Made by a program: the position numbers and the translations under genes
Shown here: positions 1 to 64,000 of the stretch, one piece after another
Layout of the letters: every line of letters begins with the position of its first letter
How positions within the stretch are numbered: the first letter of the stretch is position 1
Notes under the pieces: generated by a model
Database searches by the model: none
Seen by the model: the letters and a program-made list of their open reading frames with translations, nothing else
Told to the model about the DNA's origin: nothing
Source: an uncultured Coriobacteriaceae bacterium
GTDB taxonomy: Bacteria; Actinomycetota; Coriobacteriia; Coriobacteriales; Eggerthellaceae
Direction: 5' to 3'
Length of the DNA stretch: 64,000 nucleotides
Assembly (NCBI GenBank): GCA_900550055.1
Contig: URQU01000003.1
Location: 15,661 to 79,660 of the forward strand

Positions 1-14
1 GCTAGCTTCTCCGC

Positions 15-1463
15 TTGCTTGTTTCGCCGTGCCTGAGCGGCTTGCGAAAGGAGGGCCTTTTGCCTGCAATCGACAAACGCGCTGCATATGCGCTGTTCGC
101 TCTCGTGGTGCTTACCACGGCGTGCGGCAACCTGTCGCAAACCGCCGTGAACGCCATGATGATGGGCATCGTGGCCGATATGGGCGTCACCGTGGAGCTT
201 GGGCAGTGGTTGAGCACCGGCTATATGCTCATGCTCGGGGTTGCCGTGCCGGCGGTCACGTGGATCTCCAAGCGCTTCAGTGCTCGACAGCATGTCCTGC
301 TTGGCATGGGGCTTTCCCTTGCGGGCTCGCTCATATGCTTGGCGGCGCCCTGCTTCTGGGTGCTGCTGGCAGGGCGCGTTCTGCAGGCGGTTTCCACCGG
401 TATCCTCTTGCCGTTCATGACCACCATCGCCATGGTCAGCTTCCCTCCGGGCCGTCAGGCCACGGCCATGGGCATCGCGGGGGTGGCAATGGGTTTCGCG
501 CCCAACATCGGGCCCACCGTGGGCGGCGCCATGGCATCGGCGTGGGGCTGGCGCAGCTTCTTCGTCCTGCTGACGGCGTTGACCTGCTTGTTGGCGGTGT
601 GCGCCTTGGCGCTGGTGAAACCGTCGAAGCCGCATGATGCCGCTGCCCGCCTGGACGCGGTGTCGCTTTCCTTGTCCACCCTGGGCCTGGGAGGCGTGCT
701 GCTGGGCTTCAGCAACGCATCGTCCTTCGCGCTGATCAGCCCCTATGTATGGGGCCCGCTTGTCGTGGGCGCAGCTTTGTGCGCGGCGTTTGTCGTGCGC
801 CAAAAACGTTTGGACAACCCGCTCATCGACCTGGGCGTGTTCCGCTCGCGCCGATTCAGCGCCGGCTTCGCGGCGCAGAACCTGCTGTTCGCCTCGTTCA
901 TGGGCGTCACGCTGGTGGTGCCCCTTTACGTGGAGGGCCTGTGCGGCGGCACGGCGCTTCAGGCGGGCATGGTGCTGCTTCCCGGAACCGTCGCCGCGCT
1001 CGTGCTCAACCCGCTCGGCGGCGTGCTGACCGACCGCATAGGCGCGCGAAGGGTATGTCTGGTGGGCGGGCTTATGCTGTCCGCCGGCGCCGTGCCCATG
1101 TGCTTTTTGGACGCCGCCTCGCCGCTGTGGCAGGCGGTCGTGTTCCAGGGCGTGCGCGCATGCGGCGTGTCGCTGCTCATCGGGCCGCTTACCCAGTGGA
1201 GCTTGGCCGACCTGCCGCGACCGCTCGTGCCGCACGGCAGCTCGTTGTCCATCGCGGTGCGCCAGGCCTGCGCCAGCTTCGGCACATCGGCCATGGTGCT
1301 TGCCATCTCGGCGGGGCAGGGGATCGCGTCCCGCGGCTGGCTAACCGGTGGCCTGCAAGCCGCGCCGGATGCGCTCGCGGCTCTGCCGTACCACCTGGCG
1401 TTCGGCTTCTCAGCCGTGCTGTCGCTGTGCTTGTTCGCAGCCGTGGCGTGGAAGGTCCGTTAG
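15..1463 (+). CDS. MFS transporter, DHA2/EmrB-like drug:H+ antiporter family (about 14 TM segments)
   Basis: 482-aa ORF with repeated hydrophobic helices and MFS-type motifs (GxLaDrxGrR-like 'LTDRIGARR'). The start is uncertain: TTG at 15, with possible internal ATG starts. A stop codon lies just upstream in frame, so the gene begins inside the window. Confidence 0.8.
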   Translation: MLVSPCLSGLRKEGLLPAIDKRAAYALFALVVLTTACGNLSQTAVNAMMMGIVADMGVTVELGQWLSTGYMLMLGVAVPAVTWISKRFSARQHVLLGMGLSLAGSLICLAAPCFWVLLAGRVLQAVSTGILLPFMTTIAMVSFPPGRQATAMGIAGVAMGFAPNIGPTVGGAMASAWGWRSFFVLLTALTCLLAVCALALVKPSKPHDAAARLDAVSLSLSTLGLGGVLLGFSNASSFALISPYVWGPLVVGAALCAAFVVRQKRLDNPLIDLGVFRSRRFSAGFAAQNLLFASFMGVTLVVPLYVEGLCGGTALQAGMVLLPGTVAALVLNPLGGVLTDRIGARRVCLVGGLMLSAGAVPMCFLDAASPLWQAVVFQGVRACGVSLLIGPLTQWSLADLPRPLVPHGSSLSIAVRQACASFGTSAMVLAISAGQGIASRGWLTGGLQAAPDALAALPYHLAFGFSAVLSLCLFAAVAWKVR

Positions 1464-1614
1464 CGCATCTTATGCCGTTCGCGGTCGTTTTCGCGCCAAT
1501 GGTTGCACGTTCCCGCGCGTCTGGTATACTTCACTTCAGCACTCTACTGTGGTAAAGTGATTGCCAAGGAACCAAGTAGCCATGCCCGCGGGCATGCGCG
1601 GAAGGGAAGGGAAC

Positions 1615-2448
1615 ATGAAGAAGAAGCTCCTCGGCCTGGTGGCATGCGTGGCCACGCTGGCCCTGTCCGGCGCCCTGCTTGCGGGTTGCTCGGGCTCCGG
1701 CGACAAGACCGGTGGCGACTCCGCTGACGGCAAGGAAACCCTGACGGTCGGCTTCGACCAAAGCTATCCGCCGTACGGCTTCGTCGGCGACGACGGCAAG
1801 TACACCGGCTTCGACCTGGATCTGGCCCAGGCCGTGTGCGACAAGAACGGCTGGGAGCTGAAGCTGTCCGCCATCGACTGGGATGCCAAGGACGCGCTGC
1901 TGGCCCAGGGCAACATCAACTGCATCTGGAACGGCTTCACCATGGAGGGCCGCGAGGATGGCTACACCTTCTCCGATCCCTACATGCTCAATGAGCAGGT
2001 CATCGTCGTGAAGGCCGGCAGCGACATCTCCGATTTCGCAGGCCTGTCCGGCAAGACCGTCATGACCCAGGTCGACTCCGCCGCGCTTGACGTGCTCGAG
2101 GGCGACCAGGCCGCTGTTGCCGCTACCTTCAAGGGCGGCGCCGCCCAGACCATCGGCGACTATAACAACGCCTTCATGCAGCTTGACTCCGGCATGATCG
2201 ACGCCGTCGCCTGCGACCTGTCCATCGCCCAGTACCAGATCGCCGCGAACCCCGACAAGTACGTGCAGCTGCCCACCGCCCTGTCCACCGAGCACTACGC
2301 CGTGGGCTTCAAGAAGGGCGACACCGAGCTGGCCCAGAAGGTCTCTGAGACCCTCAAGCAGCTCGACGCTGACGGCACCGTCAAGCAGCTGTGCGAGAAG
2401 TATGCCAGCTACGGCATCAGCTACGACAACTGGGTGCTCGGCAAGTAA
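1615..2448 (+). CDS. ABC transporter substrate-binding lipoprotein, polar amino acid (family 3) type
   Basis: MKKKLLGLVACVATLALSGALLAGCSG is a lipoprotein signal with a lipobox. The family-3 solute-binding fold is recognised by eye. A GGAAGGGAAGGG RBS sits upstream of the ATG at 1615. It is followed by permease and ATPase genes. Confidence 0.85.
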   Translation: MKKKLLGLVACVATLALSGALLAGCSGSGDKTGGDSADGKETLTVGFDQSYPPYGFVGDDGKYTGFDLDLAQAVCDKNGWELKLSAIDWDAKDALLAQGNINCIWNGFTMEGREDGYTFSDPYMLNEQVIVVKAGSDISDFAGLSGKTVMTQVDSAALDVLEGDQAAVAATFKGGAAQTIGDYNNAFMQLDSGMIDAVACDLSIAQYQIAANPDKYVQLPTALSTEHYAVGFKKGDTELAQKVSETLKQLDADGTVKQLCEKYASYGISYDNWVLGK

Positions 2449-2673
2449 TGCCCCTGCTTGCCCCCGGCAAGCAGCTTGATAGCGTATCCTATTAGGGCCG
2501 GAGATGCGTACCTTTGCCCCCTATGCACGATGCGGCGCGTTTCAAAAAACCGCGTTCACGTGCATGGCGGGCGAGGGAAGCGTCTCCGGCCTTCCGGCTG
2601 CTTTTCCCCGCCAACCTGCGAAGGTTGGCATTTGGCGTGTTAAGACAAGAGCGTTTCTCTTGGAAGGAGACCA

Positions 2674-3327
2674 ATGGAATTCGGAACCATGATGGGGCTG
2701 CTGCTCTCCGGCCTGCAGTTCACCGCCATCATCTTCGTGGTCACGCTTGTGGGTGCGTTGCCCCTCGGCGTGCTGGTGGCGCTTGGCCGCATGAGCAAGT
2801 TCAAGCCGCTGTCGCTTTTGGTGCAGTTCTATATATCGGTCATGCGCGGCACGCCGCTTATGCTGCAGCTGATGATGTGGATGTTCGGTCCGTTCTACCT
2901 GTTCGGAGCCTCCATGGGCCCGGATTGGAAGTACTTCGCCTGCTGCATCGGCTTCATCCTGAACTACGCGGCTTACTTCGGCGAGATTTATCGCAGCGGC
3001 ATCCAGTCCATTCCGCGCGGCCAGTACGAGGCTGCCGAGGTGCTCGGCTATACGCGCACGCAGACCTTCATGAAGATCATCCTGCCGCAGGTGTTCAAGC
3101 GCATTCTTCCCGCCATGGGCAACGAGGTCATCACGCTGGTCAAGGACACGTCGCTGGCGTTCGTACTCGGCATCATGGAGATGTTCACGCAGGCCAAGGC
3201 CATCGCCGCCGCGCAAACCAGCATGATGCCCTACGTTATCGCCGGCCTGATCTACTGGGTGTTCAACTTCGTGGTGGTCATGGTGCTCAACCGCGTCGAG
3301 AAAAGGATGAACTACTATCATGACTAA
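2674..3327 (+). CDS. amino-acid ABC transporter permease (HisM/GlnP-like)
   Basis: 217-aa polytopic protein carrying the EAA-like motif region of ABC permeases. It overlaps the downstream ATPase gene. Confidence 0.85.
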   Translation: MEFGTMMGLLLSGLQFTAIIFVVTLVGALPLGVLVALGRMSKFKPLSLLVQFYISVMRGTPLMLQLMMWMFGPFYLFGASMGPDWKYFACCIGFILNYAAYFGEIYRSGIQSIPRGQYEAAEVLGYTRTQTFMKIILPQVFKRILPAMGNEVITLVKDTSLAFVLGIMEMFTQAKAIAAAQTSMMPYVIAGLIYWVFNFVVVMVLNRVEKRMNYYHD

Positions 3328-4084
3328 CCCCCTTGTTTCCCTTTCGCACGCACGCAAAAGCTTCGGTAAAACCGAGGTGCTCAAAGATATCTCCCTGTCG
3401 GTGGAGCAGGGCCAGGTCGTCGCCATCATCGGCCCTTCCGGCGGCGGCAAGTCCACGCTTCTGCGTTGCATGACGCTGCTGGAAACCCTTGACGGCGGCA
3501 GCCTGTCCTACGGCGATCTTGCCGTGGCAACTGATAGCGGCTCCGGTTCGGCATACGGCGGCAAGGCCGTGCTCTCGCAGGCGAAAACGCGCTTCGGTCT
3601 GGTGTTCCAGAACTTCAACCTGTTCCCGCATTACACGGTCATGAAAAACATCACCGACGCGCCGCTGTCCGTGCAGAAGCGCCCGAAGGACCAGGTTATG
3701 GCCCAGGCGCACGAGCTGTTGGTGAAAATGGGTCTGGAGGGCAAGGAGAACATGGTTCCCTGCGAGCTCTCCGGTGGCCAGCAGCAGCGCGTGGCCATCG
3801 CGCGCGCCCTGGCCCTGAACCCCGACGTGCTGTTCTTCGACGAGCCCACCAGCGCCCTTGACCCCGAGCTCACCAAGGGCGTGCTCAAGGTCATCCGCGA
3901 CCTTGCCGACGAGCATATGACCATGGTCATCGTCACGCACGAGATGAGCTTCGCTCGCGACGTTGCCGACCACATCATCTTCATGGACGGCGGCTACATC
4001 GTCGAGGAGGGCCCTGCCGAGCAGGTGATCAACAACCCGCAGCAGGAGCGCACGAAGCTGTTCCTGGCGAACTACGGGGACTAA
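3320..4084 (+). CDS. amino-acid ABC transporter ATP-binding protein (GlnQ-like)
   Basis: Walker A GPSGGGKST, ABC signature LSGGQQQRVAIARAL and Walker B VLFFDEPTSALD are all present. Confidence 0.9.
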   Translation: MTNPLVSLSHARKSFGKTEVLKDISLSVEQGQVVAIIGPSGGGKSTLLRCMTLLETLDGGSLSYGDLAVATDSGSGSAYGGKAVLSQAKTRFGLVFQNFNLFPHYTVMKNITDAPLSVQKRPKDQVMAQAHELLVKMGLEGKENMVPCELSGGQQQRVAIARALALNPDVLFFDEPTSALDPELTKGVLKVIRDLADEHMTMVIVTHEMSFARDVADHIIFMDGGYIVEEGPAEQVINNPQQERTKLFLANYGD

Positions 4085-4143
4085 CGAAACGGTTTGCAGC
4101 GCGCAATGCGCCGCATGGGAAGCGCCCGGAACCCCGGGCGCTT

Positions 4144-4932
4144 TTGCATGGGAAAGGCGGAAACTTGGAAGAGAAAGACCCTCAGGCGTCGTTGGCCTCG
4201 GGCAACGGCACGGTGACGTTCTATATCACGCGGCATGGGCAGACGGTCTACAACGTTGCAAGCCGTGTGCAGGGCTGGTGCGACTCGCAGCTTACCGACG
4301 AGGGCATCCGTGTGGCGCGTCTGCTGGGTCGCGGCCTGGCGGAGGTCCCGTTTGCGCAGGCCTACTGCAGCGATGCCGGCCGTGCGGTGCAGACGCTCAA
4401 CGCGGTGCTTGCCGCCAGAATCAAGGAGAACCCGCAGGCCGAGTTACCGTTCATCCATGTTCCCGATCCGCGCCTTCGAGAATGGTGCTACGGCAACCTG
4501 GAAGCAGGGCCGGGAAACGAGTTGCACGCGGCGCTCACCCGTGGCTTCGGCGAGGACCTGCCCTTCGACGAGTTGAACCGGCGCCTGCCTCAGGTGGCCG
4601 AGGTGCTGGCCGACCAGGACGACACCGGGCGCGCGGAGCGCTTCGACCAGGTGAAGGCGCGTCTGGAAAGTTTCTTCAGCGAAGCGGGCAAGCAGGCGCT
4701 TTCTGCGGGCGGCGGCAACGTGCTGGTGGTCACGCATTCGTTCGTGGTGCGATCGGTCATGTACCTGCTGGATCCTTCGCGCGTGAACGACCCGCTCAAG
4801 ATCAAGAACGCCAGCGTCACCCAGGTGACCTACGACGGCGAAACCTTCACGCTAGGGGAGACGGCATCTACCCGCTGGCTGGGCGAGATGCCGCAGGAAG
4901 CCAACGCCATTCCGTTCGGGTTCCGCATGTAA
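4144..4932 (+). CDS. histidine phosphatase (phosphoglycerate mutase) family protein
   Basis: An N-terminal RHG motif (FYITRHGQTVYN) and a C-terminal catalytic His region (VVTHSFVVRS) are present. Confidence 0.7.
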   Translation: MHGKGGNLEEKDPQASLASGNGTVTFYITRHGQTVYNVASRVQGWCDSQLTDEGIRVARLLGRGLAEVPFAQAYCSDAGRAVQTLNAVLAARIKENPQAELPFIHVPDPRLREWCYGNLEAGPGNELHAALTRGFGEDLPFDELNRRLPQVAEVLADQDDTGRAERFDQVKARLESFFSEAGKQALSAGGGNVLVVTHSFVVRSVMYLLDPSRVNDPLKIKNASVTQVTYDGETFTLGETASTRWLGEMPQEANAIPFGFRM

Positions 4933-5001
4933 ACAGGCGAACGCAAAAGGCCCGGGGACACGTCCCCGGGCCTTTCTCATGGCGCATGAGCCGTGTTGCC
5001 G

Positions 5002-7086
5002 TTACTGGTGGTACTTGGTCAGCGTCGGCGTGGTGGCCAGCTGCAGGTCGCCCTCGACGCCTGCTGGCAGGGTGACTGAGTAGCTGTAGGTCACGGTGGA
5101 CTCCACAGGCAGCGGGTTGTTCGGCTTGGGCAACACCGCGTAATCGCCCACCTGACAGGTGAAGGTAACGTCAAGACCCTGATAGGTAGCCTTGCCGAGC
5201 GTGGCGCCATTCGATGCCGTCACGTCGGAGATCGTACCGCCTGCGGGAGCGTAGAAGTATATGAAGGGGTCGGCGTCGCCAAGGCTCTTGTCGTTGTCCG
5301 AGACGATGTAGCTGCCGCCTTGCTTCGCTTCCTGCGCGGTCATGAAGTTCGTCAGCGTGGTGGTCGCGTGATAGGTGCGGGACCCATCGTTGCCGGTGAC
5401 GGGGTTGCCGATCTGGGTGTCCATGCCCAGCCACCAGCCAAGCTTGCTGCCGGCCCAGAAGTTGACGAACACGCCAAGGGTGGGCTCCTGCTGCGATGCG
5501 GCGGTCATGGAGCCCGAATAGCCCATGTCCTCGATGTAGCCCTGCTCGGTGGCGTCGGCCAGCCAAATCATGACGCGGCGATCGTCAAGGCCGCTCATCA
5601 TGGTGGAGACCAGCTTCATGAGCGAGGACGCGTTCATGTTGTCCAGAGCCGAATCGAATGCGTACTCTGCTGCCTCGGCGAACAGGGCGTCGCACAGGTC
5701 GTTGCCCTCGGACATGTTCGAGCCGCTGGACAGGTACTTCCAGTACAGGTCGTGCTGCAGCACCTTCGTGGCGTTCGTGCCGTCGATGGTGGTGCCGTCG
5801 GACAGCGTGAAGCTGTCGCCCGTGGTGGCCAGCAGGTCCTGGACCATGGTGGGGGTGATGGAGATGACGCCATTGACAGACTGTTCGGTTTTCTCCTGAT
5901 AAGCCGTCGCCCAAATACCGGCGACACGCGGGTAATCGGGGTTGAAGCTGTTGTCCCAGGAGTACTGCGTGTACCAGGGGTAGAACAGCGCGTTCTCCTC
6001 GTCGGTGATGGCGCATTGCGCGGGCGTATCTTCGATCATCATGTCGTAGACCTTGGTGAAATCGCCCAGTTCGATAGCGCCATTGTCGATGGAAACCGTG
6101 CCCATTGATCCGGGGAAGCCGCCGGAGGCTCGAATCTCGGCGGTGTTCTGTGCTGCTATCAGGTACGTGCGGTTGCCGTTCGCGCCGAGCATGGAGCCGA
6201 TGATGGGCGCAAAGGTATTCGCCTGCTGGAAGACGTCGTTGATTCCCGTGATCTTCTCCTGGGCGGGCTCCACCAGTTTCTGCAGCTTCTCGATATGGAA
6301 GGCGGGCAGCGAGGACAGCTCGTCGGTGCAGCGCTGCATGGCGGGAGCGCTGTCCTGGATGGCGCCGAGCAGCGTGGTGATGGCGACGATGTTCAGATTG
6401 CCGTTATCGTCGATGCAGGCCGATGGCGGCGTGGTGGACAGGCTGCTGGTCAGCGGCACGATGGCGTTCTCGGATGCATCTGTTAGAGCGGAGGCGATGG
6501 TCTGCACGCCCTTCACGTCGCTGCCCACGACGGGCAGCATGGCGGCCACGTTCCATACGGGGGAGGAGAGCTCCTCGTTCATGGCTTGCGCCGAGGACTG
6601 CAAGCCGGCAGCGTTGTTCGCCGCCGTTGCGAAGTCCTGCCCGGCGATGGCGGCTTGGATGCCGTTAACGTTGGAAAGCGCGGTCTCGGCCTGGGCTTTC
6701 ACGTCCTTGGCGGACAGCGCCAACGCCGCGCCGTAGCCGCACGCGCCCACCAGCAGGCACGCGATGACGACGATGCAGACGATCAGCTTGGTGTGCTTCT
6801 TGCGGCGCTTCTTCTTCACGCGGATCATGCCGTCGTGCTCGTGGTTGGTCGGGATCGGCTGGAAGTTGAAATCCTGCCTTCCGTATGGGTTGCCGTACCC
6901 GTTTTGCGGCGGTTGCTGCCCAGGTTGCTGGGCGTAGCGCGGCTGCTGATACGGGGGGCGCTGATATGCTTGCTGGCCGTATGGCTGTTGCGGGCGCGCC
7001 GGTGCTTGCCGGCCCATGTTGGCGGGACGGTTGGCCTGTTGCCCATATGCCTGGTCCGGGCGCGAATGCTTTCCGTTGTTCTGCAT
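5002..7086 (-). CDS. envelope protein resembling DUF4012-family membrane proteins, with a Q/P/Y-rich cytoplasmic N-terminus and a single TM
   Basis: The start is placed at MQNNGK (ATG at 7086); the longer ORF upstream of it has no support. The N-terminal 100 aa are a low-complexity QQP/YGQQ repeat, followed by a KKKRRKK stop-transfer and a TM (LIVCIVVIACLLVGA). A large extracytoplasmic domain follows. The family assignment is from memory and is not verified. Confidence 0.55.
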   Translation of the reverse strand: MQNNGKHSRPDQAYGQQANRPANMGRQAPARPQQPYGQQAYQRPPYQQPRYAQQPGQQPPQNGYGNPYGRQDFNFQPIPTNHEHDGMIRVKKKRRKKHTKLIVCIVVIACLLVGACGYGAALALSAKDVKAQAETALSNVNGIQAAIAGQDFATAANNAAGLQSSAQAMNEELSSPVWNVAAMLPVVGSDVKGVQTIASALTDASENAIVPLTSSLSTTPPSACIDDNGNLNIVAITTLLGAIQDSAPAMQRCTDELSSLPAFHIEKLQKLVEPAQEKITGINDVFQQANTFAPIIGSMLGANGNRTYLIAAQNTAEIRASGGFPGSMGTVSIDNGAIELGDFTKVYDMMIEDTPAQCAITDEENALFYPWYTQYSWDNSFNPDYPRVAGIWATAYQEKTEQSVNGVISITPTMVQDLLATTGDSFTLSDGTTIDGTNATKVLQHDLYWKYLSSGSNMSEGNDLCDALFAEAAEYAFDSALDNMNASSLMKLVSTMMSGLDDRRVMIWLADATEQGYIEDMGYSGSMTAASQQEPTLGVFVNFWAGSKLGWWLGMDTQIGNPVTGNDGSRTYHATTTLTNFMTAQEAKQGGSYIVSDNDKSLGDADPFIYFYAPAGGTISDVTASNGATLGKATYQGLDVTFTCQVGDYAVLPKPNNPLPVESTVTYSYSVTLPAGVEGDLQLATTPTLTKYHQ

Positions 7087-7370
7087 AACACTCCTGACTT
7101 GCCTGTAACTACAAGGGGAAAGTGTATCACGCGCAGTGTCGGCGGGGGACATTTGCACGCGAAGCCCAGATGACGGGCTTATCGGGAAGCCATCTGCCGA
7201 TGGGCCTGTCACCAACGACGGCTTTTGCGCTATATGCGAGCGTTCGCCAAGCATGCGGGTTTCGGACGCATAACGCTACGTCCCCAAGTGTCAGACGGGA
7301 AACGATCAGCGAACGCAGAAAGCCTGGGAATAGGCTCCGGGCCTTTTGCGTGCCATGTGCGTCCTGTTTA

Positions 7371-9143
7371 TCAGTGGTTCTCGATGAGGTGCGGGATGAC
7401 GCGGTGCCACGCCGTTCCGGTCTCCTGATCGTAGATGACGTCGTTGGCCATCTCGTCGATGTAGAAGGAGATGTACACCCCGCTCGAGTCCCTCGTCAGG
7501 CAGGAGCATCTTCCCTGGTTCAGCATCATGTCGACGACGCCGTTGCAGAATTCGAACTTCACGGGCGCGGAAGGTTGGGGCCTGCCAAGGGCGGCCGAGT
7601 CGATGAGCGAGTAATAGTCGTAGGTCACCAGATTGCCCTTTGCAAGGAAATCGATATAGCGGGGCTCCTGGGCGTTCGGGTCGGGGCTCCAAAGGCCCAC
7701 GATCATGTCGTTTGTCAGCGTGGTCTCGGGCATGGGCGCCGTCTGCCCGCTGCTGGAAGCGCTCGACCCGCTGTTAGCGGAGCTGCCGCCGGTCGACTCG
7801 CTCGGCTTGCTCTCGGTTGCGGGCAGGCCGCTGTTGGCGGAGCTGCCGCCGCTCGATCCGCTCGATTTGGACTCGGTCTCCTTGCCCGTGCTCGAGCTGT
7901 TCGAGCTGCTCGTCGAGCCGGAACTCGATCTGCTTTCAGCGGGTTTGTCCTGGGTTTTGCCCTTGCTCGCCGAGTCTGCCTGCACCTTGAGGTCTCCCGC
8001 CTCGGTTCCGCCGAACAGCTTCACCTTGACGTTGCGCTGCGATTCGATGAAGTTGGCGTCCGCGCCCACGCGCTCAAGGTATTCGGCGGAATCGCCCCCG
8101 ATGGTTTTCTTCGCCGTGCTCAGGCTTTTCGACAGCGTGGGGTAGTTGCCGTTCTCGTCGGGGGTCAAAAACGTAGTCAGCACGCCCTGGAGCATGGCGA
8201 CATTGTAGACGTGCGAGATCGACCCGGTGTTGCCGAAGACGGCCGTAGCGCCGTTGTCCAGGAACGCGTCGGCCAGCTGGCTGTCCTCTCCCGTGCTGCA
8301 GGCGCACAGGTAGACGACCGACCCGCTCATGCCGCGCACGTAGCGCTTGACGAAGGCGGGCGTGATCGCAAGGTGGCTGTCGGGATCACCGGCCACGTTG
8401 ACGATCGTGGCGCGGTCGTTCTTGATCTCGATGAGCTGGGATTTGTCGTTTAGGTCGGAATCGATCCCGGTGTCAAGGACGCTGCCGGTCTTGCGGTTGT
8501 ACCCGCCGTGGCCGGCCCAGATGAGCAGCTGCTGCTTGCCACCGAGCTCTTTAAGCCCGGCAAGCGTGATGTTGCTCGGGGTTTTCGCCGTGGAGGCGGA
8601 CCATTTCGAGGAAGATGCGGAAAACGCGCTGGTGATGGTGCTGATCGCCGCGAGCGAATCGATTCGTCCCGTGGTCTCCACCGAGCTGATGGTGGCTTCG
8701 GAATCGGTGCTCAAGGCATCGGTTCCCTCAGGCGCGGCTATGTAGAGATACGACAGCCCGTTCTCGAACTTGAAGTACACGCTGTTGTCGTCGGCGGTGT
8801 AAGAGGACACGACCCCTTGCGCCTCAAGCTCCTTCGCGTAGGACTTTTGCGCTGCTATGGCGTTTTTGACGTCTTCTTCGGTTTGAAATCCACCCGATGC
8901 GTACGTGGCGGCGTTCTGGTCGATTTGATCGAGGGTCTCCTCGAATTCAGCGATCTCGGCATTGGAGAGCTCGGGAGCGGTGAATTCCTCCCAGATATCT
9001 AAGGCGAAGTTCGTTCCCGTGAGGAAGTATTGCACCGCAAGGACGACGATCGCGGCGATGACGATGAACGCCACGGTATTATCGCCGCTGCCGTTCTTAG
9101 AACCGTTCGATGAGCTTTGCGAGGGCTTGTCTGGCGTTGCCAT
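7371..9143 (-). CDS. membrane-anchored protein with a caspase-fold (C11/C25-like) cysteine peptidase candidate domain
   Basis: An N-terminal TM (VAFIVIAAIVVLAV) is followed by a Ser/Thr/Gly-rich linker. Candidate His-Gly and Cys motifs are WAGHGGY and YLCACSTG. Confidence 0.45.
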   Translation of the reverse strand: MATPDKPSQSSSNGSKNGSGDNTVAFIVIAAIVVLAVQYFLTGTNFALDIWEEFTAPELSNAEIAEFEETLDQIDQNAATYASGGFQTEEDVKNAIAAQKSYAKELEAQGVVSSYTADDNSVYFKFENGLSYLYIAAPEGTDALSTDSEATISSVETTGRIDSLAAISTITSAFSASSSKWSASTAKTPSNITLAGLKELGGKQQLLIWAGHGGYNRKTGSVLDTGIDSDLNDKSQLIEIKNDRATIVNVAGDPDSHLAITPAFVKRYVRGMSGSVVYLCACSTGEDSQLADAFLDNGATAVFGNTGSISHVYNVAMLQGVLTTFLTPDENGNYPTLSKSLSTAKKTIGGDSAEYLERVGADANFIESQRNVKVKLFGGTEAGDLKVQADSASKGKTQDKPAESRSSSGSTSSSNSSSTGKETESKSSGSSGGSSANSGLPATESKPSESTGGSSANSGSSASSSGQTAPMPETTLTNDMIVGLWSPDPNAQEPRYIDFLAKGNLVTYDYYSLIDSAALGRPQPSAPVKFEFCNGVVDMMLNQGRCSCLTRDSSGVYISFYIDEMANDVIYDQETGTAWHRVIPHLIENH

Positions 9144-9555
9144 AGCTTCTCCTTGGCGTTCGTCTGCATGATGGAGCGTCGCTTCATATCATACGAGATG
9201 AACGCGCTGTCTGGGAGAGCTTTGTGCACGTTGGCGAACCTTCGTTCCTGGGCGGCGATGGGTTGCCCGGCGGCGCGGGCGGGCAAGGCCCGCCCTTCGG
9301 CGGCGATGCAGGTTCTTGGGTTTGCTAGCCGGTGCTTACCCGGTCCGTACTCCCCAGGCGGGCGGGTTTAAGACCGAGCAGTTGACGCGTCCCGGTTCGC
9401 CGGATTTCACTTTCCGTGTGCTTATAGACTGCAAAACGGAAAACGCCCCGGAATGGTTCCGGGGCGTTGGCTTCGCGCTGGCGGTCGTCGTCGACGTTTA
9501 TGGCTTGAGGCAGCTCAGCGACCGCTTTCGTTCTTATCGCACGGCTTTCGCGATG

Positions 9556-11181
9556 CTACTTGGAGAAGCGGCTGTAGTCGTAACCGCCCTCGCCGCCGCG
9601 CTTCTTGTTGTTGGCCTTGTGCTGGTTGCCGTTCTGGGCCTTGCGCTCCTTCTTGTGCAGACGAGCCTGGGCGTTCTTGGCGTTGCGGCGGGAGCGGAAC
9701 TCCTCGTCGGAGAGCCATTCGCCGTTGCGGCCGGCGCCGCCCTTGCCGCGATGGCCGCCCTTGCTGCCGCCGCGATCGTTGCGGTTGTCGCGATCGAAGC
9801 GGCCGCCACGGTCGTTGCGGTCCTTGCGGTCGAAGCGGCCCTTGCCGCCGCGGCCGCCGCGCTCGCCGCGGGTGACCAGCGAGTCGTCCTCGCGACGGCG
9901 ACGACCCTCGCCGGCGTTGGGCCTGCGGCCCTCGCGCTCAGCGCGCTCGGCGTGCTTCTCGCCGGTGCGGCGGGCGCCTGCCGGCTTGTTGCCGCCGCGG
10001 CGCGTGCCGCCCTTGCGCTCCCCGCGCTTGGGCTTCTCCAGCACGGAGGGGTCGGTCTCGTAGCCTTCGATGGTAGTGAAGGGGATGTCCTTGCCGATGA
10101 GCTTCTCGATCTCCTTGAGCGTCTTCATGGTCTCGCGCGTGACGAAGGAGATGGCGAAGCCCTCCTCGCCGGCACGGCCCGTGCGGCCGATGCGGTGCAC
10201 GTAGTCCTCGGCCATGTCGGGCAGGTCGAAGTTGATGACGTAGTTCACCTCGGGCACGTCGATGCCGCGTGCCAGCACGTCGGTGGCCACCAGGATGTCG
10301 GTCTTGCCGCGGCGGAAGTTCTCCAGGGCGCGACGGCGGCGGCCCTGGGTCTTGTCGGAGTGGATGGACTCGGCGTGGAAACCGGCGGCCTCAAGCGCTT
10401 CGGCGCACTCCTCGGTGCGGTTCTTGGTGCGGGCGAACACGATGACGCGCTCGTGGCCCTTGTCGTTGAGCACCGCTTCCAAAAGCTCCTGCTTCTTGCG
10501 GTTGGCGATGGGCATGATGTACTGCGCCACGGTGGCCGCGGTCTCGCCGTTGCGGGCGATCTCGACGATGGCCGGGTCCTTCAGCAGGTTGCCCAGGTTC
10601 TTCTGGATGGAGCTGTCGATGGTCGCGGAGAACAGCAGCGTCTGGCGCTCGGCCGGCGTGTGCTCTACGATCTTGGTGACGTCGGGCAGGAAGCCCATGT
10701 CAAGCATGCGGTCGGCCTCGTCGAGCACGAGCACCTTCGTCTCGGACAGATCGACGACGCCGCGGTCCATCAGGTCGTTCAGGCGGCCGGGCGTGGCGAT
10801 AAGCACATCGGTGCCGCCGCGCAGCTCGCGGATCTGCGGGCCGTAGGGCGTGCCGCCGTACACGGTGGTCACGAAGTGGCCGGTTTTGCGGGAGATTTGC
10901 ATGCACGTGCGGCTGATCTGCTGAGCCAGCTCGCGCGTGGGGCTGACGACGCACACGCGCGGGGCGCGGCCGCGGCCCTTCATGCGCTCGAGCGTGGACA
11001 GCGTAGGCAGCAGGAACGCTGCGGTCTTGCCGGTGCCGGTGGAGGCGGCGGCGATGACGTCGCGGCCTTCCAGGATGTAAGGGATGGACTGCTCTTGAAC
11101 GGGCGTGGGGGAGTCATAGCCCATGCGTTCGACGGCGGCGAGGGCTGCCTCGGACAGGCCCAGTTCTGCAAATGCGGTCAT
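9556..11181 (-). CDS. DEAD-box ATP-dependent RNA helicase with an Arg/Gly-rich C-terminal tail
   Basis: Q-motif region, AxxGxGKT (ASTGTGKTAAF), DEAD box (VLDEADRMLDMGF), SAT and HRIGRTGR are all present. The start is placed at MTAFAELGL (ATG 11181). The tail is an RGG/RDR repeat. Confidence 0.9.
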   Translation of the reverse strand: MTAFAELGLSEAALAAVERMGYDSPTPVQEQSIPYILEGRDVIAAASTGTGKTAAFLLPTLSTLERMKGRGRAPRVCVVSPTRELAQQISRTCMQISRKTGHFVTTVYGGTPYGPQIRELRGGTDVLIATPGRLNDLMDRGVVDLSETKVLVLDEADRMLDMGFLPDVTKIVEHTPAERQTLLFSATIDSSIQKNLGNLLKDPAIVEIARNGETAATVAQYIMPIANRKKQELLEAVLNDKGHERVIVFARTKNRTEECAEALEAAGFHAESIHSDKTQGRRRRALENFRRGKTDILVATDVLARGIDVPEVNYVINFDLPDMAEDYVHRIGRTGRAGEEGFAISFVTRETMKTLKEIEKLIGKDIPFTTIEGYETDPSVLEKPKRGERKGGTRRGGNKPAGARRTGEKHAERAEREGRRPNAGEGRRRREDDSLVTRGERGGRGGKGRFDRKDRNDRGGRFDRDNRNDRGGSKGGHRGKGGAGRNGEWLSDEEFRSRRNAKNAQARLHKKERKAQNGNQHKANNKKRGGEGGYDYSRFSK

Positions 11182-11582
11182 GTAAGATCCGTTTCTCTTC
11201 GCGGAAGCAGCGCGCAGCAAACCAAGGCGTCCGGAAACGGGCGGCATCGGTTTCAGTCAAGCGCTTGCAACCTATGTACCAATTCATCGCACCCGCCCCA
11301 GGCGGCGTGCTTGCGCTTGACGCGAGCCGCTTTCTATATGCCTTGCGCGGTGCGTGGAAGAGCGCGCGAAAAGAAGATTAGAAAGAATTTCGTGAGAAGC
11401 AACCCGCTTATTATGATGGTGTTTTCACAAAATGGAAGCGCTTGAGCCCGAAAAGACCGCGATTGTGCACGAATCTCCACGGCTTTCGGTCTTTTCTGCT
11501 GAAGTGGAGCAACTTTGTACCCGCCCCTCCATTGCGGGGTATAATGGTAAGGCTATTGCCCCGAGACTTGAGAGGTTTATTC

Positions 11583-12248
11583 ATGACATTGCTCGAGCTG
11601 CTTCAGCTTATGCGCAAGCATCTGAAGCTCATGATCGTCCTGCCTATCGTGTGCGCGCTTGCGACCGCCGTGGTCTGCTTCGTCGCGCTGCCCAACACGT
11701 ATACCGCTTCCACCAGCATGTACGTGCTTGCGAAGCAGTCTTCGGCGAGCTCCGACAATGCTGCGAACTACTCCAACCTCAACGCCAGCCAGATGATGGC
11801 CAACGACGTGTCCACGCTTCTCAAGAGCGACCGCATCGAGGCCGACACCGCAAAGGACCTGCATCTCGAGTCGCTGAAGGGGTACTCCACCAAGGTCACC
11901 AGCGAGACCACCTCGCGCGTCATCACGCTTTCCGTCACCGGCACCGACCCGGATATCGCCGCCACCATCGCCAACGACATGGCCAGCAACGTCTCCAAGG
12001 TCGCGCAGCAGGTCATGGACGTCCAGTCGGTCAACGTTATCGACCAGGCCACGGCCCCCACGGCGCCCTCCGGCCCCAATCGTCCCATGTACATCGCCGT
12101 CGCGCTGCTCGCCGGCTTGTTCGTCGCCATCGCCATCGTCGTGGTGTCCGATATGCTCAACACGAAGGTGCGCAACGCCGACGAGATCGAAGACCTGCTG
12201 GGCCTGCCCGTCATCGGCCGCATGCCTGCTCTCAAGGGAGGTAAATAA
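11583..12248 (+). CDS. polysaccharide chain-length determinant (Wzz/CpsC/CapA-like)
   Basis: Two TMs flank a periplasmic loop. The start is placed at MTLLELLQ (ATG 11583). A tyrosine-kinase gene lies immediately downstream. Confidence 0.7.
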   Translation: MTLLELLQLMRKHLKLMIVLPIVCALATAVVCFVALPNTYTASTSMYVLAKQSSASSDNAANYSNLNASQMMANDVSTLLKSDRIEADTAKDLHLESLKGYSTKVTSETTSRVITLSVTGTDPDIAATIANDMASNVSKVAQQVMDVQSVNVIDQATAPTAPSGPNRPMYIAVALLAGLFVAIAIVVVSDMLNTKVRNADEIEDLLGLPVIGRMPALKGGK

Positions 12249-12251
12249 GCT

Positions 12252-13058
12252 ATGGCTCGCAAACCTAAAGGCGGCGACGATATGGAGATGCAGAACGCCG
12301 CGAAGACCCTGATGGCCAACATCCGCTTCATGAGCGTCGATAACCCCATCCGTTCCCTGGTGTTCACTAGCTCCATCCCCAACGAAGGCAAGTCCACGGT
12401 CACGTGCAACGTCGCCCGCGCCATCGCGTCCTCGGGCATGCGCGTGTGCCTGGTCGAGTGCGACATGCGCAATCGCACGCTGGCCGGCATGCTCGGCGTG
12501 CGCTCCACGGGCGGTCTGTACTCGGTGCTCTCCGATACCATGCCCATCCAGCAGGCCATCGTCTCCACCAACACCGAGAACATGTTCCTGCTCGATGCCG
12601 AGCCGCACATCCCCAATCCCGCCGACATCCTCGCCTCCAAGCGCTTCGCCGCGCTGGCCCATAAGCTTGAGCAGATGTTCGATTACGTCATCTTCGATAC
12701 GTCGCCCGTCGGCATGTTCGTCGATGCCGCCGTGGTCTCCACCATCGTCGACGCCGCCGTGCTGGTGGTGCGCGAGAACTTCACGAAGCGCCAGGCCGTG
12801 CTGCAGGCCTACGACCAGTTGAAGAAGGCCGGCGGCAACGTGGTGGGCGTCGTCATGAACTACTGCAACGTTGAGAAGTCCGAGTACTACTACGCTTACT
12901 ACAACCAGCAGGGCAAGCGCGAGAAGGGCTCCTCTTCCGCGGTGAAGGTCGATTCCCGCAACCTCGGTCCCAACGTCCCGCGCGGCGGCGGTAAGCATGG
13001 CGGTGCCGCGAACCCCGCTAACTACGGACGTCAGAACAACGGTGCTCGCAGAGGGTAG
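12252..13058 (+). CDS. BY-kinase (CpsD/CapB-like) tyrosine autokinase
   Basis: Walker A SIPNEGKSTV, Walker A' and Walker B (VIFDTSPV) are present, with a C-terminal Tyr-rich cluster YYYAYYNQQ. Confidence 0.85.
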   Translation: MARKPKGGDDMEMQNAAKTLMANIRFMSVDNPIRSLVFTSSIPNEGKSTVTCNVARAIASSGMRVCLVECDMRNRTLAGMLGVRSTGGLYSVLSDTMPIQQAIVSTNTENMFLLDAEPHIPNPADILASKRFAALAHKLEQMFDYVIFDTSPVGMFVDAAVVSTIVDAAVLVVRENFTKRQAVLQAYDQLKKAGGNVVGVVMNYCNVEKSEYYYAYYNQQGKREKGSSSAVKVDSRNLGPNVPRGGGKHGGAANPANYGRQNNGARRG

Positions 13059-13063
13059 TCGAC

Positions 13064-13708
13064 GTGCTTGACCTGCATTGCCATATCCTTCCCGGCGTTG
13101 ACGACGGGGCAAGCTGCCTCGGCGAGAGCGTGCGCATGATCCATGCCGCGTACAAGGCCGGCATCACCGAGATCGTGTGCACGCCGCATTGCCGCGACCC
13201 GTACTTCGATTTCGATGCCATGTGGGATGCGTTCAACCAGCTGGCCCCGCGTTCGCCCATCCCCATGCGCATGGGCTTCGAGGTGAATATCCGCAAGCTG
13301 CGCGAGCTGGGAATGGACTGGGCGCCCTACCTGTGCTTCCAGGATTCCAAGACGCTGCTGCTCGAGCTTTCCACGCACGCCAGCAAACGCGATTTCGAGG
13401 AATACGAACGTGAGATCTACGAGCTGCAGGGCATGGGGCTCGACGTGATCATCGCCCATCCCGAGCGCTACAAGGCCATCCAGGAGGATACCTCCATTGC
13501 GGAGCGCCTGGTCAGCTGCGGGTGCGTGTTGCAGGCATCGTCCGACTTCATCCGCGGCGGGCGTATGGGCAAGGAGCGCAAACCTGCCCAGCGTTTGTTC
13601 GAAGCCGGTTTGTACACCTACATCGCTAGCGATGCCCACTGCGTCGAACACTACGAAGCGTTTTCCGAAGCGGTGTATAAATTCGGGCATATGTTGCGAA
13701 CGGAATAG
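13064..13708 (+). CDS. PHP-family protein-tyrosine phosphatase (CpsB/Wzb-like)
   Basis: An HCHILPGVDDG N-terminal motif is present. It uses a GTG start directly after the kinase gene. Confidence 0.8.
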   Translation: MLDLHCHILPGVDDGASCLGESVRMIHAAYKAGITEIVCTPHCRDPYFDFDAMWDAFNQLAPRSPIPMRMGFEVNIRKLRELGMDWAPYLCFQDSKTLLLELSTHASKRDFEEYEREIYELQGMGLDVIIAHPERYKAIQEDTSIAERLVSCGCVLQASSDFIRGGRMGKERKPAQRLFEAGLYTYIASDAHCVEHYEAFSEAVYKFGHMLRTE

Positions 13709-13785
13709 CCGACGAAGGAATAGAATAGTCCACAGGTATTTCGGCCTGCCCTCCCAACGGAGGGCAGGCCTTTTTCGACAGGGGG

Positions 13786-14835
13786 ATGAGCATGCGCACC
13801 ATTACGTTGGGGTCTACCGGTATCGTCACGCCGCAGAATGCGTTCGGGGCGCTGCCGATTCAACGCATCTCCGAACAGGACGCCGTGGCGCTGCTTCGCC
13901 GCGCGTTCGAGGGCGGCATGACGTTCTTCGACACGGCGCGCGCGTATTCCAACAGCGAGGAGCGCGTTGGCCTTGCATTCGAGGGCATGCGCGGTAAGGT
14001 CGCCATCGCCACTAAAACCCAGGCCCGCACGCCCGAGGCGTTTTGGGAAGATCTGGAAACGTCGCTGCGCCTTTTGCGCACCGACCATGTTGACCTATAC
14101 CAGTTCCACTGCGTCGACCAGTGCTACAAGCCAGGCGACGGCACCGGCATGTATGAGTGCATGCTCATGGCCAAGGAGCAGGGCAAGATTGCCCACATCG
14201 GCGTGACGGCGCACAAGCTCGAGGTTGCCTTCGAGTGCGTGGAAAGCGGCCTGTACGAAACGCTGCAGTACCCGCTCAGCTACCTTGCCTCCGACCGCGA
14301 GCTTGAGCTGGTTGCCCTGTGCGAGCAGCGCAACGTCGGCTTTATCGCCATGAAAGGCCTGGCCGGCGGCCTGCTCACTAACGCCCGCGCCTGCATGGCG
14401 TTCATGACCCAGTTCCCGGGCGTGCTGCCCATCTGGGGCGTGCAGCGCGAGGAAGAGCTCGATGAGTGGCTTGCGTTCATGACCGAAACGCCGCAGCTTG
14501 ACGAAGGGACGCGCGCGTTCATCGCCTCCGAGCGCGCCGAGCTTGCCGGCGATTTCTGCCGCGGTTGCGGCTACTGCATGTCGTGCCCGCAGGAGATCGT
14601 CATCAACCAGTGCGCCCGTATGTCGCTCATGATCCGCCGCGCGCCGTCGAAGGGGTGGCTTGGCGAAGAGTGGCAGCAGCGCATGAACGCCATCGAGGAC
14701 TGCACCGAGTGCTACGCATGCACCGTGCGCTGCCCCTACGAGCTGGACATTCCTCAGCTTCTGAAGAAGAACCTGGCCGATTACCGCGCCGTCCTGGCGG
14801 GCAGCGTGGATGTGAAGGGCGCAGGGGAGGAATAG
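13786..14835 (+). CDS. aldo/keto reductase with a C-terminal 4Fe-4S-binding Cys-rich domain
   Basis: An AKR N-terminus (FFDTARAYSNSEERVG) is followed by C-terminal CRGCGYCMSCP and CTECYACTVRCP motifs. Confidence 0.75.
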   Translation: MSMRTITLGSTGIVTPQNAFGALPIQRISEQDAVALLRRAFEGGMTFFDTARAYSNSEERVGLAFEGMRGKVAIATKTQARTPEAFWEDLETSLRLLRTDHVDLYQFHCVDQCYKPGDGTGMYECMLMAKEQGKIAHIGVTAHKLEVAFECVESGLYETLQYPLSYLASDRELELVALCEQRNVGFIAMKGLAGGLLTNARACMAFMTQFPGVLPIWGVQREEELDEWLAFMTETPQLDEGTRAFIASERAELAGDFCRGCGYCMSCPQEIVINQCARMSLMIRRAPSKGWLGEEWQQRMNAIEDCTECYACTVRCPYELDIPQLLKKNLADYRAVLAGSVDVKGAGEE

Positions 14836-14973
14836 CCTCAGGACAAGCTCGCCGCAACATGTCATCCCTGGTAATTTGGCTTCTTATGTGGTTACATAAT
14901 CGCTAGCAAGCGAAGCGGGCGCGCCCCTTTGGCGCGCCCGCTTTCACGTTCGGCGGGCTGAATAGGGGTTCAC

Positions 14974-15825
14974 ATGGAAGCTTGGCTGCAGGGGATCTTC
15001 GCCGACACGCCGGTGCTCACGGTGCCGTGGAGCATCGACTATTTCAGCGTCATCGCCGGCGTGCTCACCGGCGCGCTGTTCGCGTGCGACCGCAAGCTCG
15101 ACATCATCGGCACGGTGGTGTGCGGGTTGATCACGGGCTACGGCGGCGGCGTGCTGCGCGACACACTCATGCAGGGCACGGGCGTGTATTTCACCTCGCA
15201 TCCCGACCTTATCGTCACCTGCATCCTCATCTGCGCGTTCGTGTTCTACTTCCGCGGCATATTCAAGCATCTCGAGGCAACGGTATTCCTGGCCGATGCG
15301 CTGTCGGTCGGCTTGTTCGCGCTTGCTGGCGCTTCGAAGGCGGTTGCTTTCGAGCAGGGTATGGTGCTGTCGGTCATCATGGGCGGCATCACGGCGGTCG
15401 GCGGCGGCGCCATCCGCGACATCTGCGTCGGCGAGGTGCCCGGCGTGTTCCAGCGCAGCAACTACTATGCCGTTGCGGGGCTTGGCGGCGCGGCGGTGTA
15501 CGTGGTGCTGGCGCGCTTCGGGTGTCCCTTGGCGCTCGCGGGCATCGCATGCGTGCTCGCCGTGGTGGCGCTGCGTTATTGGAGCGTGTACTTCGATTGG
15601 CGCACAACCTCCGAGGCCGACCTGACGCCGCGCATCGCCCGCGGCCTGCATCGCGTGGGCGAAGTGCTGTCGGGGCTTTTCCTGCATGGCGGCGACTCCG
15701 AGCGGCATCAGCGGCACGCCGGCGCGCGCATCGCCCGCGGCGCCAGCCGTGATGACGAAGCGCGCAAGGGCTCATCGGGCGGCAGCGATGCCGCGAACAG
15801 CGATTGGCCCGCCAACATGCGCTAA
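14974..15825 (+). CDS. UPF0126/TRIC-like (glycine-transporter-domain) membrane protein
   Basis: It contains two repeats of the GGGxLRD motif (GYGGGVLRD and AVGGGAIRD) in a 7-TM protein. Confidence 0.7.
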   Translation: MEAWLQGIFADTPVLTVPWSIDYFSVIAGVLTGALFACDRKLDIIGTVVCGLITGYGGGVLRDTLMQGTGVYFTSHPDLIVTCILICAFVFYFRGIFKHLEATVFLADALSVGLFALAGASKAVAFEQGMVLSVIMGGITAVGGGAIRDICVGEVPGVFQRSNYYAVAGLGGAAVYVVLARFGCPLALAGIACVLAVVALRYWSVYFDWRTTSEADLTPRIARGLHRVGEVLSGLFLHGGDSERHQRHAGARIARGASRDDEARKGSSGGSDAANSDWPANMR

Positions 15826-15843
15826 CCGGGTCGGCTTCAAGCG

Positions 15844-16026
15844 TTGAGCCATCCGCGTGTTGCGCCGATATATCGTTGCTGGACCAGGGATGATCAGAGT
15901 TTTGAGGGGAAGGCAGCGAATCTGCTGTATTTCGTTGTGAAGAATCACTCGCTTCACGATGGCGATAAACGAATCGCGGCAACGTTGTTCCTGCATTTTC
16001 TCAACATGAACGATGCTCTTTTGTAA
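15844..16026 (+). pseudogene. truncated Doc/Fic-domain toxin remnant
   Basis: The 60-aa fragment has HSLHDGDKRIAATLF, resembling the Doc/Fic core HxFxDGNKR followed by a hydrophobic helix. It sits in a locally AT-richer patch, uses a TTG start, and lacks N-terminal and C-terminal domains. Confidence 0.35.
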
Positions 16027-16369
16027 AACGGAGACAAGCGCATATCGGATAGTGCGCTTGTCTCCGTAACCGTTCTTCCTTGCAAGCTCCCTTACTTGCT
16101 CTTACCGGAGCAGCGGGGCATGATAGCTGCCGGTGGTTGGGCGTGCCGGGCAACATGTGCGGCAGCATGATGCGGTATGCGTTTGTCGGGTTTTGGTTGT
16201 CAAACGACGGCTCCTTGCGCAGCGAAACCCTGGTTGCCCGCATCGGACGCATGATCGATCGCATGATAGAGCGCTTCGTCCTGTGGTGGGCGGCTCCCGC
16301 GGGTCATGCTATATTGTCCTATGACTATCGAAACCGTAAGTTGGATGCGCTTGCTGGAGGGAGACGCCG

Positions 16370-17326
16370 ATGCTGGGCGAGATGCCTGTCTGGTATTTGT
16401 TTCTTGGCGGAAGCGGCGCCGGCTTGCTGCTGGTCACCGGCGTGACGATGCTGTTCGTGCCGTCTTGGGACCGCATGGTCTCGCATGGCATCGCAGGCGA
16501 TCTCTATGGCGTTGGCGGCGTATACGGGTGTTTGGCGCGTTTGTTCGTCCCTGCCTGTGCCACCGCTGCCGTGCTCCTTGTCGTGGGCATCTCATGCCTT
16601 GCCCTCGATCTAGGTGCAACCGATCGTGCCGTGCTATTGTTCTTCAGCCCGCGGCTTACGTTCATCTCGGCAGGCGCGTGGCTGCTTTCCGCTGCCGTGT
16701 TGGTCGATGTCGCGCTTTTGGCGGCATGGGCGAGTGAGCCGAGCCGACGGCGCAGGCATGGGCGCGTTTTGCCCGTTGCGGCGGTATTGCTAGGCTTTGC
16801 GGTTGCGGCGTACACGGGTTTGCTCCTGCAATCGCTTTCAGCTGTACCGCTTTGGGAAACGCCGTTGCTGCCATGCCTGTTCGTGCTGTCATCGCTTTCG
16901 TGCGGTGTGGCGCTTATGGTCGTGGTGGTGAAGCTATCGGGCGTAGCGGATCGGTTCGAGGCGGTTGTGCGCCGATGGGAGTGCATCGACGTCGTGGTGC
17001 TGCTCGCGGAGGCGGCTTGCGCAGCGGGTTTTCTGGTCATGCAAATCGCACGTGCGAGGTCGGGCGACTCGGGCACGCTGTTGGCGCTGGGGGCATCGCT
17101 TCAAACGCTGCTTGCCGGTGCGGACGCATGGGTGTTCTGGGGCGTGTTCGGCTGCGTGGGTCTTGCCGCCCCGTTGGCCATGGCAATTGCCAGCATCCGC
17201 TTCAAGCCCTCGCCCCTTGTCCCGTTCGCCCAGGCCGCTTGCGCGCTTGCGGGCGCATTCGCCATGCGATGGAGCATCACGGCTGCTGGGGTGCACCCTA
17301 TTTTGCAATCTGCAGGTTTGTCATAA
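16370..17326 (+). CDS. polytopic integral membrane protein (about 8 to 9 TM), function unknown
   Basis: It is 318 aa and almost entirely hydrophobic helices. It sits immediately upstream of and adjacent to a GntR regulator. Confidence 0.5.
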   Translation: MLGEMPVWYLFLGGSGAGLLLVTGVTMLFVPSWDRMVSHGIAGDLYGVGGVYGCLARLFVPACATAAVLLVVGISCLALDLGATDRAVLLFFSPRLTFISAGAWLLSAAVLVDVALLAAWASEPSRRRRHGRVLPVAAVLLGFAVAAYTGLLLQSLSAVPLWETPLLPCLFVLSSLSCGVALMVVVVKLSGVADRFEAVVRRWECIDVVVLLAEAACAAGFLVMQIARARSGDSGTLLALGASLQTLLAGADAWVFWGVFGCVGLAAPLAMAIASIRFKPSPLVPFAQAACALAGAFAMRWSITAAGVHPILQSAGLS

Positions 17327-17338
17327 AGGAAGGTTGCC

Positions 17339-17830
17339 ATGCGGCAGAAACAGCAAGACGCTTTTCCCTTCGTCGTCGATGAATCAAGCGACGTGCCCCT
17401 GTGGGTGCAGCTGCGTCAGCGTATCATGCATCTGATAAGCACGGGATATTTCAAGCCCGGGGACAAGCTGCCCACCGTCCGCGGCTTGGCACAGGAGGTG
17501 TCGATCAACTACAACACGGTCAACAAAGCGTATCTGAGCCTGGTGTCCGACGGCATTTTGGAGTCGGCTCGCGGCCGCGGCGTGTTCGTGCGCGATGTCG
17601 TTGCCGAAGAAGGCGCCGAACACGCGCAGGAGGTCGAGGGCATTTTGGACGATTGCATTTCCGCTTGCCGTGACCTGGGGCTTTCGCTGGAGGATATCCA
17701 ACAGCACATGACCCGGCGCATCCTTCAGCTGCAGAAGGCGCAGGCAGGCGGCGAAAGCTGCGGCGAGGGCGCGCGTATCGTGCGCGTGGACGTGCATCAA
17801 GGCGTCGCAAACGCGCAAACCGGAGCGTAA
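17339..17830 (+). CDS. GntR-family transcriptional regulator
   Basis: A winged HTH is visible in LPTVRGLAQEVSINYNTVNKAYLSLVSDGILESARGRGVFV. Confidence 0.75.
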   Translation: MRQKQQDAFPFVVDESSDVPLWVQLRQRIMHLISTGYFKPGDKLPTVRGLAQEVSINYNTVNKAYLSLVSDGILESARGRGVFVRDVVAEEGAEHAQEVEGILDDCISACRDLGLSLEDIQQHMTRRILQLQKAQAGGESCGEGARIVRVDVHQGVANAQTGA

Positions 17831-17840
17831 AGGGGGAGCC

Positions 17841-18848
17841 ATGGCTTTTTCAGCATCGAGACAAAAGGGCGATTCTCGTCACCGTCGATGGGAGGACGCG
17901 GATGAGCGGCGTTCGCTAGACCGTTTCGCCGTGGTTCCGCAGGCTCATACCGAAGTGATAGGCGAGGTGGCCTCGAGCACCGGCGTGCTCCTGTTCTCCT
18001 GCGCGGTGTTCGCAGTCGTGTTCTGCGTCGTTGCGGGCATATGGTTCGCCGTAAGCGGCCGCATCGGGGCAATTGCGTTGGTCGCCGCTGCGCTTGCATC
18101 GGTTCTCGCGTGCATGTCCGTGCACATCGCGCAGCAATGGGAAAGAGTGGTGGTGTTGCGCTTCGGAAAGCTGAACCGTGTCTCGGGGCCGGGCTTGTTC
18201 TGGACGATTCCCGTGATCGAGCAGAACACCATGCGCGTCGATGGGCGCACGCGCGTGACCGCATTCGGCGCCGAGGAGACCTTGACCAGCGATTTGGTGC
18301 CGCTGAACGTGAATGCCGTCCTGTTCTGGATGGTCTACGATGCCGAGGCGGCTTGCACGGAGGTCGGCGACTTCACCCGTGCGGTGGAGCTGTCGGCTCA
18401 AACGGCGCTGCGCGATGCCATAGGCCGCGGCACGGCTGCGGAAGTGGCCATTCGCCGCCAGCAATTGGATCGCGAGTTGAAGGCCGCGCTCGAGGAGAAG
18501 TGCTCGCAGTGGGGCATTGCCGTGTTGTCCGTCGAGATCCGCGACATCCTGCTGCCGAAAGAGCTGCAGGACACCATGTCGCTTGAGGCGCAGGCCGAGC
18601 AGCGAAAGAAGGCGCGCATCATCCTTGCGGAGGCCGAACAGGATATTTGCGACATGATGACCGACATGGGCCAGGCGTATGCTGGAAACGATGCCGCGTT
18701 GCGCCTGCGCGCCATGCACTTGCTCTATGAGAGCGTTCGCGAAACGGGCGGCACCGTGGTGGTGCCTTCGAGCTTCAGCGAAGGGTTCGGGGATGTGCTG
18801 GGCGATTCGGCGAAAGAAGCATTGCGCGGGAAGGGTGCGGGGCTGTAG
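17841..18848 (+). CDS. SPFH/band-7 (stomatin/prohibitin-like) membrane protein
   Basis: An N-terminal TM pair is followed by a band-7 core (VVLRFGKLNRVSGPGLFWTIPVIE ... LPKELQDTMSLEAQAEQRKKARII). Confidence 0.8.
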   Translation: MAFSASRQKGDSRHRRWEDADERRSLDRFAVVPQAHTEVIGEVASSTGVLLFSCAVFAVVFCVVAGIWFAVSGRIGAIALVAAALASVLACMSVHIAQQWERVVVLRFGKLNRVSGPGLFWTIPVIEQNTMRVDGRTRVTAFGAEETLTSDLVPLNVNAVLFWMVYDAEAACTEVGDFTRAVELSAQTALRDAIGRGTAAEVAIRRQQLDRELKAALEEKCSQWGIAVLSVEIRDILLPKELQDTMSLEAQAEQRKKARIILAEAEQDICDMMTDMGQAYAGNDAALRLRAMHLLYESVRETGGTVVVPSSFSEGFGDVLGDSAKEALRGKGAGL

Positions 18849-19028
18849 TCTGCCGAGGTCGGCGCAGGTCGATGCAACGTGCAACAAGGCGCGGTGCAGG
18901 GATTCCCCTGCCGAGCCCAAGCGATTCGCGATCGGGATGGCCGACAGGGCGCCCCGGTCGTCCAGGTTGCGTGATCGCCGTCGAAACCCTTGTTTACAAT
19001 ATTCTCAAAATAGAATAATAAGACACGA

Positions 19029-19070
19029 AAAATTGTCATAGGATAATCTTGATTGTCCTATGACAATTTC
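19029..19070. promoter_or_regulatory. near-perfect 17-bp inverted repeat (candidate operator) in the AT-rich leader of the molybdoenzyme operon
   Basis: The sequence is attgtcataggataatc-tt-gattgtcctatgacaat, with one mismatch. It lies about 170 bp upstream of the Tat-subunit start in the only AT-rich stretch of the region. Confidence 0.45.
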
Positions 19071-19234
19071 ATATAGTGCAGGTAACGGAATCTGGCCGGT
19101 TTCCCATAAGGAGAGCCGCACCCGCTCCGGGTGCGCAATGGGGGGATGCTGAAACGAGGTCGTGCAACGTCAAGATGATGCGGCGTTTGCGTGATTGCGG
19201 CATATCCCGAAATCACGAACCATGAGGAGGAGAA

Positions 19235-21652
19235 ATGGCAGAAGCGAACGCGCCCAAACTTGGGTTCACGCGCAGAAGCTTTCTCAAAGGCGTCGGCGGG
19301 GCGGCTGCGCTCAGCGCGGCTGGCGTCGCCGGTATGACATCGGCTCAGGCATGGCTGGCTCCAGCTCAGGCAGATGCTGCCCAGGTTGCGGATGAGTATA
19401 CGGCTTGCACGTTCCATCAGGCGCATTGCGGCGGCATGTGCCCCTTGAAGTGCACGGTGCGCGATGGCCGCATGGTGCTGGTGCAGCCCAACGATGCGAG
19501 CACGGACGATCGATATAAGACCATCTGCCTGAAGGGCATTTCCGAGGTACAGCATATCTATAGCGACAAGCGCGTGCAGGCGCCGCTCAAACGCGTTGGC
19601 GACCGTGGTTCCAACGAGTTCGTACAGATCGGCTGGGATGAGGCGCTCGACGAGATCTGCGCTTCGCTGAAAGACATCCAAGCCTCGCATGGCAAGGATG
19701 CCGTTATGGTCATGAGCGGTTCGGAGACGAACTCGAGCTTTTTGACCTCGGTCCTGCAAGCCCGTTCCGGCGGCTTCACCGGTATCGACGTGGGCTTTGG
19801 CAACGGCCTGGACCCGGCGATCGGGTATGGCGGGGGCTTCGCCACTTCCACGGCCGATCCCCGCGATTGGACGGAATCCCGGCTTGTGCTTACCGTGGGC
19901 AGCAACTTCTGCGAGTCCACGCTGCCGCAGGTGCGGCTGTTCTTCGAGGCCAAGGAAGCTGGCGCGAGGATGGTCACCGTCGACCCTCATTTCTCCACGA
20001 CCGCCGGCAAATCCGATGAGTGGGTGCCCATCGTCCCCGGCACGGACGCCGCGTTGTTCCTCGGTATGATCAGCGTCATCCTCGACGAGGGGCTGGCGGA
20101 CGATGATTTCATGAGCAAGCATACTTCCATGCCCTTCCTTGTGGATACGGCAACGGGCAAGTTGCTTCGCGATCATGTGGAAGACCCTTCGGCGGAGGAG
20201 CCTGAAACGGGCGCGCAGAACCCCTTCTTCGTCATCGACCCGTCCACCGGCGCACCTGCGCGTTACGGGGAGGTTGCGGCACCGGCGCTTTCCGGCATCG
20301 TCGAGGTCGATGGCGTGCAGGCGACCACGGTATACGACCTTATGCGTAAGTCGCAGTCGGCTTTCACCGTCGAGCGCGCTTCGGAGCTGACCGGCATCGC
20401 GGTGGACAAGATCGTCGAACTTGCCCGTCTGTATGCGAAGGGGCCTTCGTCGCTCGCCCTCGGTTGGGGCGGCAACGACAAGATGGGCAATGCCGACGTT
20501 GCCGGCCACGCGGCGGCCCTGCTCGTGGCGATCACCGGCAATATCGGCAAGCCCGGTGCGGGCGTGGGCGTGTACGTCGGCGGCACCTGGAGCGGCCAGA
20601 CGGCTGCGCTCGGCGCATGGGAGCTCCCTGAGGAACTCGCCCCCGCCGAGGCGAAAACCGCAGCATACGATCTGCGCCGCAATCCCGAGAACGTCCGTGC
20701 GCTCATCTGCTGCGGCGACATCGTGGCGCAGCATTTCGCCAACATGGGGGTTACCGAGCAATGGGTTCGCGGCCTTGACCTGGTGGTTTCCATGGATCCG
20801 TATTTCACGGAAGGCGCGAAGTGGTCGGACTACGTCTTGCCTCTCACCACCCGTTTCGAGAACGACTCCGACTGCGGCAACATCAAGGTAGGATACAACC
20901 AGATCGTCATGCAGCAGAAGGTGATCGATCCGTTGTTCGAGGCGAAGACCGACCTGTGGGTCGAGCGCGAGATTGCGCGACGCATGGGGATCGCCGAGGA
21001 TGTGCTGCCCAAGGATGGCGTCGAGCTGTCCAAAACCGCCCTTTCCACTGCCGAGGACCCGTATATCTCCTCGTTGACGGTCGAGAAGCTCGAGCAGGCG
21101 GGCGGCGTGTGGCCGCTTGAGAACGCGCGGGAGGTTCGTCGCGAGTACACCGATTACGAATTCGATACCGTTTCGGGTCGCATGGACGTGTATTACGATT
21201 CCTTGGCCTCCTTCGGGCAGGCGCTTCCGGTTTGGGAGCCCTGCAACGAAATCGCCGCGGACAACCCTCTTCGCGAGAAGTACCCCTTGCAATTGGCGAA
21301 TGTGCGCTCCCGTTTCCGCATTCACAACCAGTTCAACGACGCGAAGTGGATACAGCAGTATTTCGAGCCTACGGTGGAGCTGAGCCCCTCCGAGGCGCAG
21401 AAGCGCGGAATTGCGGACGGTGACATCGTCGAAGTGTTCAACGATCGAGGATCGTTCCAGGTCAGGGCGGTGTCTAACGAGTCGATCCGCCCCGGTTCGA
21501 TACGGTTGGCCGAAGGGTCCACCGCCGATTACATGGCGCGCGGCAATATGCAATCCGTTACCAATGATGCTATGAACGAACGCGGCTACGGGCTTTTGCA
21601 GGGACCGGTCATTCCGTTCTCCGACACGCTCGTCGAGGTCCGCAAGGCATAA
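19235..21652 (+). CDS. molybdopterin-dependent oxidoreductase catalytic subunit (DMSO reductase family), Tat-exported
   Basis: It has the twin-arginine signal RRSFLKGVGGAAALSAAGVAGMTSAQA and an N-terminal Cys cluster CTFHQAHCGGMCPLKC. It is 805 aa. Its 4Fe-4S and NrfD partners lie downstream. Confidence 0.9.
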   Translation: MAEANAPKLGFTRRSFLKGVGGAAALSAAGVAGMTSAQAWLAPAQADAAQVADEYTACTFHQAHCGGMCPLKCTVRDGRMVLVQPNDASTDDRYKTICLKGISEVQHIYSDKRVQAPLKRVGDRGSNEFVQIGWDEALDEICASLKDIQASHGKDAVMVMSGSETNSSFLTSVLQARSGGFTGIDVGFGNGLDPAIGYGGGFATSTADPRDWTESRLVLTVGSNFCESTLPQVRLFFEAKEAGARMVTVDPHFSTTAGKSDEWVPIVPGTDAALFLGMISVILDEGLADDDFMSKHTSMPFLVDTATGKLLRDHVEDPSAEEPETGAQNPFFVIDPSTGAPARYGEVAAPALSGIVEVDGVQATTVYDLMRKSQSAFTVERASELTGIAVDKIVELARLYAKGPSSLALGWGGNDKMGNADVAGHAAALLVAITGNIGKPGAGVGVYVGGTWSGQTAALGAWELPEELAPAEAKTAAYDLRRNPENVRALICCGDIVAQHFANMGVTEQWVRGLDLVVSMDPYFTEGAKWSDYVLPLTTRFENDSDCGNIKVGYNQIVMQQKVIDPLFEAKTDLWVEREIARRMGIAEDVLPKDGVELSKTALSTAEDPYISSLTVEKLEQAGGVWPLENAREVRREYTDYEFDTVSGRMDVYYDSLASFGQALPVWEPCNEIAADNPLREKYPLQLANVRSRFRIHNQFNDAKWIQQYFEPTVELSPSEAQKRGIADGDIVEVFNDRGSFQVRAVSNESIRPGSIRLAEGSTADYMARGNMQSVTNDAMNERGYGLLQGPVIPFSDTLVEVRKA

Positions 21653-21665
21653 GGAGGGGCAGATC

Positions 21666-22283
21666 ATGACTCGATTGGCTATAGCTATCAATCAAGGCCG
21701 TTGCGTTGGCTGCCACACCTGCGCGAACGCCTGTAAGATGCAGAACAATGTTCCGGACGGCATGCTGTGGAATCGCGTCCTCACCGAAGGCAGCGACGTC
21801 ATCGACGGGGCTCAGGGGACCTACCCGCACCTGACGCGCACATATCTGCCGATGGCGTGCCAGCATTGCGACAATGCCGCATGCCAGCGCGTGTGCCCGA
21901 CGGGCGCGACCTACAAAGACGAGAAGGGCCGCGTGGAGATCGACTACGACAAGTGCATCGGTTGCCGTATGTGCATGGCCGCCTGTCCCTACAACGCTCG
22001 CGTGTTCAACTGGTCGAAGCCTGAGCGTTCCACGGGTGCGAACTGGGGCGACGGCCGCGTGCCGGTGCGTCCGAAGGGCGTGGCCGAGAAGTGCACGCTG
22101 TGCAAGGAGCGCACCGACGACGGCGATGTGCCCATGTGCGTTGCATGTTGCCCTGCCCGTGCCCGCATTTTCGGCGACCTGGATGATCCGGATTCGGAGA
22201 TTTCGAAGGTTATCCGCGAAAACCAGGCGTATGTACTGTTGGAAGAGCAGGGTACCCAGCCCAAGGTCCATTACTTCAACTAG
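21666..22283 (+). CDS. 4Fe-4S ferredoxin-type electron-transfer subunit (DmsB/PsrB-like)
   Basis: It contains four CxxCxxCxxxCP-type clusters. Confidence 0.9.
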   Translation: MTRLAIAINQGRCVGCHTCANACKMQNNVPDGMLWNRVLTEGSDVIDGAQGTYPHLTRTYLPMACQHCDNAACQRVCPTGATYKDEKGRVEIDYDKCIGCRMCMAACPYNARVFNWSKPERSTGANWGDGRVPVRPKGVAEKCTLCKERTDDGDVPMCVACCPARARIFGDLDDPDSEISKVIRENQAYVLLEEQGTQPKVHYFN

Positions 22284-22294
22284 GAGGTTGCAAA

Positions 22295-23461
22295 ATGTCG
22301 AGTAAATTGAAGGCAACCTACGGCGTCCTCGGCGCTCTGGTTGTCGCCGGCGTCGCCGCGTGGATTTACCAGCTGGCAAACGGCTTGGGCGTCACCGGCA
22401 TGAGCAACGGCGTATCGTGGGGTCTCTACATCGCGTGCTTCATGTTCTTCGTCGGTCTGTCTGCAGGCGGTTTGATCGTGGCCAGCTCGGCAAGCGTGTT
22501 TCATATCGCCGAGTATAAGAAGGTGGCGCTTCCGGCCATCATCTGCTCCACGGTGTGCATCTGCTGTGCCGGCATGTTCGTGCTCATCGATATGGGCGGC
22601 ATCCAGCGCGTGTGGCGCATCTTGGTCGGGCCGAACCCCACAAGCCCTCTTGTGTGGGACGTGTGCGTCATCTCCTGCTACCTGATCATCAACATCGTTT
22701 ACCTGGTGTTCATGTGCTCGAAGAAGCCTGGTGCGGCGGACAAGGTCTCCATCGTTTCCCGGTTCGCACTGCCTATCGCCATTCTGGTGCATAGCGTGAC
22801 GGCATGGATTTTCGGCCTGCAGGTCTCGAAAGAGTGGTATACGGCCATCATGGCGCCGATCTTCGTGGCGTCGGCCATGGATTCCGGCCTTGCGCTTTTG
22901 CTGCTGGCGCTTATGGGGTTGAACAAGTCCGGCGTATTCAAGGTTGAGAACAAGCTGATCTCCAGCTTGGCGGGTCTGCTGGCCGTCTGTATCGCGGTTG
23001 ATGCGTTCTTCATCGGCTGCGAATGCTTGACCATGGCGTACCCGGGCGCGAAGGGCGCCGAGGCGCTGTCGGTCATGGCAGGCGGCATTACCGCGCCGTT
23101 TTTCTGGATCGAGATCATCGGCGGCCTGCTTATCCCGTTTCTGCTTATGGTGTTCGCGAAAAACCGCGCGAACATGAAGCTGGTGGGCTTGGCTTGCGTG
23201 CTGGTGGTTGCCGGCGTGTTCTGCAAGCGCATCTGGCTGCTGTTCACCTCGTTCTACGAGTTCAACATCGCCGGCGCTCCGGGCGTGATCTCGGGCTCCA
23301 GCGCGGCCCGCGGCGCTTCCGGCGTGGATGTGTTCGCCATGTTGGGCACGTACGCTCCTACGTGGGTGGAAATCGCGGTGGTTGTCGGGGTGGTCTCGCT
23401 GGGCGCGTTGGCGTTCATCGTGATGTCCCGCATGTTGCTTGCCGGTCGCAAGCAGGCATAG
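22295..23461 (+). CDS. NrfD/PsrC-type membrane anchor subunit
   Basis: It is a 388-aa polytopic protein positioned immediately after the FeS subunit. Confidence 0.85.
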   Translation: MSSKLKATYGVLGALVVAGVAAWIYQLANGLGVTGMSNGVSWGLYIACFMFFVGLSAGGLIVASSASVFHIAEYKKVALPAIICSTVCICCAGMFVLIDMGGIQRVWRILVGPNPTSPLVWDVCVISCYLIINIVYLVFMCSKKPGAADKVSIVSRFALPIAILVHSVTAWIFGLQVSKEWYTAIMAPIFVASAMDSGLALLLLALMGLNKSGVFKVENKLISSLAGLLAVCIAVDAFFIGCECLTMAYPGAKGAEALSVMAGGITAPFFWIEIIGGLLIPFLLMVFAKNRANMKLVGLACVLVVAGVFCKRIWLLFTSFYEFNIAGAPGVISGSSAARGASGVDVFAMLGTYAPTWVEIAVVVGVVSLGALAFIVMSRMLLAGRKQA

Positions 23462-23475
23462 GGAAAGGCGAGCGA

Positions 23476-24108
23476 ATGGACTACGGGCAGTTGGCGGATG
23501 CGTTGGCGTTTTGCGGAAACTCCCTGCTGGCGCCGATGACCCAGCGCACAGGGGTCGGCCTCGATCCCGGGTTTTGGGAGTCGTTCCCCTTGTTCGGCGA
23601 TCAAGGCGTTGCGGACGCCGTGCAGGATTGCGCGGTTTGGGCAGCCGAGTTCGAACGGCGCTGTCAAGCTGACGGACAGAGTGCCGTAGAGCGTTGCGCC
23701 ATCGAGTACACGCGGCTGTTCGTGGGGCCGCCGCGTCCGGCAGCTGCACCGTGGGAGACCGCACATCGCGCGGTGGCGGACGGCGCTGATTCTACTGTGG
23801 GCTTCGGCCAGGCAACCTTCGAGATGCGCGAGCTTCTGCGTAACGCCGGTTTGCAGCTATGCAACGGGAATCGGCAGTACGAAGACCATATGGGGATAGA
23901 GCTGCTGCTTCTGTCCGAGCTTTGCCGCCGCGCGGCCGCGAGCGATGGGCTTGCCGCTGCGGAAGCCTCCGAGTTCGCGGCCGATCATCCCGCTGCTTGG
24001 GTGGAAGGGCTGCGTTCTGCGGCGGCGGAGGCGGTGCCCGATGGTTATTACGCCGGCTTGTTAGGCGTGGCCGCCGCATTGCTGAACGTGGTCGTTCGCG
24101 AGGGCTAG
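23476..24108 (+). CDS. TorD/DmsD-family redox-enzyme maturation chaperone
   Basis: The start is placed at MDYGQLADAL (ATG 23476). It carries the EYTRLFVGP motif characteristic of TorD-like chaperones. Confidence 0.7.
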   Translation: MDYGQLADALAFCGNSLLAPMTQRTGVGLDPGFWESFPLFGDQGVADAVQDCAVWAAEFERRCQADGQSAVERCAIEYTRLFVGPPRPAAAPWETAHRAVADGADSTVGFGQATFEMRELLRNAGLQLCNGNRQYEDHMGIELLLLSELCRRAAASDGLAAAEASEFAADHPAAWVEGLRSAAAEAVPDGYYAGLLGVAAALLNVVVREG

Positions 24109-24351
24109 GCAGAGGTTCGCTTTGCGAGCCCGATAGATGGTGATAAGCGGAGCAGGTGCGCCGATAGGGACGCCTGCTCCGCTTGCTGTTTCGGTGCGAT
24201 GGTCTGCTCTGGCCTGGGATTGCGTTGGCTGCCCCAGGCTTCGCATGGGGGTCTTGCGGCGATTGGCGCTGCGGGAAGCCCGTGCGCGCGGCGGCTGGTA
24301 CAATAGCGCAATCGATCTACGTTATCTTGCAGAACCGAAAGGCCCCATCAC

Positions 24352-25110
24352 ATGGCTGATTACATCGAAGGCAAGCGCCCCGTCATCGAGGCGTTCCGTA
24401 CCGGCGTGCCCATGCGCCGTATCCTTATGGGCGACTACATGAAGCGCGATCCCATGATCGAGGACATCATGCGCAAGGCCAAGCGCAACGGCGTGAAGGT
24501 CATCCAGGTGCCTCGCGACGAGCTTGACCAGAAGTCCGCCCGCGGCAGCCACCAGGGCGTCATGGCCGAGGCCGCGCCGTTCAACTACGTGGGCATCGGC
24601 CAGGTGGTCGACGCCGCCAACAGCTACGCCGAAGAGCATGACGGCCGCGCGCTCGTGGTCCTGTGCGACCACCTCACCGACGCGGGCAACCTGGGCGCCA
24701 TCAGCCGCTCCTGCGAGGCCGTGGGCGCATCGGGCCTGATCATCCCCAACAAGCGCAGCGCACGCGTCGAGGCTTCCACGTACAAAAGCTCCGCGGGCGC
24801 CATCACGCACGTGCCCGTGGCGCAGGTTTCCAACATCGTGCAGAGCATCCACCGCTTGCAGGAGGAGGGCTTCTGGGTGTGCGCCGCAACCGAGCACACC
24901 GACGACCTGGTGTGGAATGCGAACCTGAAGGGCAAGATCGCCATCGTCTTGGGCAACGAGCACGACGGCGTGTCCCGCCTGGTTCTCGAGCATTGCGACA
25001 TGTACGCAAAGCTTCCGCTGGAAGGCGAAGTGGCCAGCCTGAACGTGGCCCAGGCCGCTACCGCCGTCATGTACGAGTGGCTGCGCCAGAATTGGGTTTC
25101 GCTGGCCTAA
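24352..25110 (+). CDS. rlmB: 23S rRNA 2'-O-methyltransferase, SpoU/TrmH family (RlmB-like)
   Basis: An N-terminal substrate-binding domain and a C-terminal SPOUT motif (LVLGNEHDGVSRLVLEHCD) are present. Confidence 0.8.
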   Translation: MADYIEGKRPVIEAFRTGVPMRRILMGDYMKRDPMIEDIMRKAKRNGVKVIQVPRDELDQKSARGSHQGVMAEAAPFNYVGIGQVVDAANSYAEEHDGRALVVLCDHLTDAGNLGAISRSCEAVGASGLIIPNKRSARVEASTYKSSAGAITHVPVAQVSNIVQSIHRLQEEGFWVCAATEHTDDLVWNANLKGKIAIVLGNEHDGVSRLVLEHCDMYAKLPLEGEVASLNVAQAATAVMYEWLRQNWVSLA

Positions 25111-25178
25111 CGGCCAGCGAGCCTGCTCGATGTTGCGGGGCGCTTTCGCACCCCGCCTTACGGCAGCTGCGCCCGGGT

Positions 25179-25397
25179 GTGAACAGGGGGCGGAGGTATG
25201 TTCACGGGTGTGTTTGGGAATTGCGGGTCTTCGTCGTGAACATGCCTCCGTCCCCTGTTCACGATGAAGATGGCGCGCAAGCGCCTATATTGACTTGGCG
25301 AATCCGTGATAACTTTGGCGGACTCGTGTCAATCGATATGCGGGCCTGCTCGTGAACACGCTTCCGTTCGCTGACCAGGGAACGGAAGCGTTCGATC
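25179..25397. repeat. cluster of GTGAACA-type hairpin / inverted repeats at the chromosome / mobile-element junction
   Basis: 25179-25205 (gtgaacagggggcggaggtatgttcac) and 25236-25262 (gtgaacatgcctccgtcccctgttcac) are near reverse complements of each other, and each is internally hairpin-forming. A third unit at 25352-25397 has the stem cgcttccgttc/gaacggaagcg. Confidence 0.4.
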
Positions 25398-25528
25398 GTC
25401 CCGCTGGTTTCGACAGACCTGCGGTGATTAATCACCGCATCGCATGAAAGGAGGGATGCGCGATGGCAAAGCAGCGTAAGAGTTTCCTGCTGTTCGATGG
25501 CTGCAATTATCGCTCCCTCCTATTTACA

Positions 25529-25554
25529 AACCCCCTGTTCAGGGGGCTTTTTCA
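25529..25554 (+). terminator. rho-independent terminator-like hairpin
   Basis: The stem ccccctg-ttc-aggggg is followed by a ctttttc tract. Confidence 0.45.
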
Positions 25555-25795
25555 TTTCTAGGGTGTGGAAACCTCCCGGCACCATGGCTCAAGATTCGAC
25601 CCAAAGCCGACTATTCCCATGGGCGATTGCCGAAAATGCCCCCAATCGAGTTGTGTTTTTCTCTCCATATGGACCGTTTATGGAGAAAAGCGCCTTCGTT
25701 TGCCGTTAATCGCGCAACCCGCGCGTTGAAACTCCCCCTCAGTGGGCATAAAGACCCCCAGGCCGCCGCTGCCGGCGGCTTACCCTCCGAGACGG

Positions 25796-26158
25796 ATGGT
25801 TTGGAAAGGAAGGAGCCGGGGTTTGGAAACGGTCAACAGGGTCGTGGTATCGGGGCTCGTGTTCGGGCCCGTGGAGTTCACGGAGCCGGACAGGGGGCCC
25901 GCGCATGCGCGCTTCTGCCTGTCCCAGGAGAAGCCGGCGGGCTCGCGCCGCGTGGAGCATAGGTTCCACTGCGTCGCGTTCGGCCCGGTGGCGATGGCTG
26001 TGGCAGCTTCCCTTGCACCTGGCGTCGCCGTGGTGCTCGAGGGGGAGCTTGCCGAGGCGAGGGCGGCGTCCTTTCTCGACGGCCGGCCGCGCAGGGCCGA
26101 GACCGGCGGGAAGAGCGAGATCAAGGTATCGACTTTCCTCAAGGTCGACGCGCGCTGA
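25796..26158 (+). CDS. SSB-like OB-fold protein (divergent); the real start may be the TTG at 25823
   Basis: (M)ETVNRVVVSGLVFGPVEF ... HRFHCVAFG ... KVSTFLKVD resembles the SSB N-terminal OB fold. It lacks the acidic C-terminal tail. Confidence 0.4.
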   Translation: MVWKGRSRGLETVNRVVVSGLVFGPVEFTEPDRGPAHARFCLSQEKPAGSRRVEHRFHCVAFGPVAMAVAASLAPGVAVVLEGELAEARAASFLDGRPRRAETGGKSEIKVSTFLKVDAR

Positions 26159-26221
26159 TTCCGGTACGGGCCCCATGGCCCGTGCCTTTTTCATCCCGCA
26201 CATCTGCATAAATACGCATGC

Positions 26222-26250
26222 ACGCATATGCGCATATGCGCATATGCGTA
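26222..26250. repeat. tandem (CATATGCG)x3 alternating purine-pyrimidine repeat
   Basis: The sequence acgcatatgcgcatatgcgcatatgcg holds three NdeI-type palindromes immediately upstream of a promoter-motif copy. Confidence 0.6.
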
Positions 26251-26279
26251 ACCGCACATTTCCGTTTTTACGTGTTTGC

Positions 26280-26312
26280 GCGTTTACGCATCTGCACATC
26301 TGGGTAGATACA
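26280..26312 (+). promoter_or_regulatory. element promoter-motif copy 1 (TTTACG, 16 nt, TAGATA)
   Basis: The sequence is gcgTTTACGcatctgcacatctgggTAGATAc, with the -35-like hexamer at 26283-26288 and the -10-like hexamer at 26305-26310. It lies about 50 nt upstream of the 26364 gene. Confidence 0.55.
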
Positions 26313-26363
26313 GCACAGGATGCGGGCGCGAGCCCGCGATGGATGACCATGGAGGGATGGCAT

Positions 26364-26732
26364 ATGGGAAGGAAAGAGTCCGCCGGGAATCAGGCCGGCA
26401 CGGCGAGGATGACGGTCGGCGATAGGTTCTGGGCGCGGCGCATCCGTCCGATCTTCGACGACGGCGACCTCACGCTCGAGCAGAAGTCGGTCTTCTGCTG
26501 CATCGTGGCGCGCGACCCCATGTCGGTGGCGATCGAGTGCCCGGCGCGCGACATCGCGGCGGCCGAGGCCGGCCTGCCGCGCCGCGACTACGACGAGGCC
26601 CTGGACGCGCTCGAGCGCGGCGGCTACATCGTCGACATCGTGACGCCCTACGGCGAGGATCGGGACGGGGAACTCTGCATGGTCCCGATCCCCGCCGATA
26701 TCGTGAAGGAGGGGGTGCAGTGCCGTGGGTAG
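26364..26732 (+). CDS. hypothetical protein, first gene of the replication module
   Basis: A GGAGGG RBS sits 7 nt upstream of the ATG at 26364. The 123-aa protein overlaps the start of the rep-like gene. Confidence 0.45.
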   Translation: MGRKESAGNQAGTARMTVGDRFWARRIRPIFDDGDLTLEQKSVFCCIVARDPMSVAIECPARDIAAAEAGLPRRDYDEALDALERGGYIVDIVTPYGEDRDGELCMVPIPADIVKEGVQCRG

Positions 26733-28137
26733 CGCCAAGAGACACGACGCATCGGTGCAGTCCGCCGACCCCACCCGCGACGAGCTCGACGAGACCTTCG
26801 AGATCCTGGACCGCGACGGCGCGGTCGTCGTCTTCGGCGGCGACCTCATGGAGCGCGGCTTCGGCATCGTCTCGGCCAAGGCGACCGAGGACACCCGCCT
26901 GTCGTCGTCGGCCAAGGGCGTATACGCCTACTTCTGCGCCCATGCCGGCGCGGGCACCCATTCGCTGTTCCCGTCCGTGGACACGATCTGCACCCACCTC
27001 GCGATGTCGCGCAACACCTACTACCGCCACCGCCGCACCCTGGTCGAGTGCGGCTACATCAGCGTGCACCAGGGTCGCGCTCAGGGCCGCGGGCGCTATC
27101 TCTCGAACCGCTACGTCGTCAATGCCGAGATCCCCGAGGAGCGCCGTTTCGTGCCTGTCGATAACTCGAAATCGGCCGATGCCGCCGCTGTTGAAAACTC
27201 GCTTGGGGAAGACGCCGAAAACGAAGTTATCAACAACCCGCAGGATTCGCCGTGTACCAAAAATTGGTACACGGGCGACCAAACTAACGTTAGTTTGCAA
27301 CTAGATTCACCGTGTACCAATTTTTGGTACACGGGCCCAACTGGGAAAACGATTTCACCGTGTACCAATTTTTGCGACACTAACAAGGATGTTGTTATTG
27401 ATGTTAGTGAGAGAGGGCGCGCGGGCGCGCTGCCGTCTGTCGAAAACTCGGCGGTGTCGAAGGCCGCGGGCGACTCGGTCACGGTCGTGAAGGTCGCGTC
27501 GGAGGCCGGCCTTGGGCTCGAGACGGAGGTCTCGGTCTCCAACGCCGAGGTGCTTGCCCTCATGCGCATGTCCATCGGCAAGGCGGAGGTCTTCGCCGAC
27601 GTCGCCGAGGCTTATGCCCGTGTGCTGGCGGACGGCTGGACGCTTCCGCGCATCGGCCGCGCCTACGACACATACCGCCGCGAGTACGCGGCATCGCACA
27701 CCGACGGCCGCTACATCATGTCGCTGCCCAAGTTCCTCGCCGCCGGAAACGGCCTGAGGTTCTACGACCTGAGGGCCGATCTTGTCGATTCCGGCGCCGT
27801 GGCCGCGGCCGAGGAGAAGGCCGCCCCGTCGAAGGCGCCGACCCGCGAGCAGGTCCGAAATTACGTGCACGAGAAGGGCTATGACGCCCCCGACCCGGAC
27901 AATCCCGCCTACCGCGTGATCGACCCCGATGAGTTCTTCGACTACTACGAGGCGACCGGCTGGGTCCGGGCGGGCGGCGTGCCGATCGTCCGATGGAAGA
28001 ACGTCGTGAACACCTGGCGCCGCAAGCCCGCGCCGCGCTCCGCCCGTAAGTTCGGCCCGTCCGGGCCGAAGAGGGCCATGAGCGTCGCCGAGCGCGTGGC
28101 CGCCGATAGCGACTTCAGCGAATTCAACGACGACTAG
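26725..28137 (+). CDS. replication-initiator-like protein with an N-terminal helix-turn-helix
   Basis: KGVYAYFCAHAGAGTHSLFPSVDTICTHLAMSRNTYYRHRRTLVECGYI is an HTH of the type found in plasmid/phage replisome organisers. The gene contains palindromic iterons and is followed by a DnaC-like loader. Confidence 0.6.
   Translation: MGSAKRHDASVQSADPTRDELDETFEILDRDGAVVVFGGDLMERGFGIVSAKATEDTRLSSSAKGVYAYFCAHAGAGTHSLFPSVDTICTHLAMSRNTYYRHRRTLVECGYISVHQGRAQGRGRYLSNRYVVNAEIPEERRFVPVDNSKSADAAAVENSLGEDAENEVINNPQDSPCTKNWYTGDQTNVSLQLDSPCTNFWYTGPTGKTISPCTNFCDTNKDVVIDVSERGRAGALPSVENSAVSKAAGDSVTVVKVASEAGLGLETEVSVSNAEVLALMRMSIGKAEVFADVAEAYARVLADGWTLPRIGRAYDTYRREYAASHTDGRYIMSLPKFLAAGNGLRFYDLRADLVDSGAVAAAEEKAAPSKAPTREQVRNYVHEKGYDAPDPDNPAYRVIDPDEFFDYYEATGWVRAGGVPIVRWKNVVNTWRRKPAPRSARKFGPSGPKRAMSVAERVAADSDFSEFNDD
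27249..27410. repeat. iteron-like array inside the rep gene: three 30-bp units built on the palindrome GTGTACCAA-N5-TTGGTACAC, an extra palindrome aaactaac/gttagttt, and a flanking AT-rich stretch
   Basis: Units lie at 27251-27273 (perfect), 27311-27333 (perfect) and 27357-27381 (right half-site degenerate). Each is preceded by gattc(a/g)cc. The palindrome aaactaacgttagttt is at 27281-27296. An AT-rich stretch taacaaggatgttgttattgatgttagtgag follows. Confidence 0.6.
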
Positions 28138-28159
28138 CTCAGACGGAGGGAGAACCGAG

Positions 28160-29191
28160 ATGAACGACACGCAAGCGCAGGCGAGGCCGGTGAGGCCCAC
28201 GCTCGAGGAAGTCGAGGCCTACGTCCATGGGAAGGGCTACGACGTGCCCGGCGCCGCCAACGCCTTCTACGGCAACTTCTTCTACGCCTACCACGACGCC
28301 CGCGTCTGGCGGCGCGCGGACGGCACGCCGGTGGCCGACTGGAGGGCGGAGGCGGACACGTGGCATGAGAGGGGGCCGCACTACCTCGAACCGGAGCCAC
28401 GCGCCGCTGCCCCGGCACCCGCGGCGTCCGCTCTGGTCTCGGCGCCGGCACCCGAGGCCCCGGTCGCCTCGCCCGAGGCGCTTTCCGTCGGCGGTGCCCT
28501 GCCGCCGCTCGAGGTCGCCGACGTCGCGACCTTGGCCGCGACCGACCGCGCGTTCCATGAGGCGGTGGTCCGCAAGACCGGCATCCCGCCGCGCTTCGCA
28601 CGCCGCATCGCCGAGGGCGAGGCCGCCCCGGAGCATGCCTATGACGCGCGACTCGCGCGCGGCGGCGGGCTGTACATCTACGGCCCGCGCGGCGTGGGCA
28701 AGACCGAGCTGGCGTGCCGTATCGCCTACGACTACGCCGGCTCGCGCCTCGATCCCCGCTTCGGCAACTGGGCGTACCGTCCCGTCCCGAAGGGCAGGCC
28801 CAAGCACGGCGTCAGGTTCGTCGTCTCGGCCGACCTCATGACCGAGCTCCGCTCGACCTTCGACAAGGGAGGGGACAGCGAGGCCGACGTCATCCGCAGG
28901 TACGTGAACGTCCCGGTCCTGATCATCGACGACCTGGGCAAGGACTCCTCGACCCAGTGGGTGCTCGCGAAGCTGTTCCAGATCGTCAACGGCCGCTACG
29001 AGGCCGAGCGCGCCACGATCGTGACCAGCCAGTACACCCAGGCCGGCCTCGCCGCGGTGCTGTCGGAGTACGGCCGCAAGGAGGACGCCCTGGCGATCGT
29101 CTCGCGCCTGGCCGAGATGACCGAGCGCGTCAAGGTCGACGGCCCGGACCGCCGCATGGCGCCCTGCGACGCCGAGGGGGCCGGGCGATGA
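28160..29191 (+). CDS. DnaC/IstB-like AAA+ ATPase (helicase-loader candidate)
   Basis: Walker A is GPRGVGKTELA and Walker B is LIIDDLGKD. The N-terminal 60 aa are paralogous to the C-terminus of the upstream rep-like protein. Confidence 0.75.
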   Translation: MNDTQAQARPVRPTLEEVEAYVHGKGYDVPGAANAFYGNFFYAYHDARVWRRADGTPVADWRAEADTWHERGPHYLEPEPRAAAPAPAASALVSAPAPEAPVASPEALSVGGALPPLEVADVATLAATDRAFHEAVVRKTGIPPRFARRIAEGEAAPEHAYDARLARGGGLYIYGPRGVGKTELACRIAYDYAGSRLDPRFGNWAYRPVPKGRPKHGVRFVVSADLMTELRSTFDKGGDSEADVIRRYVNVPVLIIDDLGKDSSTQWVLAKLFQIVNGRYEAERATIVTSQYTQAGLAAVLSEYGRKEDALAIVSRLAEMTERVKVDGPDRRMAPCDAEGAGR

Positions 29192-29388
29192 GCCGCCGGG
29201 CCCCGCAGGAGGGGCGCAGCTATGAGCAGGCCCTCTACTCCGTCGTCCTGCTGGTTCCGCGCCTCCCGAGGCCCGAGCGCACCCGGACGGTGAGGGTCCT
29301 GCTCGACTTCATCGCCGGCCTCTGGGAGCTGGACCGCTCGCGCGTCGATGCGGACTTCGCATCGCTCGTGCGCGGGCTTCCCCGCTGA
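29188..29388 (+). CDS. small hypothetical protein (ATGA-coupled to the loader gene)
   Basis: It is 66 aa and its start overlaps the upstream stop codon. Confidence 0.3.
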   Translation: MSRRAPQEGRSYEQALYSVVLLVPRLPRPERTRTVRVLLDFIAGLWELDRSRVDADFASLVRGLPR

Positions 29389-29935
29389 TGTCCGCATAGG
29401 TATGTGCATGAGCGTCCGCATATCTGCGCGTTTGCGCATGCACATACCCGCACAGAAGCACAGATGCGAGGGCGCGTATCCGCGCGCCCTTCTTGATGGA
29501 TTGAGGTTTCCCATGGAGAGGATCGAGGAGATGTCCGCCGAGCGGGCGGAGGGCATATCGCCGGGCTCTACGGCGACGAGCTGTACGGCCTCGAGCTCGA
29601 CGGCGAGGTTTCGGGCGAGGGGGCCATGCGGTGCCGGTACGCACCGGTCCATGATGAGGTGAGGGGCATCTGCGATGCGCTGGGGCAGGACTACGACCGC
29701 ATCGCGACCGATCGTGCCGGGATGCTCTGGGCGGGCGAGGGGATGCCTCACCGCTTCGACGCATGCTGCGAGATCAGCGACATCGCGAGGCGCCTGCGCG
29801 CCCAGTGCCGCGATGTCGCTTCCCGTTCGGAAAGCCCCGGGCCGCGGCGCCGGCCCCATCGCTAGCAGGCGCTAGCATCTTGCGGAAGGACACGCATGGG
29901 CCGAATGTGCCCGGACAACGGAATGGAGCTTCAAG

Positions 29936-30970
29936 ATGGACAGACGAGAGCTCGAGATCATGTTGAACGATGCCTTCGACCGCGGCATCGTCACGGCAAG
30001 GGCGGTAGAGGGAATCTATCCCCCCGCCGTCACGGTGGGAATCCTCGACGACCTCGGGCGCGAGATCGACTTCGGGCATGAAGGTAGCGGGTTGACGGTG
30101 TTTCTCCCTGGCATCGAGGACGATGCCCGTTTTGCCGGCTCGTGCAAGGCCCTCGGCGGCAAGGTGCCGCAGAACACCTATCGCATGGAACTTGTCTCGG
30201 CGATCGCCGGCGAGCTCATGGGCGCCGAGTCCGCCACCGCGCTCAGCGCCCTGGAATCCGCCCTGGACCGCGCGAGGCGAAGGGGCTACTGCGTGTTCGA
30301 CCGCGGCATCCACGGCGACGTCCCGGATCCCGGGCTGGTCTACCTGTGCTCGACCTACCCGGCGGCCGTCCGCCTGAAGGACTCCCTGGACTTCGTCCGG
30401 GCTCAGGGCAACGAGCCGGACCGTCACGCGCTCGGCACATACCGCATGGTGGACGGGTACTGCATCATGGGAGGGTTGGACGAGGTGCCGCTGGCGGACG
30501 CATACGCCGTGGATGCGGCCCTTATCGAGGACTGGGGTGTCGGCGATGCCGTCTTCCGCATCACCGACCTCAAGGCGAAGACGTTTTCGTATGCCGTCGA
30601 CGCCGACGGCGGGCAGAAGGCGTCGACGCTCGTCTACTACACCGATGAGGGCTCCGACCCGGTCCTCTTCCAGCAGACCGGCGGCGGCTGGCGCCTGGCG
30701 AGCGACAACTTCCTCGCCGAGAACTCGATCGTCGAAGACTTGGAGCGCGTCTATACCGGCGAAGTCTCGCCGGTATACCTCGATTCGCGAATCGTCGACA
30801 TGGAGGAGATGGCCGAGGCCTACGGCTGGGTGAGGCCGGGGAGGACCCCGGCCTCCATCGCCGCCGGCGCCCGGAAGGCCGCCGCGTCCTCGGCGGCCGA
30901 GGAATCCTCCCCCGGCAAGGTCGCCGCCGCGGCCCGCGAGGCCTCGAAGGACTCGGCTCCCCGACACTGA
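29936..30970 (+). CDS. hypothetical protein (344 aa)
   Basis: It is a non-repetitive, acidic, clean ORF with no motif I recognise. Confidence 0.5.
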   Translation: MDRRELEIMLNDAFDRGIVTARAVEGIYPPAVTVGILDDLGREIDFGHEGSGLTVFLPGIEDDARFAGSCKALGGKVPQNTYRMELVSAIAGELMGAESATALSALESALDRARRRGYCVFDRGIHGDVPDPGLVYLCSTYPAAVRLKDSLDFVRAQGNEPDRHALGTYRMVDGYCIMGGLDEVPLADAYAVDAALIEDWGVGDAVFRITDLKAKTFSYAVDADGGQKASTLVYYTDEGSDPVLFQQTGGGWRLASDNFLAENSIVEDLERVYTGEVSPVYLDSRIVDMEEMAEAYGWVRPGRTPASIAAGARKAAASSAAEESSPGKVAAAAREASKDSAPRH

Positions 30971-31069
30971 TACCATGGTGGGTGCGGATGCGCCCGCAGG
31001 CGCTTTGGCATACACACGCAAACGCTCAACCGCGCATCCGCACATACCCATGCATCCGCATCCGCATAT

Positions 31070-31309
31070 ATGCGTAAAAGGGGACGTGCCATGATTGGAA
31101 ACGTCTTGAAGCCCGACGGCACGGTGCATATCGAGCAGCAGGTCGGCAACATGCGGTACGACCTCACGACGGGACAGGTGGAGACGGTGGTCCCCGCGGC
31201 GGGCGCCACGAACCTCGTCTTCGGTGCCGACGGCCGCCCGCACGTCGAGCTCACGGCCGGCAGCATTCGCCAGGATCTGGGCAGGCCGGGTTTCGATACG
31301 CTCCTGTAG
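31070..31309 (+). CDS. small hypothetical protein
   Basis: It is 79 aa, and the start may be an internal ATG. Confidence 0.3.
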   Translation: MRKRGRAMIGNVLKPDGTVHIEQQVGNMRYDLTTGQVETVVPAAGATNLVFGADGRPHVELTAGSIRQDLGRPGFDTLL

Positions 31310-31584
31310 GTTCCGCAATCGCACATACGCATACACGTACACATACGCAGTTGCGCATACGTACACTCGCACAATGGAACACATGCACGTCGGCATATCT
31401 ACGCACATGCACATAGCCGCACACGCGCCCATCGGGCTCCAGCCTCGGTGGGCGCCTTGTTTCCGGCCGTTTTCCGTATCCGGTGTTTAAGCCGCCGGAT
31501 ACAGGGGATAACCACCTGAGGAGAAACGGACAGCGCCGAGGGAGGGCGCGCACCGGAATATTTCGGAAGGAATGTAGAACTGAA

Positions 31585-31977
31585 ATGAGAATACCCGCAA
31601 GGGCGCTGAAGCCGCTCGTCGCCATGGCCATAGCCGCAGCATCGTTCGGCTGCATCGCGCCCGCGGCTTACGCCGAGAACGCGACCGCCGCCGTGATTTC
31701 CGACGACGGTGATCATGTCGCCGCCGACGTCGACCTGAACGGAAGTGCGCCTGTCGGCGACGCGACCGAACAAGCCGATATGAAAAGCAGTCAGGGCGAA
31801 TCGGTTTCCGATGCGGAACCAGACGAGGCCTTGAAAGCATTCGAGGCCCTGATGACGGCCAACGACATCATTATAAGATCAGCGTTTTACTACATCTTAC
31901 TGCCGTCTCTCTTCGCGATGGCCTTGCCTCTGCTCTTATACGAATTGCTGGAGCTACATGATCGCCGCCGCCTTTGA
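31585..31977 (+). CDS. small secreted / membrane-anchored protein
   Basis: It has an N-terminal signal peptide ending AAYA and a C-terminal hydrophobic helix. Confidence 0.45.
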   Translation: MRIPARALKPLVAMAIAAASFGCIAPAAYAENATAAVISDDGDHVAADVDLNGSAPVGDATEQADMKSSQGESVSDAEPDEALKAFEALMTANDIIIRSAFYYILLPSLFAMALPLLLYELLELHDRRRL

Positions 31978-32094
31978 GTCCCGACGGTTGGACTGAACCG
32001 GTGTCGTGCCGATCGTGAGCCCGGTCCGCCCCCGACGGAGTTATCTATAACCGGGCGGCTCTGCCCGAGCCGCCCTTGAAGGGAAGGAAACCCT

Positions 32095-33501
32095 ATGATG
32101 CTTTTCGAATCTTTGATCTTCAACCTGCTCCCCGCAGCCGTCGGCATCATGGCCGTCGTGCTGGTGTTCGAGAGCTGCTGGCGCAAATGCCCGCCGGATA
32201 AGCTCATGATCGTCTCCGGCGCCGGCAAGATGCGCTCCGTCTCCGGCAAGGGAACCTTCGTGATCCCGCTCCTCCAGCGCGTGGACACCCTCTCGCTCGG
32301 TGCCGTGCAGGTGCAGCTGACCACCGAGAACGATATCCCGACGCAGGACGCAATCCTCATCCACGCCTGCGCCGTGGCGAACTTCCAGATCGGCCAGACC
32401 CCCGAGCTGATCGAGACCGCGTCCAAGAACTACCTGAATTTGGACAAAGAGGAGATGACGCGCCAGGTCACCGAGGTCATGCTGGGCAAGATGCGCGAGG
32501 TCATCGGCCAGATGGACCTCAAGGAGCTCATGCGCGACCGCGAGAGCTTCAACGCGAAGGTCTTCGGCGGCTCCAAGGACGACCTCGCCAACCTCGGCCT
32601 CGAGCTGCGCACCTTCAATGTGCAGGACTTCTCCGACTCCCAGGGCATCATCCGCTCCATGGGCGCCGATCAAGCGGCCGAGATTAAAAAGGAAGCCGAG
32701 CTGGCGCAGATCAAGGCGGCCGAGGAGGTCGCCATCCGCCAGAACCAGCTCGACTTGAAGCAGGCCGACCTCAAGAAGCAGGCCGACAAGGCGAAGGCCG
32801 AGGCCGATATGGTGAAGGCCACCGTGACGGCCGAGAAGCAGCGCGAGCTCTACATCGCCCAGCAGGAGGCCGAGATCGCCGCGGAGACCAAGAAGGTCGA
32901 GCTCGCCGAGCGCCAGGCGGACGTGAGGGAGCGCGAGCTGAACGCGACCGTGAAGAAGCAGGCCGAGGCCGACCGCTACGCCGCAGAGCAGGCGGCCGAA
33001 GCCGACCTCTACAAGCGCACGAAGCAGGCCGAGGCCGCCCGCATCGAGCGTCAGAACCAATCCGACGCCGAGCTGTATTCCGCCCAGAAGGACGCCGAGG
33101 GCATCCAGGCCCGCGCGAAGGCCGAGGCCGAGGCCACGCGCTTGAAGGGCGAGTCCGAGGGTGCGGCCGAGAAGGCCCACGGCGAGGGCGTCGCGGCGGG
33201 AATCAAGGCCCAGGCCGAGGCGTACAACGGCATGGATAACCCCTACCTGCTCGCCAACCGCTACATCGACATCATGCCCAAGGTAGCCGAGCAGGTTGCG
33301 AAGCCCCTCACTGCCGTCGATTCCATCAAGATGTACGGATCGGGCAACGCGCAAAAACTCGTAAAGGAGACTACATCGATTGTCGACCAGGTCGCATCCG
33401 GCCTGAAGGACAGCACGGGAATCGACCTGCCGTCCCTGCTGAACGGTCTGATCTCGAACCCCAATATCGATGCCGACTCCGCCGAGAACTCGGTGGAGTG
33501 A
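32095..33501 (+). CDS. flotillin-family SPFH protein (YqiK/FloA-like)
   Basis: An N-terminal hairpin TM and SPFH core are followed by a long Ala/Glu-rich coiled coil with EA repeats. Confidence 0.85.
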   Translation: MMLFESLIFNLLPAAVGIMAVVLVFESCWRKCPPDKLMIVSGAGKMRSVSGKGTFVIPLLQRVDTLSLGAVQVQLTTENDIPTQDAILIHACAVANFQIGQTPELIETASKNYLNLDKEEMTRQVTEVMLGKMREVIGQMDLKELMRDRESFNAKVFGGSKDDLANLGLELRTFNVQDFSDSQGIIRSMGADQAAEIKKEAELAQIKAAEEVAIRQNQLDLKQADLKKQADKAKAEADMVKATVTAEKQRELYIAQQEAEIAAETKKVELAERQADVRERELNATVKKQAEADRYAAEQAAEADLYKRTKQAEAARIERQNQSDAELYSAQKDAEGIQARAKAEAEATRLKGESEGAAEKAHGEGVAAGIKAQAEAYNGMDNPYLLANRYIDIMPKVAEQVAKPLTAVDSIKMYGSGNAQKLVKETTSIVDQVASGLKDSTGIDLPSLLNGLISNPNIDADSAENSVE

Positions 33502-33875
33502 TGGTCGTCCCGCTGATCGCCGCGGCCTTGCTGCTCGATTTCTTAGGCTGCATGATGCCCCTGGCATTGGTCGAGGACACCAAGGCATTTAAGGTCGGCG
33601 TGTTCCTGATTTGGGCGGCGCTGGTGGCGGATTCCGTCCTGATGGGCTTGTTCTATCCGAGGGAGCTGGCGGGGGTGAATCCCCTGTTGGCGGCAGGTCT
33701 CGAATCGATATGCCTCATCTGTGCCATGTATCCCCTGCATGGGTTCGCATCGAACTTGGCCCCCTGTGGCATCCGGGTCGATACTGCCGCGGCCCTCGCC
33801 TTCATAGACTTCCTCGTGACCGCTGTGGGATATGTCTCCCTGCTCTTGGGTACGATCTGGCTTATATTCTTCTAG
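33498..33875 (+). CDS. small 4-TM membrane protein coupled to the flotillin gene
   Basis: Its start overlaps the flotillin stop by ATGA. It is 125 aa and all hydrophobic helices. Confidence 0.5.
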   Translation: MMVVPLIAAALLLDFLGCMMPLALVEDTKAFKVGVFLIWAALVADSVLMGLFYPRELAGVNPLLAAGLESICLICAMYPLHGFASNLAPCGIRVDTAAALAFIDFLVTAVGYVSLLLGTIWLIFF

Positions 33876-34024
33876 GCTCGCAGGCATATGGACCTGTCGA
33901 CCATCAAGCCGGTGCCCTTCCGGCCCCGCAAGCCGGAGGGTTCCGAGGAGTAGTACCGGGGCGGGCCGCCCGCACGTCGCGCAGACCGTCGGGCGGCCTT
34001 TTACATCGAAGGGGAGTGTGCCCC

Positions 34025-34525
34025 ATGGAGGGGAAACGAAACCGCGGCGAGGTGACCGCCGAGCTTTCCGAGAAGGTATGGGCGAGGCTGTGCCGCGAGA
34101 ACGCCCTGGTCGCGAGCGAGGTCTGGGTCGATGACGCCCGCCGGGTCGATTTCGTGGCCTACAGGCCGCATCGTCCGCGCGACCGATCGTCGAACCATGC
34201 GACCGCCGCCGAGCTCGAGTCCGGCACCTTCACGTTCGTCGAGGTCAAGTCGTGTATGGACGATTTCACGAGCGGCCACGGCAGGACGTTCGAGGGCGAT
34301 GAGAACTGGCTGGTGTGCCCGCTCGAGCTCGCCGACTCGCTGGCTTCCAAAGGTATGCTGCCCAAGGGGGCGGCCGTGTACTCGCCCGACGCCCGCGGCG
34401 CCCTGCGGAAGCGCTACGACACTTCCGAATTCCGGCAGGTGCGCGTCGCCCCGGCAATCGAGCTGATATGGGCGATGCTGAGGCGGAAGAGCTCATGCGA
34501 GACCGGCGCCGGTTTTCCCGTATAG
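34025..34525 (+). CDS. PD-(D/E)xK nuclease-fold protein (restriction-endonuclease-like)
   Basis: The start is placed at MEGKRN, with a GAAGGGGAG RBS. The motifs VDFVAY and FVEVKSCMDDF give a D ... EVK core. Confidence 0.5.
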   Translation: MEGKRNRGEVTAELSEKVWARLCRENALVASEVWVDDARRVDFVAYRPHRPRDRSSNHATAAELESGTFTFVEVKSCMDDFTSGHGRTFEGDENWLVCPLELADSLASKGMLPKGAAVYSPDARGALRKRYDTSEFRQVRVAPAIELIWAMLRRKSSCETGAGFPV

Positions 34526-34963
34526 ATCACCGGCGCATCTGTCCGGATGCATATCCGCACATCGGCATACATACGCCGAGGCACATACGCGCACACGCAT
34601 ATATACACACCAGCACCATTGCACATATGCGCGCACGCATAAAGACATAGACGCACAGATGAACAGGCCGCGACCCCTTACGAGATCGCGGCCTGTTCTC
34701 GGACCGAAGTCCCACCCATGAAAGAAATCCGCGATGCCCGCATGGGAAAGACAAGCCGTTCGGCTGCGCGGGGCCCACATCATTCTGAGGCTATCGTACC
34801 CGTCTGCGCATCGGGGTATACGGGCGCGCGGGGAAATGCGCGGAAGCATATCCGCCCCGCCTTCAAAAACTTCCTATAGTTTCTGCAAAACCCCCGTTCA
34901 GCGTATATTTTTTCGCTTGCGCGGGTATCAATTCCCCGTTACTGGTCGAACGGATGACGGGAT

Positions 34964-36412
34964 ATGGAAATGGCAGACGGTGACCGCTTTACACCGGAAC
35001 AGGCCGAGGCGCTGAGCGCGCTGAGGGACGGGAGGAACGTGTTTCTCTCGGGCAACGCCGGCACGGGTAAGAGCTACGTGCTCAACGCCTTCATATCGGA
35101 CCTGAAGGCGCGCAACGTCGATTTCCTCGCCCTGGCGCCCACCGGCATCGCCGCGCTGAACCTCACGGACGGCTCGACGATCCACCGCACGCTGAAAATC
35201 GCGCCGGGGGTCTGCGCCCCCGATGGCCCCAAGGGGTCCCGCAAGGTGCTCGACGCCGCGAAGGTAATCATCATCGACGAGATCTCGATGTGCCGCATCG
35301 ACCTGTTCGACCACGTGATGGGGATGATCTCCCAGTCCATGACGCGCAACGGCGCGAAGCAGGTGGTCCTCGTCGGCGATTTCTTCCAGCTGCCGCCGGT
35401 CGTGACCGAACGCGACTCCGCGCTGCTGATGAAGTTCTATCCCGGAAACCTCCAGGGCTGGTGCTTCAAGTCGAGGTACTGGACCGGCTTCGATTTCGAG
35501 CCGCACGTCCTCAAGACGGTCGTGCGCCAATCCGACCCCGATTTCATCGACAACCTGAACCGCGCCCGCGTCGGCGACGCGTCGTGCCTCGATTACTTCA
35601 ACGCGCACTCGAAGAGCTCCCGCGCCTACCTGCCGAAGGACACGCTCGTGCTGTGCGCCAACAACCGCATCGCCGATTCGATCAACCGCGAGAACGTCGA
35701 CGCGCTCGACGCACCGAAGGTCGAGTTCGCGGCCGCCGCGACCGGCACGGTGTCAAACGGCGACAAGATGGCGCCGGAGAGGATCGTCCTGTGCCGCGGC
35801 GCCCGCGTGATGTCGCTCGTGAACAGCCCTCAGGAGGGTTACGTCAACGGCACGCAGGGCACCGTCACCGACGCGTCCGCGGACGCCGTGACGGTCGAGT
35901 TCGACGGGGTGGACGAGAAGGTCCGCATCGAGCGGCACAGATGGGAGATCAACAAGTCCGAGGCCGTCGTCGAGATGGACGATGAGGGCAGGCCCGTCAA
36001 CAGGGTCAAGACCGCCGTCGTGGGTGCCTATACCCAGATCCCGCTCAAGCTCGCCTACGCCATCACCATCCACAAGTCGCAGGGCCTGACGTTCGATGCC
36101 TGCTGCGTCCACACGAAGGTCTTCGCCGAGGGCCAGCTGTACGTCGGCCTGTCCCGCGTGCGCTCCGCCGCCGGCCTCACCGTGTTCCCCAAGATTGAGC
36201 CGAACCGCCTGATCGCCAGCCGCGAGGTCGTGGAGTTCTACGATTCCCTCGAGCACAGGATGGAGGAGCCGGTCCAAATCGTGTGCCCGCGCCGCTACGA
36301 GTCGCGGGTCCGCGCCTACATCCGAGACCTCATGGACGGCAGGGACCCCGACGCCCCCACGCCTCCCGCCCTGGAAGGCGCCCTGGAGAACAGCAAGGCG
36401 AATAAGCGGTAG
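34964..36412 (+). CDS. Pif1/RecD-family SF1 DNA helicase
   Basis: Walker A is GNAGTGKSYV and Walker B is IIIDEISM. The C-terminal motifs ITIHKSQGLTFD and VGLSRV are present. Confidence 0.8.
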   Translation: MEMADGDRFTPEQAEALSALRDGRNVFLSGNAGTGKSYVLNAFISDLKARNVDFLALAPTGIAALNLTDGSTIHRTLKIAPGVCAPDGPKGSRKVLDAAKVIIIDEISMCRIDLFDHVMGMISQSMTRNGAKQVVLVGDFFQLPPVVTERDSALLMKFYPGNLQGWCFKSRYWTGFDFEPHVLKTVVRQSDPDFIDNLNRARVGDASCLDYFNAHSKSSRAYLPKDTLVLCANNRIADSINRENVDALDAPKVEFAAAATGTVSNGDKMAPERIVLCRGARVMSLVNSPQEGYVNGTQGTVTDASADAVTVEFDGVDEKVRIERHRWEINKSEAVVEMDDEGRPVNRVKTAVVGAYTQIPLKLAYAITIHKSQGLTFDACCVHTKVFAEGQLYVGLSRVRSAAGLTVFPKIEPNRLIASREVVEFYDSLEHRMEEPVQIVCPRRYESRVRAYIRDLMDGRDPDAPTPPALEGALENSKANKR

Positions 36413-36475
36413 CGACAACGGAAATGGGAAGGCCGAATCTCCCGGCCTCCCCATTTCATTTTCGCGGGCGGATCG

Positions 36476-39001
36476 CTACCGTCTGCCGGTGAGCTCCCAG
36501 TCCCAGATATACTCCTCGACCTGCTCGGCGAGATGGAGCGGGGCGGGAAGGTTCACCCTCATATCGTTCTTGTAGAGCTGCACCATGCAGCCGCGCAGGG
36601 CCTCGGCGTATTTGACGCTGGCAAGCGCCTCGGCCTCGCCACCGGGCGACAGAAGGCAGTACTCGTTGATCGTCTTCTCGCAGAACGCCGCGGTGGGCGA
36701 ATCGTACTTCGATCCGCGTGCGGACCATTTGTACTGGGCGTCGCCCGGTCGCGGGGCCAACGCGAGGAAGTAGCCGTCCATCTTGAAGAGTCCCTGCTTG
36801 TCGCGCCTGTTCGGCACGGTGCCGTCGTCTGCGCCGCCCGCGGCCACCTCGTCCGTGAACCAGTCGGGGACCTCGCCGTTGAGACCGGAGCGTATACGCA
36901 GGATGCGCAGCTTGCTGCCCGCGAGGCCAAGCGGCTCCTCATAACCGGTCGGTCCGTAGCTCAAGGGTCCCGACTCGAGGCCGGAGTCGCTGATGCCGGG
37001 CCACCAGTCTCTCTGGCGGATGCGGCCGTAGGAGTTGACGAGGAGGAGTTCCGGCCTGTCGCCGGTGGCGCGGACTATGCCGTGGAGCATCCTCTTCAGG
37101 GCCATTCCGTTTGCCCGCTTGCAGGAGTCCGGAAAGCCCTCGGAACCGCTCAGCCGGGCGAACTCGATGAGGGCGCGCCAGTACGGTAGGCTTCCGTCAG
37201 GTAGGAGGGGGCAGTACACGGTGACGGCACCGCTTCTCATGTCCTGTCGGACGCAATAGGGGAAGCTCGCACGCGCCTTGCCGTTGCCGGAGTTGTAGAC
37301 CTTCAACCCTATCGCCGGGATCGAGGTATCGATGCCGCGCGAATTGCGTGCCGGTTCGGGTACGAAACCGAGCTGGCGCATGAGGTCGCGGACGGCGACG
37401 CGCGCGCGGATCTCGGGACTGTCCTTCGAGTCCTCGGGTTCGATGAATTGGGTCAGGCGCCCGGTTTTCGCGAACGCGATGCGCAGGGCGCGCTTGGGGT
37501 CTCCGCCGTCGTCTTTGCCCTTGGGCTTGTAGCTCTCGGCGCCCGGCAGGGCCACTATGCACGCGGTCGGGTCGGTCGCCTCGGGAAGCGCGGCGGCGAC
37601 TTTGCGCCAGCGGATCTTCGCCTGGCTGTCGCCGGTATTCTCCATGCGGTTCAGGAGGTCGTTTGCCGGGATGTTATCGATCTCGACCTCGAAGCCGTCG
37701 ACGGCCCCCTCCCCACCGAGAAAGCGGGAGATCTCGGCCCTTGCCATATCGAGGAGCCGGGCATCGTCCTGGTTGCCGATCAGCTGGAATACGGCCCTGT
37801 CCCTGCCGGTGCAGTGGGCGAGTCTGGCGCGGTTGGCCCGGCCCCAGGTCTCCTGTCTCGCCCGTGCGCTGACGGGGTCCTTGTCCCAATCCGCCTGCCT
37901 GGGTTCCTCTATGGACGCCTTGAGATGGGTCAGTTGAAGCGAGTCGAGCGCACCGACGGGCTCCGCGATATCTTTGAGCCGAGCCGCGACGGCCTCGAAG
38001 AACATGGCCTTGTCGATGACGGATGCCCCGCTTGCGACCGAAGGCTTCGATGCCCAGGAGGCGGTCATCGCGTAGGGGGATAGGATCTGCGGCTGCGAGC
38101 CGTCGCGGGCGTACCTGCCCATGTCCTCAAGATACTCGCGGACTGCGGGCAATCCGGTCCCGCTGGCGAACTCGTAGTTCGCCAGGGCCGCGGGGTCCCA
38201 GGCCAAGTCGCGCTTCTGTTTGTCGTAGCCGTAGGGGACGACGCGGAGCGTGCCGCCTTCCGTGCGGACGTAGGCGTTGACATCGTGTTTGAGGAACGGG
38301 TCGTCCTGCCATGGCTTGCCGATGAAGCGGCGGACGGCGACATCCATGTTGAGCCTTGCCTTGCGGCCGACCGGCAGCGTCTCGACGTGGAATCTGAGGG
38401 CGAACGCCCACGGGTCCTCCTTGTGCCAGTGGATATCGGAAATCAGCTCGTAGACGTTTCCGTTTCCGCGTGAGACTCTGCTGAAGTTCTCGACCATGCC
38501 GTTGGCGAGTTCGAGGGGGATGTCGGCGATGGCGTCGGCGACTTGCGCGGAGAATGCGGGGAAGGTGAGCCTGCCCGTGGGACGGCCGTCGCCGCTGAAC
38601 AGGCGGATCTCTTCGCCACGCACGGCCTCTTCGAACGTCTCGGGGTGCAGCATCCCCATCACCTTGCGGTAGGCGGGGGATTGGGTATCGATGTCCTTGC
38701 GGGAGGAGATCCAGACCGCGATGACGTTGCATAGCTTCGCGAGATCAATGGGGGCGAGGGCGATAAGCCAGCTGTCGGTATGTACGTTGGGGCGTACGGG
38801 ATTCAGCTCGACGGCCCGGTCGAGCCAGCAGCGCAGGTCGTCCTTGAGGACTTTGGTGTTGAGGTAGCCGCCCTCTTTCCTCGGGGGCATGAGCGTGAAG
38901 AGGGCGTCGCGCAGGCTGTCGGGCAAGCCGACGACGTGCACGGTCGTCTTGGTGTCGAGAACGGGTGCGAATGACATGAGGTGCAGCTTAGAGTCCGACA
39001 T
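36476..39001 (-). CDS. large (842 aa) protein, candidate pPIWI-RE-type (prokaryotic PIWI/Argonaute-like) component of a three-gene conflict system
   Basis: The start is placed at MSDSKLHLMSF (ATG 39001), with an AGGAAAGGAA RBS and a 14-nt overlap with the upstream helicase stop. Size, operon position (after a REase and a DinG-type helicase) and lack of other recognisable enzymatic motifs fit pPIWI-RE. The PIWI fold itself is not verifiable by eye. Confidence 0.5.
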   Translation of the reverse strand: MSDSKLHLMSFAPVLDTKTTVHVVGLPDSLRDALFTLMPPRKEGGYLNTKVLKDDLRCWLDRAVELNPVRPNVHTDSWLIALAPIDLAKLCNVIAVWISSRKDIDTQSPAYRKVMGMLHPETFEEAVRGEEIRLFSGDGRPTGRLTFPAFSAQVADAIADIPLELANGMVENFSRVSRGNGNVYELISDIHWHKEDPWAFALRFHVETLPVGRKARLNMDVAVRRFIGKPWQDDPFLKHDVNAYVRTEGGTLRVVPYGYDKQKRDLAWDPAALANYEFASGTGLPAVREYLEDMGRYARDGSQPQILSPYAMTASWASKPSVASGASVIDKAMFFEAVAARLKDIAEPVGALDSLQLTHLKASIEEPRQADWDKDPVSARARQETWGRANRARLAHCTGRDRAVFQLIGNQDDARLLDMARAEISRFLGGEGAVDGFEVEIDNIPANDLLNRMENTGDSQAKIRWRKVAAALPEATDPTACIVALPGAESYKPKGKDDGGDPKRALRIAFAKTGRLTQFIEPEDSKDSPEIRARVAVRDLMRQLGFVPEPARNSRGIDTSIPAIGLKVYNSGNGKARASFPYCVRQDMRSGAVTVYCPLLPDGSLPYWRALIEFARLSGSEGFPDSCKRANGMALKRMLHGIVRATGDRPELLLVNSYGRIRQRDWWPGISDSGLESGPLSYGPTGYEEPLGLAGSKLRILRIRSGLNGEVPDWFTDEVAAGGADDGTVPNRRDKQGLFKMDGYFLALAPRPGDAQYKWSARGSKYDSPTAAFCEKTINEYCLLSPGGEAEALASVKYAEALRGCMVQLYKNDMRVNLPAPLHLAEQVEEYIWDWELTGRR

Positions 39002-42000
39002 TTCCGATTCCTTTCCTGAATGACTCGTAGAACGGCCCGTAGAGGGCTTTGGCGACCTCCGGCTGGTCGCTATCGTGCATGAGGCGTTCCATGTAGGCGC
39101 CGAGCTCTTCCAGGGTCCTGAACGAGAGCTTCCCGTCGCCGCCGCGGAAGGCCGCATCGGCGAAATAGACATGCGGCGCGGGCCTCTCCTTATCGGCAAG
39201 CCTCGCCAGGCGTCCGAATATCTGGATGATCGTGACCATGAGCGTGGAGATCGCGTCGTCTACGAGGAATTGCCTGCCCATGGTCCTCCATGCGCCCATG
39301 GGAAGGTTCTCGTCCCGCTCCATGGTCTTCCATGTGCGCCAGGCGGAGGCCCTGACCTCGGTCGCGAACTCCCCGGGATTGGCCGGGAAGTCGCCGACCT
39401 CCCTTTCGATGAGGCCGTTGAGTTTGCGGTATCGCCCGCCGAGGTCGTGCGGTGTGCCCATCGGCCGCACCGAGAAGATGAGGCTCGTGAACACGGCATG
39501 GCCGCCGCGGTCGACGATATTGAAGCCGCGCTCGATGGCCATGGCCGGCGCCACGAGCACTTTGGCCGGATGGTCGCAGAACTTGTAGACTTCGCTCCGG
39601 GGCACGAAGTGCTCCCTGTGGTCGTGGTTGTTGCGCACCAGGGCCGCGACCTTGATTGCCTGGCCCTTGCGTCGGAACTCTTGCTCGATGCGGTCGCGTG
39701 CGTCCTCGGCCTCCCGGTAGCTGTTCACGATGACCAGGGCCTTTCCCGCGCCATCCGCGTCGAGTTCGTCCCTCAGCGTGGCCATGGTCTGCGATAGGAC
39801 GATGCCGAGGTTGCCGGAACGCATCTCGGCGGCGCTGCCGGACACGTTCTGCTCGATGCCGAGGTCCCTCACGGTCGAGGTGGAGAGCTTGGCCGCCTTC
39901 CACGGCTCCGCCTCGAGGAGGTAGTCGACCGGCCTGTTCACGTGGTATTGCAGGCAGCCGGGCTCCCAGCTCGAACCGGAGAGCAGGAGCACGTGCGGCC
40001 CCAGCGCCGCCCCGGCGGGGTCGGTATCGAGCCAGGGCAGCGAGCACATGAAGGCCCGCCCGAAGGCGAACTGCCGGAAAAGCCTGAGGTCGTTGCCGTC
40101 GAGCTTCATCCCGAAGATGTTGCCGATCAGCGAGTTGGGGAGATAGTGCTGCTGGCGCGTGTAGCTGAACTTGAGGAAGTTGTACAGCTCGTCGACGGAA
40201 TCGTCCTTGAAGCTGAGGAGGTCCTGCGCGGAGGCGAGTTCGCGCAGGTACGAGTCGAACCGGATGACCTTGAGGGCGAAGGAGAACCTGGTCCGCAGCT
40301 CGTCGGGAAGCTCCGAGCATCCGCATGCAGCGAGGTATTCGTTCAACGAGTAGCTGTGGGTGTCGTCGTCGATGCCCTCGCAGGAGGTCGCGACCGCCTG
40401 CGAGAGCTTGTTGAGGGCCGCGTCGCCGCCATCGAGGCTCTTCTTGGCAATCTCGAATCTATAGGGGTTGATGAGTTTGTCGGCATCCTCGTAAACCTGT
40501 TTGGGAAGGCCCTGCTCCAGGAGGTCGTTCAGAAGCGAGAGTGACGTGAACGCCTCGTCCTTGACGATGCGCCATTTCGCCACGCGGTCGTCCCTGACGG
40601 ATTTGAGCAGCGCCTTCGCGACGGGCTCGGATTTCTGGCGCAGGTCATAGAAAAGCTCCTCGTTGAAGTCCCTCATCTTGTCGTCCGGGCGCCGCTTCAT
40701 GGCTACGGCTGTCGGGTCGGCGGCGTTGCGGATGAGCTCCTGGAAGCTCATGCTCGGGGCGAAGCAGCCGTCGAGCTGCGCCTGCACGCGGTCCGCCTCA
40801 TCGAACAGGACGACGTCGAACTGCTGAAGAGCCTCCTCGAAGAATGCCTTGCGCTCCCTTCCGACGATCATGGTGGCGAAGCCGGTGGGAGTCGTGACCA
40901 CGACGTCGGATGTCAGGGACTCGCGGGCCATGGCCTGCGATGGGCACACGTCCCAGTACGGGCATGAGTTCGCGCCGCCCTTCTTGGACCGGAGGCCGCG
41001 GCATGGCGTGCTGCCGTATCCGCAGGCCTCGGGATCGGAAGAGGAGAGCCCGTCCATGATGCAGGCGGTCTCCAGGTATTTGGATGCGGAATGGTCGAGG
41101 AGCATGGAGTCATCGTGGTCGAAGAACTCGTCGAGCCGTTCGATGCGCCTGCCGCGCGACACCAGGGGCGAGGCGCTGATTCCCGCCTCGCGAAGCAGGA
41201 CGACGCTTTCCATCACGTCCGATACCGAGTTGAGCAGGGATACCGCGCGCAGGCCGCGCTTCGCGAGGCAGACGATGAGCATGTTGGCGAGGACGGACTT
41301 GCCGGCGCCGACGAGGCCGACGAGGCTCACGACCTCATCGAGGCGCAGGCCGTCAGCGACGGATGTGCTGCCGCCGCGGGCCCGCTTGAGGAGCCCCTGG
41401 TCCTTGACCCTTCTGAGCACGGCGGCGTAGTGGGTCTTCCCGGTCTTCTCCCCGACTTCGTCCGCGGTCGAGATGAGCTCGTCGAGGGTGATATCGATGG
41501 GCGGGCGCCTGCTCTTGCGGGGGATATCGTCAATCTTGCCCGTTTGGGGCGGCACGGCATCGGGTATGGTCACCCAACGGATCGATCCGGTTACCGTGGT
41601 ATCGCCGGTCGCCTCGGGCTTGCATGTGTAGGAATACCGTCCTTTGGGTCTCGCGACCACGTTTTTATGGGAGAGTTTGACATCGCCGAGGAGGCGGTCT
41701 ATATAGATCGGCATGCGGTCGATCCCGGTAAGGGGGTGCTCGCGCAGGGCCATTCCGCCGTTGGCGATATCGAAGAACCGGTACCGCTCATATTCCGCGC
41801 GCTCGTAGAGGCCCAGCAGTCGCCGCCAGGCCGTGGATGAAGCCAGCGAGAACAGGTGTCGGCGCGCCATCTGCATGAGGTGGCCGTCCGCGCCGATGGT
41901 CTCGGGCCTGATGAGCTGGTAGTTCGATAGGAGCCTGTCGGCCTTTCGGGGATCGGCGCCGGGACCGCATACGCGTACCGCGAGCGCGAGCAGCGACTCC

Positions 42001-42110
42001 ACATTCAGGAACTCGTCGAGGGATAGGTCGCTGTCCTCGGGATAGCGCACCTCGAGATTGCGCTTCAGCTGGTCGAAGCCTTCCTGGGCTGTATCATTCG
42101 GCTCGCTCAT
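38988..42110 (-). CDS. DinG/XPD-type (Rad3-like) SF2 helicase with an Fe-S cluster insertion
   Basis: The start is placed at MSEPNDTAQ (ATG 42110, ATGA-coupled to the upstream gene). Walker A is GLVGAGKS and the DEAD-like box is VLFDEADR. The four-Cys module CIMDG ... CGYGSTPC ... SCPYWDVCP is typical of XPD/DinG Fe-S domains. Confidence 0.7.
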   Translation of the reverse strand: MSEPNDTAQEGFDQLKRNLEVRYPEDSDLSLDEFLNVESLLALAVRVCGPGADPRKADRLLSNYQLIRPETIGADGHLMQMARRHLFSLASSTAWRRLLGLYERAEYERYRFFDIANGGMALREHPLTGIDRMPIYIDRLLGDVKLSHKNVVARPKGRYSYTCKPEATGDTTVTGSIRWVTIPDAVPPQTGKIDDIPRKSRRPPIDITLDELISTADEVGEKTGKTHYAAVLRRVKDQGLLKRARGGSTSVADGLRLDEVVSLVGLVGAGKSVLANMLIVCLAKRGLRAVSLLNSVSDVMESVVLLREAGISASPLVSRGRRIERLDEFFDHDDSMLLDHSASKYLETACIMDGLSSSDPEACGYGSTPCRGLRSKKGGANSCPYWDVCPSQAMARESLTSDVVVTTPTGFATMIVGRERKAFFEEALQQFDVVLFDEADRVQAQLDGCFAPSMSFQELIRNAADPTAVAMKRRPDDKMRDFNEELFYDLRQKSEPVAKALLKSVRDDRVAKWRIVKDEAFTSLSLLNDLLEQGLPKQVYEDADKLINPYRFEIAKKSLDGGDAALNKLSQAVATSCEGIDDDTHSYSLNEYLAACGCSELPDELRTRFSFALKVIRFDSYLRELASAQDLLSFKDDSVDELYNFLKFSYTRQQHYLPNSLIGNIFGMKLDGNDLRLFRQFAFGRAFMCSLPWLDTDPAGAALGPHVLLLSGSSWEPGCLQYHVNRPVDYLLEAEPWKAAKLSTSTVRDLGIEQNVSGSAAEMRSGNLGIVLSQTMATLRDELDADGAGKALVIVNSYREAEDARDRIEQEFRRKGQAIKVAALVRNNHDHREHFVPRSEVYKFCDHPAKVLVAPAMAIERGFNIVDRGGHAVFTSLIFSVRPMGTPHDLGGRYRKLNGLIEREVGDFPANPGEFATEVRASAWRTWKTMERDENLPMGAWRTMGRQFLVDDAISTLMVTIIQIFGRLARLADKERPAPHVYFADAAFRGGDGKLSFRTLEELGAYMERLMHDSDQPEVAKALYGPFYESFRKGIGNVGL

Positions 42111-43309
42111 CGCGTGCCTCCCTTCGCGGCGGCATCGAGTCGTTTCGAGAAGTTGCGCAGCGTTTCGCATGAATAGCCGGTCTTGCCGCGCAGGACGGCA
42201 TTGCATAGCGCGCGATATCCGGGATGGTCCCGTTCGACTTGGTCCGGCACGACATAGGCCACCTCGTCCGCGCACATCTGGGCGATGCCGGTGTCGTCCT
42301 CTATCTCGCGGGCAAGCCGCTCGGCGCGGCCGTATGCCTTGGCGTCGACGGCAAGCTGTCGGCCGTCCGGCAGATGGATCAGGATGTCGCAGGTGTCCTT
42401 GAGGGGCCACATTTCGTATTTCAGACCGAGGCCCGCTGCGGCCTCGGCGATCGCCAGCTCGAGCTTTCCGGGGGAAGAGATGTAGTGCATGACGCCGCGG
42501 GATAGGCGGAAGGCGTCGTGCGCGACGCTGTCCAGCTTGTCGAAATCGCCTGTGACGGCCTTGGCGCACGTCGCCGATGAGCAGTGGGGCTGCTTGCCTC
42601 GCATGGTCATCGTCCAGCCGCAATTCGGGCATACTTTTGCGGCGCCCGGGACGGGTTCGTAGGCCATGGAGACGAATTCCTGCAACCACACCGGGTCGAT
42701 GGTGTCGGCTTCGCCCTGGTCGAGGGGGTCGGGGTCGCCCAGGGCGAGCCCCGTCTTGATCCTGACGTATTCGTTCCAGGTGAGCAGCGGGTGGCGGATG
42801 AGCATCCTGCGTCCGTACACGTATTGCTCCTGGGTGCCGGCTCGGAGGAATTCATACACCCTGCGTTCCTGATGGCCGCCCAAGAGGTCGTTTTCCGCAA
42901 AGCGCAGCACCTCGTAGCATTCCGACGTCGCGGCGAAGTAGTCGCCGTCTACTGACGCCAGGGGCCCGATCTCGATGGACCGGCACCCTTCGACGGCTTC
43001 CCTGCACTCGTCGCGCCACCGGGCCGTCCACTCGCGCACGTCTGACGCTGCGCTGTTCCTGATGAAATCGGACTCATTGAACGTCGGCAGCAGCTCTTCC
43101 GCATCGTCGGAACACTCAGCGCACAGCGCGGCGAGGATATTCATGCCGTGTCTGAATGCCTGGCTGTAGGGATACCTATGCGGGTCGGCCTCGTAGAGGC
43201 CGTCCTTCTCGGCGATGCCGTATGCGATGAGGAATACGGCGGTCTCGAAGCGGTTGGCGATATCGCGGGCTTTGCCGGCGGCTTCGGCCGCGGCGATCGG
43301 GTCGGACAT
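42107..43309 (-). CDS. restriction-endonuclease-fold (PD-(D/E)xK) protein with a Zn ribbon, first gene of the operon
   Basis: The start is placed at MSDPIAAAEAAGKA (ATG 43309, AGAGGTGG RBS). The Zn ribbon is CPNCGWTMTMRGKQPHCSSATC. The C-terminal ILIHLPDGRQLAVDAKAYG gives a PD...D-x-K core. Confidence 0.6.
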   Translation of the reverse strand: MSDPIAAAEAAGKARDIANRFETAVFLIAYGIAEKDGLYEADPHRYPYSQAFRHGMNILAALCAECSDDAEELLPTFNESDFIRNSAASDVREWTARWRDECREAVEGCRSIEIGPLASVDGDYFAATSECYEVLRFAENDLLGGHQERRVYEFLRAGTQEQYVYGRRMLIRHPLLTWNEYVRIKTGLALGDPDPLDQGEADTIDPVWLQEFVSMAYEPVPGAAKVCPNCGWTMTMRGKQPHCSSATCAKAVTGDFDKLDSVAHDAFRLSRGVMHYISSPGKLELAIAEAAAGLGLKYEMWPLKDTCDILIHLPDGRQLAVDAKAYGRAERLAREIEDDTGIAQMCADEVAYVVPDQVERDHPGYRALCNAVLRGKTGYSCETLRNFSKRLDAAAKGGTR

Positions 43310-43495
43310 GGACCACCTCTTTATTGGAATTGGCATACACAGCAGCTTTGATACCCGCCCCCGCCGCGCTTTACACGCCCCTACCGAAACTCGACGGATA
43401 AAAATGCCCCTGCACCGGCTCGAATCGAGTGAAAGACTTCCCGCGCACGGGGTAGAAAAAGCTGGGACGGCACGCATCCGCGCGAAGGGTTTGAC

Positions 43496-44320
43496 ATGTC
43501 TAGGGTGGCTTACGGGCAAAAGGGATACATCGGCGCCTCCATGAGCGCGAACGCGCGGGCGGCCTACGAGGCGGGGGAGATGCCCCGCTCGAAATGGACC
43601 AAGGCGGCGATCCTCGGCGCCTTGAGGGGCTACTGCGATGAGATGGACCTGCTCTACGACCCCGCGGTCGAGTCCGAGACCAGGGCCGCGCTCTTCGACC
43701 AGTTCATCGCCTACTCGTCCTGGCACCACACCGGCGCCTACGCCCGCGAGACGGAGTTCTTCGCCCTGGACGAGGCCGCCGTGATCGGGGCGTTCCGCGA
43801 GCTCGGGCCCGAGGAGGCGGCCGAGCGCGACCGGATCCGGGCGCAGGCTGCGGCCCGGGTGCAGGAGGCGGAACGGCATCGGAGGGAAGCGGAATGCCTA
43901 TTCGAGTACCGCTTCTCCTGCTCCCCATATAGCGCCATGGCGTACGAGGCGTTCCATCCCGAGCTGTGCGAGCGCCGCGTGAGCAAACGCAGGAAGCAGG
44001 AGCTCGTCGTGTACCGGCTGCCGGACGGCAGCGAGCCGTCGGGCTATGCGGAGATGTCCGTCCCGGCGGACTATGCGGACAGCAGCCATGTGGTGCCGTC
44101 GGTTTTCATATCCGGCACGGGCGGGGATCGCGCGTGGCGCGATATCGACTTCGACGAGGCCGAGCGGAAATTCGCAGCGGCGGCGAGAAGGGCCGCGGCC
44201 TTTCGCGAGGGGAGACCGAAGCTCATGCAGGACGAGGCCAGGCGCGCTGCGATACGTGAGACTCGGCACCGCGTCTGCACCGCCCCCATTTTGAAGAGCA
44301 TAAAGGAGATTCACAGGTGA
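43496..44320 (+). CDS. hypothetical protein, divergent from the three-gene operon
   Basis: It is 274 aa. A TTGACA hexamer sits at its start region (gggTTTGACATGtct). Confidence 0.5.
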   Translation: MSRVAYGQKGYIGASMSANARAAYEAGEMPRSKWTKAAILGALRGYCDEMDLLYDPAVESETRAALFDQFIAYSSWHHTGAYARETEFFALDEAAVIGAFRELGPEEAAERDRIRAQAAARVQEAERHRREAECLFEYRFSCSPYSAMAYEAFHPELCERRVSKRRKQELVVYRLPDGSEPSGYAEMSVPADYADSSHVVPSVFISGTGGDRAWRDIDFDEAERKFAAAARRAAAFREGRPKLMQDEARRAAIRETRHRVCTAPILKSIKEIHR

Positions 44321-44874
44321 CGGGGAAGAATGTCTATACGATGACGGCGATGACGAGGCGAGCGTTCGTGGGCCTCGCGGTCATGGCGGCGCAGGCCGGA
44401 CTCGCGGGCTGCGTGAGGAACGGGGCGCCGGACGCCGGCTCCTCCGACGGCGGCGCCGGGAAGTCGGGCGATGCCGGCACCTCGTCGCCGTTCGCGCCGC
44501 AGCAGTCCGCCCAGGCGTCCGTGGACGGCATCTCGATCGACCGCGTGACGATCGAGGAAGGCACGGGGCCGGACGGCAAGCCGTTCCGCTACATCCGGGT
44601 TGCCTATACCTTCGAGAACGTCACGGACTCGGACGCTGTCGCACCCTATACCGATATCAACGCATACCAGGACGGGATCAAGCTCGACAGGTCCTACAAG
44701 GTGCAGGACCAGCGGGCGCAGAAGCAGATCGAGCCGGGCGGGAAATTGAAGTCGTTCACGGCGTTCGCCCCCGATTCTGAGACGGTTCCGGTCACGGTCA
44801 AGGTGATGGCGCCCGGCGAGAAGGAGCCGAGGTCGGAGCGATGCTACTGCATCGTGAACCCGGGCCTGCAATAG
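44317..44874 (+). CDS. secreted lipoprotein, hypothetical
   Basis: It has a Tat-like/lipobox N-terminus RRAFVGLAVMAAQAGLAGC. The ATG at 44341 is the likely start. Confidence 0.55.
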   Translation: MTGKNVYTMTAMTRRAFVGLAVMAAQAGLAGCVRNGAPDAGSSDGGAGKSGDAGTSSPFAPQQSAQASVDGISIDRVTIEEGTGPDGKPFRYIRVAYTFENVTDSDAVAPYTDINAYQDGIKLDRSYKVQDQRAQKQIEPGGKLKSFTAFAPDSETVPVTVKVMAPGEKEPRSERCYCIVNPGLQ

Positions 44875-44919
44875 GCCGCCCCGCTCGCACGTCCACACAT
44901 ATATGTATATGCGCGTCTA

Positions 44920-44952
44920 TGCGTTTACGTACATGCGCATATGGGTAGACTC
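44920..44952 (+). promoter_or_regulatory. element promoter-motif copy 2 (TTTACG, 16 nt, TAGACT)
   Basis: The sequence is cgTTTACGtacatgcgcatatgggTAGACTc. Confidence 0.5.
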
Positions 44953-44980
44953 ACATCGAGTAGAGACGAAACGGGAGGGG

Positions 44981-45412
44981 ATGGTCCGCATGGCGCCGTT
45001 CATCAGTGAAAATATCGACCTGGTTCCTTGCATGGCCATGGCATTCAACGCGGCGATTGCGACCATGGGTTTTCTGAAAATGGTTGCATGGACCGAGCAC
45101 GGCATGTCGTCGAGGATGTCCAGATACATCGACAGGTTCGGCAAGATGGGCATCGACCGCGAGATTTTGGAGGTCTATGCGCGATCGTATCTCGACGAGT
45201 CGCGCAACGCGCTCATCTGCTGGATCGTTGGCCTCGCCATCACCATGGCTGTGGGGATTGTCATCTGGGCCCACGACGTCGGCGCGGCAGTCCTCCTGAC
45301 ATCCGTGGTCGCGGCGGCGGTATCGATCAGGTGCATCGTCATGGCAGTGAGGGATGTGGCGGATATCCGCGACGTCCTGGCCGAAACCGACCTAGGCACC
45401 CCGACCGCGTGA
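44981..45412 (+). CDS. small membrane protein, hypothetical
   Basis: A GGGAGGGG RBS is upstream. It has two hydrophobic helices. The start is 44981 or 44990. Confidence 0.45.
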   Translation: MVRMAPFISENIDLVPCMAMAFNAAIATMGFLKMVAWTEHGMSSRMSRYIDRFGKMGIDREILEVYARSYLDESRNALICWIVGLAITMAVGIVIWAHDVGAAVLLTSVVAAAVSIRCIVMAVRDVADIRDVLAETDLGTPTA

Positions 45413-46182
45413 TTTGCCCTGGCATCCAATCAATAGGGACAAGCAGATATTCAGAAGGGACTCGATATGGGTATGCAAAGCTATATGGCGACGGTATTTG
45501 TCGGCGAGCGTGAGATTGGCGGGCCTTTTGTAAACGGTGATTTTCGTTCAAGCCTGAACTTCGCGAGGCGAGAGCTTCGCGGATACCTGCGCCTGGCTGA
45601 GAGTATCTGACGGCAGGAAGTCATGGGTGGTCGCCGTCATGGCCTTCGTTGTGTAACCGCCCCGGCGCTTGATTTTGGCATCCTTACCGAGACGAAGGAT
45701 AGTGAGACCGCCACCGTGGAGTCCAGCTTTACCGTGACGTCGGCCTACACGGCCGAGGATTTCGTATCGGATACGCGAAGCTCGTTTCTTGCCTGCGTCA
45801 CCGAAGATTTAAGCGAGCAGGTCGCATCGGAGGCTGCAAGTCTCGTCGATGGTCAAATCGCGTCGATGTCGTGGTATAGGCGCTTCGAGATATGGAACGA
45901 CCTCGCATCTTACGACATATGCGGCGTTGCGAACGCCGATCATCTCATCGACGGGCTCGAGGAGCTTTCCGTCGCGCTCGCCGATGGCCGCGCGTTCGAC
46001 GCAAACGGTGGAAACCCCGTCTTCCATGCTTTTCACCGGGCCGAGCGGCAAAGTGGCGACAGAGAGTTACCTGTGCCTGCCAGGCGTACTCATCGACATC
46101 ATTGAGACAGGGGCTTCGGGCAACCGGAGCTCTTTTCTAATATGAGCCGGCACCTCCACGGTACCGGCCCAATAACGACTGC

Positions 46183-46611
46183 CTACATATCCCAGATCTC
46201 GCTCAGCCGCTCATCGTCCGCGGCCTCCTCCTCGAAGCGGAACTCGTAGGGGATGGCCAACCTGGTGAGCTCAAAGGCCACCTTTCTGGTCATGGCGTTC
46301 GAGATCCGCGCCGCGCGCGCATCCTCCGCGGCTAAGTCCCGCTCGCGGAAGTAGGGGAGCGGGTAGGGGTTGCCGTCCGTCTCATCGACAATCTTCTCCA
46401 CCAGGCACCCGACCTCGCGCTCTTGGATTTCCGCCAGATTCTCGAGGTACTTCCATGCCACGGCAGTGGCGCGGGCTCGCGGCAGGCGCGGGCTTTCCCA
46501 GTTCTTGACGGTCTTCACGTCGACGCCCGCTGCCTCCGCGACGTCGGACTGGTAGAGCCCCAGGCTCTCGCGCAGCACCTTGAAGCCCGCCTTGGTGTGG
46601 ATGGTCTGCAT
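46183..46611 (-). CDS. XRE-family (Cro/C1-type) HTH transcriptional regulator
   Basis: LRESLGLYQSDVAEAAGVDVKTVKNWE is an XRE HTH. An AAAGGAA RBS lies before the ATG at 46611. Confidence 0.65.
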   Translation of the reverse strand: MQTIHTKAGFKVLRESLGLYQSDVAEAAGVDVKTVKNWESPRLPRARATAVAWKYLENLAEIQEREVGCLVEKIVDETDGNPYPLPYFRERDLAAEDARAARISNAMTRKVAFELTRLAIPYEFRFEEEAADDERLSEIWDM

Positions 46612-46626
46612 ATCCGTTCCTTTCAT

Positions 46627-47253
46627 CTAGATTCTCTTCTCGAAGAGCCCGTGATAGACCTCATCGATCTCGTCCTGGCATTCGCACAGGAATTCGCAGC
46701 GTCCGACCACGAGTGCGACGAAAAGCTCGTCGACGGTGGCAATGCCGTAATCGTGGAACCCCGCGGGAAGGTAGAGCGTCCCGTTGTAGGGCGCAGGTCC
46801 GACCCGGTAGCAAGAGAAGTCCCCGAAGGCCGATCCCTCCACGCGGTACAGGCTGTAGTAGTTCCCGGCACGCTTCGCAGCGTCGATCGCCTCCGTGTGG
46901 CCGGCGATATGGCGGATGATCTTCCCGTCCGCACGGTTCGCGGCCGCCTCGCGCGCGAGCGTGCGCAGCTCGGGCATGCGGTCGAGCGGGTCGACGGTGT
47001 GGACCGTATCCATGTGTTCCGTGAACCCCTCGCCGTCGCGCGTGATTTCGCTCACTGTGGCGACGAACCGGGCGAAACCGCGCTGGCAGACCCCGACCCT
47101 GGAGGCCGCCGAGACCTTATGCGCCGCACGCAGTGCCTCCTCCCGGCTGTCTCCCTCGTAATGCAGCTCCGACGAATGGAGCGGCCGCACGTCGATATCC
47201 TCGGTTCCCGTGAACAGCATCTCGCGCGATTCCGTCACGAAGATCGTTTCCAT
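46627..47253 (-). CDS. hypothetical protein (208 aa)
   Basis: The start is placed at METIFVTESRE with a GGGAGGA RBS. It is the last-but-one gene of a minus-strand operon. Confidence 0.5.
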   Translation of the reverse strand: METIFVTESREMLFTGTEDIDVRPLHSSELHYEGDSREEALRAAHKVSAASRVGVCQRGFARFVATVSEITRDGEGFTEHMDTVHTVDPLDRMPELRTLAREAAANRADGKIIRHIAGHTEAIDAAKRAGNYYSLYRVEGSAFGDFSCYRVGPAPYNGTLYLPAGFHDYGIATVDELFVALVVGRCEFLCECQDEIDEVYHGLFEKRI

Positions 47254-47524
47254 ATAGTCCTCCCATATGCGCACCGGGCGGCCCCATACCGCCTGCTCTA
47301 CCTCTCTTGTACCCCCTGAGGGGAAACGTAAACGCACGCCGCGGAAAAATCGCCGGACCGGGTTCGGGAAAAGGACGGGGCCGAAAACGGCCCCTGTCTT
47401 GAAATCTGGATATGGAATCAATCAATCATCGCCATGTCGAACGCTTATATGCGAACTCGGAATCGATCATCGCTGCGCAGTCCCTCCGAGGGCGGGGCCG
47501 TCGTGCTATCTGGCGGAACTAGCC

Positions 47525-48277
47525 TTATTTACCCGCCGTCGGGCGTAGCGCCAACAGGTCATTCCTGATCTCATCGAGCAGCTTCCTGCACTTGAGCTCC
47601 GCGGCCTCCATCGGGCTGACGTATCCATCCTCATGCGGGTCGAAAATCATATCCGGGTCTGGCAGCCATTTGCCGTCGTCCTCGCCGAAGGCGGTCTCGG
47701 TCATGATGTCGCAGAGGCCCAGAAGCCTGACGAAGATATCGCTCTCCCCGACATATGGGGTCGCGCGTCGGCACGCGCGGAGGTACACGTCGAGCGTCTG
47801 GAGGAACAGGTCCTCGGTGCCGATCTCCCAGGGAGGACGGGACTTATCGTCTTCCGGGTTCACCTTGATGTCGTGCAGAATCGAGTCCGGCACGCAGCGC
47901 AGGTCTGTAGTCGGCCAGACGAAATGATCGGTCTCCTCGCACAGGTCGAGGAAGTCGTAGGCCTGGTTCCATAGCACGCAGAGCACATCCAGCTGGTTTT
48001 CGGTGAGCTTTTCGTCCATGGTCCTATCTCCTGATTCTATGAGGAGGTCGGCGACGTCGATGTGCGCCCAGCAGGCGATATCCTCGACCTTCTCGAAGTC
48101 GCTCGGAGCGTGCGTCCCGCGCCGCCAGTCCTTAATCGATGAGATCGAGACGTGCATCGCGCCCGCGAGCTCCCGCATCCTGGCGGCGCCTTTGGCGCCG
48201 TGTCCTAGCAACGAATCGAACACGGCGGGGGAGAACGCGAACGTCCCGTCGCCAATCCTGTAGGTGTCTTTCCGCAT
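47525..48277 (-). CDS. HTH-domain protein (XRE-like N-terminus plus a C-terminal domain of unknown function)
   Basis: MRELAGAMHVSISSIKDWRRG is an XRE-like HTH. Confidence 0.5.
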   Translation of the reverse strand: MRKDTYRIGDGTFAFSPAVFDSLLGHGAKGAARMRELAGAMHVSISSIKDWRRGTHAPSDFEKVEDIACWAHIDVADLLIESGDRTMDEKLTENQLDVLCVLWNQAYDFLDLCEETDHFVWPTTDLRCVPDSILHDIKVNPEDDKSRPPWEIGTEDLFLQTLDVYLRACRRATPYVGESDIFVRLLGLCDIMTETAFGEDDGKWLPDPDMIFDPHEDGYVSPMEAAELKCRKLLDEIRNDLLALRPTAGK

Positions 48278-48358
48278 TGCGGCATCTCTCTTTCTCAATC
48301 CTTGCCGACAATGTTATCTGTGGCGCGGCCGTCTACGGAGACGAACCTGGACGGACCT

Positions 48359-48628
48359 CTACCCGTCCGGCTTCACGGAGAACCACAGACCGTCGTCGCA
48401 GATCAGCCCGCGCGCGACACATCGACCGCCGACGTCCACTAGGACGCCGGTCACGGTGGCGTCCGCCTTGCCGAACATGCTGGGGCAGGGCAGCGTCGCG
48501 CCGACCCTGGCGATCTCGAAGCGCCGCCCGTCGCACACGATTGCCCTCGGGGTGTTGAGCCCGCACTTTCGGTCGGTCTCGACCGCTATGGGGACGACCT
48601 TGGCGTCGAACCTGCTGCATCCGCCCAC
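48359..48628 (-). CDS. small hypothetical protein (89 aa)
   Basis: Its composition is unlike the Arg/Pro-rich antisense artefacts around it, and it fits the minus-strand operon. Confidence 0.35.
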   Translation of the reverse strand: MGGCSRFDAKVVPIAVETDRKCGLNTPRAIVCDGRRFEIARVGATLPCPSMFGKADATVTGVLVDVGGRCVARGLICDDGLWFSVKPDG

Positions 48629-48788
48629 GTGCCGGACCTCCCTCCCGCTCGGTATCGCGCGCCACGCGCGCGATACCCCCGCCGTCTCCCACCCTGGATA
48701 CCGCCCTGCGATCCCAACGGGGAGGGCATCCGGGGCGGTACCGCCCGCGCTGCGGTCTCACCGCGCAGCAGGCGGCCTATGGCCATGC

Positions 48789-49520
48789 CTATTCGGCCGA
48801 CCCGATGCGGTTGCCGTTCGTGTAGTCGGAATAGGCCCGCTCCCAAGCGTCCTGCACGCGGCGGGAGTCGCATATCTTGCAGAAGATACCCGTCTTGGGC
48901 GAGCCGTCGCGCAGCATGAACGTGATGAAGCAGAAGTCTCCGATATCGGGATCCTCGTTCATCATCATGGCGCCGCAGGTGTCCAGCACCTCGCGGTTGT
49001 CCTCCTGCGACCCGCCGAGGATATCGATCGTGCAGGTGGCCGTATCCGACGGTCCGACGAGGCCATCCGGCACCGCCGGCAGTGCATCCGGGTCGGTTCC
49101 GTCGATCTCCCCAAGGATGCGCGTCTCGAACGTCGAGTTTGCTGCGCGCAGGCGTCCGAGTGCGTCCGCGTATGCGATCGACGAGACGAGGCGTTCGAGC
49201 TCCCTGGCGGCAGCCTCGGCGCTGTCCGCATATCCCCGCGGGTCCTTTTCCATGAGCGCGTCGGCGAGCATGGCGACGGCCGCCTCGGCAACCCTGCCGG
49301 ACTTGCCCATGTCGTCGGCGCACTCGCCGGCGAGTGCCGACAGCGCGCTCGAGTAGAAGGGGATGTCGCTGCGGCGTCCGAACCTCTCGGCCACGCGCCC
49401 GCAGGACTCCCTCCATCGTTCCATCAGCGCGAGCCTCAGGTTCGCCGTCTCATCGTGCTCGATGGGCGACACCGTGTCGTGATCCGTAGCCATGTCCATA
49501 TCCTTCCGTTTCCGTTCCAT
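48789..49520 (-). CDS. acidic hypothetical protein (about 235 to 243 aa)
   Basis: It is a clean acidic ORF. The overlapping 439-aa plus-strand ORF is Arg/Pro-rich junk. The start is 49493 to 49520. Confidence 0.55.
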   Translation of the reverse strand: MERKRKDMDMATDHDTVSPIEHDETANLRLALMERWRESCGRVAERFGRRSDIPFYSSALSALAGECADDMGKSGRVAEAAVAMLADALMEKDPRGYADSAEAAARELERLVSSIAYADALGRLRAANSTFETRILGEIDGTDPDALPAVPDGLVGPSDTATCTIDILGGSQEDNREVLDTCGAMMMNEDPDIGDFCFITFMLRDGSPKTGIFCKICDSRRVQDAWERAYSDYTNGNRIGSAE

Positions 49521-49710
49521 CCCGCTCCCACGGCTTCCCTAGAGAGCCGTTTACCCCGAATCGCCCCCGCTCATGCCCGCTAAATTGAGATCGGGGAGGA
49601 AGGCCGCCTGTCCGTATCTTCCCGTCCGCATCGGAATCGGCTGTTTCCGATGCGCCCGAACGGGGTATCAACTGGTAATACCGAATGAACGACTTGGGCA
49701 AGGAGCAGCC

Positions 49711-50142
49711 ATGTATACGGACGATGACGAGATCGGGCGCGCCGTCGCTGCCGATCTGGAGGAATGCTGGCAAGGCGAGGGCTGGTACCGAATCTGCTTC
49801 ACCGACGGGATGGGATCGTATCCGGCCACATGGTATGGAACCGAAGCGGACCTTGCCGACGACCTTCGCGGTGCCTACGGGGATGCCGGCGAGATCCATC
49901 TGCCCTACGCCGAAATCTCTGTGATCGATCAGGCGGTCGAGAAGGTCTGGCAGGGCGAGGGATGGTATCGGGTGACGGGCGGCGACGGCGAGAAATGGGA
50001 GCCGGACTTCTACGTTACACGCGAATGCCTAGTCGCCGCACTGCGCGACGCCTACGACGAGGCATCCTTCAGCGGCGCCATATGCGTCCCACGTGTAGAG
50101 CCGGCCCCGGACCCTAACCGGCGCCGAACGCACGCCTTCTGA
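49711..50142 (+). CDS. hypothetical protein with an internal duplication (WQGEGWYR ... twice)
   Basis: An AAGGAG RBS sits 5 nt before the ATG at 49711. Confidence 0.5.
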   Translation: MYTDDDEIGRAVAADLEECWQGEGWYRICFTDGMGSYPATWYGTEADLADDLRGAYGDAGEIHLPYAEISVIDQAVEKVWQGEGWYRVTGGDGEKWEPDFYVTRECLVAALRDAYDEASFSGAICVPRVEPAPDPNRRRTHAF

Positions 50143-50308
50143 ACCGCCCCGTGATTCAAACTGGGCGAGAACCGAACCGGAGGAATCGCTACGCGTTTCC
50201 CACAACCGGCTGCCTACGGGACGTATGGGGTCCCTCCGGTCATCCGGCCATGGAAAACGCCGGGCTCCGGTGCCAGCCCAATACATAGCCGCACAAACGC
50301 ACATCTAT

Positions 50309-50341
50309 GCGCTTACGCATCTGAGCATCTGGGTACATACA
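50309..50341 (+). promoter_or_regulatory. element promoter-motif copy 3 (CTTACG, 16 nt, TACATA)
   Basis: The sequence is gcgCTTACGcatctgagcatctgggTACATAc, about 55 nt upstream of ssb. Confidence 0.5.
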
Positions 50342-50395
50342 TGGCGACGAAGGCGGGGGATCGGCCCCCCGTCGGAACCGAAAGGATAGAAGCCA

Positions 50396-50821
50396 ATGAG
50401 CATCAACCGAGTCAACATCACCGGAAACCTCACCCGCGATCCCGAGCTCCGCGCCACCGCGGCCGGCACCCAGGTGCTCTCGTTCGGCATCGCCGTCAAC
50501 GATCGCCGAAAGAACCCGCAGACCGGCGAGTGGGAGGACTATCCCAATTACATCGACTGTACCATGTTCGGCACCCGCGCCGAGGCTGTCGGCCGCTATA
50601 TCTCCAAGGGGAGCAAGGTCGCGATCGAGGGCAAGCTGCGCTATAGCTCCTGGGAGCGCGACGGCCAGAAGCGCAGCAAGCTCGAGGTCATCGTCGACGA
50701 GATCGAGTTCATGAACTCCCGCCCTGCCGCGTCTCCTGCTGCCGCGGTTGATGGTGGACAGCAGTATGCGGTCCCCGAGGCTCCCGCCGTCGAGGTTGCG
50801 GACGAGGACATCCCGTTCTAG
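50396..50821 (+). CDS. ssb: single-stranded DNA-binding protein
   Basis: MSINRVNITGNLTRDPELR is an SSB OB-fold N-terminus. A flexible linker and an acidic tail ending DEDIPF follow. Confidence 0.9.
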   Translation: MSINRVNITGNLTRDPELRATAAGTQVLSFGIAVNDRRKNPQTGEWEDYPNYIDCTMFGTRAEAVGRYISKGSKVAIEGKLRYSSWERDGQKRSKLEVIVDEIEFMNSRPAASPAAAVDGGQQYAVPEAPAVEVADEDIPF

Positions 50822-51058
50822 CCGACCCGTACAACCCCATACTCAAGTGATCGCCCCACCGGAGACGGCGGGGCTTTTTCATGCCGTAGCCCGTCTCCAC
50901 ACGTTTCCCACACCCGGCTGCCTATGGGACGGATGGGGTCCCGCCGGTCATCCGGCCATGGAAATCGCAGGCCAGGGGCCTGCCGACCGGTGTCCGGGCG
51001 GCCCGCTGGGCAAATTATCGAATTACGCAGACGCATATGTGCGCATTTTCGTGTTTGT

Positions 51059-51091
51059 GCGTTTACGCATGTGCGCAGCTGGGTACATACA
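51059..51091 (+). promoter_or_regulatory. element promoter-motif copy 4 (TTTACG, 16 nt, TACATA)
   Basis: The sequence is gcgTTTACGcatgtgcgcagctgggTACATAc. Confidence 0.5.
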
Positions 51092-51157
51092 TACCAGCGG
51101 CAAGGGAGGCCGCGACCGCGTCGGCGCGGGATCGCCGAATATCGGAAGGAGGCCGTC

Positions 51158-51430
51158 ATGGCCGGTTGCAAGAGGGAAGTAATGGAGCCGAGCGGAAGGG
51201 AGAAGGTCGCCGCCGCCGCCGCGCTGGTCGCGGGGCTCGTCGGGATGTGGTTCATGCTCGCATACAGCTATGTCTACATCAACTGCGCCGTGTTCCCGGT
51301 GGCGGGCGCGCTCATCGCGTACGCCTACGACGTGGCGGAGAGGACGGTGGCGGCACGGAAGGAGTGCTGCCGCAAGGTCGAAACGCGCCGCGCGTATCGC
51401 GCCGCGAGGGCGTCGGAATACGGTGCATAG
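51158..51430 (+). CDS. small membrane protein, hypothetical
   Basis: A GGAAGGAGG RBS sits 5 nt before the ATG. It has two TM helices. Confidence 0.45.
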   Translation: MAGCKREVMEPSGREKVAAAAALVAGLVGMWFMLAYSYVYINCAVFPVAGALIAYAYDVAERTVAARKECCRKVETRRAYRAARASEYGA

Positions 51431-51484
51431 CGGCGCCGGCGGGCAAGAATAAGTAAACGCGCATCCGCACAGGTATGCAGATGT

Positions 51485-51517
51485 GCGTTTACGCATCCGC
51501 ATAACTGGGTACATATA
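51485..51517 (+). promoter_or_regulatory. element promoter-motif copy 5 (TTTACG, 16 nt, TACATA)
   Basis: The sequence is gcgTTTACGcatccgcataactgggTACATAt. A long GC-rich leader separates it from parA. Confidence 0.5.
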
Positions 51518-51660
51518 TGGCAGCGGCAGGGCCCTAGCGCCCTGCCGTCGGCGGATGCGGGACCGGTAGCGACTCGCCGGCCCCGTGCCCGCCGCCGGCA
51601 GGCGGCAGATATCCGAGAAGGCCGCCCGGAAATCGGGCGGCACCCGTAGAAGGGAAGCAC

Positions 51661-52209
51661 ATGAAGACAATCGTTTTGGTCAACCAAAAGGGCGGCGTCG
51701 GCAAGACGACGTTCGCCGACGAGATCGCCTGGGGCCTCGAGCGCCGCGGGCGTGAGGTCGGCTTCATCAACCTCGACCCGCAGGGCGGCGCGAGTCACGA
51801 GCAGAAGACCGTCGAGGGCGAGAAGGCCGTCACCGTCGTCGACACCCCGGGCTATCTGAACGACAAGCTCGGCGGCTGCGTGGAGGTCGCCGACATCGCG
51901 ATCGTCCCCGTCGAGCCCAGCCAGCGCGGCCTTCGCGCGATGAAGCGCACGATCCAGCTCATCACGGGCGTCAACCCCGAGCTCGAGATCGGCCTGATCG
52001 TGAACCGCTATTCCGACAAGCGAATCATCGACCGCAGCTTTACCGACTTCCTCACCGCCGACGACCTGCCCATCCTGGGCTGCGTGCCGACCGCCGAGGC
52101 GTTCAAGCGCGGCGCGTCGTTCAACCGACCGGTGTCCGAGGTGCAGCCGGGCGGCCGCGCGGCGGACGCGATCGAGGGGATTCTGGACAAGGTGGAGGCG
52201 ATGCTGTAA
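51661..52209 (+). CDS. parA: ParA/MinD-family partition ATPase (small type)
   Basis: It has the deviant Walker A NQKGGVGKTT and is 182 aa. Confidence 0.85.
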   Translation: MKTIVLVNQKGGVGKTTFADEIAWGLERRGREVGFINLDPQGGASHEQKTVEGEKAVTVVDTPGYLNDKLGGCVEVADIAIVPVEPSQRGLRAMKRTIQLITGVNPELEIGLIVNRYSDKRIIDRSFTDFLTADDLPILGCVPTAEAFKRGASFNRPVSEVQPGGRAADAIEGILDKVEAML

Positions 52210-52508
52210 TGGCGAGGACTAAGAAGGCGGACTCCGCCATCAACAGCTTTTTCACTGACACCTCCAAGGAGATGGTCGAGCGCCAGGAGACGATCGTCGA
52301 GAAGGTCGTGAACCCCGACTCCGAGCCGGCAGCTGAGAAAAAGGCGGCGGCCTCTGAGGGCCCGACGCACCGCCTGAGCGTGATCGTCCCCGACGACCTC
52401 TACTGGCAGCTCAAGGAGTACCTGGTGGAGCACCGCCGCGAGGGCTACCGCAGTGCGAGCGACCTCATGCGCTCGCTGCTCGAGGAGCATCTGCGCAAGG
52501 ACCGCTAG
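52209..52508 (+). CDS. ribbon-helix-helix partition/centromere-binding protein (ParG/CopG-like)
   Basis: Its start overlaps the parA stop by ATG/TAA. THRLSVIVPDDLYWQLKEY is an RHH beta-strand and helix. Confidence 0.55.
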   Translation: MARTKKADSAINSFFTDTSKEMVERQETIVEKVVNPDSEPAAEKKAAASEGPTHRLSVIVPDDLYWQLKEYLVEHRREGYRSASDLMRSLLEEHLRKDR

Positions 52509-52624
52509 GCCGGTCGGAACGTCATCGAATAGAAGGGAAAACGGAAATGACAGCATTCGAGTACAGCGCCCAGGGCTACCGCGTCGCGCCCTATATCGCG
52601 GATCTCGGCAAGAAGGAGGCCTAG

Positions 52625-53191
52625 ATGGATGCCGATGCCGGGCGCGTCCGCACCGCCCTGCGACTCCAGGCCGTCGCGGCCCGCGTCCACCACATGGACT
52701 GTGCGGGTTTCGCCGAGGAGGTGTGCGATGCCGTGGACGTCGCCGGACGTCTGGGCTATCTGGGTTGCTTGCACGCGGTTGTGAGGCTCGCGGCGGCCCG
52801 CGAGGCGATGCCGGACGCCGACGGGATGACGTGCGGCGAGCTAGGCTGTCTCGCCGGCCTCCGCCGCCAGGCGCGCGCCACCGACACGCTGGATGCCGAC
52901 AGCTTCACCGCCCGCATCCTCGCTGCCCTGGATATCAAGGGGTGGTCGGATCGATCTTCCTACCAAATCGCGGCGATGCGCCTGGCCGACCTGATTGCCC
53001 CGGTCTCGCTGATGGCGTCGCCGGAGCGCACGGAGCGCGGAGACCGCGCCCTGTATTCCTACACCTGCGGGCGATGCGGCGCACGCGTGACCGTATCGGT
53101 GTGCACGCGTTGCCCGTCCTGCGGCGCCCCCATGGTCGCCGCAGGACATGGCGCTCCGGTGATGAAAGGGGCGATCCATGTCGACTCGTAA
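52625..53191 (+). CDS. hypothetical protein with a C-terminal Zn ribbon
   Basis: The Zn ribbon is CGRCGARVTVSVCTRCPSCGAP. An AAGGAGG RBS is upstream. Confidence 0.5.
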   Translation: MDADAGRVRTALRLQAVAARVHHMDCAGFAEEVCDAVDVAGRLGYLGCLHAVVRLAAAREAMPDADGMTCGELGCLAGLRRQARATDTLDADSFTARILAALDIKGWSDRSSYQIAAMRLADLIAPVSLMASPERTERGDRALYSYTCGRCGARVTVSVCTRCPSCGAPMVAAGHGAPVMKGAIHVDS

Positions 53192-53807
53192 GCTGATAAA
53201 GGGCGACCGCTACCGCGCCGGGCTGTGGAAGCTGGAGGAGCGCTGCTATGAGGCGCACGTCCGCATGCCGAACGCCAAGTTCATGATCAGAACGTACCGC
53301 TGTACGCAAGGCGAGGCGGTCGCGAAGTTCGATTCGTGGGTGGAGGCGGAAGGCCTCGACCTCGCTGAGGATGGGGCCAGGGAAGCCTGCGAGGGCAGCA
53401 TCGACGACGGTATGGGGACTGCGAGGCGCCCGTTAAACCGCGAGGAGCGCCGTGCGATGGAACGCCGCGACCGAAAGATAAAGAAGCGCCAGGCGCGAAA
53501 GGCGGCATCGGAGGCCGATGCCGCGCGACAGTCACAGGATATGGGGAAGGAAGAGACGGAAATGCAGAAGGTATCGAAAACGGACGGGCAGAAGACGGCG
53601 GCCGCGGGGACAAAGGCTCCGGAGACGGAGCCGGCCAGGTGCTACACGCTCATGTGCACGGGCGATCTGGGGACGGCCCCGGTGATGGTATTCCGCAACG
53701 AGGGCGACGCGAACGACATGATGCGCGCCCTGGAGCAGGTCGCGAAGGTGACGTCGCCCGATACCGTCTACGACGTTATGGAGGCCCCGTTCAAGGAGGC
53801 CATTTGA
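53178..53807 (+). CDS. hypothetical protein (209 aa, charged)
   Basis: It is a clean ORF overlapping the upstream gene end. Confidence 0.45.
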   Translation: MSTRKLIKGDRYRAGLWKLEERCYEAHVRMPNAKFMIRTYRCTQGEAVAKFDSWVEAEGLDLAEDGAREACEGSIDDGMGTARRPLNREERRAMERRDRKIKKRQARKAASEADAARQSQDMGKEETEMQKVSKTDGQKTAAAGTKAPETEPARCYTLMCTGDLGTAPVMVFRNEGDANDMMRALEQVAKVTSPDTVYDVMEAPFKEAI

Positions 53808-53810
53808 AGG

Positions 53811-55631
53811 GTGCTGAGGGGCCGGGGAGTGCAGGCCGCACAGCTGCCCGAACCTGCCGCCGTCCCAGTCCAGCGCCCCGCGTCTCCCGCCCTGGCTCCC
53901 GCACTGAGGACCATATCGGGAGAGACACCGCACTACCGCGCGCGCTTCGAGGTCGCAGCGGCCGACGGCGCGGACGCGGCCGAGGCCGTGAAGGAGATCG
54001 TCATGGGCTGGCTGCACGCCAAGGGCCTGGACGTACCGGAGGGCGCCGCGGACATCGCGGTGCCCGCGGGCTGGACGGCCGCCGACGAGCCCGACGCCGC
54101 CAAGGCCGTCCGCTTTCTCGGCCTATCCGGCGCGCAAGGCGCGGCATGGGCGGTCGAGGCCGATGAGCTCGACGGCGAGTTCTCGCGCCGCCGCTGGCAC
54201 ACGAGGATCGGCCTCGCACCCGCCGGAGACGGCGGGTGCATCCTCAACGTGCAGGTATCGCACTACGCCGTCAACGGCTTTTTCGGATACCAGCGCAACC
54301 CGCTGCCGTCCGTGCCGCGCGTCGTGCGCGATATCCTTGCGAACGGAAAGCTAGACGTGAGGATCGGCGCGTCGCGTGTGAGCGTCGAGGAGATATACCT
54401 TGACGCGGACACGCTAAAGCGCGATTTCATGTCGAGCCTGACCGATCGCGCGCGCTGCCTGCCGATCGTCCTCATGACGACCGACGACGACGGCAAGACC
54501 CCCGTATGGGATGCGACCGAGCTCGCATCGAAGCTCGTGGGCATGGCCACCGTGTACGTCATCGACATGCGCGACGGCGCGTTGGTGCAGGCGTTCCGCG
54601 ACCTGCTGCCCGACCGGACACCGGCCGGGCGCTACAGGATCGGGCGCAGCGCGGTCATGGTATACCGTCCGGGCATCGACCTGTCGGGCGAGGAATCTCT
54701 ATCGGCCTGCACGCTCTTCACGCGCCACAGAATCGAGCGCTATGCCGCGGGCGGGCGCGACGGTTTCATCAACGTGCTCATGCAGGGCCTCGGCCGCGGC
54801 ATCGACGCCCGACCGGGCGACGTCGCCGGAATCGGCGACGTGCTGTGGCTGCGCAGCCGAGTCGAGAGCGAGCGGCAGGGCGAGCGCATCGAGCGCCTGC
54901 GCTCGCGCGCGAAGGCGGCAGCCGAGCCGGTCGCCGATATCGACGGGCTGCGCGCGGAGAACGCGCGCCTGCGTGCCGATGCCGAGGCCTGGGAGGAGAT
55001 CGCGACGGACCAGGAGCGGAGCTATTCCGACGGCACGGCAAAGGTGGACGAGCTCACGAGGACCGTCCAGCGCCTCGAAGGCGAGAAGCGCGCGCTCGAA
55101 CGCAAGGCGGCGCAGTGCGCGGCACCGTCGGACGACGACGGTGCCGCGAGGGTGGCCGAATGCCTCCAGTCGATCCCGCGCGACCTGACGGACCTCCTGA
55201 AGCTCGCGCGATCCATCTGGCCCGAACGTATCGTCGTCCTGCCCGAGGCAATGGACTCCGCGAAGTCCTACGACGGCAACCTCGCCGAGGAATGGGATAT
55301 CGTCCGCAGCACCGCGACGGCGCTCTACGGCCTCCTGTTCGAGGACGACGGTTGCGAGGGGCAGGTCGCAGACGAGTTCCAGCGCCGTACGGGCTACGAG
55401 CTCACCTTCAGCGAGAGCAGCGCCACCAGGGCGCGCGCCGATCTGATGAAGATGCGCGAGAGGAGCTACGGCGGCCGAACCGTCGACATCTCCGCCCACA
55501 TCAAGGGGAGGAGCCAGAAGAACACCTTCCGCCTTCACTTCTACATCGATCGGGAAAACGAGCTGATAGTCATAGGGCATGCCGGATGCCACATGAAGAC
55601 CGCCGGCTCGCACCGTCGCGGTTTCAAGTAG
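53811..55631 (+). CDS. large hypothetical protein (606 aa) with a central coiled-coil segment
   Basis: It has no motif I recognise. The coiled-coil segment reads ENARLRADAEAWEE ... LEGEKRALERKAAQ. Confidence 0.55.
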   Translation: MLRGRGVQAAQLPEPAAVPVQRPASPALAPALRTISGETPHYRARFEVAAADGADAAEAVKEIVMGWLHAKGLDVPEGAADIAVPAGWTAADEPDAAKAVRFLGLSGAQGAAWAVEADELDGEFSRRRWHTRIGLAPAGDGGCILNVQVSHYAVNGFFGYQRNPLPSVPRVVRDILANGKLDVRIGASRVSVEEIYLDADTLKRDFMSSLTDRARCLPIVLMTTDDDGKTPVWDATELASKLVGMATVYVIDMRDGALVQAFRDLLPDRTPAGRYRIGRSAVMVYRPGIDLSGEESLSACTLFTRHRIERYAAGGRDGFINVLMQGLGRGIDARPGDVAGIGDVLWLRSRVESERQGERIERLRSRAKAAAEPVADIDGLRAENARLRADAEAWEEIATDQERSYSDGTAKVDELTRTVQRLEGEKRALERKAAQCAAPSDDDGAARVAECLQSIPRDLTDLLKLARSIWPERIVVLPEAMDSAKSYDGNLAEEWDIVRSTATALYGLLFEDDGCEGQVADEFQRRTGYELTFSESSATRARADLMKMRERSYGGRTVDISAHIKGRSQKNTFRLHFYIDRENELIVIGHAGCHMKTAGSHRRGFK

Positions 55632-55812
55632 CACAGATCCCCGCCATCGGAACCGATGGCGGGGATCCTTTTTGAGCAACGCGCGAAACAGGCGGCGGAA
55701 ACGGCCCGCGCAATTGCAGGACTGCGGATACGGCGGCCGGCGTTTGGGACCGGGCGCTTTTGGGTAGCATCGAATGGTAATGCCGGCGACGTGACCAGAG
55801 GGGAGGGAGAAT

Positions 55813-56178
55813 ATGTTCGATACCGATAGCGATGTCCCGTACGACATCGAGCCGACCGCGACCGAGAAGCCGAAGGCCTCGACTGCGGACAGCGCAGCCG
55901 AGGCTGCCAAGAAGACGGCCGAGGCCGAGAAGCGCGAGAAGCGCCGCGCCCGCCAGAAGCGCCAAGCGTTCACCGAGCAGATGCAGAACTTGACGATGGA
56001 CGACATCAGACGCCTGATGGAGTCCAGCGTCGACCTCGGCGGCGTCAGCGACCCGCAGGCCGAGATTGAGCGCCGCATCGAGCGCAACGGCATGGCGTAC
56101 CTGATGAAGGGCGGCGCCGTGTATGCCGTGGTGCTCTCGAGCGACGACTACGAACGTCTCGCGGACAAGAAGGCGTAG
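55813..56178 (+). CDS. hypothetical protein with a Phd/YefM-antitoxin-like C-terminal segment
   Basis: The C-terminal segment is GGAVYAVVLSSDDYERLA. The N-terminus is low-complexity Ala/Lys/Glu. Confidence 0.3.
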   Translation: MFDTDSDVPYDIEPTATEKPKASTADSAAEAAKKTAEAEKREKRRARQKRQAFTEQMQNLTMDDIRRLMESSVDLGGVSDPQAEIERRIERNGMAYLMKGGAVYAVVLSSDDYERLADKKA

Positions 56179-56639
56179 ACCTCGCATTGGCGAGGGTCGC
56201 CGGGCGAGAGGCCGCCACCGGAACACGGTGGCGGCCTTTTTCATGTCGCGACGCAACGCCCGGAACACTGACCGGACAACGATGGAAAGCGAGCGGAAAC
56301 GCTCGCGGCGGACACAGACGGCCAGGCCCCGCCCCGCCTCGATGCGCGCCCGCCGGAGCCGGGAGGTATCGGATCGGCGCGCACCGAGACGTTGGACACG
56401 CGCCCGCGCGCAAGACTCCTGCCGCGATCGGGCACGCAGGCTACCGCACCCCGTCATAACTTCGAGTGCCACGCGGACATGCCGACATCTCTCCGCAAGC
56501 AGCTCGTAGATCGGCGCCGGGTCGTCCACGGCATCGCCATCGGCCGCGAGCAGATCGAGCACGGCGGCCACCCCCTCGATGATACGGGCGCAATCGTCAG
56601 CATCCATATGACCCTCCTTCTCATCGCTGAAAACAACTT

Positions 56640-56990
56640 ATACGGCCGTGACGGTATCCGAGCCGTATCGGACTTGCAACAGATGAGCAGCGTCCCGTTC
56701 GTCGCGAAAGAGACGAGGGACAGCCGAAACGCGGACGGTATAACGGCATCGGATGACCGGTGTAAACCGGTTTAAACCCAGGCAAATAGGGGTAGGATAC
56801 TGAAAACTTCGCAAGAGACGCATACTTGTACCTCCATCGTAGATGTATGTACAAGTATGCCACCGAAGTCGGTCAGATTTCCGCCACCGGGCACAGCCCG
56901 CCGACGGAAATCTGACCGCCTCCGGCGCTTGCCAGGGCTCCGCCCTTGGACCGGGGTCGCGCACAGGTGCGCGAGGAATTGGAGGAAGCG
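56640..56990. promoter_or_regulatory. candidate oriT / relaxosome region upstream of mobC
   Basis: GC drops locally. A perfect 12-bp palindrome taaaccggttta lies at about 56764-56775. An inverted repeat acttgtac-N17-gtacaagt lies at about 56825-56857. Confidence 0.3.
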
Positions 56991-57019
56991 TGGCAGAAAA
57001 AGCCACCTCGCAGACAAGA

Positions 57020-57601
57020 ATGGTCAGCATCAGGTTGACCGAGGAGGAAATCAGCACCCTCAAGGCTAAAGCGAGTCTTGCGGGCACGACCGTCACAGAC
57101 TTCGTCCGCGAGACGGCGATCTACGGCAAGCAGGAGTTCACGCTGGCGAAGCTGCCCGGCGGCGAGCGCGTGGACGTGAAGGAGGCGCTGGAAGGGTTAC
57201 TCGACACCGAGCACCGCACGGTGCAGAAGCATTTCAACGTGACGCCTTACGAGGACACCTTCATCCGTGACGCCGCGAGGAAGGCCGGCATGACGCAATC
57301 GCGCTTCATGGTCGACCGCATCCTCCACACGCCCATGTACTACATCGGCGACCCCGACTTCTTCCAGAAGTTCTTCTACGAGCTCAACAAGCAGGGCGTG
57401 AACCTGAACCAGCTGGCCGCCGCGGCGAACACGCTGATCCTCCTCCAGGACATGCCCGACATGGCCAGGGAGCGCCGCTGCGAGCTCGCGGCGCAGATCG
57501 AGCACTTCGTAGCGACCCTGAAAGACCCATACTGCAAGGCGCTCGCGGAGACGCGCGGCCTCATGATGCAGCTCAGGCGGCAGTCCGAGGTGGAGCGATA
57601 G
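57020..57601 (+). CDS. mobC: MobC-family mobilisation (relaxosome accessory) protein
   Basis: The RHH-like N-terminus is RLTEEEISTLKAKASLAGTTVTDFVRE and the MobC motif is GVNLNQLAAAAN. The start could be the ATG at 57020 or an upstream GTG. Confidence 0.7.
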   Translation: MVSIRLTEEEISTLKAKASLAGTTVTDFVRETAIYGKQEFTLAKLPGGERVDVKEALEGLLDTEHRTVQKHFNVTPYEDTFIRDAARKAGMTQSRFMVDRILHTPMYYIGDPDFFQKFFYELNKQGVNLNQLAAAANTLILLQDMPDMARERRCELAAQIEHFVATLKDPYCKALAETRGLMMQLRRQSEVER

Positions 57602-57602
57602 C

Positions 57603-59663
57603 ATGGCCATGCTCAAGACGCTCGCCCGGAAGTTCGGCGGCTGCAAGCAGATAAAGGACTACCTCGCGCGCAACGGCCGCGCCGTGACGTTCCGCTCAAG
57701 CTCAATCGATCTCGATAGCGCCGGCTGGGACGGGCAGATGGACGCGACGCGCCAGGTGTTCGGCAAGGATACGGGCCGCAAGTACTACCATTTCGTGATC
57801 TCACCCGATCCCGAGGACGGCCTGGATGCCAAGGCGGTAGACGCATTGGCATGCGATTGGGTGCGCGAGCGCTACAGCGGATATCAGTGGGTGATCGAGA
57901 CTCATATAGATAACGGCATTCCGCATGCACATATCGTCGTCAACTCCGTCAACCCCGTTGACGGGAGGAAGATACACCTCGACGACGATGACGTGCAGGC
58001 CGACGCGATGGAGTTGCAGAGAATCTGCCGCGACTACGGCTACACCGCCTTCGACAACTTCAAGTTCACGAGGGACGAGGACGGTTCCTGGTACGCACGC
58101 ACGCCGCGCCCCGACCGCCGGCGCGAGGTCGTCTTGCAGGAGGCGCGCCCGGCGCGCCGTCATATGACGGACGCCCAGCGCCGCGCCAGGTACAGCGGCA
58201 AGAAACTCTGGACCGATGCGATGCACGACGATATCGAGTCGGCTTTGCAGGGGTGCCGGACATGGCCCGCGCTCGAGAGGCGTTTGGCGGAGAAGGGCTA
58301 CCGCATCAATATCAACCGCCGCGGAGTGCTGACCTTCTACCCGCCCGAGGGCAAGGGCCATCCCGTGAAGGGTTACAAGCTGGACGACTCCTATACGGTC
58401 GAGGGATTGCGCGAGCGCCTTGCCGTGCGACTCGAGGGACAGCGCCCGAACGTGAAGATGTGCACCGAGGACCTTGTCCCGGACGTCGTCCTGCCGCCCA
58501 TGACTTTCGAGGCGGTCGCATCCAACAATCTCGAGCGGTCTAAGAGGATCGAGCGCTCCGCCGCCCGCCTTGCCGCCGCGGCCGACGCCGTGAACATTAT
58601 CCGAGAGCGCGGCTACCGCTGCTATGCGGACATGGCGGCCGATGCCAGGCGCCTCGCCGCCGAGGTCGACGCGCTCGACGCGAGGGTCGACGCGCTCAAG
58701 CTGGAGGCCGAGCAGACCGCCGAGGCCATCCGCCAGGTCGAGGTCTACACGTCTTGCGTCGCGCAGTTGACCGCGCGCCCGGAAGGAGCCGAAGCGCTCG
58801 CGGCATGGCGCGAGGACAATGCAGACGAGCTTCGCGAGATGGAATCGATCCGCAAGTGGATGGCCGAGCGCGGAATCGTGCTCACCGATATGACATACAC
58901 GGACCTCCTCGCACGCCGCGACGGCGTCAGGGCCGACGTGGCGAACCTCGCTTCCATGGCAGTCGATATCCGCAACCGCTCGCGCCGACTTTCCGCCGCT
59001 GTCGATGTCCTGGACTCATCGCAGATGCCGATTGGCCCCATAGATGTACGGGGCCGCGGCGAGAGGCAGAAGGGCGCCGGTCACGGCCTGCGCGACGCCA
59101 AGGTCATCACCGCGAACCAGACCGCCGAGCTGACGCGCGAGTACACGCGCTATCGCAAGGCCTATTCGGGGGCCATCGCGGCGGGCGCCCTCACGCCGGA
59201 TAAGATCAAGCAGATTGAGCGCGACCACGAGCGGGCCAAGGCGAAGATCATCGGCGAGCAGCGCGAGGAGGACCTGCGCGCGGAACGCTCGGCGTACGGG
59301 ATGGCCGGAAGCGAATGGGCGCAGGATGCTCCCGTGACGGTCGCCGCACCCGGCGGGACGGACAAGAGGTCGAAGCCCGGATGGAAGCCGTACCTCCAGC
59401 GCCCCGCGACCGAGAAGCAGATGAAATATCTCGAAGACCGCGTAGAGTCCGGCATCATCGCGCAGGCCGACATCGACAGCCTCGGCGGCGAGCCGACCAT
59501 CGCGGACGTCAACGCGCTCCTGAACTCGCATCCCAAGGTCAAGAACCTGGAGCTTGAGAAGATGGACGGCGACGGCGCGGACGGCACACGGACGTACACG
59601 CAGACCCGAGACGATATCGAGGACGACGGCTATACGCCGGCGAACTACACGAGGAGGAGATAG
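57603..59663 (+). CDS. MOB relaxase (relaxase/mobilisation nuclease domain) with a long coiled-coil C-terminus
   Basis: The N-terminal relaxase motifs are YYHFVISP and HxH HAHIVVNSV. It is 686 aa and ATGA-coupled to mobC. Confidence 0.85.
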   Translation: MAMLKTLARKFGGCKQIKDYLARNGRAVTFRSSSIDLDSAGWDGQMDATRQVFGKDTGRKYYHFVISPDPEDGLDAKAVDALACDWVRERYSGYQWVIETHIDNGIPHAHIVVNSVNPVDGRKIHLDDDDVQADAMELQRICRDYGYTAFDNFKFTRDEDGSWYARTPRPDRRREVVLQEARPARRHMTDAQRRARYSGKKLWTDAMHDDIESALQGCRTWPALERRLAEKGYRININRRGVLTFYPPEGKGHPVKGYKLDDSYTVEGLRERLAVRLEGQRPNVKMCTEDLVPDVVLPPMTFEAVASNNLERSKRIERSAARLAAAADAVNIIRERGYRCYADMAADARRLAAEVDALDARVDALKLEAEQTAEAIRQVEVYTSCVAQLTARPEGAEALAAWREDNADELREMESIRKWMAERGIVLTDMTYTDLLARRDGVRADVANLASMAVDIRNRSRRLSAAVDVLDSSQMPIGPIDVRGRGERQKGAGHGLRDAKVITANQTAELTREYTRYRKAYSGAIAAGALTPDKIKQIERDHERAKAKIIGEQREEDLRAERSAYGMAGSEWAQDAPVTVAAPGGTDKRSKPGWKPYLQRPATEKQMKYLEDRVESGIIAQADIDSLGGEPTIADVNALLNSHPKVKNLELEKMDGDGADGTRTYTQTRDDIEDDGYTPANYTRRR

Positions 59664-59666
59664 ACG

Positions 59667-60758
59667 GTGAATATCATCGTGAAGATGCACGACAGGGCCC
59701 GCGTGATCGAGACGACGCGCATGGACCTGCACAGCGGCATCATGCTCGAGGACGACTTCCTCGACATTTCCGATTGCCTGAACCAGGGCGTGCTTCTCGA
59801 GCGCAGCGTCTTCATCACCACGAGTGACGACATGCAGCTCCTCAAGCGCGCCGTGACGATCATCGAACCGGACGAGCTGGACGCCATAGACGGCGTCTAT
59901 GCGGACGGCAAGCCGATCCTCGTGAGGACCGAGGACGGTTCGCGTTTGGCTCCGGCCGTCTTCGAGGTGCTGTTCGACGACAGCGGCAACTACTTGGGCG
60001 ACCACGGGCAAGGCCTCTGTATTTACTATGAGTCCGGCAGCTACGAGACGATCGTGCCGACCGTGCTCTCGTTCGGAGACGGCATGCTCATGGCCGACGA
60101 CCTGATCGATTGGAGCGACCTGGACTCGGGCATCACCTGGACCCGCGGAACCTGGACACGCGGCGACCGGAACCTCATGGAGCTCCGCCCCGAGCCCACG
60201 GTCGTGGTCGACCCGGAGCAGTACGCGCACATGGAGCTCATGACCTTCGGCGGCGCGCTCGTGGCCATGAAGACCGCGGGCGGCATGGTGAGCGGCGGCG
60301 GCACCGTCTCGGACGATCCCGATGCCGACGATGCCGAGACCGAAAGCGAACCGCAGCCGTCCCAAGACGCGGAAACCGATGGCGCTACGGCAGACGCCGC
60401 CGAAGACGGCCCCGACGACCGAGCCTCAGCGGAAGACGTCCCCGATACGGATTCACTCGAGTCTACCGCGGACACCGCGGGAGACGGCTCGGAGGCAGAT
60501 ATCGACCTCGAACCCGGCGGCTCGGAGACCGAGTCCGCCGAGATTGACAGACTTGAGTATGAGTACGGCCTATTGAAGAAGGTCGAGGATTATCGGGCTG
60601 GCAGGCTTGAGACCGTGACGCTCGACGAGCTGGAGGAAAGCCTTGGCTTGGCGAGTCGAGGTCGACAAGGACATCCAGCGTTCGATGAAGACAGTGACGA
60701 CGATGATGACAGCGACGACTACGAGGAAGACGATTCGATGTTCGCCGACCTCTTCTAG
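59667..60758 (+). CDS. highly acidic hypothetical protein (C-terminal D/E-rich tail)
   Basis: It is 363 aa. The last about 130 aa are poly-acidic (DDPDADDAETESEP ... DEDSDDDDDSDDYEEDD). It lies immediately after the relaxase. Confidence 0.55.
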   Translation: MNIIVKMHDRARVIETTRMDLHSGIMLEDDFLDISDCLNQGVLLERSVFITTSDDMQLLKRAVTIIEPDELDAIDGVYADGKPILVRTEDGSRLAPAVFEVLFDDSGNYLGDHGQGLCIYYESGSYETIVPTVLSFGDGMLMADDLIDWSDLDSGITWTRGTWTRGDRNLMELRPEPTVVVDPEQYAHMELMTFGGALVAMKTAGGMVSGGGTVSDDPDADDAETESEPQPSQDAETDGATADAAEDGPDDRASAEDVPDTDSLESTADTAGDGSEADIDLEPGGSETESAEIDRLEYEYGLLKKVEDYRAGRLETVTLDELEESLGLASRGRQGHPAFDEDSDDDDDSDDYEEDDSMFADLF

Positions 60759-60772
60759 AAAGTAGCAACAGT

Positions 60773-60808
60773 GATACCGGTGGCGGCAAAACGGCCGCCG
60801 CTGGTATC
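60773..60808 (+). terminator. imperfect hairpin after the acidic-protein gene (terminator or recombination site)
   Basis: The hairpin is gataccggtggcggc-aaaac-ggccgccgctggtatc. No strong U-tract follows, so the call is low-confidence. Confidence 0.3.
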
Positions 60809-60997
60809 ACCTTCCCGTTACAAATTGAAACACTTGGGGAAGTTAAGCCATGGAAGTTAACAAGGAGGATCGAGTGAAAGAAAGCATAGCTATAAACCGC
60901 TTGATCTATTTGTTTCACAAGATGACAGCAACACTGATCTGCTTGCTCACTCAGTGAATCTCCATCGTTTGTTCGCTACCTGATAACGGGCTCCTGT

Positions 60998-61327
60998 TTG
61001 ATAATCGGATATATGGAAGATTGGATAAAAGACGGTAACGGCAGAATGAGACGCGTTCACAAGCGATACGTTGACGTCGTCGCACACATGCGCGACGATG
61101 GCTTTTTAGAGCCACTAAGCATCACGTGGCGCGACGGTCGCACCTTTAGAGTGACGCAAGTAATCGAGGTGGGGGAGTTCCGCCCTGGCTTCGAAGGCTT
61201 CTTCACGGCTAAATACCGCGTAAGCATTGGCAACCGAAGAACGAACTTGTACCTAGAACAGCACCTAAACCGACCAGAATCAGGCATGCCACCAACCGTC
61301 CGATGGTGGGTTCATGAGTTCGTATAA
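60998..61327 (+). CDS. hypothetical protein in a lower-GC segment
   Basis: It is 109 aa and the local composition differs from the flanks. Confidence 0.4.
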   Translation: MIIGYMEDWIKDGNGRMRRVHKRYVDVVAHMRDDGFLEPLSITWRDGRTFRVTQVIEVGEFRPGFEGFFTAKYRVSIGNRRTNLYLEQHLNRPESGMPPTVRWWVHEFV

Positions 61328-61530
61328 TTGTCAGAACAAGCCAATGGTATAACGCCTTCATATACTCGCGACACCTACGCCAAGGCACCCGGAAACCGGG
61401 TGCCTTTTTCGATATTTACCCCGTTCAGCGAATAGGTTTTTCCACCGCGGGTAGAACTCTGGATATTGGGGGCGTATCCCCTCATATCGATTGAAGACCC
61501 GAAATCGCATTTGTGGAAAAGGAAATCGAA

Positions 61531-61680
61531 ATGTCCGTAAATGTAAGTGGCCTGTATGGCCTTGAAGATAGGTTGGAGAGGGTTGCCGACGAGCTGCGCA
61601 AGCGCAACGAGATTGAGGCTCAGAAGCTCGAGCTGCTGAAGCAGATTGAGAGGAATCTGATCAATAAGGATAAGGGGTAG
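61531..61680 (+). CDS. small coiled-coil protein (49 aa)
   Basis: An AAAAGGAAA RBS is upstream. It is not in the supplied ORF track because it is under 60 aa; I read it directly. Confidence 0.3.
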   Translation: MSVNVSGLYGLEDRLERVADELRKRNEIEAQKLELLKQIERNLINKDKG

Positions 61681-61684
61681 ACCC

Positions 61685-61915
61685 ATGACTGTTTCCGAAT
61701 ATTGTCGCCACGAGGCCAAGTGGCGCGATCTCGTCATCATCCGCAAAGGCGGCTGGGTGACGTGCTCGGCCTATATCGACCACGAGGATTTATTTCGCCT
61801 GCCGCTCGATATAGCCGAGGCTGAGGTTATCCGCGCAAAGCGCAGCTATATTGACATTGAAACTCACGGGAGCGGCGCATGGGACGTCCCGTGCACCTAT
61901 CTCGATATCAAATAG
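61685..61915 (+). CDS. small hypothetical protein (76 aa)
   Basis: An AAGGGG RBS is upstream, and it is tandem with the previous small gene. Confidence 0.35.
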   Translation: MTVSEYCRHEAKWRDLVIIRKGGWVTCSAYIDHEDLFRLPLDIAEAEVIRAKRSYIDIETHGSGAWDVPCTYLDIK

Positions 61916-61928
61916 GGAAGTGCTCTGG

Positions 61929-62861
61929 GTGGATCAAGACGAGATTGCAGTCATCATTCCCTGCTTCAACGAGGCCCAGACCATCGGCAAGGTGGTCGAT
62001 GATTTCCATCGCGAACTGCCCGAGGCGACAGTCTATGTATATGACAACGCTTCAACCGATGCGACCGCCGCGATTGCGATGAAGCACGGGGCGACCGTCC
62101 GCCATGAGCCGCGCCGCGGCAAGGGGAATGTCTGCCGCCAGATGTTCCGGGATATCGATGCCGCCTGCTACCTCATGGTGGACGGGGACGATACCTATCC
62201 GGCTGAGGCGGCAAAGGGCCTATGCGCCCCGATTATCGACAAAAAGGCCGACATGGTGGTTGGCGACAGGCTCTCCAACGGGACATACGCCAAGGCGAAC
62301 AGGCGTGCATTCCATGGCCTCGGCAATAATTTGGTTCGCGCCATGATCAAGTGGATTTACGGCTACGAATACGCTGACGTCATGACGGGTTACCGCGCCA
62401 TGCCCAAGCCCTTCGTGAAGACGTTTCCCGTCCTTTCCGAGGGCTTCCAGATTGAGACCGAGCTATCCATACACGCCGTCGACCGTCGTTGGCGCATCGC
62501 CGACGTCCCGGTGGAGTACCGCGACCGTCCCGAGGGCTCGGTCTCGAAGCTGGACACCGTGAAAGACGGGTTGAAGGTGATCGCGATGATCGGCACCCTT
62601 TTCAAGGACTACCGCCCGTTGAAGTTCTTCTCGCTGGTCGCCCTGATATTCTGCATCGGCGGCCTGTGTGCCGGCATGCCGGTAGTGACCGAATACCTCG
62701 CCACCGGCCTCGTGCCGCGGTTCCCGACCGCCATCCTCGCCGCGGCGCTCATGTTCACGGCCGCCATCTCGCTCGCCACGGGCTTCATCCTGGACGCCGT
62801 GGCGAAAGTCGAGCGGAAGCAATGGGAACTCCGCGTATACCGCCAGACCGAGGAAGACTGA
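61929..62861 (+). CDS. family-2 glycosyltransferase (polyprenol-phosphate sugar transferase, DPM1/GtrB-like) with a C-terminal two-TM anchor
   Basis: VIIPCFNEAQTIGKVV ... YDNASTDAT ... VDGDDTYP are GT2 DxD-type motifs. The start is probably the GTG at 61929, with an AGGGAAG RBS 8 nt upstream. The ORF track begins it at 61851. Confidence 0.75.
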   Translation: MDQDEIAVIIPCFNEAQTIGKVVDDFHRELPEATVYVYDNASTDATAAIAMKHGATVRHEPRRGKGNVCRQMFRDIDAACYLMVDGDDTYPAEAAKGLCAPIIDKKADMVVGDRLSNGTYAKANRRAFHGLGNNLVRAMIKWIYGYEYADVMTGYRAMPKPFVKTFPVLSEGFQIETELSIHAVDRRWRIADVPVEYRDRPEGSVSKLDTVKDGLKVIAMIGTLFKDYRPLKFFSLVALIFCIGGLCAGMPVVTEYLATGLVPRFPTAILAAALMFTAAISLATGFILDAVAKVERKQWELRVYRQTEED

Positions 62862-62875
62862 AAGAGGGAGCCATA

Positions 62876-64000
62876 TGCGCACCGATCGAATCTATATCGC
62901 GAAAGACGGGAAGTCGGGCATGCATGTCCTCGTCAGGATCCTGGCAGTTGGCGATATAGGGGCAGATTATCTCCCGATCGACCCAGACGGTTTCAATGAG
63001 CTCATGATGGCGAGGGATGCGCGCTCGCTGGTCCTGGCGGCCCAGGGTCTCGGCCCCATGTTAGCCTCGGAAGGCGATCTCGCAAGCCGCATCTTCGTAC
63101 CGAGCGAGCTCCGACGAGGCATCGCGGGCGAAATGGACCTAGTCCCATCCGACCTAGGAGGTCTGCTGTCCGAGTGTTACTTCGATCCATATGCCGAGCC
63201 CGTAGGAACAGGCGGCATGGGCTATAGGGGAATCGGCAGAACGGGAAAGAAAGCCGCAAGGGACCTTATCGAAGGGTTCGACTTCTCGAATGCCGGAGAT
63301 CTATCCTACCTCGATTCGCAGTTCCGCGCCGTCGTCGAGCCGCTGCACGATTGGGTCTTTGCGAGGAACCTGCTTTCGATAGTCCTGCGCATAGGAGGGC
63401 TCTACAGGGCCGGCGCCGACCCGAAGGCCATCCTGGAAGCCGCACGGTTTCGCAAGGTCGAGCCATCGGGCCAGAAAGACCGGTTCGATATGGGCCCAGC
63501 AGCATGCTTTGCGATCCCAGTGGCATACAACCCGTTCTACACCACAGATACCCTGGCGATTTCCGACGCGCCCCTCGATATCCGAAAGGCGTGGCCCCTT
63601 TACGCCGACCTAGTCGACATCGGAAGACCGTCGACGCGGCCCGCCATCGATCATCGCCTGAAAGGCGAGGGGAACGGGTTCATCAGGTTTCTCACCTCGC
63701 TCGAGACGAAACAGCCCGACGGTACCGACCGCAAAGGCCGCCCGGAAGAGGACAGATGGTACTATCTGGTCGTAAGTTCAGATATCGGCGGCAAGCACGT
63801 GAAAGATCAGATGCGGATAGCGAATCGACTGCTACAGGCATTTGACGGAAGGCTGTTTCAGCCCCGCCTGGCGTATTCCGGTGTGAAGATGACCGAGATC
63901 GCCCCCGAGCAGAAACCACGCAACATGCTGGAAGCCATGTGGTTGCTCGTCAGGAACCATCCCGACCATTACCTCTTGACGTGCAAACGCTGCATGCGAA
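62876..64000 (+). CDS. hypothetical protein, 3'-truncated by the window edge
   Basis: An AGAGGGAG RBS is upstream. The ATG at 62876 opens a frame that stays open to position 64000. I read it directly from the sequence. Confidence 0.5.

Follow-up and report, generated by a model that had tools for sequence, protein, structure and literature searches.

A pPIWI-RE nuclease–helicase–PIWI operon on a mobilisable element of gut Coriobacteriia with a probably non-cleaving PIWI protein

The stretch of DNA analyzed here (hereafter, the window) comprises 64,000 nt of contig URQU01000003.1 from an uncultured Coriobacteriaceae bacterium. At positions 36476–43309, its ORF list contains three overlapping genes, all on the minus strand, that encode in order a pPIWI-RE-associated Zn-ribbon/REase nuclease (gene A, 42107..43309; 400 aa), an Fe-S DinG/XPD-type SF2 helicase with an N-terminal Z domain (gene B, 38988..42110; 1040 aa), and a pPIWI-RE protein with X, MID, and PIWI (RNase H-like) domains (gene C, 36476..39001; 841 aa). 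Gene B shares 4 nt with gene A (stop and start, ATGA) and 14 nt with gene C, and the operon includes no methylase. An earlier interpretation made without database searches (hereafter, the sequence-only reading) had described this three-gene minus-strand operon with the ORFs exactly as placed here and the correct lengths for the nuclease and helicase; the third protein, given as 842 aa, has 841 aa. Upstream, the intergenic region shared with a divergent gene (43310..43495, minus strand) carries a good Shine-Dalgarno sequence (AGAGGTGG) 5' of gene A and presumably the operon promoter; no sigma-70 consensus site was found in this region. At the other end, the 63-bp gap between the operon and a convergent Pif1 gene contains a G+C hairpin (36426..36443, minus strand) that is terminator-like by consensus match only. 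This neighboring Pif1 gene has an in-frame deletion of 132 aa.

The three genes are real rather than chance ORFs, because each has thousands of near-identical database members, the triad is kept at 43–64% identity, and polymorphism is mainly synonymous. None of the three ORFs is disrupted in the window or in the dominant database clusters (4671, 4135, and 2447 members). Across eight near-identical loci, synonymous changes were favored, with pN/pS values of 0.46 for the PIWI protein, 0.25 for the helicase, and 0 for the REase, the last being weakly determined (0 nonsynonymous vs. only 5 synonymous polymorphisms).

The nuclease is identical to ACV54792.1 of Eggerthella lenta DSM 2243 and combines a Y-like N-terminus, a Zn ribbon, and a PD-(D/E)xK REase domain. 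It matched the Pfam model pPIWI_RE_REase (9.7e-28, aa 281–398) and the PADLOC model PprRE (6.9e-25, aa 120–377), whereas its helical, divergent N-terminus gave only a weak pPIWI_RE_Y match below cut-off (E = 0.0046); the nuclease of a homologous locus at 43% identity has PF18156. The Zn ribbon (aa 227–248; 42566..42631, minus strand) follows the CPNC...C...C pattern that had already been pointed out from the sequence, and its four cysteines (C227, C230, C243, and C248) are invariant in homologues at 43–64% PIWI identity. In the REase core (aa 281–398; 42116..42469, minus strand), E298, D308 (in DTCD), D322, and K324 are invariant in a four-sequence alignment, but D315, the aspartate of the ‘LPDG’ motif that had been taken as a core residue, is not conserved. 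The alignment thus identifies D308 as the conserved acidic residue, followed by D322-A-K324, with E298 upstream.

The helicase matched pPIWI_RE_Z (PF18155, 1e-34; Z domain at aa 27–187, 41550..42032, minus strand) and, over its full length (aa 36–1031), PADLOC PprDinG (5.9e-94). Its catalytic motifs are intact: G265, G268, G270, and K271 of Walker A (GLVGAGKS, aa 265–272; 41295..41318, minus strand) are invariant in the homologue alignment, as are D437, E438, and D440 of motif II (DEAD, aa 437–440, within FDEAD 436–440; 40791..40802, minus strand) and motif VI (QxxGRxxR, aa 963–970). Between Walker A and motif II, like in XPD and DinG, lies the Fe-S Cys region (aa 350–389; 40944..41063, minus strand), which includes SCPYWDVCP (aa 382–390). 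Walker A, FDEAD, and SCPYWDVCP had all been recognized in the sequence-only reading, but its four-Cys module contains five conserved cysteines in a comparison of 20 homologues, of which C363 is present in at least 90% and the other four (C350, C370, C383, and C389) show no variation. The AF2 model (pLDDT 79) predicts a helical block at ~aa 456–654 that corresponds to a large helical (arch) insert. Foldseek ranks 1–41 for this model are all XPD, DinG, CasDinG, or DdmD structures (DdmD from rank 11 on), which places the helicase inside the DinG/XPD clade, as had been proposed.

The 841-aa protein matched three Pfam models above their curated cut-offs, i.e., pPIWI_RE_X (PF13111, 1.4e-65, aa 16–399), MID_pPIWI_RE (PF18157, 2.8e-18, aa 463–550), and RNaseH_pPIWI_RE (PF13032, 8.7e-44, aa 564–834), as well as PADLOC PprPIWI (1.4e-143), and its AF2 model (pLDDT 80) matches full-length Argonaute/PIWI structures (E ~1e-13, probability 1.0). 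In the MID domain (37352..37615, minus strand), the pocket residues R464, D501-P-K503, R507, R515, Q518-F519, D539, and R542-Q543 are kept in 79–90 of 90 diverse family members. The PIWI domain (36500..37312, minus strand) has both family-defining residues of the PIWI beta-sheet extension, R704 (89/90 sequences) and E780 (90/90), and AF2 predicts an extra helix (607–618) after the RNase H meander (strands 563–571, 578–587, and 592–596). At the slicer positions, Y569/N570 and S657/Y658 align with the catalytic D525 and D610 of PsPIWI-RE; the register of this sequence-profile alignment is ambiguous by one residue, and neither register places an acidic residue at the beta-1 or beta-4 position in the profile and MAFFT alignments. 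The family ‘GDD’ motif after beta-5 reads GGE-A. Because of the residues at the slicer positions, the window PIWI-RE is probably a non-cleaving, guide-binding sensor. The absence of a recognizable catalytic motif from this protein, noted from the sequence alone, stands and is explained by the loss of the two aspartates essential in PsPIWI-RE.

With dedicated Pfam and PADLOC models far above cut-off for all three proteins (X, MID, RNaseH, Z, PprDinG, and REase were all matched), the locus is almost certainly a canonical pPIWI-RE triad (PADLOC ‘argonaute type III’), in agreement with the architecture recognized by the sequence-only reading. Hachiman or DISARM, considered there as alternatives, had no PADLOC match in the operon. 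The suggestion of a novel system does not hold, since this exact operon is listed in the supplement of the paper that defined pPIWI-RE (Burroughs et al. 2013), which contains Elen_0816 (E. lenta) and GPA_14540 (G. pamelaeae), both of 841 aa, the former with the context X+pPIWI_RE<-Z+DinG<-Y+ZnR+RE-like; the E. lenta protein is also ElPIWI-RE in Table S3 of Huang 2022. Plain Pfam or PADLOC annotation suffices to identify the operon, and no new kind of system is added. What is new here is the alignment of the slicer aspartates to PsPIWI-RE, the intact REase and helicase motifs, and the status of the triad as cargo of a mobilisable element.

That element, previously described as plasmid-like, is integrated in the chromosome. 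The insertion spans at least 38.5 kb, with the triad 11–18 kb inside it, and encodes a relaxase, NikA, ParA, SSB, an HTH_36 Rep-like gene, a DnaC-like gene, Pif1, and a second candidate defense gene (HEC-07-like, 1.3e-30). Its presence is variable: some conspecific genomes lack it, and the empty site is seen in two loci (L030 and L032). Gordonibacter and Eggerthella isolates carry operon copies at 98–100% identity, as do ‘Collinsella’ MAGs whose assignments may be binning errors, and the operon is abundant in human gut metagenomes (clusters of 2,400–4,700 members). In three homologous loci at 43–64% identity (L009, L011, and L013), the triad and its gene order are kept while the flanks change to AbiE, type I R-M system, and HipA/WYL genes; flotillin and Pif1, noted beside the operon in the sequence-only reading, are not conserved partners. 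In some lineages the operon is broken by a nonsense mutation in the helicase, by loss of 96 aa from the PIWI protein, or by gene fusions, and therefore the system is dispensable and possibly costly. No homologue of the PIWI protein was found by tblastn in plasmid and phage collections.

Beyond what was observed (the domains and folds of the proteins, the integrity of the motifs, the operon layout, and the mobile context), we infer guide use, the type of guide, the order of recruitment, and an anti-plasmid or anti-phage outcome. The most likely mechanism, to which our analysis assigns a probability of about 0.5, is that guide-loaded PIWI-RE recruits the DinG helicase, after which the REase cuts invader DNA. 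The MID pocket would hold the 5' end of a short nucleic-acid guide, and the loaded protein would use it to recognize complementary DNA of an invader, probably in a DNA/RNA heteroduplex at R-loops or other sites of transient unwinding. PIWI-RE would leave this target uncut because it lacks the two aspartates essential in PsPIWI-RE. Once bound to the target, it would recruit the Fe-S DinG/XPD-type 5'-3' helicase, which would load on the displaced strand and translocate, and the Zn-ribbon PD-(D/E)xK nuclease would finally cleave the DNA. The overall logic would be that of DdmDE distributed over three proteins. We counted in favor of this mechanism the family models, the folds, R704/E780 together with the MID pocket, the intact REase and helicase motifs, the retention of the triad amid changing flanks, the synonymous-biased polymorphism, the variable mobilisable element, and the 98–100% identical copies across genera; published support comes from the Burroughs 2013 model (RNA- or R-loop-guided restriction of invading DNA), guide binding by PsPIWI-RE, and the DdmDE precedent. 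Counted against it were the broken copies, the missing plasmid- or phage-collection homologue, the one-residue register ambiguity at the slicer positions, and the P. stutzeri PIWI-RE knockout. This knockout, which is sensitive to ciprofloxacin and defective in cell division, provides the sole in vivo phenotype of any PIWI-RE and suggests a part in replication or chromosome biology, not in immunity.

This phenotype bears on a maintenance role, in which the triad would help to overcome difficulties in replication or transcription (R-loops, catenanes, or termination), either for the host or for the element that carries it, instead of attacking invaders. Such a role has been proposed for PsPIWI-RE and some long pAgos, and the PsPIWI-RE authors propose a DinG/REase/PIWI-RE complex that acts in replication. 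DinG helicases act on R-loops (Burroughs 2013), and the triad lies amid the replication-type genes of the element (HTH_36 Rep-like, DnaC-like, SSB, and Pif1), but we consider this role unlikely: the distribution is patchy and HGT-like, flanks vary among homologues, some conspecific genomes do without the element, inactivated copies are tolerated, and a stand-alone REase without a methylase is more typical of conflict systems.

The triad may instead serve the element itself, either by excluding rival plasmids or ICEs or as an addiction module that stabilizes the element, with any host benefit being incidental. Its position inside an insertion with relaxase, NikA, ParA, and SSB genes, its travel with the element across genera, the HEC-07-like gene on the same element, and the anti-plasmid function of DdmDE are all consistent with this explanation. 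We nonetheless regard it as doubtful, since distant triads are linked neither to this element nor to conjugation genes and there is no toxin-antitoxin-like signature; in its mechanism it is the same as guide-directed helicase recruitment and DNA cleavage, with the beneficiary alone differing. Inactive, decaying relic cargo in this lineage is very improbable. The missing catalytic Asp, the GGE-A motif, the nonsense, deletion, and fusion variants in related strains, and the deletion in Pif1 could all be read as decay, but slicer residues are normally missing both in the pPIWI-RE family and in functional systems such as DdmE. Moreover, the three ORFs are intact in the window and the dominant clusters, helicase and REase show no variation in their catalytic motifs, and pN/pS is <1, with no amino-acid change in the REase, although only 5 synonymous sites varied there.

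pPIWI-RE systems are among the last Argonaute-related prokaryotic systems without a demonstrated biological role. The triad has yet to be reconstituted, and literature searches turned up no defense assay of the window operon or of any complete triad; the statement in the sequence-only reading that these modules have no experimentally established mechanism is only partly true, one PIWI-RE having been characterized in vitro and by knockout. Because it is abundant, lies on a variably present mobilisable element found in more than one genus, and seems to be limited to a sensor role, the window copy is a reasonable experimental model.

Among known systems, the pPIWI-RE three-gene system itself (Burroughs, Iyer & Aravind 2013; PF13032/PF13111/PF18154–PF18157; PADLOC PprRE/PprDinG/PprPIWI) is closest. 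The window operon has the same REase->DinG->PIWI-RE order, overlapping termini, conserved R and E, and X-MID-PIWI, Z+DinG, and (Y)-ZnR-REase architectures; there is no essential difference, the window Y domain being divergent and its PIWI belonging to the subset without catalytic residues. The sole biochemically studied member, PsPIWI-RE of Pseudomonas stutzeri DSM 4166 (Huang et al. 2022), has nM Kd for DNA and RNA guides and acts on DNA/RNA heteroduplexes only. It is from the same family and triad context (dinG and piwi-re overlap by 4 nt), its R639 and E718 are the aligned counterparts of R704 and E780, and both proteins have the MID DPK...QF motif, whereas its essential D525 and D610 correspond to Y569/N570 and S657/Y658 in the window. 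PsPIWI-RE is only a distant relative (profile score of 69.6 bits), falling outside the best 150 of ~300 phmmer matches with E <= 0.001. No PDB relative of pPIWI-RE detectable by sequence was found.

The closest mechanistically solved analogue is DdmDE, which defends Vibrio cholerae against plasmids (Loeff et al. 2024 and related structures). It likewise combines a catalytically inactive guide binder of Argonaute fold with an XPD/DinG-like 5'-3' SF2 helicase and a PD-(D/E)xK nuclease, and in it an inactive pAgo can pass its target to an XPD-like helicase with such a nuclease. In DdmD, helicase and nuclease are fused and an INS domain lacks the Fe-S cluster, whereas in the window they are separate proteins and four Fe-S cysteines are invariant; DdmE is a pAgo of another clade with N/APAZ-type domains, whereas the window protein has an X domain. 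The operon was not assigned to DdmDE: nuclease and helicase are on separate genes, PADLOC matched only Ppr/pPIWI_RE and, weakly for the helicase, typeIV_DinG (1e-08) and mad3, and the likeness is in fold only. Because the slicer Asp are missing while the helicase and REase stay constrained, the triad can tentatively be read as a ‘split DdmDE’, in which a non-cutting, guide-loaded PIWI-RE would mark foreign plasmid or ICE DNA for the separate helicase and REase, and a mobilisable element would use the triad to eliminate rival replicons across gut Coriobacteriia. If true, this would give pPIWI-RE systems as a class their first mechanism and in vivo function.

CasDinG/Csf4 of type IV CRISPR systems, a helicase that an effector carrying a guide recruits, belongs to the DinG family too and has weak sequence and fold matches to gene B, but the N-terminal domain in the window is Z, and a PIWI-fold protein takes the place of the Cascade-like guide binder. 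Assignment to type IV CRISPR-Cas was rejected: there were no cas domains among the operon neighbors, no cas genes or array were seen in the window, and none of the 20 largest of at least 60 direct-repeat families at positions 23400–62000 was CRISPR-like. Long-B and short pAgo systems (such as SPARTA and BPAN) likewise pair an inactive PIWI sensor with a separate effector nuclease or enzyme; they have no helicase, carry APAZ or fused effectors, and act mostly by abortive infection, whereas pPIWI-RE is a separate and very divergent PIWI family.

The three long minus-strand open reading frames that fill positions 36476–43309 were borne out, and the operon they form was correctly read from sequence as a pPIWI-RE system; it is real. 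With gene starts taken as the first ATG with a ribosome-binding site, gene A (REase, 42107–43309, minus strand, 400 aa) is followed by gene B (DinG/XPD-type helicase, 38988–42110, minus strand, 1040 aa) and gene C (PIWI-RE, 36476–39001, minus strand), whose product has 841 aa and not the 842 aa first counted. The stop of gene A and the start of gene B share an ATGA, genes B and C have 14 nt in common, and a Shine-Dalgarno sequence (AGAGGTGG) lies 5' of gene A. In this window of 64% G+C, a 63-bp gap containing a G+C hairpin separates the operon from the convergent Pif1 gene. Scans for sigma-70 promoters, tRNAs, and Rfam families found none.

Dedicated family models supported all three assignments, with scores far above cut-off, and the expected pPIWI-RE, DinG, and REase domains were recovered from Pfam and PADLOC. 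Protein A matched Pfam pPIWI_RE_REase (9.7e-28), weakly pPIWI_RE_Y, and PADLOC PprRE; protein B matched pPIWI_RE_Z (1e-34) and, over its whole length, PprDinG (5.9e-94); and protein C matched pPIWI_RE_X (1.4e-65), MID_pPIWI_RE (2.8e-18), RNaseH_pPIWI_RE (8.7e-44), and PprPIWI (1.4e-143). Among other defence families, no match was found except a weak likeness in the helicase core (typeIV_DinG: 1e-08; YoaA: 9e-06). Beyond this likeness, PADLOC gave no support for placing the operon with Hachiman, DISARM, or type IV CRISPR, and these candidates were rejected. Searching the PDB at sequence and profile level with the three proteins and a 90-sequence PIWI-RE profile found no relative. Predicted structures, which address the two refuting conditions set with the sequence-only reading, support that reading: for protein C, the AlphaFold2 model (pLDDT 80, pTM 0.77) matched only full-length Argonaute/PIWI structures among the top 50 matches listed (E ~1e-13, probability 1.0), supporting the PIWI fold proposed for the large protein, and the first 41 structure matches of the protein B model (pLDDT 79, pTM 0.79) were XPD, DinG, CasDinG, and DdmD, consistent with a DinG/XPD-clade helicase.

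The operon belongs to a known system, whose mechanism is so far only proposed, and has itself been listed before. Protein A is identical to ACV54792.1 from Eggerthella lenta DSM 2243 and protein B to WP_227155188.1 from Gordonibacter pamelaeae, and the locus agrees with the defining description of pPIWI-RE in gene order, overlaps, and domains. Elen_0816 and GPA_14540 (841 aa each) are listed as pPIWI-RE members in Additional file 1 of Burroughs, Iyer & Aravind 2013 (PMC3702460), so the proposal of a novel defence candidate does not hold: the E. lenta and G. pamelaeae members were on record in 2013. The E. lenta protein is also listed, as 'ElPIWI-RE', with the proteins used for the tree and alignment figures of Huang et al. 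2022 (PMC10991935). Full-text literature searches to mid-2026 found no defence assay or structure of a pPIWI-RE triad, and reviews still term the role postulated.

Every motif quoted in the sequence-only reading was found, and motif integrity was assessed by comparison with three other triads (PIWI identity 43, 48, and 64%) and 19 helicase homologues. In the nuclease, the Zn-ribbon cysteines (227, 230, 243, and 248) do not vary among the compared triads, and E298, D308, and D322-A-K324 are invariant. D315 of the 'LPDG' motif, previously taken as a core residue, is not conserved in homologues, which places the PD-(D/E)xK core at D308...D322-x-K324. The helicase homologues show no variation in Walker A (G265..K271), D437-E438-x-D440, or motif VI (Q963..G966-R967..R970), nor at C350, C370, C383, and C389, and at least 90% of them keep C363. 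All five cysteines sit between motifs I and II, like those of XPD/DinG Fe-S domains.

For the PIWI-RE protein, we built a 90-sequence alignment from an exhaustive phmmer search (~300 clusters, E≤0.001). The family arginine and glutamate are kept (R704 in 89/90 and E780 in 90/90 sequences), and the MID residues D501-P-K503, R507, R515, Q518-F519, D539, and R542-Q543, each found in at least 84 of the 90, are compatible with a 5'-end-binding pocket. For comparison with PsPIWI-RE, the biochemically studied Pseudomonas stutzeri member, we translated the gene printed in the supplement of Huang et al. (native and codon-optimised) and aligned it to the family by MAFFT and HMM. The resulting 783-aa protein agrees with the publication at D525, D610, R639, and E718. 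Ps R639 pairs with R704 and Ps E718 with E780. Ps D525, at the end of beta-1 ('VLSILLD'), corresponds to Y569/N570 in 'IGLKVYN', and Ps D610, at the end of beta-4 ('LIVCLDAN'), to S657/Y658 in 'LLLVNSYG'. [quoted passage not shown] A slicer-competent reading had been considered from spacing (D587-85-D672-30-R702-78-E780, resembling Ps D525-85-D610-29-R639-79-E718) and was rejected on the alignment to the real PsPIWI-RE sequence; D672 pairs with Ps D622, a residue not mutated in PsPIWI-RE, and D587 and D672 are not co-retained across the family. An hhalign comparison of an 18-sequence alignment with PsPIWI-RE aligned the MID motif alone (probability 8%). In the family-wide 'QLQxGDD' motif after beta-5, Asp is kept by 75/90 sequences and by the majority of close homologues; the window PIWI has SPGGEAE here (aa 785–791, about 36629–36649).

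The operon lies on a chromosomal mobile element. Window positions 1–25 kb carry chromosomal housekeeping genes (MFS transporter, ABC transporter, DEAD-box helicase, capsule genes, molybdopterin oxidoreductase, and SpoU methylase), and mobile-element genes start at ~25.5 kb and continue rightward: HTH_36 Rep-like (26725–28137), IstB/DnaC-like ATPase (28160–29191), flotillin (32095–33501), Pif1 (34964–36412, plus strand), the triad (36476–43309, minus strand), SSB (50396–50821), ParA (51661–52209), NikA-like (56843–57601), and MobA/VirD2 relaxase (57603–59663). Two metagenomic contigs (L030 and L032) match positions 18351–25506 at 99.3–99.4% identity and continue from SpoU directly into four genes absent from the window: NYN/YacP, a glycosyltransferase, YfhO, and rpoB. 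These empty-site contigs show that the element is an insertion at about 25482–25506, within the 5' end of the NYN/YacP-like gene. It extends beyond position 64000 and is thus at least 38.5 kb long; the window does not reach its right end or any integrase. The element, earlier described as plasmid-like, is chromosomal, for example in CP089333.1 (3.57 Mb). No match was obtained when the operon DNA was compared by megablast with a plasmid collection, or the PIWI protein by tblastn with plasmid and phage collections.

Other features of the element were recorded. For a 606-aa protein (53811–55631, plus strand), Pfam gives no match and PADLOC a full-length one to the candidate defence family HEC-07 (1.3e-30); judged from this similarity, it is possibly a second defence gene on the same element. 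Intergenic repeats of ~60 nt (..TTTACGCATCTG..TGGGTAnATACA), found at 26197–26312, 44894–44953, 50282–50341, 51032–51091, and 51458–51517, lie 5' of several genes of the element, SSB and ParA among them, and may be element-specific promoters or operators. A 78-nt repeat pair (50186–50263 and 50894–50971) shares 88% identity. Within the Rep-like gene (27244–27384), three 33-nt direct repeats spaced by 60 and 48 nt, each containing the palindrome GTGTACCAAnnnTTGGTACAC, resemble iterons and may mark the replication origin of the element.

Copies at 98–100% identity over the PIWI gene and flanks (L016–L024) are carried by G. pamelaeae, Gordonibacter sp. 28C, Eggerthella sp. AM16-19, and several Collinsella-labelled MAGs, reflecting either recent transfer across genera or binning errors. 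Distant triads have wholly different flanks (AbiEi/AbiEii, a type I R-M system, and HipA/WYL genes), showing that the triad is an autonomous unit with flotillin and Pif1 as mere neighbours; both genes are missing from homologous triads and were ruled out as system components. The Pif1-like SF1 helicase has 482 aa in the window vs 614 aa in most of 16 related loci compared, with a 396-bp in-frame deletion near its 3' end flanked by short CCTTGC-type microhomology, and is split in two loci (L004 and L008).

Polymorphism across eight near-identical loci and the state of other copies bear on the rival that the triad has decayed to a functionless relic. The REase has 0 nonsynonymous and 5 synonymous changes (pN/pS 0, a value made uncertain by the small number of sites), the helicase 25 and 32 (pN/pS 0.25), and the PIWI 31 and 21 (pN/pS 0.46). 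Many broken or rearranged versions in related strains and metagenomes (from L002, L003, L014/L015; P0003–P0015, P0029, P0034, P0035, P0243–P0249) include a helicase nonsense codon in CP089333.1 (L002; E553*), a 1-nt deletion joining helicase to PIWI, REase-helicase fusions of 1440 aa, and at least seven different in-frame internal PIWI deletions. One of these, a 288-bp microhomology-mediated deletion at GGCCGTCG, marks a lineage seen on 19 contigs. Assembly artefacts may account for some of the versions, and as a set they suggest that function has been lost repeatedly. Intact forms predominate, with database clusters of 4671, 4135, and 2447 members. Two further rivals assign the triad a function: element-centred competition or exclusion, and replication or chromosome maintenance, the latter supported by the ciprofloxacin sensitivity of a P. 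stutzeri knockout.

The analysis shows the folds, motifs, operon coupling, and mobile context, and from these a guided anti-invader mechanism is inferred. The PIWI-RE would hold a guide via its 5' end and recognise nucleic acid complementary to it, most probably in a DNA/RNA heteroduplex; the DNA so marked would next be processed by the helicase and REase, in line with the proposal of Burroughs et al. For PsPIWI-RE, the Kd for DNA and RNA guides is 20–90 nM, and activity is confined to heteroduplexes. The best solved analogue is DdmDE, the plasmid-defence system of Vibrio cholerae, in which a DNA-guided, inactive pAgo puts an XPD-like helicase/PD-(D/E)xK nuclease fusion on the displaced strand; the helicase moves 5'-3' and plasmid DNA is degraded. 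The triad is predicted to have the same three activities, divided among three polypeptides, and to retain the Fe-S cluster, a feature lost from DdmD.
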